33,424 nucleotides of DNA from Rhizaria sp. SCN 62-66 (taxonomy: Eukaryota), in contig MEDY01000328.1 in the NCBI GenBank assembly GCA_001724265.1, forward strand, positions 1 through 33,424, read 5' to 3'. Below, piece after piece: positions 1 to 33,424 of this stretch. The notes under the pieces were generated by a model that did not search any database, was not told where the DNA came from, and saw only the letters and a list, made by a program, of their open reading frames with translations. The translations under genes and the position numbers were made by a program. Numbering within the stretch: position 1 is the stretch's first letter; the number at the start of each line of letters is the position of its first letter.

Positions 1-507
1 AAAACGAAGTGTGTATACACGAGAAACGCCACCTTTAAATCGCGACCGGCAAAAGCTGTCGACTGGAATTTTATGCAGAATGTCGACGGTAACAAATAAA
101 CGTCATGGTGGTGCGCAAATAGTTAGCAATTTCACATTGTAGTTGCGCACACGTCGACATCACCTGCTCCGCCCCCTCGGCCGGGGTTCTCAAAATATCA
201 CGATCTGCAGATCTGTGGATCAGATCCGATTTTCGGAGTCGTTAACAACTCCGCGGATAGTTCGTTACAGCAGATTTAACGACATGAATTTAGTAGAAAA
301 TGCTGTTTAGTATGATAACCTTTTATAATCCTGCTACAACCACTTGGTTTATAAGATGATTTTTCAGCCCCGTTCTCACCTCCATACTCACGTGCTTCTC
401 GCCATTTCCCCTTAGCTCTCTCGCTTCGCTCCTCAACTCGACTGAGCACTTCGGTCTTTTCCCCAGCCCCGCCACGCCCCGCGTTCTTGCGCCGCGCGCC
501 GTGCGCC

Positions 508-3500
508 ATGGGTTTTCTCTCGCGCGCCCACGGGGGCCTGCTGGCCCACTTCACCGCCGACCCCCGCGCGCTGACGCTGTTCCGCCTGCTGCTGGGCCTC
601 TACGCACTCGTCGACCTCTGCCTCCGCGTTGCCCCCTCTTCGGGCCTCGGCGTCGAGTACTATGTTTCCCGTTCCCTGCTGCCCTGGGCGCCCCTGGCCG
701 ACGACGACACCCCACACACAGGCCCCATCCACAAGGTCATGTTCTACCGCGGCCCCCTCGCGCTGCAACTCGCTCTCTTCGCCTTCCACTTCCTCGTCCT
801 GCTCTGCTTTATCCTCACCTCGCTCTTCCCGGGCCCATTGTTGCAGCGCGCGCTCGCCCGCGCCGCCCCCCGCCGCCTCACCATGGCGATATCCCCGCTC
901 CTCGCGCCCACGGTCAACGCAGCCCTCTTCTGGCTGCTCACTATCCTCATGCACGGCCGCACCGATGAGTTCAACGATGCGTCGGACAAGCTCTTCCGCA
1001 ACATCGTCATCTGGACCCCCTTTCTGCCGTACCCGCGGCTTGCGAAGCCCGCCGTGCCCGTCACCGTGGCCGCAGAGGCCTCGGAGGGAGGCTCGGCGGT
1101 CGCAGGCGCACTGACCTACCCCGCTGAGGCCGCCCCCACCGGTCTCGCCGGCCTCGCGGGCCTCTGCGACCTCTCCTCTGCGACTGCTGAGTCAGCGGTT
1201 GCGACTGAGGCCGTGGCCCGTGGCGGTGCAGGCGCTGCCGCGGGGGGCTGCGGGGTGGTCGAGTGGCCGCTGCTCACGGTCACCGTGCTGCGTCTGCTCT
1301 CCCCGCTGGCGCCGCTGCTGGGGCCGTTGGGCCGGGGCGCCAAGCGCAAGCGGCTTGCATTAGTGCACGAGCTGGCGGGCGCGGTGCTGGGCGGGAGTGA
1401 TAGCGATAACAAAAACAGTAACAATAACAACAACGACGATGATGATGCTGCTGATGCTGCATCGACTGAGACTCCTGTGACAGACAAGTCTAAGTCTAAG
1501 TCTAAGGGTAAGGGTAAGGGTGCGAAGTCTAAGGCTGTCCTCGAGTCTAAAGACGCTCTCTCAGTCACGAGTAGTGGCAGCAACACCACGTGTTTTAAGC
1601 GCTCCAGTAAGACTTCCCAGGAAGAGGGCGTGTTTGCGGCCTACGAGCGTGCAGCCGTGACCATCTCAACCAAGCCTGCGGACGTCAGCAGCGCTACCAC
1701 ATCCTCGCCCTTCTCGCGCTCGTCCCCCGCCGTTGCCGCCGCGGCCTGCGTGGGGCTGCTGACCCAAGTTTGCTTCCTCTACATCGCGCTCGCCGTGGAC
1801 CGTTGGCACCACGCCTACCAACCGTGGCTCTCGCTGGCCCGCGGCGACGCCGTGCACCACGTGCTGGGCGGCTCGCTGGCCGTCCGCCCGCTGGGGGCGG
1901 TCCTGGCGCGCCTGCCCTACATGACCTGGCTCGCGACCGTGCTGACGAACCCGCTTGAGTTCGCCTCGGGGCTCTCGCTGCTGCTGCTGCCGTCTTGCGC
2001 GATGCTGCACTCAGTTACCGCCCGCGATCGGAAGAGCTCTGCGTCGTGCTGCTCGTCGATTGTGCTAGCTCTGGCCCGCGCGGCCATGGGGGTCCGAATC
2101 GTCGCTATCAGCCTCGTGTTCGCCTTCCAGCTGAACCTGCTCGTCGCTCTGCGGCTGCCATATTTCCAGACGCTGTCTATGCTAGTCATGATCCCCTTCT
2201 TCCCCCCTGCTTGGCTCGACGCCGCCGACCGGGGACTCGCCAATCTCTATTTGTTCCTCAAGGAGGCGGAGAAGGAGCAGTACTTGGTGCCCCAGCCGCA
2301 AGACAAGCAAGAGGAAAGTAATGACAGTGGCAGTGGCAGCGTGACTCATGCTACTGCTACTGCTGATGCTGATGCTGATGCGGGTGACCTTGACGGTGAC
2401 AGTGAAAATGATGAGAATGCTCAGAGTGCGACTGGCGAGACCGGTGAGCTGCGGATGCGGAAGGCCTCTGCCAACAAGAGCAAGACGACGTCCAACAAGT
2501 CAGCTGACAAGGATACAAAGATTACCGAGACTAGGACCAGCGACGACGACGACGCCGACGACGACTGTGAGCCCACCCTAAGTGACCGTGAGCCGAGTGA
2601 CCGTGACAATCTACCCCTCCGCCCCCGCCACAGTGTCCGCTGCTCCGGCCTGCGCGCCGTGCTGCCATGGCTCATGATGTCCTACGCCCTCGCGCTCATC
2701 TGCGCCTACGACTTCAAGCTGTTCAAGCGGCTGCCCGACGACGGCGACATCGGCGAGGCCATCCGCTACAACCAGCGCTGGTTGATGTTTTCGCCCCCGC
2801 CAGACAGCTACTTCTACTGGACGGCGACTGCGCACTACACGCTTGCGCCGGGGTCGAACGCCACGGCCGACGCCAACGCTCGCTGGCCGAGGCACAAGGT
2901 GCCGCTCAGCCCCCCCTTGCGTGGGGCCGCCGCTACCACTGATAACTACAACAGGAATGACAATGGTAACACTTTGCGGACCTACGGCGAGGAGACCGAG
3001 CCTGCAACTGTGACCGCGACTGATGGCTCTGCTCCGGCGGCGGTGACGGACCTGGACGTCTTCACCCCGCCCCTGCCTTTCGACGTCTTCGCCGCCCTCC
3101 GCACCGGCCGCTGGGCCCACCCCGCCGACTTCACCGTCGCCCAGCCCTTCCTGCGCGCCGCCGCCGCGGCCGCGGCCCGCGCGCGGGGGCTGCCGCGGGC
3201 CGCGGTGCCGGCGACCCGCACGACGGCGCTGGCCATGGCGCTGTCTGCGCTCTCCCCTCTGCACAACAACAACAACGGCAACGACGGCGAGACTGATGTC
3301 GGCAACAACGGCGAGCTCGATGGGATCACTGCGAGTGACCGTGAGCAGCAACAGGGTACGCTTGACTCACCGGTTCTGCGCGTCCCGCTCGTAGCTGCCC
3401 ACGCCTTCCCGCGCATCACCGAGCTCACAGTCGCTTCCCGCCGCCCCCGCTCCCTGGCCGCCGCCACCGCGGCCACCGCCGCCGCCGCCGCCGCCGCGAA

Positions 3501-4627
3501 CGCGCTGGCCGTGACCCAGGCTTTCGCGGCCGCGGCGGCGACGGCGGCGACGGCGGCGGCGCAGCTGCGGGCGGCCAGCCCCGAGCTCGCGGCCGCCGCG
3601 GCCGAGGCGTTGGGCTCGGCCTCGGCAGCCCCGGCGGCGGCGGTTGCGGCGGTGGGAGACGATGCAGTGCCGATGGATGTGTACCCGTTCACGCGCGCGC
3701 TCTACGCGCTCCCTGCTCTCAAGCACAACGCAGAGTCTACCGCTCACAAGACCTCTAGCTCTAGCTCTAGCTCTAGTGCTGGTGGGGTAGTTGGTGCGGC
3801 GTCTGCGTCTGCGGCAGCCGCGGCGCTGGCCGAGGCGGCGCGCGCGGCTATCAAGACCCAGGCCCTGAGCAACAAACACCTTTACTACGACAGCAACAAC
3901 AACAACGACGACGACGACGATGACCACAGTAACAACGGCGATGCTTCTCTAGCTGCGACCGATAAGGGCGTTGGCAGCGTGTACTCCCGCGCCAACAACG
4001 CCAGCCTTGCGCTGGGCGGGCAGCTATGGCGCGCTTTCGAGGCCGAGACGCTGCTGCACTCGGGCGGCGACGCGCGCAGCGGCCCCCACGTCGTGCAGTC
4101 GACCGCAAAGTACGCTCCTTCACCCTCAAATGACGAAATCAAAGTCACACATATGACAGGTTATCGAAAGACTTTCTTTTTATTTTAGGTCTATTCAGAC
4201 TTGTTTACAGTAAATATTTATGCCACTATATGCTCACTTTTGGACTTTTCTATGTTTTTTTTTTTCTTCCTTCTCCCAAAGGTACGGGTCGTGGCGTCAG
4301 GAGCGCCTTTTCTGGTTGACTAACGCCGCCTTCAGCAACGACTTCAAGCGGGCCCGCCGCATCGAGTCCTTCGGCGGCCACTGGTGCGCCCTGTGGGCCA
4401 AGCACCTGCGCCGTACGGGGGTCGAGCTGCCCGCAGACGCGCAGCGTCACATCCGCTTCCGCGTGCTGACGTACCGCATCGCGCCCCCGCAGTATCCGCA
4501 GCCGCGTGACGACCACGACCCGGGGCTGCTGCAGAGGGCGGCGGCGCTGGTCGGGGCATGGTTGACGCAGGTGCCCGTCGAGCGCAGGGCGGAGGAGCTG
4601 GCGTATGACGTCGTCTACACGTGCTAA
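508..4627 (+). CDS. HTTM-domain (vitamin K-dependent carboxylase-like superfamily) multi-pass membrane protein; exons 508-4109 and 4282-4627, ~1315 aa
   Basis: N-terminal DPRALTLFRLLLGLYALVDL, several hydrophobic segments, QRWLMFSPPP and C-terminal YGSWRQERLFW...FGGHWCALW resemble HTTM-family motifs. A phase-2 intron 4110-4281 (GTACGC...CAAAG, T-rich) joins the two ORFs in frame (TAK|YGSW). Ends in TAA. Confidence 0.75.
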
Positions 4628-4637
4628 TGCCTCGGAA

Positions 4638-4647
4638 ACGACGACGA

Positions 4648-4679
<32 letters not shown>
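4638..4679 (+). repeat. (GAC)n microsatellite just after the HTTM stop codon
   Basis: Directly visible run of GAC/GAT triplets. Confidence 0.9.
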
Positions 4680-5551
4680 TGCATACTTGTTGCAGTGTTT
4701 AGCAAAGCGCTATGAAGGAGCAAGCTGTATACGTATGATTTTGTGATGTTTTTCTTTGTTGGGATGATGTTGATGTGAAGACATCAGCATTCGCATTGCT
4801 GGACGAAGGCGCACAGCTTGGAGTGCTCACGCTTGCTTGATGGTTGGTAGTATCAGCAGAGAACTTGGATGCTTAAAGCTTAAGGTCTCACTGGACTAAA
4901 CATGGCTTTTGTATTTATACTTTTTATTTTATTTTAGTTTTTATGTTTCTATCTACTAATATATTATGTACGACTTCTTGTTTCTAATGTATTTTGCTTT
5001 CTTGAGTGTCTGTACGTCAATTCGATAAATGTCGGTGATGCTACCATTTCTCAATAGAAAGCTCTTTGATGTGCGAACATACACTTTTTCGAACAATTAA
5101 AACCCCTTCGTGACTTGATGTGAATTCTATTCAAGTAAATTTGAGCCGTAATCAAGTCACACAGCTGGATAGTAATGAGGTGGTGTAGCTCGCTTATACG
5201 TGACTACGATGACACCAAGTGGTCTTTTTCACTATTATTGACGAGCGCATGATCTGTTGCCTCCAACAAATTATTATAGACTGTAATAAGATTGTTAAAG
5301 TTTTCTAATTGTTCGTATTTTCGCAAAATGAAGACAGTTTTTTTAAAATCTTTCGGTGAAGTGTGATAATATTACTGGTCATATGTGGCCACCTTGAGCA
5401 GTGACTGCTGACACGACGACAGCCATGTGCTCTCAGTTAGCACTGTTGCAGCATTCTCACTCAAAACTTTGCTTCCCTGCTTTACGCTCCCAATAGTCAG
5501 CACTGTAAATAGGCGCATCGCAGACGAGCAATCTCATCACACACTCCAGGA

Positions 5552-7139
5552 TCATTGGTCAACTGAAAGCTGACAGACAAGCTCATGCAACTGTTTGACT
5601 TCATCGACCACCCCAGCGCACGCCTCGTCATTGTTGACAAGTCCCGACAGCGCGGCTTCGCCATCAGCTGCAATAAAAGCTGCCAAAAACCGATTTTGAG
5701 GCTCGACAACGCCTTCGTTAGAGACCACAGAGTCTGCCCCCGCCCCAGCTTCTTCTCCGACCATGATCAGACTGCGAACAATCTTAAGCAGCCTGTTCAG
5801 CGTCTCGTCTGGTGGTGCCTCGGACAAAGCTACAGCGGTATTCAGCGCCTGAGCGCAAAACTGCACCGCACCCGAGTTGAGCAACGCTGTCGCAACGGCC
5901 ACACGGTCCCCGTTCTCTCGTGCGGGCGCGCTCAACGCACTGAGCAGCCCCCACGAGAGCTCGGCCGCGCACGTCCACTCCGTGTGCGCGACGTCGCCGT
6001 CGCGCGGTGGCGCGGGCAGGCGTGCAATAACCGCGTGCACCAGGTCCGACTCGAACACGCGGAGCACAAGCGCGGTCTCACGGCCCAACAGGTTCGACAG
6101 CAGCTGCAGTAGCTCGATGAGCGCGTTCACTTCGTCGGGCTCGAGCTCAGCAGCGCACCACTGGAGGCGCGCCAGCACGGGCGCGGTAAAGACGCGCGCA
6201 GGCGTGCCGTCGGTCAGCGCGGCGACATTACCAATGAGGCGCAGCGCGGGCGTGCGCGCCGATGGGAACTGCAGATGCTCTAGGGCCCAGTGAAACGTGC
6301 TGTTGTCACCCTCGTCCAAGAGATGGCTGAAGCGCACGCCGCGCGTTTCCGGGCGGTAAATCCGCGCCAGCGCCCATAGAGCATCAATCAACGCCTCGTA
6401 CAACTCAGGGATTTCGTGGTTGATACGCAAGCCGTGCGAGAGCAGAGGCACAAGTTGCGACACATAGCGGTACGACAGCGGCGGGCTCACATTGACAAAG
6501 TTAGAGAACGTCCAAACAAGGGTCTTGTACACATTGAAGCTGACGTTTCCGTTAACGCCGAGCGCTTGGATCATGTAAGTGCAGACACTGGCGAACGCGC
6601 CGCGCTTGCGCAGGGAGTCGACGGCCTCGCGACCTTCGCCAGCAATGTTGCCCAGGGTCCAGAGGGCGTACTCGATAGTGACGTCGGAGTAGCCGTTGTC
6701 GTCAGAGTTGCTGTTGTTGTCGTCGTCGTTGTTGCCGTCATCGTCACCGCTGTTGTTGCCGTATTTAATCACGCGGCAGAGCTTCTCGGCGACTCCGTTT
6801 TCGAGGAGAGCGGTACAACCTTCACTCGTGACTGCCAGGTTAGCAAATACCCTAAACGTCTCAGACATGCGTCCAGGTGCATCCGTGTCTGCACAGTACT
6901 ATAGGGCGCGCAAAAGCCAATTCAATACGCCGTATTCGAGACATAGCCGAGTGAAGGTTGACGCGTTACCAATTGCGCTCTGCACCGAAGACTCTTGATT
7001 CCAACTAGCGAGGAAGAGAGAGATGTCAGTTCTCCGAGCGCTTTGTGGAACAAAACATAGTCGAAATGAAGGGACATGCTACCGCATAATTAATATCAGG
7101 CAATTCGCCGCGATATGCCCGATCTGTTCTTGACTGGAG
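5552..7139 (-). CDS. Divergent importin-alpha-like armadillo-repeat protein; 5' end unresolved; in-frame TAG at 6899-6901
   Basis: ARM helix-3 motifs RVFANLA, ALWTLGNIAGE, LVWTFSNF, DALWALARI, PALRLIGNVA, LLSNLL. The frame continues upstream of ATG 6868 through one TAG to a splice acceptor at 7005-7006. Probable 78-nt intron 7005-7082 (GTAGCA...ACTGAC...pyrimidine tract...TAG). A further intron lies upstream (ACTAAC branch at 7190-7195). Ends in TGA. Confidence 0.75.
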
Positions 7140-7999
7140 CTATAAAGCAGCACCATCAAAGGAGAAGGGAGAGGAAACAGGACGAGGGGGTTAGTTTTGT
7201 CATGTTGTGCAACACAACCTTGTTACCACAAAACGAAAAGTTTTAAAGAAAGATCAAAATACGAAATATTGGTATACTGTAAAATAAGTACTACTTCATG
7301 TACACTTCAAGCTGGTTTCACGTCATGCGCGACACTCCGCAGCACTGCACGCGAAAACGTCATACCATGGAACAAAGGAGGCGTTTTGTCTTCACAGATC
7401 ACACAAAGTCTATGTTTCATATAATTGTTGACTTTCTAAAATATAACTCGTACTATTCCACACACAAATATTACTCTTATTACCACAAAACAGTCGGTGA
7501 ACGGATACGAGACAACTAATGTTCGCGTATCCAAAATCTTCCAACGGCTGTTTCGTGGTCGCAGCAACTTCGCGGTCGTTGATTGTTTGATTATGCATCG
7601 ATACATGGCAAGGTTATAAGCGATTATGATTAAAAAGCCACTGCAGTTTTATCATTTACGAGTGTCTATATAAAGCAGGTGCATATACGTTCCCAACCAC
7701 TTGGTAGCGTGTGTTCTACTGATGAGTGTATCCAAAGAGGCCAGTCGTAACTAGTGGTTTCCCACATAGCTCGGCCTCAAATCACGTGTCGGTGAGGCCA
7801 ACCTTCATAAAACACCTCCTCATCAGAGCCGCTGTACGGGCTCATGACTGCTGTGTGGCTGCCACTGTCCTTGTGGCCGTGCTTTCGCTTAAGTCAGATA
7901 ACTTGTGATGGCCACACAGCAATGTTCGCAGGCAGTGAACAAGACGAACGATCGCCATTCCGCGTTCAGCTTCGTTAGTATCCGGGCTGCGACTGTCAC

Positions 8000-8820
8000 T
8001 CAAAACCGCGCCTCCTGCTTCACGCCGCCGATAATGAGCGGCGACAGGATGCGAGCGGCAGAGGGGCCGTGCAGGGCTGTGAAGCGCTGCGTGGCGTCCT
8101 GGCCGGCGTAGGGCTGAAGCGCAAGACAAGCACACATGTGGGGTTACAAAAAGAAAAATGAGACAAAAAGTATTAATAACATCACAATGAGCACATTGAG
8201 CAACATAAGCCGTCGAATACAAAGCATATGGCAATCACGAGCTCGACATAGAGGCAAATTGATACAAGATCTCCAGCGTCACACAGAAGGTGATTCATGA
8301 AAATAAGCGAAATTCATTTGTTACCGGCAGCATATAGGCTAGTCCAGAAGATATCTCATGAGAAATAGAGCAATGCCGGTATGCATGGCACATTTGTTGT
8401 TGCTATAGACGTACAAGAATGGCTGCAGCACCGCCAGAGTGGGTCGTCATGAGTGACGTCACATCGACGACCTTGCCGTCGATGATCACCTGCGCGCGAA
8501 AACAAAGCAAGGCACAAAAGACCAGATAGATAAGTTAATATAGTGCACGAAAAATACCAGCAGTGGTGAAATGAAGGAAGGCAGCGTTGCTATCTTACCC
8601 AGCAGTCAGTGGCCGAGTTGTGCTGCTCGATCTCACTCTTGGTGTACATCGCCTGCGCGCGCGTGCCGAGGGGCAGGTAGGGCACGTTAAGCCCGTTCAG
8701 GGTCCCCATAGGCACGGCGGGACGAATAGACGCGGTCTGGCGCAGGACTGCAGCTGCGTTTTGTGCGGGGGCGTGCGGCATAGCGGCGGCGGGAGCGAGG
8801 GAAGCACTTGGCTGGGACAT
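8000..8820 (-). CDS. Cytochrome b5 heme-binding domain protein, apparently soluble; exons 8820-8599, 8489-8415, 8113-8000; 136 aa
   Basis: Spliced translation YTKSEIEQHNSATDCW|VIIDGKVVDVTSLMTTHSGGAAAIL|PYAGQDATQRFTALHG retains both axial His. Introns GTAAGA...CAG and GTACGT...CAG, both phase 0. Ends in TGA. Confidence 0.92.
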
Positions 8821-9209
8821 CAGTGGGATGACTCGCAAGAAAAGCTCTACAAGTTGGGAAAAAAGGTGTTCTGCATGATGACATTTAAATAAAATAAATA
8901 AGCGCAAGTTAAAAACAATCAACAACCATTGATAATTCAAACCAGCGAATAATATGGCTACTTCACGCGTGCATAAGATGGCGCGCTCCCACTCAGTTCA
9001 TCACCAAGCTGGCCAACCACAAATGCAACTTGAAGGGCGCGAAAGAAGGATTTGTGTATTTACACAGCTACAGTAACTCCAACTGCGCCTAAACAACATT
9101 CATAACCGAAACCACATTCCATACAATAATAATTCATATCAATAATGTCCACAAAACACAACAACAACAACATCCTGTCTTATTCCTCATCAAAGACAAT
9201 ACTCTTTGT

Positions 9210-11826
9210 TTAGAGCTCGTCCTTGCCGCCGCCGTTGCGGTCACTGGTCATCTTGACCTCGGGCGCGGCGGACCGCGGCCAGTACTGACCCGCAATGAAG
9301 TCGAGCGTGCCGGCCACACCGTTGAAGTTCAGCGCCTGGGGCGCGACGGGGACGAGGTCGAAGGCGAGCTGCTGCGTCTTGCCGTCAGGGCTGGGCTTGA
9401 GCACCGGCTTGACCACGCGCGCCGCAGGCGTGAGAGTGATCTGGAACTGCTGCATCAGCGCCGCGTTGGACGCCGGCACGACGCCAACCTCTGCGTAGTC
9501 GTGGAACTCGGCGGCGAGTGCGCGCGCCAGCACCGGCACGCCGGGCTTGTCGGTCGCGATGAGCACGCGCGGTGCCAACATGTTCTGCATCAGCCACTGC
9601 TGGAACGCGTTGGCGTCGCCAGAGAGCACCTCGACGGCGATGTCGTCCAGCGCGGTCAGCGCCCACGCTGCCAGCGGCTTGAGCTCCACCGCGCCCGTGT
9701 ACGCACGGGCTGCGGCGGCACGCTGCTGCTTGAGGGCGGCGCGGTGCGCGGCCAGCGCGGCGGCGGCGGCCGAGGCGGCCTCGGCGGGGTCGGCGTCAGG
9801 CCCGACCTCGGGCTTGATGGCCGGGAGCTTGAGCGCCACGGCGGCCGGGAAAGACACGATCTGGCCGCCGCAGACGGCGCCGGTGGGCAGCCAGGCCTTG
9901 CGGAGGGCGGCCGTGGAGGCCTTGGCGTCGGCGTCGTCCTCCGCAGAGCAGCGGACCGTGGCGAAGGCGACCATGGAGTTGACTGACTTGCCAGCGTCCT
10001 CGAACTCCTTGCGCTCGGTCGCCTCGAGGGAGCTCTCGTCATCGCGCGCGAAGCGGACAACGAAGGGGCGTGCGCGGTGGCCGACCAGGGCGTCGGCGTT
10101 CTCGTCGGTCAGAGAGATGATCTCGCCGCGCTTGGTGTTGGGGCGCGACGGACGCTGCCACTTGAGCTCGTTCGCAGCAGCCTCCTGTCATAGATGCGAG
10201 ACGCAAGCAGGAGAGTGAGTTATGGTTATATTGTGGAATTGAAAGCTAAATTAGAGTAACATGTGTGGATCAACGTGCGCGTTTAGGTCTTATTTAAAAC
10301 GTACCTGAACCTTCTGCGCCTCACTGGTCGAGCCAGAAGAGGACGAAGAGGAGCTACTTGAGCTCGAGCTCGAGCTAGCACGAGCGGCCTTGCGGGCGCG
10401 CTTATCGAGCACTGCCTGGCACTGTCCACCCTCGCTGCCTTCGCTGCCGTCAGCGTTGGTGGTGACCAGCGGCAACAGCTTGCCTCCCGGCAGCGGCGCC
10501 GTGGTGGCCTGACCCTTCTGGAGCTCGTTGAGCCAGCGGTTGATGTCGTCGAGACGGAAAGAGCCGACAAGGGGCGCGGAGACGAGCTTGCGCGGCTGCA
10601 GCACGGCCAGCTGGGGATACTCCTGCGGCTCGAGCCCGAGGACATCGCGCACGAACGCGGGCTGTGCGCGGCCCGTAAGCCAGGAGAACTTGACGAAGTC
10701 GTCAGCGCGAAGGTCCTGGACCGACGCCAGCACGTCGAGGTCGTAGGCCGTCTGGCGGCGGGGCTGCTCGGGCGCGACGTAGATGGCGCAGAGCCCGCCC
10801 AGCGAGGCGCAGTGGGCCTGGAAGCACGACTCATCCGTCAGCTCGGGGATCGCCAAGGCCTCGGTGGCCGAGGTCGCCGTGTCGCGCGCGTAGAGCTGGA
10901 GGAAGGCGCGGATGGGGCCGGCCTTCATGAGGCCGGTGTACACGCGGGGCTCCTGTAATAGCGTCGTGATGACAACAATAGACAAGGAAGATATATGAGT
11001 TATAAGAGTACATTTTGGCATAAGATTAACATGAAAAGTTTGAGTTTAACTATAACGTTTAAGACTAGAATTCACTGATATCGTGGATATATATCTTGCT
11101 GTGTTCAGGGACACATACCTGATCGTCGAACTTGCCGCCGGCGGGGGTGGGAGGAATGACGACAATCGCAGGGAAATCCGAGATGTCAAACTTTTTCACC
11201 AGCTTCTTGTCACTCTTGTGCACCTCACCAACAAACAGGCGGTCCTTCATGTTGAGCGAGAGCGCAGCCCACGTCGGCATCGTCTCCTTCTTGGACGTAA
11301 ACAGCAGCGCCTTACCCATGTCAGCAGGCGCGTCCTTGACGAGCTTCTTGAAGTTGCTGTTGGTGACCTTGACCACGCGGCTTAACTTCTCCAGCTGCGC
11401 GTGGACGCCCTCGCGGAGGGACTTGGCCGTAAGCGCGGAGGCGTCGAGCTTCTCGCCCTCCTTGGGGTGGCCGTGGGAGAAGACCTTGACGACGGGCAGG
11501 TCGGCCGCGGTCACGCCCGCCGCGGCCAGCGCGGCGGCCGACTCGGGGTCCGCGGCGTCGACAGAGGCGAAGACGGCTTGACCGTGGAGCTCCTTGGCGA
11601 CGCGGTCGAACGTGTCGCGCAGAGGCTTGCACTTGGGGCACTTGGAGCGGGAGTAGAAGGCGACGTAGGTGAGAGCGTTGTCGCTACCCACAGCGGGGGC
11701 GAAGGAGTCGTCGTCGAGCTCGGTCACGTGGTGGGCCGAGAAGAATGACGACTGCGCCAGCGCGACAGACGCGGACAGGCTCAACAGGGCCGCCGCGAGG
11801 ACGAGAATGAGGCGGGAGAAACGCAT
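9210..11826 (-). CDS. ER-resident protein disulfide isomerase / multi-thioredoxin-fold protein; exons 11826-11119, 10952-10305, 10184-9210; 776 aa
   Basis: Signal peptide MRFSRLILVLAAALLSLSASVALA, VTELDDDSF...FYSRSKCPKCKPL thioredoxin domain with CPKC, further Trx-like domains, C-terminal KDEL then TAA. Introns GTATGT...CAG and GTACGT...CAG keep the frame. Confidence 0.88.
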
Positions 11827-12213
11827 TGGGGGTTGCAGTGGGGAAATCGCACGAACAATACGAAGTTGTGAGTTACAGCAGGAGTTGCTGCGGTTCGCAG
11901 GCCCTTGGTGTGGCTTAGGAGAGAGAAGTTCAGCGGGAAAAACCTCTCTGGTAGAAACGCGCAGTGCGATAAAGCAAGTGCGCGAAAGCTACGCAATCAA
12001 GGGCAGAGGATGGATGCGTGTGCAGGGATGTTGAGGGGAAGAAGCATCGAGAAGTGTCCAGAGTGGGGTGAGTTCAGGCGATTGGGGAGTAAGCGTAGAT
12101 TAAGGCAAATTCAGGTGACATAAAAAGAAAAACAAACAAAAATAAGAATGGTGCAGTCCGAAAAAACAATAGTATCTGCACTAGACCGTCTTGAATGCGG
12201 GAAGTTACTGTCA

Positions 12214-12310
12214 AAGTTGATGCTCAACTTCGCCGTGTCAGCAAGTCCACAACAATTTTTGCGAACCGACCGAACCGAGCGGGCCGACCGACCGGTTGAC
12301 CTGGCCAGCG
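12214..12310. promoter_or_regulatory. Putative element in the divergent PDI/kinase promoter region
   Basis: Palindrome AAGTTGA-TGC-TCAACTT (12214-12230); 12-mer TCAACTTCGCCG (12224-12235) shared with the 17.3 kb divergent promoter; clustered ACCG/GACC units. Confidence 0.35.
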
Positions 12311-12874
12311 GGACTGGGTCGTTTTGTTCACCGACAAACGAGCATATCATGCGCGATGTATGTGCTGCCAGAAGTCACAAATATAGCGTTTTTAGTATTT
12401 ATGGGCTGTATTGGTTCTGTTGGTAACTTTCTACATTTGCTTCCACGTTATACGGCGAGCAGGGACCTGGATAGCGAACGCTATCTTGCTCTGTGTGTGA
12501 GGCCCTCCGAGCTGTTTTCACAAACACACTATAGCTTCCGTCTCTGCACCTCAGCCGCGCGTCTTGGCCCCGTGTAGAACAAAAGTGCACTCATTATTAA
12601 CGTTTCTGTCGTATATTACGCACTACGATACTTCTGCCACCCACGGATCTGTCATTTTGACCTGTGATTTTGCCTCCTATCCGCCAGCTCACTTCCACTC
12701 CCATGCTCCGACACTGTCCGATCGTCATCCTCCGTCCTTCCTTGCATTTACTCCGCGTAGCCCTTCAACCACATCCACGTTGTACTTTCAGACACCAGCC
12801 AAGTGACGTCTAGCCCTCTCTCTGCGTCACCGTCGCCTCCCCCGCTCGCTCAGCGCTAAGGTCGTGTTTGAGCC

Positions 12875-14224
12875 ATGCCCGCCCCCAGCAGCGCCGCCGC
12901 CACGCCCGCGCCCGCGCCGACGGCCGCGGAGCTGACGGACCGCTACTCGACCGTTGCCTCGACGCTCGCGTACTGGGCCGACGCCTACAAGCTCACTCCC
13001 GGGCACGTCAACTTCTACAAACAACCCGCGATCGAGCTGTTTGAGCAGCACGAGCAGGCCCTCTTCGACGACCTCGACCTCCCCGAGTCCTGTTCCTCTT
13101 CACAGCAACAGGGCACGAATGCCGCAAACAGTGACGGTTCGCCCCCGCGAGCCCTCGTCGCAGCGCTGCAGGCCTTTGAGGCCGTGCACTTCGCCAAGCT
13201 CGAGTACATGATCGTCAAGCCTGTCGGCAAGGGCGCGTTCGGCCGCGTCTTTAAGGGCATCCGCCTCTCTGACAACGCCGACGTGGCGCTCAAGGTCATC
13301 GACCTCGAGGAAGCCAAGGAGGACGTGCAGACCATCGCGCAGGAGATCCGCGCCCTGGCCTCCTCCTCCGGCTGCCCGCAGCTCATCTGCTATTACTCGA
13401 GCTTCGTCACTGGCACCTTGCTGTGGATTGCGATGGAGTACCTCGACGGCGGCTCCGTCCTCGACTGCGTCAAAATCAAGCCGCTGCGCGAGCCGGCCGT
13501 GGCGGTGATCTGCCGCGAAGTCCTGCGCGGCCTCGAGTACCTCTCGCTCGAGGGCAAGATCCACCGCGACATCAAGGCCGCCAACGTGCTGCTGTCTTCG
13601 CAGGGCCACGTCAAGCTGGCCGACTTCGGCGCCTCTGGCCAGCTCACCGACACCATGACCAAGTGCAACACATTCGTGGGCTCGCCCTACTGGATGGCGC
13701 CCGAAGTGATGACTCAGTCGCGCTATGACGGCAAGGCCGACATCTGGTCCCTGGGCATCACCGTGCTCGAAATGCTCAACGGCAAGCCGCCGATGCACGA
13801 CGTGCCTCCGCTGCGCGCCATCCGCCTCATCCCCAAGAACCCGTCGCCTCGCGTCCCGCAGGGCATCTACACGGCCGACGCGACCGACTTCGTCAACGCG
13901 TGCCTCGTCAAGGACCCCGCGCAGCGGCCGACGCTTGCGGAGTTGCTGCGCTTTCCGTTCGTCGCCAACGCCAAGCCCATCGAGGAGCTCCCCGCGCTGC
14001 TCGCCCGCAGCAGCAGCAGTGGCTCGGGATCCTCTGGGTCCAAGGCCAGGGCTGCCGCTAAGGCCGCCGCTGCTGCCGCTGCGCCCGCCGTTGCTGCTGC
14101 TGCTGCGCCCGCCGTTGCTGCTGCTGCTGCTGCTTCTGAGGCCAGCGCCAGCGCCAGTGGCGATGCGGCAGCGGCGGCGGCGGCGGCCGGCAAGAAGGGG
14201 GCTGAGCTGGCTCCCGAGGCCTAA
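12875..14224 (+). CDS. STE20-family (GCK, MST3/STK24-like) Ser/Thr protein kinase, 449 aa, single coding exon
   Basis: GKGAFG, VALKVIDLE, IHRDIKAANVLL, VKLADFG, TFVGSPYWMAPEV, DIWSLGIT. Ends in TAA. Confidence 0.95.
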   Translation: MPAPSSAAATPAPAPTAAELTDRYSTVASTLAYWADAYKLTPGHVNFYKQPAIELFEQHEQALFDDLDLPESCSSSQQQGTNAANSDGSPPRALVAALQAFEAVHFAKLEYMIVKPVGKGAFGRVFKGIRLSDNADVALKVIDLEEAKEDVQTIAQEIRALASSSGCPQLICYYSSFVTGTLLWIAMEYLDGGSVLDCVKIKPLREPAVAVICREVLRGLEYLSLEGKIHRDIKAANVLLSSQGHVKLADFGASGQLTDTMTKCNTFVGSPYWMAPEVMTQSRYDGKADIWSLGITVLEMLNGKPPMHDVPPLRAIRLIPKNPSPRVPQGIYTADATDFVNACLVKDPAQRPTLAELLRFPFVANAKPIEELPALLARSSSSGSGSSGSKARAAAKAAAAAAAPAVAAAAAPAVAAAAAASEASASASGDAAAAAAAAGKKGAELAPEA

Positions 14225-16357
14225 GGCAGTTCACGGCTGTTGCAGTCGCGGTCTGCGAGTCCTGGTTAGCTGGCTGACCAGTGGTCCAGTAATGTGTAAG
14301 TATGGACGTGCGCTTAATGCGAAGGTGTTTTGTTGAGTGCCTGTATTTGTTGCGGTATGCTATGTGCAAGTCGTGTTGATGATGTGTTTTCTGACTTGTG
14401 TACTCCGTAGTATGGGTTCTTGCTGCTGTCTTTACTCACGCGTGAACTTGGACTATGGGAGTACGCACTTCACGTTGACACTGACGGTTTCATCAACATT
14501 TACATGCACACGCCCAATTCTAAGTTGTTTCGCGTTCGTCCACAGTCACTTGTTGACTGCTCACGATGCTATGCAGCTCTAGGAATGCTCACGGCTCCTC
14601 GATAGCAATCGATCAATCTTATATTGCTTTTCTGCTCATGCCAAATGTTAATAGGAACTACTTTAAGTAGTCTTGAAATAATAATATCGACACTTGTTAT
14701 TGTTTTGTTTTCTCACATGTATTTCAGTGTCTTTCGTAACCTTCGTGTCTTCGAAACCAGTGTATCTTTTATATATTTGTCATTTATTTCATCTTTGCTT
14801 TTTCTTGTCTTGTCTATCTCCGTCTTGCAACTTTATTTGCAACGTTGCCTCTTTTTCGTCGTTTGTTTGGTGTGCTTTATTTTGCAGACATGCTACTTTT
14901 ATCTGCTTCAGCTCCTTTACCATGTCCATCGCAGTCTCTCTCTTCTCTCTCTGAACAACTCTGTCACTGTCCTTGTCTCGACATCTCACAGCGTCACTGC
15001 TACTGTCACCGTTTTTCTGTCTGCCGCTGTTGCCGCCATGTCTACAGTCACACTATCTCTCTATCTTTCCTCTTGTTCACGTTGGTTTCTGTTCGTTTTG
15101 CTCTGCATTTTGTTTCATTTTGTTGATGCTGTGCTGTTAAGTTTGCTGTCACTCAATTATTAGCGTTTTCGTAACCATACCCCCCTTTATAGTCTTTAAC
15201 AAACAATCAATAACCAGTAATACAATTATATCATTCAAAATAAGACTTACTCCGTTCACAGAAACGAAACTTGAATCAGGCCACACTTGTGGCGACCGGC
15301 CATCTCGCGCTGCCGGCAGTGCACCAGCAGGTACGGGATGAACAGGGCCCGGGGTGCGATCAACAAAACCAACGGCATAATCACGGCGATGCAATAGAAA
15401 AGCGGTGCCGCCAAGAATAACTCAGTTACGCGCCACATGTGCGAACGCCGAGCGAAGTGGACCTCAGGGGTTAGGTGCTGAAGAGGGACTAACTCTCAAG
15501 TATTCCTTCGTCTTTCTTCAACGAGGTGGTAAACCTTTGTAAAAGCACCACAATGTGCTCACAAAACATCTTCTGCACTTTTATTAGCAACGCTATCATA
15601 TCTTTGCTTTGTTTGCAAGATCGATCACACTCTAACTGTTAGGTCGCTTTCGGTTACAGTCGTCGAGGTCAACAACTTCAAAGCGTGAACTTACGTAGCT
15701 GCGCACGCTGCTGGTGAATATGGACATCATTGCATCGGTGGCATCTACAGGCCAGTTGCAGAACATCAGATGGGTCTGCAGTGCAACCGGGTGAGCAAGA
15801 GCAACTCTTCGCCGCTGTTCAGTGGGCTGAGGGATAATGGTGAGGATAGTAAAACAATCAGTGTTGCCTAAAATAGATAGAATGTGTATGGCAATACGTA
15901 AATTACACAATGTCGTTTTGTTTTCATGTTAGTATTTTGTAACAAAGTTATGATTTTGTTTTTCTCAATAGAATCGTTCGTTTTTGTTCGCTTGATTGAT
16001 TGTTGTCGCAAGGAGGAATAACTTCAGCCCATCTTATCGTGTTGTTGTTGATAAGTTGACTCTACAGTTCCGTTGTGTGCGGCGGGTTGGATCAAACAAA
16101 CTTAATTCGGAGCAAATACACACTTACACGCACATTTGCACTTGCGATGCTGCTCTCAGCGATGCTGCTCTCATTGCGTTTGCCAGGACCGTACAACCCA
16201 AATCCTTGACACGCTAAGAGAGTGCGCACTGGGTGCGAGTGCTCGTGTTCACGCGTTCATGCATCTGTCGTTGATGATTTCCCTCGCTATCGCGTACACT
16301 CCTTCAGCTGGACGCCTTTGTACGCCTATCGCGTGTCTGCTTGTGGCATTTACGCGT

Positions 16358-16927
16358 TTACGCGTCGGCAGCCTTGACGGCGGCGACCGCGGGGGCGGCA
16401 CCGCCGGCGACACGGAGCGCGTTGGCCTCCTCGAGCTCGGCAATGCGCTTCTCGGCGCCCTGGATGCGCGCGATGAGGACCGAGACGTCGCCGTGCGCGG
16501 CCGACACGCGGGCCTTAACGTCGGCCGTAGAGGACCAGACGTCCTGGCGCAGACGGATGTAGCCGAACACGGCCGTGACGGCGACGCCGGCAGCAAAGGC
16601 CGACATGCGGGAGCGCCAAGAGCCGGGGGCCTTGTCTGCAACGGCGGCCTTCTCGGCGGCCGAAGGCGCGGCGGGGGTGGGGGCCGCGGTGGGCTTGGAG
16701 AAGAAGCCGGGGGCGGAGGAGCCGGTGACGGTGACGTTCTTCTCGGCCAGGCGTGCGGGGGACGCGCGCAGCAAACGGACTACGCGGGGGATGGGGATAG
16801 TGGGCACAGCACATAATAATGACATGGTGTGAGCACGGGAATGCAAGAGGAGAGATGAGAGAGAGAGAGGCGTAGTGCTTTGAGTGAGGCGTGAAATGAG
16901 AAAATAAGAGAAAGGGAACGTACACAT
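16358..16927 (-). CDS. Small putative mitochondrial single-pass membrane/coiled-coil protein; exons 16927-16924 and 16779-16358; 141 aa
   Basis: ATG T|GTACGT...CGTAG|TC CGT gives MFRLLRASPARLAEK (presequence-like). TM segment AFAAGVAVTAVFGYI followed by coiled-coil-like IQGAEKRIAELE. Strong C/G third-position codon bias in exon 2. Ends in TAA. Confidence 0.7.
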   Translation of the reverse strand: MCTFPFSYFLISRLTQSTTPLSLSSLLLHSRAHTMSLLCAVPTIPIPRVVRLLRASPARLAEKNVTVTGSSAPGFFSKPTAAPTPAAPSAAEKAAVADKAPGSWRSRMSAFAAGVAVTAVFGYIRLRQDVWSSTADVKARVSAAHGDVSVLIARIQGAEKRIAELEEANALRVAGGAAPAVAAVKAADA

Positions 16928-17274
16928 GTGCAGCTTGGTCTGAAATGGGCAGGGGCATTTGGGGATGGAGCAAGGAGTAGATGGGGCGTAAAGTAAAAGA
17001 TGTGATGTGAGCGTGGAATGCGGTGTGGGGATAGGGTAGAATCGGGAAAGGCAGAAGTCTCAAACAGGCGTGCAATGTTGAGAGAGCGGTGTGTCGTCGC
17101 GCGCGGGCAAAGTCCAGCACTTGCTGCCGATCGTGGACAACAAAATAATAAGATCCCCAAATAATTCCGTCATTATTCAATTCAACAATTTAACTGCACT
17201 ACTAATTGGCGATGTTAAGCTCGAGAACGACACTCTGCAAACACTCGAACTCACCTCGACCGTGAGCGTCTCTT

Positions 17275-17380
17275 GCTGGTTGACCGACCGAGTCTTGGCC
17301 AACTGACTGACCAACAGCAAGCTCGGTCAGTCGGCCGGAAAAGGTAAGCCGGCGAAGTTGACTGAGACGAGCCAACGGTT
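17275..17380. promoter_or_regulatory. Putative element in the divergent mitochondrial-protein/MYCBPAP-RCC1 promoter region
   Basis: CGGCGAAGTTGA (17350-17361) is the exact reverse complement of 12224-12235; GACC/GACT tetramer runs at 17280-17312. Confidence 0.35.
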
Positions 17381-17672
17381 TCTCGTCGAGAAGTGAATAT
17401 TGAGTGCCAACGGGGTCAGATTTGCACTAGGGAGGCTGTGCTTAAATTATTATATTAAATATTGTTAAATAACATATATATTGCGACTTGATGTGTATCA
17501 ACGGATCATAGACTAACTTTATAGATCGTTTCTTGCCACCCTTCAGACAAACAAAGGCACTTGCCCCATCGCTTCCCGCGCTTCCCCTTGCTCCTCGCCG
17601 TGTACCCCGCTCGGTCTGAGCTTTCCACCGCGCCTTTGCCAGCCCCCGGCGGCTCTTTTACGCTCCGCCTCG

Positions 17673-20600
17673 ATGTCTGACACACGTGGCCTGGTCCTCC
17701 CGGCCATCGCGAAGCCCGGTGCAGACCCCGTCTCGGCGCTCGCTTCCCCGCCCTCCTCGGCCGCCCACGGCTCCAACAGCTCCAACGGCGCCTCCACGGC
17801 TGCGGGCGGCGTGCGCGTGTTCAAGCCTGTGCTCGTCCGCCGCAAGGTCAGCTCTGACAGCGCCCCTGAGCTGCAGCAGCTCGGTTTCTCCGTACCCGCC
17901 CCAGCGGTTCTGCCAGAGCTGCCGTCGCGCCCCACTTCGGCCGCCATCGCCCCACTGTCCCCGGCCGCCGCCGCGCACGGCCACGCAGCCGCTGCAAACG
18001 CCAGCGCGGCGGCGGCCCCGACCGTCTCGGCCGCCTTCACTGCCGCCGCCGCCGTAACGCCCGCTGGCCGCCACTCTGCCTTCGCTGCCCAGCACCACAC
18101 TCGAATCCCCTCCGCCTCGCACCACGCCGCCGCCCCGGCCTCTGCCGCCGCCTCCGGCGCGCAGGCGGGCCCGGTGGCGGGCGGTAAGACGCTGCTCGTC
18201 GCCCGCCGCGTTCCTCTGCCCTCCGCCGGCAACAACACCACCGCCAATACAAGCGCCCGCGGTAACTCTGCAGCTGCTGCTGCTGCTGCTGCTCGTAACG
18301 GCAGTGCCAGTGCAGGTTTGCCGTCCGCGGTGCCCGGCGCCGCGTCGACTCTTGCGCTGGCCTCCGCCGCGCTGGCCGACGACCCCGACGCCCCGGCTTC
18401 AGCGCTCGCGCTGACCTTAGAGCCCGAGTCTCTGGCCACAGACGCGGCCAGCTCCCACACTGCTGCTGCTGATGTGGGTGGTGCTTCAGTGGGCCCGCGG
18501 CTCGGTGCCGACGGCCGCGTCGTCTCCGCGGACGTCGTCGGCGACCCCGCGGCCGTGGATGCCCTCCGCTCCGCCCTCGCAGCGCTGGCCGCCGAGCGGG
18601 CCGCTCTGTCGCATCTGCTCCAGCCCAGCTCGAGCGGCAACAGCAACAGCGGCGGCAGTGGCAGTTCGCGGAATAGCCACGCACGGTGGGCCGACGGCAA
18701 TGGCAACAACAGCAACGATGACGGCCACGGTTATGACGGCTACGACGACAACAACAACGACGACGACTACGATGACGACGACTATGACGATAGCAACTCT
18801 GCCGCCCGCTTCCAGGCCGCGCAGGACGCTTACTAGGCCGCCGCCATGGGCTCTGCGGCCGCCGCCGCCACGGGCAGTGCGAGGGGATCCAAGGCCGCCC
18901 GCGTGCGCGCCCGCTGGGCCCAGCACCAGGCCGCATGGGGCGCCGTCGACCTCGCGTCCCGCACGTCCCGCATGGTCACCACCGGCAACGCCGCCGCGGC
19001 GCAGCGCTCCGCCGGCGGCAAGTCGCGGTCCACTGCGCGGGTGACCGGCGCTAGCGCTGGCGCTGGTGCTAGAGCGCTGCCGAGTGCGACCGCGGCGGCC
19101 CCGTCCCTGCTGCAGTCGTCGTCCCGTGCCCGCGCCGCCGCCGAAGTGTCCCGCCTTCGCGATCGCGCCGCTTCGCTCCGCGCGGCCGACGGGCCGACGA
19201 CGTGGGAGACAACGCTGCGCGGGCACCAAGACGCACTGGTCCCGGTCGGCGGGGCCCGCTCGGGGCTCTACTGCAAGATCCCCGTCCGCTGCCCCGCGCG
19301 CGTCGAGGTCGTCCGCAGCGCGCTGCCGGGCGCCAACGGCGACAACAACGCGTTATCCTTAAATGACAACGGCAACGACGATGATGAGGACGGCGACGAT
19401 GGAGAGAATGCCGATGGCGCTGTGGTTGCGCTGTCCAAGGACGCCGCGGGCGGAGACGCCGCCGCCCGCGCCGCCGCGGCCGCCTGGGCCGGTGTAAACT
19501 TGAACCCGCGCGCAGACTGGATGGCTGTGGCCGCTGTGCCACTGCGGCTCTACGCCGCGGCCCACGCCGACCTCACCTCCGCGACGCCGCACCTGGCCGC
19601 CGCGGCGAACAAGAAGGCCCGCATCGCTGCGAAGCAGGCCGAGGCCGCCGCGCAACGGGAAGCCGAGGCCTCCTCATCCTCCTCCTCCGCCGCCGCTGCC
19701 GCCGCTGCTGACGCTAACGTCGACGCTGATGTTGACGCGAGTGGAAACAGCAAGGGCTCCAGCAGCGCCGCCCAGTCCGGCCCCGCGGCCGTCGCCGTCA
19801 CTCCCTCCGTGGTCCTGGGCGCTGAGTCCGCCGCTGCCGCCGCAGGCGCCGTGGGCGCGGGGGATGCGCGCGCCGCGCTGCAGGGACGCGTGCCCGCAGG
19901 CACTATGGTGCGTGAGGCGGGCGTGCTTGCGCTGCGCAACACCGGCGACACAGCGCTGCGCTACACGTGGGACCTCACTCTCGACCACGGCACGAGCAGC
20001 ACTCACAGCGCGATCGCAGGCGCCGAGGGCGATGTCAGCGCGGTCGGCGCGACCCCGTTCCCCCTGCCGCCTGCCCGCGAGCCCGCGTACGCGTACAGCA
20101 ACAGCACTGCAGCAACCGCGAGCTCTGGCTCTGGCTCCTCCGGCTCCGTTGGCGCTGACATGGTCTACTGCGAAGGCTACGACGCCGCCGCGCTCCGCAG
20201 CGCTTCCGAGCTCGCTGCCCCGGTCCCCGCGCTCACCCTGTCCCTGCCCTGCCCTTCCGGCATTGCACTGCCAGGACACCTCGCCACCGCGCGCCTCCTT
20301 CTCGCGCGCGGTGGCTTACCTTCCGGCGCCCGCGGCCTAGCTTCCGCGCTGGTTCCCCCGACCGGCTCAGTGCACCACGCACGCGCCGTCCTCACTACTG
20401 TGCCCCCGCTTCCTCAGACAAGCTCCGACTCGAGCTCCAGCCCAGTGGCCGTGTCGGTGACCGTGCTGACGCCCTCGGCGGACGCCTGGGCTCCCGCGCG
20501 GTCCGCGCTGTCGGCCGCACTCGCTGCCCGCGCGCCCGTGTTGGCCGCCGCGGACACGGTGGCTCAGCTGGTGTGCGCGATGCCGCCCTCTGGGGTTGCT

Positions 20601-23600
20601 GAAGAGGACGAGCGGTACGAGTTCAGTCTCCGCAATAACAACTACAAGCACACTGGATACAGTCAGAGCAATAGTAGTGTAGAGCAGGAGCAGGAGCAGT
20701 TGTTCAAGAGTAAGTATATGTGGCAGCCCGCCCCTTGGTCCTCGCTGCCTTTCCCAGCCACCATCAGCTCCGGCTCTAGCTCTGATGGCAAAAGTGCTAC
20801 TGTCAAGAACCAGAGCCAAAACGATGAAGGCAACGACGCCGCTGCTGAGTCTGACGAATTTGACGACGACGATGATGATTACGAGGGTGTTGACGAGTCC
20901 AAGCGCCTCTACTTCCACGCCTCTCTGCAGCCTCAGTGGCACGCGCTGGCGGCTGACGTCATCGCCGCCCACCCGGCCTCGCTCCGACCGCAGCTGCGGT
21001 GGGACCTCACGGCCGCCTGGCTGCGCGGCGCCATCGCCTCCCTGCCGGCCCGCTCCCGGCCGCTGCTGCCGCGCCTGCGCGCGCGCTGGATCCGCCTCGT
21101 GGTTCAGGCGCAGCAGCCGCCCGCGCCGCACCCAGCGAGCTGCGCCGCACTTAAGGCCTTGCTCGCCGCCGCCACGGCACACACGCCGCGGCTGGCCCAC
21201 GCCGCCGCGCTGGCGCTGCCGCTGCCCGCCGAGCCCGCTGCCGCGGCCGCCGCGCGCGCTGCCTTAGCCGCCGCCGCTGCGGCCGCGGCCAAGCCCGCCG
21301 CGATGCGCGGGCGCCCCGGCGCCAACGCAGTCTCCGCCGCCGACGCCGCGGCGCTCGAGGCTTATGAGGCCCAGTGCGCCGTGGTTCGCGCGCGCCGCTC
21401 CGCGCTGCTGACGACGCTGCTCGCACAACACCTCGGCGCCGCGATTGCCGCGTGGGACGCCGTCGCCGCCCCCGCGCGCGCGCTGGCGGCCGAGGACCCG
21501 GCCGGCAAGGTTGAGCTGGAGGAGCTGGTCGCCGCGCAGCGCAGCGCCGCTGCCGCCGAGGCCGCCACGGCGGGCCGCCTGGTTTACTTCGGTGACGGCA
21601 CCTCGGCGCCGGACCCGGGCCCGCGGGCCGAGACGCGCGCGCAGCAGCAGGCGCGTGAGCTGGCTGAGCGCCGCCGCCCTCGCGCGTTCCAGACGCCCGC
21701 GCAGAAGGCCGAGGCGGCGCGCGCGGCGGCGCTGCTGGCCGCAGACCCGCTGCACGGCGCCGCCGCGACGGCCGTGGCGTTGGGCCCCGCAGGCGCGCTC
21801 GTAGCCACCGAGGGCCGCGCCGTGGCCGCCTGGCGCGCGCGTGCATTCGACGTCGCGCTGGCCGCCGCGGGCGGGGACAAGCGCGCGCGCGGCGCGCAGC
21901 AACGCGGCGGCGCCGCCATCGCCGCTGCCGCAGCCGCTGCAGCCGCCGCCGCCGCCGCTGCCGCTGCTGCGTCCAGCGCGACCGCCAACGCGCCTCCGAA
22001 TATGGGCGCCTCGAGCGACACTGAGGGCGGCCCCGGCATGGCGTCCGCGAACAGCTCGTTCAACGCCAGCAGCGCGGCACTGCCAAACTCTGGCTCCAGC
22101 GCCGCCAGCCCCGTCGCCACCAGCGGCGGCAACGGCGGCGGTGGCAGCGGCGGCGCTGCTGCGGCCGGGTCGGCGACCCCTACGGGCCCGACCTCCGCAG
22201 CGGCGGCCGCGGCCGCCGTGGCCGCGGCCGTGGCCGCGGCCGCGACGTCCGGCGCGGACGTGCCGGGCCACCCCGGTCTGCGGGACCGGCGTACCGTGCC
22301 CGAGCTGGCGGGGCTGTCGGTGCGCCAGCTCGTCTCCACGGGCGACGCTGCGGGCCTCGTGGTGACGACCGACGGCGCGCTGTACAGCTGGGGGCCTACT
22401 ACGGCCGCCACGCAGGCCGCCGCCGCGGCGTCGCCGGTGCTGACCCGGGCGCTTCAGCAGCTCTCCGGCACCAACATCGCCAGCTCCAGCTCCAGCTTCG
22501 GCTCGAACGCGAGTGTCAGTACAAGCAATGTTCCTAGCGGCTCTGTCGTCGCGCCCACCGAGCCGCTGCTGCGGCCGGTGGACGCGGCGCTCTCAGCCGC
22601 GCGCGTCAAGGCCGTCGCCGCGACGCTGGATCCCGCGCCTGGCCAAACGGCCTTCTTCGCCGTCACTGAAGCGGGCGCGCTCTACGCCTGGGGCGACGCG
22701 GCATCCCCGAAGCTCTCGCTGCTGGCGCTGCCTCAGCGCGGCGCCAACGTGGCCACGGCGCCCACCCCCGTGCTCGTGCCCGGCTTCGCCCTGCGCGGTA
22801 TCAAGATCGCCGCCGTGGCCGCGGGCGCGCAGCACGTGCTGGCCCTCACCACCACGGGCGCCGTCTACGCGTGGGGCAGCAACGACGCCGGGCAGCTCGG
22901 CCTGGGCGACAAGCGGCCCCGCATGCTACCGACGCTTGTCGAGGCGCTCTCGCGCCCCGGGTCGAGCAACGACCTGGCCAGCGACAAGCTTGACGACGAC
23001 GGCAAGGTTGTGCTGGCTGACTCGACCGCCGAGGGCGCCGTCGCAGGCCCGCGCGGCCGCCGCACAGCCCATAACAGCACCAGCGGCTCTGGCGGCTCTA
23101 GCAGCATTGGGAGTGGCAGCGGCAACGGCAACGGCGGGTCGGTCTCCCCGTCGCCGTCTCCCATAGGCCCTACACTGGGCGTCCCCGGATCTGCTGAGGG
23201 CGGCGGGCCGCTGCCGCTGACGCGCGTGCGCAGCACGAGCCGCTCCAACACCGGCGGGAGCAACATTACCAACAGCAGCAACGCCGGTGACGCCGATGCT
23301 GCGGCCTCGTTCGACCCCATTGTCGCCATCGACTGCGGCCTCAGCTTCTCCCTCGCCGTCACGGCCTCCGGCGCCGTGTACTGCTGGGGCGAGGGCCGCG
23401 ACGGCGCGCTCGGCCACGGCGACACCAAGGACTGCGACCGACCCCGCCGCCTCGACGCCTTCCCCCCTGCCGCCAGCCTCGGCTTCAACAATACGGCGGC
23501 AGCGTTCGGCAGCGTGCATCTGGCCGAGGACAGCATCCCCTCCAGCCGCTCCGCCACGGCCACGGGCCAGCGCCGCCCTCCTTCGCAGCATCGCCGCACC

Positions 23601-24017
23601 GTCGGTGGCCCGCACGGCGGGGTTTTGTCCGCGACCGCGGCTACGGCTGCAGTGAGCTCTAGGGACCCGACTGGCCGCGACCGGCGCATCGTCTCGGCGC
23701 GCTGCGGGCACCGGCACGTGATCGCATTGGCGCAGTCGGGCGACGTGTGGGCCTGGGGCGCCAACGGGGCCGGGCAGTTGGGCCTGGGCACTGCCATTGC
23801 GGCTACAGCTGCCAACGGCGTCGTCAGTGCAGAGGACGCGGCGGCCGCCGTGACTGCGACGCCCACGCTTGTGCCCGCGCTGGCGCAGAGCGCCGTGTCT
23901 CCCGCGCGGGTCGTCGCAGTGGCCGCGGGCGGTAACGCCAGCGCGGTGACAATGCAGCCGCCCGTGGAGGAGGACGAGGAGAACGCGAGCGGTGACAACA
24001 GCGAGAATTCTCTCTGA
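17673..24017 (+). CDS. MYCBP-associated-protein-like N-terminal region fused to C-terminal RCC1 repeats; 2114 aa if the in-frame TAG at 18834-18836 is decoded
   Basis: ORFs 17673-18836 and 18846-24017 are in the same frame, separated only by TAG GCC GCC GCC. MYCBPAP-like motifs occur on both sides (GPRLGADGRVVSADVVGD; WETTLRG...VPVGGARSGLYCKI; LRNTGDTALRYTW...GIALPG). RCC1 motifs: AGAQHVLALTTTGAVYAWGSNDAGQLGLGD, CGLSFSLAVTASGAVYCWGEGRDGALGHGD, CGHRHVIALAQSGDVWAWGANGAGQLGLG. Ends in TGA. Confidence 0.75.
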
Positions 24018-24485
24018 GCTTATTTCAAGCCTTGGAGCTCTAGTCTAAACAAAGAGATTTGTTTTCACTCATAAGTATATATATTACACAGTTCTGCGCG
24101 ACTTGCGCTTTGTTCTAGATTGTTTTGCAGTGCCCGACATGCAACTTTGGTGTTTGTCAACGGCTATGGTGATAGCGACACGGTCATGGCTCGATGCGAG
24201 ACTTTGTCTAGCTGATCTTTATACACACATTATTCATTATCCGAATCGATATTGAGAAATTCTTTAGTGGTTATGCGTTTATTCATAAAGGTTTCTACTT
24301 GGATTTGTTTTCAGCTTTTCTAAAATGTTCACATGTCCCTATGAATTCCCCATCGATTGTCGCCATCTCCAGACTCTGTTCTCGTTCTCACACCACTGCT
24401 GACAAAGCGTAGAAAAAAGACACATCTCTACATTATCGTTCAGCCACCGCTACAGTTAGTGCGTGTAACACACTCTTATTGAAGT

Positions 24486-25868
24486 ATGAGTGCTGCGCAA
24501 AAGTCGCTCCAAGAGCGGATGAAGCAGATGCAGGCCCTGCGCGGCGGCGGCCTCGCAGTTGGCGCCGCTGCCTCCCGCCCCACTGCCCCCGCGGCCCCAG
24601 TCTCGATTGGACTCACCATGCCCGCGCCCTCCGCGGCCGCCAACGCCGCCGCGGGCACACCTAGTCTTCCCAACGCGCCGCGAGCTGCTGCAATGAAGCC
24701 CGACCCTGCCGCAGCCTCCGCCGCGAGCGCTGCCGTTTCTGCTGCCTCCACAACTACCAATACCGGCGTTGCCCACCGTGTCATTCCCCGCAAGGCGCCT
24801 CCGACCGCATCCGCGCTATCCGCGTCCTCGTCTACTCTGCTTCCCACAACAAACAGCAGCGCCAGCGTTGATGCAACGCAGCAGCCGCAGCAGCCCGCGG
24901 TAGCATCCGATGACGCCCGGGCGCGCGCCGTCGCCCTGCTAGCGGCCCGCAAGAGTGCGCTCGCCCCCGCGCGCCCCGCTGCATCCTCGCTCCAGCCCAC
25001 AGTGTCTTCCACTACCGCCGCGGCGCCCCCTGTCGTGAAGCCTTTCTTGGGCGGCTCGGCGTTTGTGTCGCCGTTCGCACACGCCAACTCAAACAATCAC
25101 AACAACTCCACCTATAGCTCGAGCTCCAGTAGTCGCATTGATATGATCGGTGATGACGCATCTTCTGGTAGCACAGGTGACAGCGCTGCCGCCCCCGCCA
25201 AGCCCGCCTATTCTTCGATCCGTTCCGCCGACGACACTTATGACGGCGACAACGGCCACCACGGCGCCGGTCCCTACGCCAAGCGCTCCCGCTACGGCTC
25301 CAGCTCCGGCGGCGGCCCCGGCTCCGGCCCTGGCGCCCCCGGTGGCGGTGGGGCGCAAGCGAAGGCGGCGTCCCGGACCGTCCGTGTAAGCAATATCCCA
25401 CTGACGGCCTCCGAACAACTTGTGCGGTCGGTCATCGAGGCGGCGGCGGGGGCGCGTGTCCTGCAGCTGCACATGCCGCCCGGCAAGGGCATGTGCTCTG
25501 CGGACCTGGAGACCCCTGCGGCGGCGGCGCGCGCCGTGGGCGAGCTGTCCGGCGCGACGCCGTTCGGCCGGTTCACGGCGCCGCTGGTGGCGCAGCTCTT
25601 CGTGCGCGAGCAGCGCCGTGGCGGCGTGGAGGGCGGCGCCACGGGGTACCAGGACGTCGACGACATCGAACACACCGCTGGACTCTTCCAACAGCAGCAG
25701 CAGCAGCCGGCGAGCGCGGACGCGGCGGCGGCGGCGATGGCGCTGGTGGCCGGCGCGGGCATGGGCGGCGTTGGCTGGGCACTGGGGGGCTCCGACACGG
25801 TGGGGTACTTGCCGCGCGTCGTCATCAGCTACGCGGACTTATACAGCGACAAAAGCGTCATGATGTGA
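24486..25868 (+). CDS. Single-RRM protein, candidate negative elongation factor E (NELF-E)-like, 460 aa
   Basis: RRM RTVRVSNIPLTASEQLVRSVI...LHMPPGKGMCSADLETPAAAARAVGELSG; N-terminal helix SAAQKSLQERMKQMQALR; C-terminal PRVVISYADLY. Ends in TGA. The CDS and RRM are more certain than the NELF-E assignment. Confidence 0.7.
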   Translation: MSAAQKSLQERMKQMQALRGGGLAVGAAASRPTAPAAPVSIGLTMPAPSAAANAAAGTPSLPNAPRAAAMKPDPAAASAASAAVSAASTTTNTGVAHRVIPRKAPPTASALSASSSTLLPTTNSSASVDATQQPQQPAVASDDARARAVALLAARKSALAPARPAASSLQPTVSSTTAAAPPVVKPFLGGSAFVSPFAHANSNNHNNSTYSSSSSSRIDMIGDDASSGSTGDSAAAPAKPAYSSIRSADDTYDGDNGHHGAGPYAKRSRYGSSSGGGPGSGPGAPGGGGAQAKAASRTVRVSNIPLTASEQLVRSVIEAAAGARVLQLHMPPGKGMCSADLETPAAAARAVGELSGATPFGRFTAPLVAQLFVREQRRGGVEGGATGYQDVDDIEHTAGLFQQQQQQPASADAAAAAMALVAGAGMGGVGWALGGSDTVGYLPRVVISYADLYSDKSVMM

Positions 25869-26167
25869 ACGCGATCGTTCGACATACGCAAAGTGTAACT
25901 TCATAACGTGATGGGTTGGCTTGCTGCGAGTGATAACGAACACTTATTGTTGTTTATTCAGTGATTATAATATTAAGTAATAAACTAGAGATGGCCTTTG
26001 TATATCAGACCTTCCTTCTTTTCTATAAAATCGTTGAGAAGAAAACACAATCTGTTAAACTATAAAGCAAATCTGAAGTTCTTGTTGCTTTGCTTGCTTG
26101 TCTCGTCGAATTAGCATGGGATTGCTCATAGTAGTCAGTCATTTCACCAACTCATTAACCAGCTCCC

Positions 26168-29100
26168 TCACTGGATGTCGGTGAACTGCACAGGCCCGAA
26201 CTGCTTGATGTGCGCCGCGAGCGCCGTGGCCGTGCCGGGGACCAGCGGCTGGCCTCCGTCCACGAGCACGGCCCTGAGCAGCCTGAGCGCGTCGCGGCGT
26301 GAGGCGTGGGGATACAACCGCCGCAGCATGGCGACCTCTTCAGCCAGCGCGCCCGTGAGCGGGCCGCGAACCTTTGTCGCCGCCTGCAGGTCGGTGCCGG
26401 AGATCAGGGGCACACTCGCACTCGAGGTCGCAGGGGTCACAGCACTCGCACTGCTGCTGTTGCTGTTGTTTTGGCTTTGACTGTGGACGTAGCCGGGCGA
26501 GTGCGCCGTGGCCGTGGTACCCAGCGGGCCCCACGCCGAGTACACGTGCAGCGCAAGCGCGCGCACTGACCCCGCGCACCACTCGCCCTTCTCGGCCCGC
26601 GGCGGCCCGCTGCAGACAGCGTTGCTTGCGTAGCCGGCGGGCTGCGGGAACCGCGCCCAGAGCGGGCCCGCCGTGGCCATCAGCCCGGCAGTGCGGCGGC
26701 AGGCAGCCGCGGCGGCGCGCGCGCGCTTGCGGAGCCCGGAGATGGCGGCGCGGGACACGCCGGGCGCGCCCAAACTCGCACTGGAATTGGTAGATGTGGA
26801 TGTCGAGGTGCTGACGGTTGCGTCGGCCATAGGCGCCGTGACGTCTGCGGCGTCCTCGGCCTTGTCGACGTCGAAGTCCATCGCGGGACGCGACTCAAAG
26901 CCCACCACGGGCAGCGCCACGACCTGTAGCGCTGAACGGCTCGAATCGTCCTCGTCCTCAGCACCGGGAGTGACGCCTGCGGAGGCGGCGGCGGCGGCGG
27001 CGGCGGCGAGAGAGAAGCCGGGGGATAGGGTGCTGAGAACGGAGACTGCGACGGGCACGGTGACGGCCGGAACAGTGCCCGCGCACTCGTTCACCGCAGT
27101 AGCCGCAGGAGTGGCGGCGGTGGCGGTGGAGGCGGCAGGAGTGCGACCGGTGGCGGTGGTGGCGTTGACCGAAGAAAAGGCGGGCGACACCGCCGGGGAG
27201 GGCGCATTGAGGACGCCGCCGAGGCCAACGCTGCTGCTGCTACTGCTGCTGCTGATGCTGCTGACCGCGCGCGTGACAGAGAGCAGCGACGTCGACGACG
27301 GCACCGGCAGCGGGACTGGCGACAGCGCCCCATCGTCACCGTCGTCGTCGTCACTCTCACTCTTGTCGCGGCCGCAGTCGTCGCCGCCGTTGTTGTCGGC
27401 CTCGCCGTCGCCGATGCAGCTGTTGCTGCCGTTGGCGGCGGGGGCGGTGACCGTGAGCGCCAGAGCCCCGCCAGCGGCCAGCACAGCCGCATCCGGCCTT
27501 GCGTTCGCAGCAGCAGCAGCAGTGGTGGGAGCGGGAGCGGCGGTAGGGGCGCGGTACTTGCGGGGCGGAGCCGTGTAGGGCAGCGGCGCCGAGAGCACGG
27601 CGAGCGTCACCTCCGCCAGGGCGAGCGATACGGGCAAAAACTCACCGGCAGCCGCGGTGGCGGCGGCGAGCCGGGCCGTCCAGGACCCAACGGCCGCCGC
27701 CACCGCCGCAGCGTCATTGGCATTGGCACTCGCACACGCGCTGGCGCTGGCGCTGAAGGAGCTCGCGCTTGCATTAGCGTTGAGGCGGGGAGTGAGCTTC
27801 TGCAGCAACCTGTTGTGCTCGATGGCGAGTCCCTGCAGCTTTGTTGACGTCAGCAGGATCGTGTCGACGGCGTTGGCGTCGGCGAGCGAGAGCTTGAGCG
27901 ACTCCAGCACGTGGTGGTGAGCCAGCGACCGGTGGCGGCCGCGGCCGAGGTGGACGCGGCGGCCGAAGCAGGGCAGCAGGAAGGCGGCCAACAGGGCCAT
28001 CGCAAATGCTGTCTGGGATGGGGACTCAATGTGGGAAGCGGCAGGAGAACTCGTAGACTTACCACTCTGCTGCTGTTGCTCTTGATGCAAGATCCGCTCC
28101 TGGAGAGCAATGTTTTGCTGCTGCTGCGCCAGTAGGCGTGCCTCGACCGCAGCGGCCGAGGCCGGACTGCAGGTAGCAGCCTCTGAGCCGCTACTAATGC
28201 TGCTAGAGAGCTCAGGGCCGGGGGCCAGAGCCCAAAGCCCGACCCTGCGCGCAACGGCGCGCGCCACGGCGTCCCCTGCCTCGGTACTATGGCCGTGAGC
28301 GTGTGCGCGGTGGTCGACGAACAGCTGCTGCTGCGGCGACAGCACACCCGGCGCGGCCAGGAGCACCTCGGCCACCGCCCCAACGGGCACGGAGCCGGGG
28401 ACTTGCCAGCGGCGCACCACCGCCGCGTTCACAGGCGCATTGTTGCTGCTGTTGTTGTTGTTGGGAGAGAGAGCAGAGAGGTCGGGCGCAGGGGTGCGAC
28501 TATCATCCGCAACAACCACGCTGACAGTCACCCCGTCGCCAGTGCCTTCCTCGTCCGCGTCGCCGTCACCTTCGCCTTCGCTGACGCCGGCACCAGCGGC
28601 AGCGGCGGCGGTAGCGGCGGCGGCGGTCTTGGCGGCGGAGGCGGCACGGACCGCCTCGGCTGAACTAGCCGACAGCAGTGCTACCGCCTCCTCCTTGGTG
28701 GGATGCTTCGACGCCTTAAACGTGGCGGGATACCGCCGCAGAAAGAGGTCGTGAAGCGCGTCCATGCAGCGCCAGCCGAGGGACGTAAGCACCGTGTCCT
28801 CGCTGATGTTGCCTAGCCCGACGGCGCTGAAGCTCGCGCCCGCAGTGTCCGCCGTCCCCGGCCGCAGCGGAGGGGCCACGGCCGCGGCGTCGGCGTTGAC
28901 GTGGTTGCTGTTCACCGCCACCGCTGGCGCATGCGCAGCAGGGCCAGTGGCGCCGGTGAGGAGGTTGTTGAGCGCGAGCGCGGTGGCTTGCGCCTTGGCC
29001 TGTTGCGCCAACTGCTCCAGCGCGGCGGGGGCGTGGGCCGCCAGGACCAGCCTGTGCACCACCTCGGGGGAGGCGAAGAGGGGGTACTGAGCAGCCAGAT

Positions 29101-30364
29101 CAGGGTCAACCGAGACGGCGCAGTACGGCAGCGCCACATCAACGTCGCCGTCGTCGGCGCCGTCTGTCATCGCTTGGCCAGCGACCGCGACAGCCTTGGA
29201 TTTCTTACCGCCGCCGCCGCCCTGGCGGGGCGCGATGAGGGCCAGCGCGGCCGCTGACGTCAACAGTTCGGGCGCGGGGGGTGCGAAGATGACCGGGCGC
29301 AGCCCCCAGCGGCAGAGGTAGGCAAAGGCGATGGGCACAGTGCCAAACTCAGTGAGCATCTTGCGCACCTCCATGCCGACACGTTCGCGAGAGATCTTGC
29401 GTAGGATCGACTTGTGGACGGTCATGTGCGCCGCAGCATACTCGATCTCAACGGTGACGCGGAAGCGAAAGCGCGCAGAGAAGCGCGCGCAGCGCAGGAC
29501 GCGGAGCGGGTCGTCGAAGAAGGTCTTGAAGGCCGGGAGCGGGGCGCGGAGGACGCCGCGACGTAGGTCGTCAACGCCGTCGCCGCACACGTCCTCGATG
29601 CGGTCGTCGAGGATGTTGTAAAAGAGCGAATTGAGGGTGAAGTCACGGCGCATGACGTCGTCGCGCGGGGACCCCATCTGCACGAGCGGGATGCGGGAGT
29701 CGTTGTGGTAGACCTCGGTGCGCAGGTTCGACGCGTCGACGGCCTGCCCGTGCAGCTTAAAGGTCGCTGTGCTGAGATGCTTCGACTTGGCCGGGTTGCT
29801 CTTGATCACGGCCACGCGTGAAGACGAGCTCGTGCCGGCGCTGCTGCCCTGCGGCAGCGGCGCACTTGGACTCGGACTCGCACTGGCGCTGGCGCTAGCA
29901 CTAAAGTTTGCACTCTTAGCCGCCGCCGCCGCCGGAGTCCCCACGGGCGGGGTTGTGGTGCCGGTAATCGTGGCGGCTTCTAGCAGCGCGGGATCGTGCT
30001 GCGCGAGGTAGGCGTTAACGAGCCCCGCGAAGACCTCACCCTGCATGTTCTCGAGCGCAATGTCAACGTCGTCGCTGAGCTTGCCGAGGATCTTGTCGCG
30101 GACCCAGCCACCTGCGACGCGCGGAGCCACGTGCGCGATACCGTAGTGCACACACACGGCGCGCACCGTGGCGAAGATCTTCTCCTCGATCGCGGTGAAC
30201 CACATGTCCGGCACGGGCCCGCGAGGCTTGAAGGTCTCCTTGGAGCCAAGACCGGGGTCGAGCTTGGCCAGGAAGGCGCAGACCTTGGGCGGGAACGAGG
30301 CCGTCGGGTGCGGCGGCGCCACAGAAGGGGCAGCGGCGGCGGCGGGGATGTCGGGGGTAGACAT
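26168..30364 (-). CDS. Class II tRNA nucleotidyltransferase (CCA-adding enzyme family, fungal/plant/protist type), 1398 aa with long low-complexity inserts
   Basis: RVAGGWVRDKILGKLSDDVDIAL, NPAKSKHLSTA, NLRTEVYHNDSRIP, RRDFTLNSLFYNI, TFFDDPLRVLRCARFSARF, KISRERVGMEVRKML. ATG 30364 preferred to 30505 because the sequence between them is pyrimidine-rich and intron/UTR-like. Ends in TGA. Confidence 0.92.
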   Translation of the reverse strand: MSTPDIPAAAAAPSVAPPHPTASFPPKVCAFLAKLDPGLGSKETFKPRGPVPDMWFTAIEEKIFATVRAVCVHYGIAHVAPRVAGGWVRDKILGKLSDDVDIALENMQGEVFAGLVNAYLAQHDPALLEAATITGTTTPPVGTPAAAAAKSANFSASASASASPSPSAPLPQGSSAGTSSSSRVAVIKSNPAKSKHLSTATFKLHGQAVDASNLRTEVYHNDSRIPLVQMGSPRDDVMRRDFTLNSLFYNILDDRIEDVCGDGVDDLRRGVLRAPLPAFKTFFDDPLRVLRCARFSARFRFRVTVEIEYAAAHMTVHKSILRKISRERVGMEVRKMLTEFGTVPIAFAYLCRWGLRPVIFAPPAPELLTSAAALALIAPRQGGGGGKKSKAVAVAGQAMTDGADDGDVDVALPYCAVSVDPDLAAQYPLFASPEVVHRLVLAAHAPAALEQLAQQAKAQATALALNNLLTGATGPAAHAPAVAVNSNHVNADAAAVAPPLRPGTADTAGASFSAVGLGNISEDTVLTSLGWRCMDALHDLFLRRYPATFKASKHPTKEEAVALLSASSAEAVRAASAAKTAAAATAAAAAGAGVSEGEGDGDADEEGTGDGVTVSVVVADDSRTPAPDLSALSPNNNNSSNNAPVNAAVVRRWQVPGSVPVGAVAEVLLAAPGVLSPQQQLFVDHRAHAHGHSTEAGDAVARAVARRVGLWALAPGPELSSSISSGSEAATCSPASAAAVEARLLAQQQQNIALQERILHQEQQQQSGKSTSSPAASHIESPSQTAFAMALLAAFLLPCFGRRVHLGRGRHRSLAHHHVLESLKLSLADANAVDTILLTSTKLQGLAIEHNRLLQKLTPRLNANASASSFSASASACASANANDAAAVAAAVGSWTARLAAATAAAGEFLPVSLALAEVTLAVLSAPLPYTAPPRKYRAPTAAPAPTTAAAAANARPDAAVLAAGGALALTVTAPAANGSNSCIGDGEADNNGGDDCGRDKSESDDDDGDDGALSPVPLPVPSSTSLLSVTRAVSSISSSSSSSSVGLGGVLNAPSPAVSPAFSSVNATTATGRTPAASTATAATPAATAVNECAGTVPAVTVPVAVSVLSTLSPGFSLAAAAAAAASAGVTPGAEDEDDSSRSALQVVALPVVGFESRPAMDFDVDKAEDAADVTAPMADATVSTSTSTSTNSSASLGAPGVSRAAISGLRKRARAAAAACRRTAGLMATAGPLWARFPQPAGYASNAVCSGPPRAEKGEWCAGSVRALALHVYSAWGPLGTTATAHSPGYVHSQSQNNSNSSSASAVTPATSSASVPLISGTDLQAATKVRGPLTGALAEEVAMLRRLYPHASRRDALRLLRAVLVDGGQPLVPGTATALAAHIKQFGPVQFTDIQ

Positions 30365-30895
30365 GCGGCGCGGCTCGCTGTGCAGGCAGAAGAGCCGAGG
30401 GGATAACAAAAGGCGTGGGCATGTGATCAAAACAAGTAAGTCGAAGTGGGGACGGAAAGTGAGTGATGTTGTGAAAGGCGTGAGTGCGTAAACGTGATAT
30501 TTCATTCCTAAATACTTAGCTTATGCGGTTTATTGCCGAATGCTATACTAAGCAGCTCCAACGCTGTTCCACTGCCTGATTGACTTTGAAAGACACGGCA
30601 TGCAAATCCAACTCTGACTTGTGGCTAGCCCGAGAGCTCCGACCACACACAGTTTCTAGCTTTAAGAAGGCATAGCTAACGCCATTATCCTTCGTTGCAG
30701 TCGAATTTCATCGAGGTTCCTAAATATCAAAAGACATTTAGCTTTGAATTTGTTTTTCACTCTTTGATACTCGTTGATCTGCGTCTGCTACACTCTATTT
30801 TCTACGTTTATCTCACCAGGCCTCACTCCCCTTTTCAGCCTTCCTTCTCCCAGCCCTCCAGTACACAAACACAACCTTGCCTCCCCGCGCCTGCA

Positions 30896-33424
30896 ATGGA
30901 CCCTGCTCCGTCGTTTAACGCACGCACGCTGCGCAGGCTCGCCGCCGCGCTGGGGGTTGCCTCGGGGCTCCTGGTTGCCCCTGCCGCGGCGAGTGCCTCG
31001 CGCCGTCGTCGTCGTCAGCGGCGCGCTCCCCCCGCCGACGCCGCTACCTCAGTTACTGCCCCTACCTCTGGCGCAGGGACAGCCTCTGCTGCCGTTATGG
31101 CTCAGAACACGGCCCAGAGCACTGCTAATAATGATGGCACAACGAGTACTCCTGCCTTTGGTGCGCCAGCCGCTGCCCAAGATGTGTCTGGTGGTATTAA
31201 GCCATTCGCCTTTGGTGCGGCAGCCGCTGCCCAAGATGTGTCTGGTGGTATTAAGCCATTCGCCTTTGGCGTGCCCCCGCCCGCTGCTGACCAATTAATG
31301 TCTACTGCTGCTGCTGCTGCTGCCACACCAACGTTCTCGTTTGGCGTGCCGAAACCCACTGCCCCTGCCCCTGCTTATGCTTCTGCGTTCGGCGCCGTAT
31401 CCACGGTCGCACCATCGGTTACTTCAAGCAGCCAGGAGCGCGTCGCCGCAGCCACTGACGCTCGCAAAGCGCCGTCCAGTATCAACGTGCCCACTATCAC
31501 GGGCACTGCGCCCACGGTCACCGCCAGTCACCCTCCTTTCATCACCACCACTTCAGACACTGCGGTGGCGATCGCCGTAGGTGTCCCAGTACACAGCGCT
31601 TTCGGCCGCTCACTACCCAACTCACTGCCCGGATCACTGCATGGGTCACTGCCCCGCATCCCTGGGCTCACGTTCACGGCCACGGCGGGCGGCGGCGGCG
31701 GAGACGGCGGCGGCGTCACTTCGAGCGCCGCGAGTCCCCCCGGCCTGACTTTCATCGCCAAAGCGACCGATAACAACAAGCTAGGCTCAAGCTCAGATGC
31801 CACCATCACCGTCACCGAGCTCACAGCCCCGGTCGCTGCTTCTACTGCCGCCAATGAGAGTGCGATTGTGAGTAGGGGTATGGGTGTCAGTAAAGTCAAG
31901 GGCGCTGCCCCAGGTGGCTTTTTCGACTCCACCCCCGTCTCGGCCAGCGAAGCCGACGCCACACAGGCGCTCGCACAAAAACAACAGCAGCAGCAACAGC
32001 AGCAGCGGCGGCAGCGCATGCAGACGATGCTGCAGCGGCAGGAAGGGCTGGGCCGCGGCCGCGCTCTGAGCAGGGGCAGGGAGGCTCATAGTATCGACGC
32101 GGGGGCTGCTGCACCGAGTTTGCTGACGTCAGCAACGGCGGCGGCGATGTCACCTCAGGAGAGCGTTACTATAAAGGAGGCGGGGGGATTTCTTGCGTCG
32201 GCTGTTAAGACTAAGACAACTGCCACAATGTCAGCCCTGCCTGGCAAACCTGGCACGAACATTAACAGCAACAGTGACAAAGGTAATACCACCGTCGATA
32301 ACGGCAATAACATTAAAGTTGGCGGTTTCTTCGACGTCAAGACTGGCGACACGCTGTCGCGTCTGAGTACCACCGGCAAATCAGACAGCACACGCAAGCT
32401 GCCGGCGGCCATGTACGACAACGAAAAGTCTTCCTCTCAGAGTTCCTCTCAGAAGACGGATCCACTGTCTGTGAATGACATGTTGACTGCTGACAACATC
32501 GCGACTGCTATAAGCCCTGCCTCTGGCGCTGGTACTGGGGCTGCTGCTGCTCCTCCAGCCGTTGGCCCTGTTTCTAACTTAGTGTCTGGCACAGGCGTTG
32601 GCACAGGCGCTGGTGCTCCCACAGTTGCTACAAGGGCCACAGCGACTGCGACTCCTGCTGTCGCAGACCTGAACACTCTCTCTAGCGCCACTCCACACGC
32701 TGTCCCCGCCACAGGTGGCACTGCCCCTGGCTCCGGCAGCAGCACTGACGCCGCCGCTGAGAAGAACCGCGGCCGCCGCGGCCGGTTTAGCCGCGACCGT
32801 AACCGCAAGCGCTTTCTTGACCGTGATCGTGACCGAGAGGGTGACGGTGACAACTCGGACTCGCGCCAGCCGGGCAGCACCAGCGAAGAAGACAACAACA
32901 TCAGCGACGGCTTCGGCAGCTGGAGCTGGGGCAGCCTCCCTTGGGTCAACCGCGGTAACGCCGCCAACGCCAACGCTGTCGGTGCTCCCGGTGGGGTTGG
33001 GGCTGAAAGTTCTGCCGCAGGAGGCGGCTCCTCTGCGTCTTCGCTGTCCCTCCCGGCCGGCGTCCGCGCGCTGCCCCAGTCCTACCGCCTCCCCTGGCAC
33101 GCCCGCACCGACGTCCCGACGCTCCTCTCGGCCGCCACCCTCCTCCTCCTGCTCTGCATCTGCCTCGCCCGCGTCCTCCGCCTCCGGCAGCACCTGCTCT
33201 CCCTAGCGCTGCGCACCCTGCTCGCGCTGCCTGCGCCGGTATACCGCTGCCTCGTCTCGGCGCTCGCCGCCACGGGGCTCCTCGCCCTGCCGCCCTCGCA
33301 GTTTGCGCTCGAGGCCGCTTCGCCTGCGGTCGCGGGCGGGTACGCGTTCCTGCAGTCGCTTCACGACGGCGGAGGCGGCGGCGGCCTAACCTCCAGCGGC
33401 AGGCGGTACGCCGGGAACAACAAC
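30896..33424 (+). CDS. Partial (runs off window) low-complexity protein with a few FG-type motifs and a hydrophobic segment near the window end; function unknown
   Basis: Frame from ATG 30896 (MDPAPSFNARTLRRL...) appears open to the end, so it is absent from the ORF track; I spot-checked rather than verified every codon. PAFG/FAFG/FSFG motifs, poly-Q, RD repeats, TLLSAATLLLLLCICLARVL. Confidence 0.75.
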   Translation, partial: MDPAPSFNARTLRRLAAALGVASGLLVAPAAASASRRRRRQRRAPPADAATSVTAPTSGAGTASAAVMAQNTAQSTANNDGTTSTPAFGAPAAAQDVSGGIKPFAFGAAAAAQDVSGGIKPFAFGVPPPAADQLMSTAAAAAATPTFSFGVPKPTAPAPAYASAFGAVSTVAPSVTSSSQERVAAATDARKAPSSINVPTITGTAPTVTASHPPFITTTSDTAVAIAVGVPVHSAFGRSLPNSLPGSLHGSLPRIPGLTFTATAGGGGGDGGGVTSSAASPPGLTFIAKATDNNKLGSSSDATITVTELTAPVAASTAANESAIVSRGMGVSKVKGAAPGGFFDSTPVSASEADATQALAQKQQQQQQQQRRQRMQTMLQRQEGLGRGRALSRGREAHSIDAGAAAPSLLTSATAAAMSPQESVTIKEAGGFLASAVKTKTTATMSALPGKPGTNINSNSDKGNTTVDNGNNIKVGGFFDVKTGDTLSRLSTTGKSDSTRKLPAAMYDNEKSSSQSSSQKTDPLSVNDMLTADNIATAISPASGAGTGAAAAPPAVGPVSNLVSGTGVGTGAGAPTVATRATATATPAVADLNTLSSATPHAVPATGGTAPGSGSSTDAAAEKNRGRRGRFSRDRNRKRFLDRDRDREGDGDNSDSRQPGSTSEEDNNISDGFGSWSWGSLPWVNRGNAANANAVGAPGGVGAESSAAGGGSSASSLSLPAGVRALPQSYRLPWHARTDVPTLLSAATLLLLLCICLARVLRLRQHLLSLALRTLLALPAPVYRCLVSALAATGLLALPPSQFALEAASPAVAGGYAFLQSLHDGGGGGGLTSSGRRYAGNNN
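31154..31269 (+). repeat. In-frame 54-nt tandem duplication (2 copies plus a partial) encoding AFGA(P/A)AAAQDVSGGIKPF
   Basis: 31154-31207 and 31208-31261 differ by one base; GCCTTTGG begins a third copy. Confidence 0.95.

What the first reader, a model, noticed from the sequence alone, without database searches (positions are those of the whole stretch)
6899..18836. Candidate variant nuclear genetic code: UAG read as sense (probably Gln) while UAA and UGA remain stops
Seen: two unrelated genes on opposite strands each carry one in-frame TAG with domain-like sequence continuing on both sides (18834-18836 +; 6899-6901 -). I found no exon interrupted by TAA or TGA in the supported gene models, and none of the nine gene ends is TAG (4 TAA, 5 TGA). 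Known: UAA and UAG are nearly always reassigned together; uncoupling is reported only in a few protists (the fornicate Iotanema, an uncultured rhizarian, some ciliates). Inference: this GC-rich genome may be another case, possibly independent. Gln is favoured because TAG is one transition from the dominant CAG and one site aligns to a polar ARM position. Caveats: only two sites, TAG would be a rare codon, and I cannot identify the organism, so novelty is unproven.
Basis: partly seen in the sequence, partly recalled or inferred. Interest (0 to 1): 0.92.

Follow-up and report, generated by a model that had tools for sequence, protein, structure and literature searches.

The report
In-frame TAG codons, possible code variant
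Two unrelated genes of an uncultured, GC-rich wastewater protist each carry one TAG codon inside conserved coding sequence, which most likely means this organism translates UAG instead of stopping at it, but three sites are too few to prove a changed genetic code.

Summary
TAG 6899-6901(-) lies inside a conserved ARM-repeat helix. Of 11 homologues that cover the column, 7 have Glu and the others have K, D, Q or S. TAG 18834-18836(+) lies in a frame that a 1787-aa homologue crosses without a break.

Both TAGs appear unchanged in contigs of an independent DNA run, and neither lies in an intron. My gene models hold 7,765 codons with no in-frame TAA or TGA. The nine gene ends are 4 TAA, 5 TGA and 0 TAG.

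A relative's orthologue (L001) has its first TAG in an acidic tail. There is no GC drop after it and the frame stays open to the contig end. This is probably a third in-frame TAG.

Leading reading (about 0.55): UAG is translated as a very rare sense codon. Glu fits at least as well as Gln.

Main rival (about 0.25): standard code, with two recent premature stops and restart at the in-frame ATG that follows each TAG, 4 and 10 codons later.

Not obtained: whole genome, tRNA-CUA, eRF1, or RNA or peptide evidence across the sites. The organism is unidentified.

The parts
18834..18836 (+). In-frame TAG (site A) in the N-terminal, low-complexity part of a large RCC1-repeat protein gene
   Evidence: Homologue P0008 aligns across it without a break, with Met at this column. 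Unchanged in run X4, record 14, 18342-21119.
17673..24017 (+). G7: read-through ORF of 2114 codons, from the first ATG at 17673 to TGA at 24015-24017. RCC1 repeats lie in the C-terminal third.
   Evidence: PF25390, PF00415, PF13540; GC3 highest in this frame in most windows on both sides.
18846..18848 (+). In-frame ATG, the 4th codon after TAG A (context GCCGCCATGG). It is the first in-frame ATG after 17673.
   Evidence: Relevant to the restart / gene-fission rival.
6899..6901 (-). In-frame TAG (site B) inside helix 2 of the first ARM repeat of an importin-alpha-like ARM protein
   Evidence: column E in 7 of 11; residue 35 lies inside helix 26-40. Unchanged in run X4, record 9, 6176-7053.
5552..7004 (-). 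G2 main exon of the ARM gene, ending in TGA at 5552-5554. The database protein P0001 is only the part from ATG 6868-6866.
   Evidence: ARM fold, TM 0.71-0.73 to importin alpha clusters.
7005..7082 (-). Inferred 78-nt intron (GTAGCA...CGCTAG) of the ARM gene. An alternative in-frame acceptor lies at AG 6979-6978.
   Evidence: Sequence. Inference only, no RNA support. Run X2 has a 10-nt insertion behind 6984.
7083..7156 (-). Inferred exon 1 of the ARM gene, from ATG 7156-7154
   Evidence: Inference only.
6866..6868 (-). In-frame ATG 10 codons after TAG B, and the start of database protein P0001
4625..4627 (+). G1 stop, TAA. The TAG at 4186-4188 lies in the AT-rich intron 4111-4281.
9210..9212 (-). 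G4 (PDI-like protein with C-terminal KDEL) stop, TAA. The TAG at 11065-11067 lies in its first intron.
14222..14224 (+). G5 (STE20/MST-type kinase) stop, TAA
8000..8002 (-). G3 (cytochrome b5-like, 3 exons) stop, TGA
24015..24017 (+). G7 stop, TGA
25866..25868 (+). G8 stop, TGA
26168..26170 (-). G9 (PolyA_pol head-domain protein, 1445 codons) stop, TGA
16358..16360 (-). G6 (small ORF 16358..17059, no family) stop, TAA. The model has no homology support.

Best explanation
In this uncultured GC-rich protist lineage, UAG is not an efficient terminator. It is translated as an amino acid and occurs as a very rare sense codon, about 1 in 2,000-4,000 codons. UAA and UGA end the genes.

The expected mechanism is inferred from other UAG-only lineages, not shown here. 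It would be a tRNA with anticodon CUA, derived from a tRNA-Glu or tRNA-Gln, probably together with an eRF1 that reads UAG poorly.

The encoded residue is polar, either Glu or Gln. The rarity suggests an early stage of codon capture or inefficient decoding.

Shown: the TAGs are real DNA, in frame, inside conserved coding sequence, and not intronic.
Inferred: that ribosomes read them as sense, and that this holds genome-wide.
For: 1. Both TAGs interrupt coding sequence that homologues cross without a break. Site B lies inside a predicted ARM helix (residue 35 in helix 26-40, model pLDDT 81.8).
2. They are not assembly errors. Contigs of run X4, from another study, carry them with 0 other letters. 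No variant was reported at either place in the 4 runs laid, though cover of the two places is shown only for X4. The ORF that starts just after TAG B was seen on 7 contigs.
3. They are not in introns. The introns here are AT-rich, start GTA(C/T/G)G-type, and show a clear GC drop. The only GT..AG pair that could remove TAG B would delete residues conserved in the homologues. No in-frame GT..AG intron fits around TAG A, where GC is 0.58 in the 125 nt upstream and 0.82 downstream.
4. Downstream of the TAGs, 1,726 and 448 codons stay open with coding signatures (GC3 0.83 and 0.67). The RCC1 part of G7 cannot be reached by scanning, because the sequence before ATG 18846 holds several out-of-frame ATGs.
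5. There are 0 in-frame TAA or TGA in 7,765 codons, and 0 of 9 gene ends use TAG.
6. In the relative's contig L001, the orthologue's first TAG lies in an acidic tail. GC is 0.63 before it and 0.62 after it, and the frame is open for 41 more codons to the contig end. At the 7 window gene ends tested, GC falls to 0.34-0.53 and the next in-frame stop comes within 5-25 codons.
7. A count of 2 is not absurd for a sense codon here: AGA occurs 1 time, ATA 4 and CGA 8.
Against: - There are only 2 sites, plus 1 probable site in a relative.
- Each TAG is followed by an in-frame ATG, at codon +4 and codon +10. With Met at 1.1% of codons, the joint chance is about 0.45%. This is what a restart would need. 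I noticed it after the fact.
- 0 of 9 TAG ends has a chance of roughly 3-13% if TAG made up 20-33% of stops. Those shares are recalled, not computed here.
- TAG is 66% of the mutational routes to a stop, so finding only TAG fits random nonsense mutations too.
- The open frame after the L001 TAG arises in 22% of shuffles.
- Run X2 carries a 10-nt insertion, not a multiple of three, 28 codons upstream of TAG B. This fits relaxed constraint there unless the position is intronic.
- The two TAG columns do not agree on one residue: Glu-rich at one, Met at the other.
- No tRNA gene or Rfam match is in the window.
- No RNA contig was shown to bridge either TAG (tables cut).
- Known UAG-only lineages use UAG far more often: 384 in 71 genes in the rhizarian exLh (PMC5304391, passage read).
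Confidence: 0.55

Rival explanations
1. Standard code. Both TAGs are genuine premature stops that arose recently and are fixed in the population. The ARM protein is now made from the Met 10 codons downstream and lacks its N-terminus. The RCC1 gene is either split (restart or a new transcript start at ATG 18846) or a young pseudogene.
For: - An in-frame ATG follows each TAG closely, at +10 and +4 codons. The second has the context GCCGCCATGG and is the first in-frame ATG after 17673. The joint chance is about 0.45%.
- TAG is the expected product of random nonsense mutation here, at 66% of routes.
- Run X2 has a 10-nt insertion upstream of TAG B.
- P0001 alone folds as an ARM solenoid (the Atlas model has pTM 0.81).
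- Another homologue's database protein, P0134, starts at the same position as P0001.
Against: - It needs two independent, very recent events in about 10 genes. The sequence just before each TAG is still well conserved: about 13 of 19 residues match P0004 before TAG B, by my count, against 43-45% over the whole protein.
- A start at Met45 would fall inside helix 43-56 of the first ARM repeat.
- Several upstream ATGs precede both candidate restart codons, and there is no AT-rich, promoter-like stretch near 18,800.
- The 1,726-codon ORF is fully intact.
- No gene end uses TAG, 0 of 9.
- It does not explain the coding-like sequence after the TAG in L001.
Confidence: 0.25
2. UAG is still formally a stop but is leaky in this organism. 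Near-cognate tRNAs (Gln, Tyr or Lys type) or weak eRF1 recognition read it through without a dedicated tRNA-CUA. In-frame TAGs are therefore tolerated at low frequency and TAG is avoided as a terminator. This would be an ambiguous intermediate state.
For: It explains the same facts as the best explanation: TAGs in conserved frames, 0 of 9 TAG gene ends, and extreme rarity of 2 in 7,765 codons. Rarity fits inefficient decoding better than a settled reassignment.
Against: - Making a 2,114-residue protein whose functional domain lies after the TAG needs efficient read-through.
- The bases after the TAGs are G and T. From recall, these are not the contexts known to favour read-through (C after the stop, or CAR-YYA). 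This was not tested here.
- Sequence alone cannot separate this reading from the best explanation.
Confidence: 0.12
3. The TAGs never reach the ribosome. They would be removed or changed at the RNA level (unusual splicing, intronisation of the 81-nt GTAACG..GTGCAG stretch around TAG B, or editing), or they would be assembly or haplotype artefacts.
For: An in-frame 81-nt GT..AG stretch around TAG B exists. No RNA contig was shown to bridge either TAG.
Against: - Independent DNA contigs (run X4) carry both TAGs with 0 other letters. No alternative letter was reported at either place in the 4 runs, though cover there is shown only for X4.
- The 81-nt stretch encodes residues conserved in the homologues, including invariant W29 L30 L31 L34 Y36 C37. 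Its GC is like that of the neighbouring exon.
- Nothing intron-like surrounds TAG A.
- None of the 15 joints shown, of 350 found, lies at either site.
Confidence: 0.05

Closest known systems
UAG-only reassignment in Iotanema spirale (UAG=Gln) and the rhizarian exLh (UAG=Leu), Panek et al. 2017, PMC5304391 (passages read)
   Same: Only UAG occurs in frame within conserved genes. [quoted passage not shown] The predicted mechanism there is a tRNA with anticodon CUA plus possible eRF1 changes.
   Different: In those taxa UAG is common: 384 in-frame UAGs in 71 genes in exLh. Here there are 2 in 7,765 codons. There the amino acid was fixed by hundreds of sites. Here it is open (Glu or Gln; Leu fits the polar column poorly). 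This lineage is GC-rich and unidentified. No tRNA or eRF1 data were available.
Ciliates with uncoupled UAA/UAG: Oligohymenophorea sp. PL0344 (PMC10553269) and phyllopharyngeans (PMC11687900). Only the search listings and starts of abstracts were seen.
   Same: UAG has a meaning different from UAA.
   Different: Those are ciliates. This window has spliceosomal introns of 78-171 nt, exons of 60-74% GC and genes on both strands, which from recall is unlike typical ciliate macronuclear DNA. That UAG=Glu in PL0344 is also recalled, not read here.
Blastocrithidia nonstop (UAR=Glu, UGA=Trp, UAA also a stop), PMC12153298 (start of abstract seen)
   Same: A stop codon of the UAR pair is read as Glu. 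Glu is a candidate meaning here.
   Different: In Blastocrithidia all three stops are reassigned and in-frame stops are abundant. Here only TAG occurs in frame, and TAA and TGA are clean terminators. The mixed gene strands and the introns argue against a trypanosomatid.
Near-cognate read-through of UAG in standard-code organisms (10.1101/2023.06.19.543857 and PMC13192750; listings and starts of abstracts only)
   Same: UAG is decoded by a tRNA in competition with eRF1.
   Different: From recall, that process usually extends C-termini at low efficiency. Here the TAGs lie near the N-termini of long proteins, so read-through would have to be efficient.

Membership tests
Nuclear code with UAG as sense and UAA/UGA as stops (Iotanema / exLh type) | In-frame UAG inside conserved coding sequence of unrelated genes | tested here: met
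   2 sites in 2 genes of the window, plus 1 probable site in relative L001.
Nuclear code with UAG as sense and UAA/UGA as stops (Iotanema / exLh type) | UAG not used as a terminator | tested here: inconclusive
   0 of 9 gene ends are TAG: 4 TAA and 5 TGA. The sample is too small. The chance is roughly 3-13% if TAG had a 20-33% share (shares recalled).
Nuclear code with UAG as sense and UAA/UGA as stops (Iotanema / exLh type) | UAA and UGA remain stops, with none in frame | tested here: met
   0 in-frame TAA or TGA in 7,765 codons of my gene models. At the 7 ends tested, GC falls to 0.34-0.53 after the stop.
Nuclear code with UAG as sense and UAA/UGA as stops (Iotanema / exLh type) | One consistent amino acid at UAG columns | tested here: inconclusive
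   Site B column: E in 7 of 11, with K, D, Q and S in one each. Site A column: Met in the single homologue. The L001 TAG lies in a D/E/S-rich tail. Polar; Glu or Gln.
Nuclear code with UAG as sense and UAA/UGA as stops (Iotanema / exLh type) | Cognate tRNA with anticodon CUA | not testable with these tools
   0 tRNA genes and 0 Rfam matches in the window. No genome is held.
Nuclear code with UAG as sense and UAA/UGA as stops (Iotanema / exLh type) | eRF1 with altered stop recognition | not testable with these tools
   eRF1 is not in the window, and other contigs of the organism could not be reached.
Nuclear code with UAG as sense and UAA/UGA as stops (Iotanema / exLh type) | UAG retained in mature mRNA and crossed by peptides | tested here: inconclusive
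   RNA runs X6 and X5 were laid, but no listed contig bridges either TAG and the tables were cut. No proteomics.
Pseudogene | Several disabling changes and loss of coding signature | tested here: not met
   There is one TAG per gene and no frameshift. 1,726 and 448 codons stay open downstream, with GC3 0.83 and 0.67. The RCC1 domains score above the Pfam cut-offs. A very young pseudogene is not excluded.
Intron-contained stop | TAG lies between GT..AG borders in an AT-rich stretch that is absent from homologues | tested here: not met
   Homologues align through both TAG positions. The true introns of the window look different.

The most novel reading that the evidence does not exclude
An unidentified, uncultured lineage of GC-rich protists from bioreactors and wastewater has independently uncoupled UAG from UAA. 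It reads UAG as Glu or Gln and keeps UAA and UGA as stops. It is caught at an early stage, when the captured codon is still among the rarest in the genome (about 0.03% of codons). The trait would be shared by relatives whose orthologues are only about 46% identical, so it would be old yet still at low usage.
Probability: 0.45. Interest if true: 0.88.

Novelty: new member of a known kind. Interest (0 to 1): 0.68.

Why it matters
UAG-only reassignments in nuclear genomes are known from very few lineages, and all described ones use the codon often. A lineage in which UAG is translated but still extremely rare would be a natural snapshot of the early phase of stop-codon capture. It would allow direct tests of the codon-capture and ambiguous-intermediate models. 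Which comes first: the tRNA-CUA, the eRF1 change, or the loss of TAG terminators?

There is also a practical consequence. The database proteins for these genes are cut at the TAGs (P0001 starts after TAG B; P0002 ends at the TAG in L001). Gene calls for this lineage would be systematically truncated.

If the restart rival is right instead, the finding is ordinary: two young N-terminal truncations.

Tried and rejected
- Whole genome: none is held.
- The look-up of sequencing runs was busy four times and then answered.
- The metagenome scan gave only one true orthologous locus, L001, among 80 kept. The others are importin-alpha-like, at 22-32% identity.
- The genome-contig scan with the kinase alignment found only a bacterial kinase, L081.
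- The viral-contig scan with A1 found nothing.
- tRNA and Rfam scans of the window found nothing.
- Organism identity was not obtained. The closest relatives of the kinase and the ARM protein carry no names. Named kinase hits, at 51-56% identity, scatter over animals, amoebozoans, oomycetes and others. The Atlas gave only the fold.
- RNA support was not obtained. Runs X6 and X5 were laid, but no listed RNA contig bridges either TAG. The low or zero depth bins are no evidence. The many joints listed have short sides (20-25 letters), lie in low-complexity GC-rich repeats, and were disregarded.
- Intron explanations for both TAGs were considered and rejected; see the rival explanations.
- TAGs at 4186(+), 11067(-) and 7081(-), and those in the cytochrome b5 gene, were examined as possible TAG gene ends or further in-frame TAGs. 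All lie in introns.
- "Only TAG, never TAA or TGA" was rejected as an argument, because the chance under random nonsense mutation is 0.44.
- Literature searches listed no UAG-only code in a GC-rich non-ciliate lineage or in wastewater eukaryotes. These are three word searches of an open-access library, not proof of absence. Supplementary files were not seen.

Full report
**What the window is.** It is a eukaryotic nuclear contig. Exons are GC-rich (60-74%) and spacers and introns are AT-rich. Genes lie on both strands. The spliceosomal introns are 78-171 nt long and start GTACGC, GTATGT, GTACGT, GTAGCA or GTACGG.

I recognised ten genes:
- G1: a long membrane protein, 2 exons, ends TAA 4625.
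- G2: an ARM-repeat protein.
- G3: cytochrome b5-like, ends TGA 8000.
- G4: PDI-like with KDEL, 3 exons, ends TAA 9210.
- G5: an STE20/MST kinase, ends TAA 14222.
- G6: a small ORF without a family, ends TAA 16358.
- G7: a large RCC1-repeat protein, ends TGA 24015.
- G8: ends TGA 25866.
- G9: a PolyA_pol head-domain protein, ends TGA 26168.
- G10: runs off the window.

No genome is held for the window. Sequencing runs that hold the DNA are labelled bioreactor, wastewater or activated-sludge metagenomes. Long, error-free pieces were laid for X4 and X2.

**Site B, TAG 6901-6899 on the minus strand.** The frame 5552..7222(-) is broken only by this TAG and by a TAG at 7081. The second is the start of a 78-nt intron, G|GTAGCA...CGCTAG.

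The database protein of the window, P0001 (438 aa, seen on 7 contigs), starts at the Met 10 codons after the TAG. Three homologues (41-46% identical in the search; 44-46% in the alignment) align through the TAG. The invariant columns on either side are W29 L30 L31 L34 and Y36 C37 D39 D41 P43. All three have Glu at the TAG column.

A profile search of 1.84 billion representatives found 18 proteins at E up to 1e-30. In an alignment of 13 homologues, 11 cover the column. It is E in 7 (P0002, P0003, P0004, P0131, P0132, P0135, P0137), K in P0130, D in P0136, Q in P0140 and S in P0141.

In an AlphaFold2 model of the read-through protein (mean pLDDT 81.8), the TAG residue 35 lies inside helix 26-40. 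Helices 14-23, 26-40 and 43-56 form the first ARM repeat. A protein starting at Met45 would begin inside the third helix.

An 81-nt GTAACG..GTGCAG stretch could remove the TAG in frame, but it would delete the conserved residues. I rejected it.

**Site A, TAG 18834-18836 on the plus strand.** ORFs 17517..18836 and 18837..24017 are in one frame. GC3 is the highest codon position in that frame in most 150-nt windows on both sides, with a dip at about 18192-18417.

The only homologue found, P0008 (1787 aa, cut at its 5' end because it begins with V), aligns from window residue 238 to 1404 in one piece. 582 of 1242 residues are identical, E 3e-177. It crosses the TAG, where it has Met. Conserved stretches lie directly before the TAG (A.F.AAQ.AY) and about 30 residues after it (HQAAW).

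GC is 0.58 in the 125 nt before the TAG and 0.82 after it. Nothing there resembles the AT-rich introns.

**Are the TAGs real DNA?** Yes. Contigs of run X4, a DNA run from a different study than the probable source, cover 6176-7053 and 18342-21119 with 0 other letters and 0 gaps. No alternative letter was reported at either place in the 4 runs laid, though cover of the two places is shown only for X4. RNA runs X6 and X5 were laid, but no listed RNA contig bridges either TAG, so there is no transcript evidence either way.

**Census.** My gene models hold 7,765 codons, with TAG 2, TAA 0 and TGA 0 in frame. The rarest ordinary codons are AGA 1, ATA 4, CGA 8 and TGT 9. Gene ends are 4 TAA, 5 TGA and 0 TAG.

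At the 7 ends I tested, GC falls to 0.34-0.53 in the 125 nt after the stop. The next in-frame stop follows within 5-25 codons. Other TAGs that look in-frame in long ORFs (4186+, 11067-, and those in the cytochrome b5 gene) are intronic.

**A relative.** L001, a 2,396-bp metagenome contig, carries the orthologue P0002 as one exon. It has GAG at the site B column. Its ORF is cut by a TAG inside an acidic tail (..DDDDSDESD-TAG-NSNAASGGVDSQTEQAAEV..). GC is 0.63 before and 0.62 after the TAG. The frame stays open for the remaining 41 codons of the contig, while the 5' spacer of the same contig has GC 0.41.

Shuffles give an open frame 22% of the time, so this is suggestive and not proof. It does not look like any of the 7 true gene ends of the window. 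If it is a third in-frame TAG, the trait is shared by organisms whose orthologues are only about 46% identical.

**Weighing.**

For translation of UAG:
- Two unrelated genes out of about ten are affected.
- Conservation reaches right up to the TAGs.
- Long ORFs downstream are intact.
- No plausible way exists to reach the RCC1 part by scanning, because several out-of-frame ATGs precede 18846.
- No gene ends at TAG.
- The L001 case points the same way.

Against, or neutral:
- 66% of single-base routes to a stop give TAG, so "only TAG" has a chance of 0.44 under random nonsense mutation.
- 0 of 9 is weak.
- Both TAGs are followed by an in-frame ATG at +10 and +4 codons. The joint chance is about 0.45% at a Met frequency of 1.1%. 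This is what restart would need, though I noticed it after the fact.
- Run X2 has a 10-nt insertion behind 6984, 28 codons upstream of TAG B. It breaks my exon-2 model unless the acceptor lies further down. AG 6979-6978 would keep the frame, but that is inference only.
- Another homologue's database protein, P0134, starts where P0001 starts.

I put about 0.55 on UAG being a rare sense codon. About 0.25 goes to two young premature stops under the standard code, and about 0.05 to removal at the RNA level or an artefact.

**Which residue.** The conserved column is Glu-dominated and polar, GAG is the codon in L001, and the L001 TAG sits among D, E and S. The other column is Met in a variable region. 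Glu and Gln both fit and Leu does not.

**Comparison with known cases.** UAG-only codes are described for Iotanema (Gln) and the rhizarian exLh (Leu). In exLh there were 384 in-frame UAGs in 71 genes, and a tRNA with anticodon CUA was inferred as the only possible decoder (PMC5304391, passages read). Ciliate cases and Blastocrithidia were seen only as listings and starts of abstracts.

The present case would be a further lineage of the same kind. It is distinguished by the extreme rarity of the codon and the GC-rich genome. Three literature searches listed nothing matching it. Supplements were not available.

**Verdict.** A genome-wide census, a tRNA-CUA search and reads or peptides across the two sites would settle it.

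Noticed in passing
window 6984-7015: Run X2 (a closely related strain, otherwise near-identical) carries a 10-nt insertion behind 6984 and A>C at 7015, inside or next to the inferred exon 2 of the ARM gene. The length is not a multiple of three, so either the intron acceptor lies further downstream (AG 6979-6978 keeps the frame) or the region is not under frame constraint.
   Followed up: partly
window 6700-6770 (-): The ARM protein has a 22-residue insertion, rich in N, D, S and G, that all 13 aligned homologues lack. Similar N/D-rich runs occur in G1 and G7, alongside long poly-Ala tracts.
   Followed up: no
proteins P0003, P0131, P0132, P0135: Four ARM homologues from different 50%-identity clusters all have database proteins that start at the same position, M[FL]DWLL, where full-length relatives have GV[FLI]DWLL. 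This suggests an ORF caller started at the Val codon after a shared upstream break, either a conserved intron or an in-frame stop. The DNA could not be fetched.
   Followed up: no
window 13960-14030 (+): Another assembly of the same species (P0009) differs from the window's kinase only by an in-frame 8-residue deletion in the Ala-rich C-terminal tail. This is repeat-length polymorphism.
   Followed up: yes
window 9210-11825 (-): A three-exon gene for a PDI-like ER protein: a thioredoxin domain, a PDIA6-like C-terminal domain and a C-terminal KDEL. Its two introns are AT-rich, roughly 125 and 165 nt long.
   Followed up: partly
window 7079-7082 and about 8600 (-): Two introns begin G|GTAGCA or GTACGGTAGCA, which places a TAG in the upstream exon's frame right at the donor site. 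Such TAGs could be mistaken for in-frame TAGs.
   Followed up: yes
whole window (runs X1-X4; X4 and X2 laid): The contig recurs almost unchanged in DNA runs labelled bioreactor or wastewater metagenome, from at least three studies between 2015 and 2025. The organism is a persistent member of such systems.
   Followed up: partly

Follow-up and report, generated by a model that had tools for sequence, protein, structure and literature searches.

In nuclear genetic codes, UAA and UAG nearly always carry the same meaning. The few exceptions reported, in which UAG alone was reassigned and UAA remained a stop codon, read UAG as leucine, glutamine or serine (PMC11687900); they include phyllopharyngean ciliates (Leu, Gln), Protocruzia tuzeti (Gln) and Scotinosphaera (Ser), described in the same source, and Iotanema spirale (Gln) and the rhizarian exLh (Leu) (PMC5304391). 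Glutamate has been reported as the meaning of UAG in the peritrich code, together with UAA = Glu (PMC11687900), in Blastocrithidia, where UAR = Glu (PMC12153298), UGA = Trp and UAA also serves as a stop, and in the ciliate Oligohymenophorea sp. PL0344, where UAA = Lys (PMC10553269).

The organism described here is an uncultured wastewater protist, represented by a eukaryotic assembly of 34.9 Mb in 714 contigs. UAG was found to be almost certainly a sense codon in this genome, and the sequence evidence makes it probable that it specifies glutamate with UAA and UGA as stops, as a variant nuclear code. It would resemble the UAG-only codes in that UAG is sense and UAA and UGA terminate, with a CUA suppressor tRNA as described for ciliate MAGs, but would differ from them in the residue, Glu, and in the very rare use of UAG. 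A search of titles and abstract openings found no report of UAG = Glu with UAA as a stop; the literature covered was mostly outside subscription journals, and a prior report is possible. The term "genetic code" was absent from a 2026 cercozoan phylogenomics paper.

The runs containing the window (the whole stretch of 33,424 nucleotides that was analysed, contig C328 of the assembly) were wastewater and activated-sludge libraries from two studies. The host lineage is likely to be Cercozoa, as judged from one gene and one identified rhizarian: in a GlyRS tree of 38 rows, the protein grouped at 96/94 with Mataza sp. D1 (cercozoan) and seven other proteins, on a long branch. Ubiquitins of the organism (L158, L159, L160, L169 and L170, on contigs C3, C182, C651, C445 and C168) were very divergent, with an extra Met-Ser at the start. 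Several single-unit genes end three residues past Gly-Gly, and no head-to-tail polyubiquitin junction was found within the ubiquitin stretches examined; an insertion between polyubiquitin monomers has been described as a cercozoan marker (PMC12930898).

The meaning of the three canonical stops was investigated with a coding model trained on frames without any of them, in 80 stretches of 10 kb (800 kb, about 2% of the genome), by asking if coding went on past a codon preceded by 25 that were confidently coding. Coding continued after 8 of 12 TAG codons, 0 of 36 TAA codons and 0 of 29 TGA codons (Fisher p 2e-8), with six sense-codon controls continuing at 77-84%. Three of the four TAG sites that failed were open for 25 codons, and these 4 of 12 sites leave room for rare terminal use of TAG. 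Coding on both sides was identified at 21 TAG sites and at no TAA or TGA site, and UAA was the commonest stop in the genome. TAG itself was rare: a sample of 204,665 codons contained 50, including a few in introns, against 7,124 GAG. UAG is read as Glu in the peritrich and Blastocrithidia codes, as it would be here, but UAA is coupled to it there, whereas no TAA of the 36 continued here. Codes of the UAR = Glu and PL0344 types were rejected for this genome, as UAA is not sense (0/36, with none coding on both sides).

Nine kinase matches held TAG as the only stop, five of these TAGs lying in exons and four at intron edges. TAG-only matches to Ras and kinesin (n = 3) were set aside, two being splice acceptors and the third unresolved as a TAG in the domain frame. 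No Pfam domain was found across the TAG in 20 scanned sites of the 21 found at random. On contig C44, a single long frame (L119:2400-4000) contains eight in-frame TAGs and a Nudix-like domain, against an average of about one TAG per 4,000 codons. One 10 kb stretch (L095, G000 C11:140001-150000) is open from end to end in a single frame of 3,332 codons or more, which abounds in Thr, Ser and Val.

The window contains two in-frame TAG codons, and the features examined were as follows.

5552..6898, minus strand: 448-codon continuation of an importin-alpha-like ARM-repeat gene, with TGA 5554-5552 at its end
6899..6901, minus strand: in-frame TAG, most likely Glu; would be codon 63 with an in-frame N-terminus
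6899..6928, minus strand: proposed 30-nt intron, rejected on ungapped X1 and X3 contigs and on residues conserved in paralogs
6902..6984, minus strand: coding stretch in the TAG frame directly upstream of the TAG, from paralog alignment
6984..6985, minus strand: frameshift point, at which one run-X4 contig has 10 extra bases
6985..7077, minus strand: true N-terminus from ATG 7077-7075, in another frame here; includes the supposed acceptor at 7005
18834..18836, plus strand: another in-frame TAG, linking frames of 439 and 1726 codons

The second TAG is the sole interruption of an RCC1-repeat gene of 2167 codons (17517-24017, plus strand). The first had been noticed by the first-pass annotation, which placed it in frame within an armadillo repeat, and both the frame and the repeat alignment were reproduced: the TAG is preceded by LCLEYGVLNWLLRAL and followed by 448 open codons up to the TGA, and the repeat self-alignment runs without gaps over 18 residues, 7 of which are identical, with TAG opposite Lys and the quoted peptides as stated. 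The assignment to ARM repeats stood in part. The protein matched importin-alpha (E 7e-11, 44.7 bits, query residues 104-273), and the features of one paralog were placed among Arm clusters at 0.93-0.96, but a Pfam scan of the protein, which covered the part downstream of the true N-terminus, returned neither an Arm nor an IBB match. The similarity to importin-alpha extends over part of the protein only, and the relationship is one predicted from sequence.

The exon carrying the TAG had been proposed to start at a good acceptor at 7005. This did not hold, as that position lies inside coding DNA (7077-6985) that, when read from the ATG at 7077, aligned to the N-termini of all seven paralogs tested. 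Alignment scores were 33-77 in this frame against 14-18 in the frame of the TAG, and shuffled controls reached the real score in 0 of 500 cases for six paralogs and in 1 of 500 for the seventh. By its sequence, 7077-6985 is taken to be coding DNA severed by a frameshift at about 6985, with no intron. Translation from ATG 7077 in the window allele would run for 51 codons before reaching TGA 6924-6922. One X4 contig (depth 6.4) has 10 added bases at 6984/6985, which by arithmetic would give a single frame of 511 codons with the TAG as codon 63. With a single X4 contig for comparison, the lesion upstream of the TAG may be either a true break in the window allele or a misassembly.

An intron of 30 nt at 6928-6899, which would take out the TAG, had been put forward as an alternative and begins with GT and ends with AG. 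It is barely credible. An X1 contig (6765-6965) spans both the proposed intron and the TAG with no gap and no difference, and an X3 contig (6749-6970) spans the intron ungapped with one difference. The X1 and X3 runs are of one sample, flagged as possibly DNA, yet their contigs contain spliced joints at neighbouring introns; their ungapped course through 6928-6899 therefore disfavours the intron and does not prove expression. Spliced introns in the window measured about 109-301 nt, and the paralogs are intronless at this position, with the residues conserved. Two genes lie nearby, namely a short gene at about 8000-8820 (minus strand), which from its motif we take to resemble cytochrome b5, the piece of it scanned with Pfam returning no match, and a thioredoxin/PDIA6-like gene at 9210-11988 (minus strand) with a KDEL end. 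Three introns of these two genes were spliced in the X1/X3 contigs.

The gene belongs to a family with 48 matches on 31 contigs, in which the stops were TAG only in nine, TAA only in one, TGA only in none, mixed in two and absent in 36, a bias towards TAG greater than chance would give. From these sequences, the family is a divergent, intronless, lineage-specific and importin-alpha-like one. Many members were seen near contig ends, some are broken, and the family turns over fast. At the column of the TAG, 15 paralogs had E in ten, D in two, and K, Q and G in one each; in a set of nine paralogs, E was found in eight and K in one. The ratio dN/dS of the region 5552..6898 was 0.31-0.50 against four paralogs, and downstream of a TAG common to two paralogs it was 0.55, weakly below 1 (p 0.06). 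The earlier suggestion of a recent pseudogene may apply to the window allele through its upstream frameshift, but not on account of the TAG. Production of protein from this copy would hinge on that frameshift rather than on the TAG, and the gene may be a minor example of the code, non-functional in the window allele.

A standard code, with the ARM gene and the rest of the TAG-bearing genes explained as pseudogenes or faults of assembly, is very improbable. The frameshift in the window allele, the fast turnover with broken members and the dN/dS of 0.55 all point in that direction, but this reading is already contradicted: TAG, TAA and TGA differ as 21/0/0 at sites with coding on both sides, a tRNA with a CUA anticodon is present, and a TAG lies in the only eRF1 gene found and recurs in a second assembly (see below).

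A pattern search identified a single tRNA gene with a CUA anticodon (G000:C84:76008-76080, minus strand), on a contig that also has kinase and kinesin matches. The first tRNA pattern used had given zero matches and the second 15 at chance level, none of the four examined being called a tRNA. The CUA gene is present in a single copy, forms a full cloverleaf with G at position 73, scored 58.0 bits with the Rfam tRNA model (58.3 for tRNA-Glu(CUC)) and has a T run after its 3' end. Among the 48 distinct tRNA sequences compared, from a partial list in which 63 of 506 candidates were scored, its best match was tRNA-Glu(CUC), with 47 of 73 positions identical against 33 and 29 for two tRNA-Gln types. 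The two agree in the T stem and in the five outermost acceptor-stem pairs, from U1-A72 inwards, and the first base of both tRNA-Gln types of the genome is G. A pattern for tRNAs starting with UCC gave 13 matches, comprising eight Glu(CUC), one Glu(UUC), the CUA gene and three that were not tRNA-like, and a DNA search with tRNA-Glu(CUC) returned its eight identical copies and nothing else. The CUA tRNA has A37, U11-A24, U13-G22 with A46, and no base 47, described as Glu identity elements in E. coli (PMC9976931); these bacterial rules apply here by analogy, and the tRNA-Gln(CUG) of the genome has all of them but A46. An engineered human tRNA-Glu with a CUA anticodon has been reported to insert about 95% Glu (PMC12204705).

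PL0344 resembles this genome in that UAG would be Glu in both and the CUA tRNAs of both are nearest to tRNA-Glu. It differs in being a ciliate, with UAA as sense and 10 CUA tRNA genes (PMC10553269), whereas here UAA is a stop, one CUA gene was found and the organism is not a ciliate. No tRNA with a UUA anticodon was seen within the genome stretches examined. At L152 (G000 C4:242400-242600), the sequence looks like a degenerate anticodon arm of tRNA-Glu(CUC), though neither ARAGORN nor Rfam called a tRNA there.

The sole eRF1 gene found, further PF03463 matches in the genome being Pelota-like, has a TAG within the region coding for the N domain, aligned gap-free with Glu107 of the human protein. 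In 117 homologs (of 120, with three fused or duplicated matches excluded), this column held E in 106, D in 10, V in one and Q in none; the closest homolog, 84% identical, is the one with Val rather than Glu. A public metagenome contig (L174) was identical over 1626 nt of the eRF1 region, TAG included, which makes an assembly error an unlikely source of the eRF1 TAG. Apart from this identical contig, scanning metagenomes for relatives of the eRF1 yielded nine distant ones, several of them ciliate-like. In metagenome contigs of other organisms (L178 and L180-L183), AT-rich ciliate-like eRF1 genes were seen about 1-2 kb from tRNA genes with a UUA anticodon.

The stop-recognition domain of the eRF1 has the changes T32S (in the GTS loop), G57S and T58K, at positions of which Thr32 is conserved in 116 and Gly57 in 117 of the 117 homologs, and it retains NIKS, YxCxxxF and Leu69. 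Thr32 has been described as touching the G of UAG and as altered in Iotanema (PMC5304391), and its replacement by Ser may affect UAG recognition here. Thr32 is thus changed in both organisms, to Gly in Iotanema and to Ser here, whereas Leu69, retained here, is Ala in the rhizarian exLh, for which UAG = Leu has been reported (PMC5304391). A relative of this eRF1 that is 84% identical (P0004) has T58K in common with it, with Thr32 and Gly57 intact, as a possible earlier step.

The identity of the residue was assessed from several sets of sites. At 19 TAG sites, the nearest paralog had E at six, Q at three and K at two, a tally in which E leads Q by 5 log units. A column-plurality likelihood over 20 family sites put Q ahead of E by 2 log units, and K ranked first in a pooled column profile of 22 TAG sites. 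Pfam bits summed over six sites, with the best family taken per site (Pkinase for four kinases), were 333.9 for E, 332.5 for Q, 332.0 for K, 327.7 for S, 322.9 for Y and 321.4 for L, placing E above Q by 1.4 bits and above L by 12.5 bits. Leu makes up 40-44% of the residues in TTA/TTG columns but does not rank among the top seven where TAG stands. A code of the exLh type, with UAG = Leu, was rejected on L being the lowest of the six residues in the Pfam sums.

Single genes gave both residues. In the Nudix-like gene, both of the closest homologs have E at the first TAG, and E was found in five, Q in two and V in one of eight homologs at the second; the search was slightly biased by a query with E for each TAG, and a word-indexed search for Nudix homologs returned none. 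In a ubiquitin-like copy (L157), TAG occupies a position that is Q in the ubiquitins of the organism, and the TAG of a NEK1-like kinase lies opposite a Q of human NEK1. A CAMK site, with A or K opposite the TAG in the five alignments listed, was uninformative. The neighbour context of 46 TAG sites (some intronic) gave an E-Q score of -0.6, between Glu codons (+63 to +80) and Gln codons (-75 to -141), and a Gln-rich context was found for 6.5% of TAG sites against 23-37% of CAG/CAA. Neither the family-wide paralog tally nor the context test separated Glu from Gln.

Glu is favoured over Gln since the only CUA tRNA found is of Glu type and Glu is what the homologs have at the most conserved sites. 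The best reading of the sequences is that Glu is more likely than Gln, with several weakly constrained sites aligning to Gln. Strongly constrained sites would be Glu, and tolerant sites would acquire TAG from CAG via a transition. The proposal of the first-pass annotation that the TAG encodes a polar residue, Gln rather than Leu or Trp, can thus be kept as regards a sense codon for a polar residue that is not Leu (the Pfam test scored E, Q, K, S, Y and L), but Glu should probably replace Gln.

A UAG = Gln code of the Iotanema type is distinctly unlikely. Gln has been described as the commonest target of eukaryotic stop reassignment (PMC11687900), which counts for it, as do the Q at the ubiquitin-like site, at the NEK1 site and in three family columns. 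Yet the CUA-search pattern was able to match an intronless CUA form of tRNA-Gln(CUG) and returned none, leaving the Glu-type gene as the sole CUA tRNA found, and Q occurs at the eRF1 site in none of the 117 homologs. Few TAG sites share the Gln-rich context of CAG/CAA, and synonymous transitions would predict many more Q columns than E columns, whereas E is at least as common.

Mixed decoding is a fair rival, though an unlikely one. UAG would then be sense but ambiguous or leaky, read mainly as Glu via the CUA tRNA and partly as Gln via near-cognate tRNA-Gln(CUG), or partly as a stop. This is consistent with TAG sites aligning to both E and Q, a context between those of E and Q codons, the great rarity of TAG, one CUA tRNA gene against eight for Glu(CUC) and the retention of NIKS and YxCxxxF in eRF1, and near-cognate read-through by tRNA-Gln is mentioned in the literature (PMC13192750). 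Against it, a mixture of E and Q would also be expected under pure Glu decoding, CAG-to-TAG transitions being common at tolerant Gln sites, and a single-copy eRF1 gene and a gene with eight TAGs are ill-suited to leakiness.

UAG as a rare sense codon for glutamate, with UAA and UGA terminating, remains the preferred reading. Under it, the CUA tRNA would be charged with Glu by GluRS, its anticodon would pair with UAG and not with UAA, uncoupling the two codons, and the altered eRF1 would be a poor competitor for UAG. At 6901, a Glu position of the ARM-repeat family, GAG would have changed to TAG without altering the protein. It is rather unlikely, but conceivable, that the UAG in eRF1 makes the level of release factor self-limiting, in an unfinished reassignment in which one Glu tRNA competes with an eRF1 still partly recognising UAG. 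At about one TAG per 4,000 codons, the chance of a TAG in a gene of 430 codons is roughly 10%, which allows this reading and no more. The internal stop in bacterial RF2 may offer an analogue.

UAG = Glu with UAA as a stop, outside ciliates, would be a new code variant. As the suppressor tRNA and the altered eRF1 have both been identified, the mechanism would be directly testable in yeast or a cell-free system. The conservative T32S, together with a relative that has T58K and an intact Thr32, suggests testable steps by which an eRF1 may lose UAG alone, and such stepwise loss would be relevant for amber suppression in genetic code expansion. For the organism itself, extrapolation suggests that standard gene calling would cut short in the order of a thousand genes, including that of eRF1.

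What the first reader, a model, noticed from the sequence alone, without database searches (positions are those of the whole stretch)
18492..19290. In-frame TAG splits one MYCBPAP-like domain in two
Seen: ...CAG GAC GCT TAC TAG GCC GCC GCC ATG GGC... (FQAAQDAY*AAAMG), with no drop in GC, no UTR or intergenic sequence and the same frame on both sides. Real gene ends here are followed by hundreds of bases of non-coding, generally AT-richer DNA. The upstream part holds GPRLGADGRVVSADVVGD, which I recognise from memory as resembling the N-terminal GPxFDxxGxxLPHSILG motif of MYCBPAP; the downstream part holds the family core. TAG as a splice acceptor is unlikely: there is no pyrimidine tract, AT-rich intron or nearby phase-0 consensus donor. 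The 3' context (GCC) is not a known leaky-stop signal.
Basis: partly seen in the sequence, partly recalled or inferred. Interest (0 to 1): 0.8.

Follow-up and report, generated by a model that had tools for sequence, protein, structure and literature searches.

The report
Amber stop inside a flagellar gene
A single real TAG stop codon cuts an otherwise intact 2,100-codon flagellar (MYCBPAP-RCC1) gene of an uncultured wastewater eukaryote in two, most likely a young nonsense mutation rather than a new way of reading the code.

Summary
TAG at 18834-18836 is the only stop in one frame that is open from 17517 to 24017. Contigs from other public runs, including a second study, carry the same letters, so it is not an assembly error.

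The one close relative found (P0002, 47% identical) reads straight through this point. More distant relatives are MYCBPAP-RCC1 fusion proteins. A profile comparison aligns the window protein over their MYCBPAP domain, although Pfam itself does not hit the window protein.

The TAG does not cut the Pfam domain. It lies in a variable linker, after the family's N-terminal motif and about 19 residues before the domain starts.

- No intron fits.
- There is no RNA structure beyond what composition gives.
- There is no sign of a general TAG reassignment: one in-frame TAG in about 8,000 codons.

An ATG in strong context follows 9 bases after the stop and opens an intact 1,723-codon frame. That frame has the architecture of a natural short family member.

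Best reading: a young nonsense allele. The distal protein may still be made on its own. Readthrough or reinitiation is not excluded. Interest is low to moderate.

The parts
17673..18833 (+). Proximal ORF, 387 codons. It runs from the first ATG (weak context, cgcctcgATGt) to the codon before the TAG. It holds a low-complexity Ala/Ser-rich N-terminus, the family N-terminal motif and an acidic Asp/Asn/Tyr run.
   Evidence: GC3 is 0.79. Codon-usage score is +0.62 next to the TAG.
18492..18569 (+). Conserved N-terminal family motif, GPRLGADGRVVSADVVGDPAAVDALR.
   Evidence: It aligns with P0002 GPRVGADGRVLPVDVVGDPAAVDALR and P0009 GPPVDHTGKLIDWGMLGEPEDF. Similar motifs occur in P0003, P0011 and P0014. 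Identity to P0002 in this block is 46 of 62 aligned residues.
18810..18833 (+). Conserved block FQAAQDAY, directly before the stop.
   Evidence: P0002 has FEAAQRAY. Seven of 10 aligned residues at P0001 379-388 are identical.
18834..18836 (+). In-frame TAG (amber) codon, followed by G.
   Evidence: The same letters stand in contigs of X2/X3 and X4. It aligns with Met in P0002 and with Lys in a charged linker of P0009.
18846..18848 (+). First in-frame ATG after the stop, 9 bases downstream, in strong context (gccgccATGg).
   Evidence: Met makes up 0.5% of residues in this gene, so a Met within four codons has about a 2% chance (a post hoc figure).
18846..24017 (+). Distal ORF, 1,723 codons plus TGA. 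It is intact, with no further stop or frameshift.
   Evidence: The ESM Atlas holds this 1,723-aa protein letter for letter.
18891..20670 (+). Approximate stretch equivalent to the Pfam MYCBPAP domain (PF14646). It is swollen by low-complexity inserts. It includes the WETTLRGHQDALVPVGGARSGLYCK block and an Ig-like LRNTGDTALRYTW block.
   Evidence: hhalign against the N-terminal halves of P0009/P0011/P0005/P0014/P0003 gives probability 98.3, E 1.9e-14. PF14646 in P0009 covers residues 164-558. Boundaries are inferred from that alignment.
22266..23822 (+). RCC1-like beta-propeller repeats, approximate limits.
   Evidence: Pfam PF25390, PF00415 and PF13540. PDB matches to UVR8, HERC2 and RCC1.
24015..24017 (+). 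True gene end, TGA, followed by AT-rich DNA.

Best explanation
The TAG is a genuine amber nonsense codon in the DNA of an uncultured, GC-rich, intron-bearing eukaryote from wastewater and bioreactor communities.

It interrupts what was ancestrally one gene. That gene encodes a divergent MYCBPAP (FAP147)-RCC1 fusion protein, a relative of the stalk protein of the C2a projection of the ciliary central apparatus. The stop lies in a variable linker, between the family's N-terminal motif and the start of the MYCBPAP core.

I take it to be read as a stop, so the long form is cut to 387 residues. The event is young, or only the long form is lost. The 1,723-codon distal frame is still intact. It starts with a well-placed ATG 9 bases after the stop, and it contains the whole Pfam-defined MYCBPAP core plus the RCC1 propeller. 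A natural short family member, P0005, has that same architecture.

Shown:
- The TAG is real.
- The ancestral gene was continuous.
- The TAG lies outside the Pfam domain.
- No intron, special RNA structure or general recoding is present.

Inferred:
- The TAG terminates translation.
- The allele is recent.
- The distal protein may still be made.

Contigs cannot tell whether the allele is fixed or heterozygous.
For: 1. The TAG is real. It stands in contigs of X2/X3 and of X4, a second study, with 0 differences.

2. The ancestral gene was continuous. P0002 spans the junction in one ORF. P0003, P0009, P0011 and P0014 carry the motif and the core in one protein.

3. The block upstream of the TAG is as conserved as the core. 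Identity to P0002 is 46 of 62 aligned residues (74%) there, against 64 of 78 (82%) and 218 of 313 (70%) in core blocks. It was therefore under selection for most of the time since the two lineages split.

4. The standard code fits. TAA and TGA end the 9 genes whose ends I could place, each followed by AT-rich DNA. There is one in-frame TAG in about 8,000 coding codons. Known TAG-reassigned lineages have 1.6-5 per gene (PMC5304391, passages read).

5. The termination context is not leaky. G follows the TAG. That this favours termination is recalled knowledge, not tested here. The 100 bases after the stop fold no better than shuffles (z +0.88; 169 of 200 shuffles fold at least as well).

6. The allele looks young. 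Of 15,507 possible single-base changes in the distal ORF, 280 would make a stop. About 0.74% neutral divergence gives a 50% chance of a second stop. None is present.

7. The distal ORF is a plausible protein on its own. Its ATG has a strong context. P0005 (1,071 aa) starts 15 residues before its MYCBPAP domain.
Against: - The same TAG sequence appears in runs dated 2015 to 2024. A harmful allele might not be expected to persist that long, though a clonal lineage or a dispensable gene would explain it.
- The distal 5.2 kb has no second lesion. This fits continued selection on it as well as it fits youth.
- None of the 9 gene ends in the window uses TAG, so the window itself does not show that TAG terminates in this organism.
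- A Met within four codons of the stop has about a 2% chance. P0002 has a Met at the aligned position. Both hint at a used internal start rather than pure accident.
- Seven out-of-frame ATGs lie between 18472 and 18784. The upstream ORF is 387 codons long. Reaching the distal ATG from the same mRNA would therefore need something special. If nothing does, the gene is simply broken.
- No translation data exist.
Confidence: 0.55

Rival explanations
1. This is a functional two-protein arrangement. The stop is tolerated, or even used, because the distal MYCBPAP-core-RCC1 protein is made from the ATG at 18846. That could happen from an internal transcription start in the acidic low-complexity stretch, or by termination-reinitiation 9 bases after the stop. 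The 387-residue N-terminal piece is made separately.
For: - The ATG lies 9 bases after the TAG in the strongest start context among the 11 candidate starts listed (gccgccATGg).
- The chance of a Met that close is about 2%.
- P0002 has a Met at the aligned position.
- P0005 is a natural short form that starts at the equivalent place.
- The distal ORF is intact over 1,723 codons.
- Contigs from a polyA RNA run match both halves at similar low depth: 18483-18696 at 4.2, and 19313-19535 and 19736-20207 at 2.5-5.0. None matches 17300-17767.
Against: - Reinitiation after a 387-codon ORF is not normal eukaryotic behaviour (established knowledge).
- Seven out-of-frame ATGs precede 18846, one of them in good context at 18700. 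This argues against leaky scanning.
- No listed RNA contig bridges the TAG or starts near it.
- The RNA library may contain DNA.
- The start of P0005 is a gene caller's call that I could not check against DNA.
Confidence: 0.2
2. Programmed or leaky readthrough of the TAG gives some full-length 2,110-residue protein alongside the truncated form.
For: - The frame is continuous and conserved on both sides.
- No second lesion is present.
- The sequence after the stop is very GC-rich and folds stably in absolute terms (-51.9 kcal/mol per 100 nt).
Against: - G at +4 and GCC GCC match none of the known leaky contexts, which are CAR-YYA after UAG and CUAG after UGA (recalled knowledge).
- The fold is no more stable than shuffles (z +0.88 for 100 nt, +0.99 for 60 nt). 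Control stretches of the same gene behave alike (z 0.06 to 1.39).
- No conserved structure could be tested, because no relative's DNA was obtainable.
Confidence: 0.1
3. TAG is not an efficient stop in this lineage. It would be a rare sense or ambiguous codon, as in the TAG-only reassignments of Rhizaria sp. exLh (Leu) and Iotanema spirale (Gln).
For: - None of the 9 gene ends placed in the window uses TAG: 5 use TAA and 4 use TGA.
- The family includes a rhizarian member, Norrisiella.
- TAG-only reassignments exist (PMC5304391).
Against: - There is only one in-frame TAG in about 8,000 codons. Reassigned lineages have 384 in 71 genes and 204 in 126 genes.
- Zero of 9 is weak evidence: about 13% by chance if TAG ends a fifth of genes.
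- No tRNA gene of any kind lies in the window.
- The aligned residues in relatives differ (Met, Lys), so no consistent meaning emerges.
Confidence: 0.03
4. The TAG lies in, or ends, an unrecognised intron.
For: TAG ends in AG. There are 26 GT...AG spans of 20-400 bases, a multiple of three long, that enclose it.
Against: - The two introns recognisable in the window are AT-rich. They are 166 and 172 bases long, with GTATGT or GTACGC donors, and both are frame-consistent.
- All 26 candidate spans have 65-72% GC and poor donors.
- Every candidate span would delete the FQAAQDAY block that is conserved with P0002, and the spans with donors at 18474-18555 would also delete all or part of the N-terminal motif.
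- A polyA-run contig is colinear over 18483-18696.
Confidence: 0.02
5. Sequencing or assembly error.
For: The window comes from a metagenome assembly at low depth, about 7x in X2.
Against: Independent Logan contigs from X2/X3 and from a different study, X4, carry the same letters. No alternative letter is listed at the site.
Confidence: 0.02

Closest known systems
MYCBPAP / FAP147 (Pfam PF14646), stalk of the C2a projection of the ciliary central apparatus
   Same: - 8 of the 10 phmmer relatives that I scanned carry PF14646 above its cut-off.
- A profile-profile alignment covers P0009 65-551, which includes nearly all of P0009's domain, at probability 98.3.
- The WxxTLR...SGLYC block and an Ig-like block are shared.
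- P0009 matches Chlamydomonas FAP147 in PDB entries 7n61/7som at E 1.3e-10.
- That FAP147 equals MYCBPAP and forms the C2a stalk comes from PMC13345628 (passages read).
   Different: - Pfam's model does not hit the window protein itself.
- The domain is stretched by long Ala/Ser/Asp-rich inserts.
- It is fused to an RCC1 propeller.
- It is interrupted upstream by a TAG.
MYCBPAP-RCC1 fusion proteins of protists (P0003, P0005, P0009, P0011, and P0014 from Norrisiella sphaerica)
   Same: The order of parts is the same: N-terminal motif, MYCBPAP core, a conserved helical region (LYFHxxLxxxWxxLAxDV...WDL), then RCC1 repeats.
   Different: Those are single ORFs of 1,071-2,021 residues. The window gene is longer and low-complexity-rich, and it is the only one with an internal stop. 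P0005 lacks the N-terminal motif.
Premature termination (nonsense) alleles in natural populations
   Same: A single stop sits in an otherwise intact, conserved frame, with no other lesion.
   Different: Here an in-frame ATG in strong context follows after 9 bases, and the cut falls in a linker. A working distal protein is therefore conceivable.
TAG-only nuclear code changes (Rhizaria sp. exLh, Iotanema spirale; PMC5304391)
   Same: An in-frame TAG lies in a conserved gene, and TAG is absent from the 9 gene ends seen.
   Different: Those lineages have several in-frame TAGs per gene. Here there is one in about 8,000 codons.

Membership tests
MYCBPAP (Pfam PF14646) | Direct match to the Pfam model at or above its gathering score (24.5 bits) | tested here: not met
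   There is no PF14646 row at E<=1 for the joined protein or for either ORF. There is none at E<=10 for four sub-pieces of the window protein or for P0002.
MYCBPAP (Pfam PF14646) | Significant sequence similarity to proteins that do carry the domain | tested here: met
   phmmer over 1.84 billion representatives found 13 hits at E<=0.001. I scanned 10 of them. Eight have PF14646 above the cut-off, one is below it (P0012, 23.2 bits) and one has none (P0010). The phmmer matches themselves lie mostly just after the domain.
MYCBPAP (Pfam PF14646) | Alignment over the domain itself | tested here: met
   hhalign of the N-terminal halves gives probability 98.3 and E 1.9e-14. Window-part residues 9-754 align with P0009 65-551, and P0009's PF14646 match is 164-558. 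The query profile has only 2 sequences.
MYCBPAP (Pfam PF14646) | Location in the C2a projection and binding to CFAP65/CFAP70/MYCBP | not testable with these tools
   Known for FAP147 and mouse MYCBPAP (PMC13345628). No data exist for this organism.
RCC1-like propeller | Repeated RCC1 blades matching Pfam | tested here: met
   PF25390 scores 159 bits against a cut-off of 150. PF00415 scores 125 bits and PF13540 91.7 bits. UVR8 and HERC2 chains match at E 1e-45 to 1e-35.
Programmed stop-codon readthrough | Known leaky 3' context, or a stimulatory RNA structure just downstream | tested here: not met
   The context is TAG GCC GCC. The known contexts are recalled, not looked up. The fold of 18837-18936 has z +0.88 against shuffles. 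Conservation of structure could not be tested.
TAG-reassigned nuclear code | Many in-frame TAGs at conserved positions | tested here: not met
   Of the 63 isolated stops, 1 has coding-like flanks. That is one TAG in about 8,000 codons, against 1.6-5 per gene in known cases.
TAG-reassigned nuclear code | TAG never used as a true gene end | tested here: inconclusive
   None of 9 gene ends uses TAG: 5 use TAA and 4 use TGA. The sample is too small to decide.
TAG-reassigned nuclear code | A tRNA with anticodon CUA, or an altered eRF1 | not testable with these tools
   The window has no tRNA gene. No genome is held for this window.
Termination-reinitiation (stop-restart) | The restart codon lies within a few bases of the stop | tested here: met
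   The ATG is 9 bases after the TAG, in the same frame.
Termination-reinitiation (stop-restart) | An upstream element that tethers the 40S subunit (complementary to 18S rRNA) | not testable with these tools
   The organism's 18S rRNA is not available.

The most novel reading that the evidence does not exclude
The stop is not damage but design. A TAG followed after 9 bases by an optimal ATG would let one mRNA give two proteins: an N-terminal motif protein and a MYCBPAP-core-RCC1 protein. This would work by termination-reinitiation after a 387-codon ORF, or by regulated readthrough. Either would be an unusual translation mechanism for a cellular eukaryotic gene.
Probability: 0.12. Interest if true: 0.6.

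Novelty: new member of a known kind. Interest (0 to 1): 0.25.

Why it matters
If it is a plain nonsense allele, the finding matters little. It is a caution for annotating eukaryotic metagenome contigs, because the source's gene call keeps only the distal 1,723-residue ORF.

It also records a very divergent MYCBPAP-RCC1 gene that Pfam misses. It hints that a wastewater protist may be shedding or remodelling a central-apparatus protein.

If the distal protein is really made from the same mRNA, or the TAG is read through, it would be a natural example of stop-restart or readthrough in a cellular gene. It would also show that the MYCBPAP core can work without the N-terminal motif.

Tried and rejected
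- **Whole genome:** none is held for this window.
- **Closer relatives or other alleles across the junction:**
  - The word-index search at near length found only P0002.
  - The search among shorter proteins with region 262-470 found nothing at E<=0.01. Low-complexity words may have swamped the 8,000 candidates.
  - The scan of metagenome contigs with alignment A1 matched 227 stretches, and tblastn confirmed none. No relative's DNA was therefore available, and no dN/dS or conserved RNA structure could be computed.
- **ESM Atlas:**
  - The first try was too long for the tool.
  - P0002 and the distal ORF as it stands gave no usable hit.
- **PDB by sequence** with the joined protein gave only RCC1 proteins.
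- **Rfam and tRNA scans** of the window found nothing.
- **Earlier findings of this scan:** three look-ups, all empty.
- **Literature on MYCBPAP together with RCC1:** 4 papers hold both words. By their titles and abstract starts, none is about a fusion protein (listing only).
- **RNA evidence:** no listed contig of the polyA run X7 bridges the TAG. This is a gap in cover, not a finding.
- **Structure prediction and complex prediction** were not run. The alignments are too shallow (2-5 sequences) and too low in complexity to give a trustworthy model.
- **Lineage:** I did not try to place the organism beyond noting that one family member comes from the rhizarian Norrisiella.
Full report
**What is in the sequence**

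The window reads ...CAG GAC GCT TAC TAG GCC GCC GCC ATG GGC..., with TAG at 18834-18836. Read stop to stop, one frame is open from 17517 to 18836 and again from 18837 to 24017.

With ATG starts, this gives two ORFs:
- a proximal ORF at 17673-18836, 387 codons;
- a distal ORF at 18846-24017, 1,723 codons.

Both have the high GC3 of the window's other genes, 0.79 and 0.84. GC is 0.53-0.60 in the 120 bases before the TAG, which is a run of Asp/Asn/Tyr codons. It is 0.77-0.80 after the TAG. Real gene ends in the window are followed by DNA of 40-48% GC.

I listed every stop in any of the six frames with at least 60 open codons on both sides. There are 63. Only this one has coding-like codon usage on both flanks, +0.62 and +0.43 bits per codon. 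The distal ORF was part of the training set for that score; the proximal one was not.

**Is the TAG real?**

The window comes from a wastewater or bioreactor metagenome. I laid Logan contigs of four runs on 17300-24300.
- X2 and X3 each hold a 2,778-base contig over 18342-21119 with no difference. Their tables are identical, so they are probably one data set.
- X4, from another study and year, holds a 175-base contig over 18701-18875 with no difference.
- No run lists another letter at 18834-18836.

An error of one assembly is therefore excluded. Contigs drop minor or second alleles, so heterozygosity or polymorphism is not excluded.

The polyA RNA run X7 has contigs that match both halves. 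These cover 18483-18696, 19313-19535, 19736-20207, and further pieces down to 24206. None matches 17300-17767. No listed piece bridges the TAG, and the library may contain DNA. I treat this only as a weak hint that both halves are transcribed.

**One gene or two?**

The word-index search over residues 260-760 of the joined protein (X at the stop) found one relative, P0002 (1,787 aa). BLASTP aligns it over 1,242 columns at 47% identity, straight through the junction: FEAAQRAY-M-AQSRG against FQAAQDAY-*-AAAMG.

The block before the TAG is among the best conserved parts. Identity is 46 of 62 aligned residues there, against 64 of 78 and 218 of 313 in two core blocks. The ancestral gene was therefore continuous, and its N-terminal part was under selection.

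I could not obtain the relative's DNA. I found no closer relatives or fragments.

**What the gene is**

Pfam finds only RCC1-type repeats at the C-terminus. It finds no MYCBPAP model, even at E<=10 on sub-pieces or on P0002.

An exhaustive phmmer search of 1.84 billion representatives gave 13 hits. I scanned 10 of them.
- Eight carry PF14646 (MYCBPAP) above its cut-off.
- One is just below the cut-off, and one has no match.
- P0003, P0005, P0009 and P0011 also carry RCC1 repeats.

P0014 has the same build by alignment and comes from the chlorarachniophyte Norrisiella sphaerica.

The whole-length profile comparison aligned only the part from the post-domain region to the RCC1 repeats, at E 2.6e-57. 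I then cut both alignments to their N-terminal halves and ran hhalign. This gave probability 98.3 and E 1.9e-14, over window-part residues 9-754 against P0009 65-551.

P0009 in turn matches Chlamydomonas FAP147 in PDB 7n61/7som at E 1.3e-10. FAP147 is the MYCBPAP orthologue and forms the stalk of the C2a projection of the central apparatus (PMC13345628, passages read).

The window gene is thus a very divergent MYCBPAP-RCC1 protein, swollen by low-complexity inserts.

**Where the stop falls**

- P0002: GPRVGADGRVLPVDVVGD
- P0009: GPPVDHTGKLIDWGMLGE
- P0014: GPQRDSEGNILDHTLLGS
- looser forms in P0011 and P0003

In P0009 and P0011 this motif lies 60-100 residues before the point where Pfam's model begins. 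Model positions 2-3 fall at residues 164 and 193. In the hhalign alignment, P0009 163-179 pairs with the window's SKAARVRARWAQHQAAW. This places the domain start about 19 residues after the TAG, near base 18891.

The TAG itself pairs with a charged, variable linker. So the stop separates the N-terminal motif from the core. It does not cut the Pfam domain, which lies wholly in the distal ORF.

P0005 (1,071 aa) begins 15 residues before its MYCBPAP domain and lacks the motif. This is the same build as the window's distal ORF. I could not check P0005's start against DNA.

**Explanations tested**

*Intron.* The window shows two likely introns: 4110-4281 on the + strand, and 11118-10953 on the - strand. 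They are 172 and 166 bases long and AT-rich. Their donors are GTACGC and GTATGT, and both are frame-consistent. Around the TAG there are 26 in-frame GT...AG spans. All have 65-72% GC and poor donors. Every one would delete the conserved FQAAQDAY block, and those with donors at 18474-18555 would also delete all or part of the N-terminal motif. I reject the intron reading.

*Recoding of TAG.* The 9 gene ends I could place use TAA five times, TGA four times and TAG never. This is worth noting but weak. Only one in-frame TAG occurs in about 8,000 coding codons. The known TAG-only reassignments have 384 in 71 genes and 204 in 126 genes (PMC5304391, passages read). No tRNA gene or Rfam family lies in the window. 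I consider this reading unlikely.

*Readthrough.* The context TAG-G-CC is not one of the known leaky ones (recalled knowledge). The downstream 100 and 60 bases fold no better than shuffles, with z +0.88 and +0.99. Control stretches of the same gene behave alike.

*Restart.* An in-frame ATG lies 9 bases after the stop, in the strongest context of the 11 candidate starts listed. Met is only 0.5% of residues in this gene, so a Met that close has about a 2% chance, a post hoc figure. P0002 has a Met at the aligned position. Against restart, the proximal ORF is long, and seven out-of-frame ATGs lie between 18472 and 18784.

**Age**

In the distal ORF, 280 of 15,507 single-base changes would create a stop. 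About 0.74% neutral divergence would give an even chance of a second stop, indels aside. None is present. Either the TAG is young, or the distal frame is still under selection.

Two differences were seen in other runs. One is synonymous (18623, CAG to CAA). The other is Thr to Ala (20052). They are too few to use.

**Verdict**

The most likely reading (0.55) is a genuine, young amber nonsense allele in a MYCBPAP-RCC1 flagellar gene. It truncates the long form. Whether it is fixed or heterozygous is unknown.

A functional split, with the distal protein made on its own, is the main rival (0.2). Readthrough follows (0.1). Reassignment, an intron and an error are each unlikely.

This is an ordinary kind of event in a gene family member that is itself new to annotation. 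Its interest lies mainly in the untested possibility of stop-restart. Supplementary files of the papers cited were not consulted.

Noticed in passing
window, gene ends at 4625-4627, 5552-5554, 9210-9212, 10290-10292, 14222-14224, 16358-16360, 24015-24017, 25866-25868, 26168-26170: None of the 9 gene ends I could place uses TAG: five use TAA and four use TGA. The apparent TAG ends at 4186-4188 and 11065-11067 lie inside AT-rich introns. The sample is too small to say that TAG is avoided as a stop.
   Followed up: partly
window 4110-4281 (+) and 11118-10953 (-): There are two likely spliceosomal introns, 172 and 166 bases long. Both are AT-rich inside GC-rich exons, with GTACGC or GTATGT donors and AAG or CAG acceptors, and both are frame-consistent. 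The second joins two thioredoxin/PDI-like ORFs (10290-11021 and 11065-11826) into one gene.
   Followed up: partly
proteins P0003, P0005, P0009, P0011, P0014: A MYCBPAP domain fused to an RCC1 propeller recurs in several uncultured eukaryotes and in Norrisiella sphaerica. A full-text search for MYCBPAP plus RCC1 listed 4 papers, none about such a fusion by title or abstract start.
   Followed up: partly
window 9210-9974 (-): This ORF ends in ...GGGKDEL, a KDEL-type ER-retention ending. It has no Pfam match, and it lies next to the PDI-like gene.
   Followed up: no
They are probably the same data filed twice and should count once.
   Followed up: no
window 18846-24014 (+): The ESM Atlas holds the 1,723-residue distal ORF letter for letter. 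An existing public gene call therefore treats the distal ORF as a protein of its own and drops the proximal 387 codons.
   Followed up: no
window 7000-9000 and 14500-16000: These are long stretches of 40-50% GC with no convincing ORF, tRNA or Rfam match. They are large intergenic regions for an otherwise gene-dense contig.
   Followed up: no
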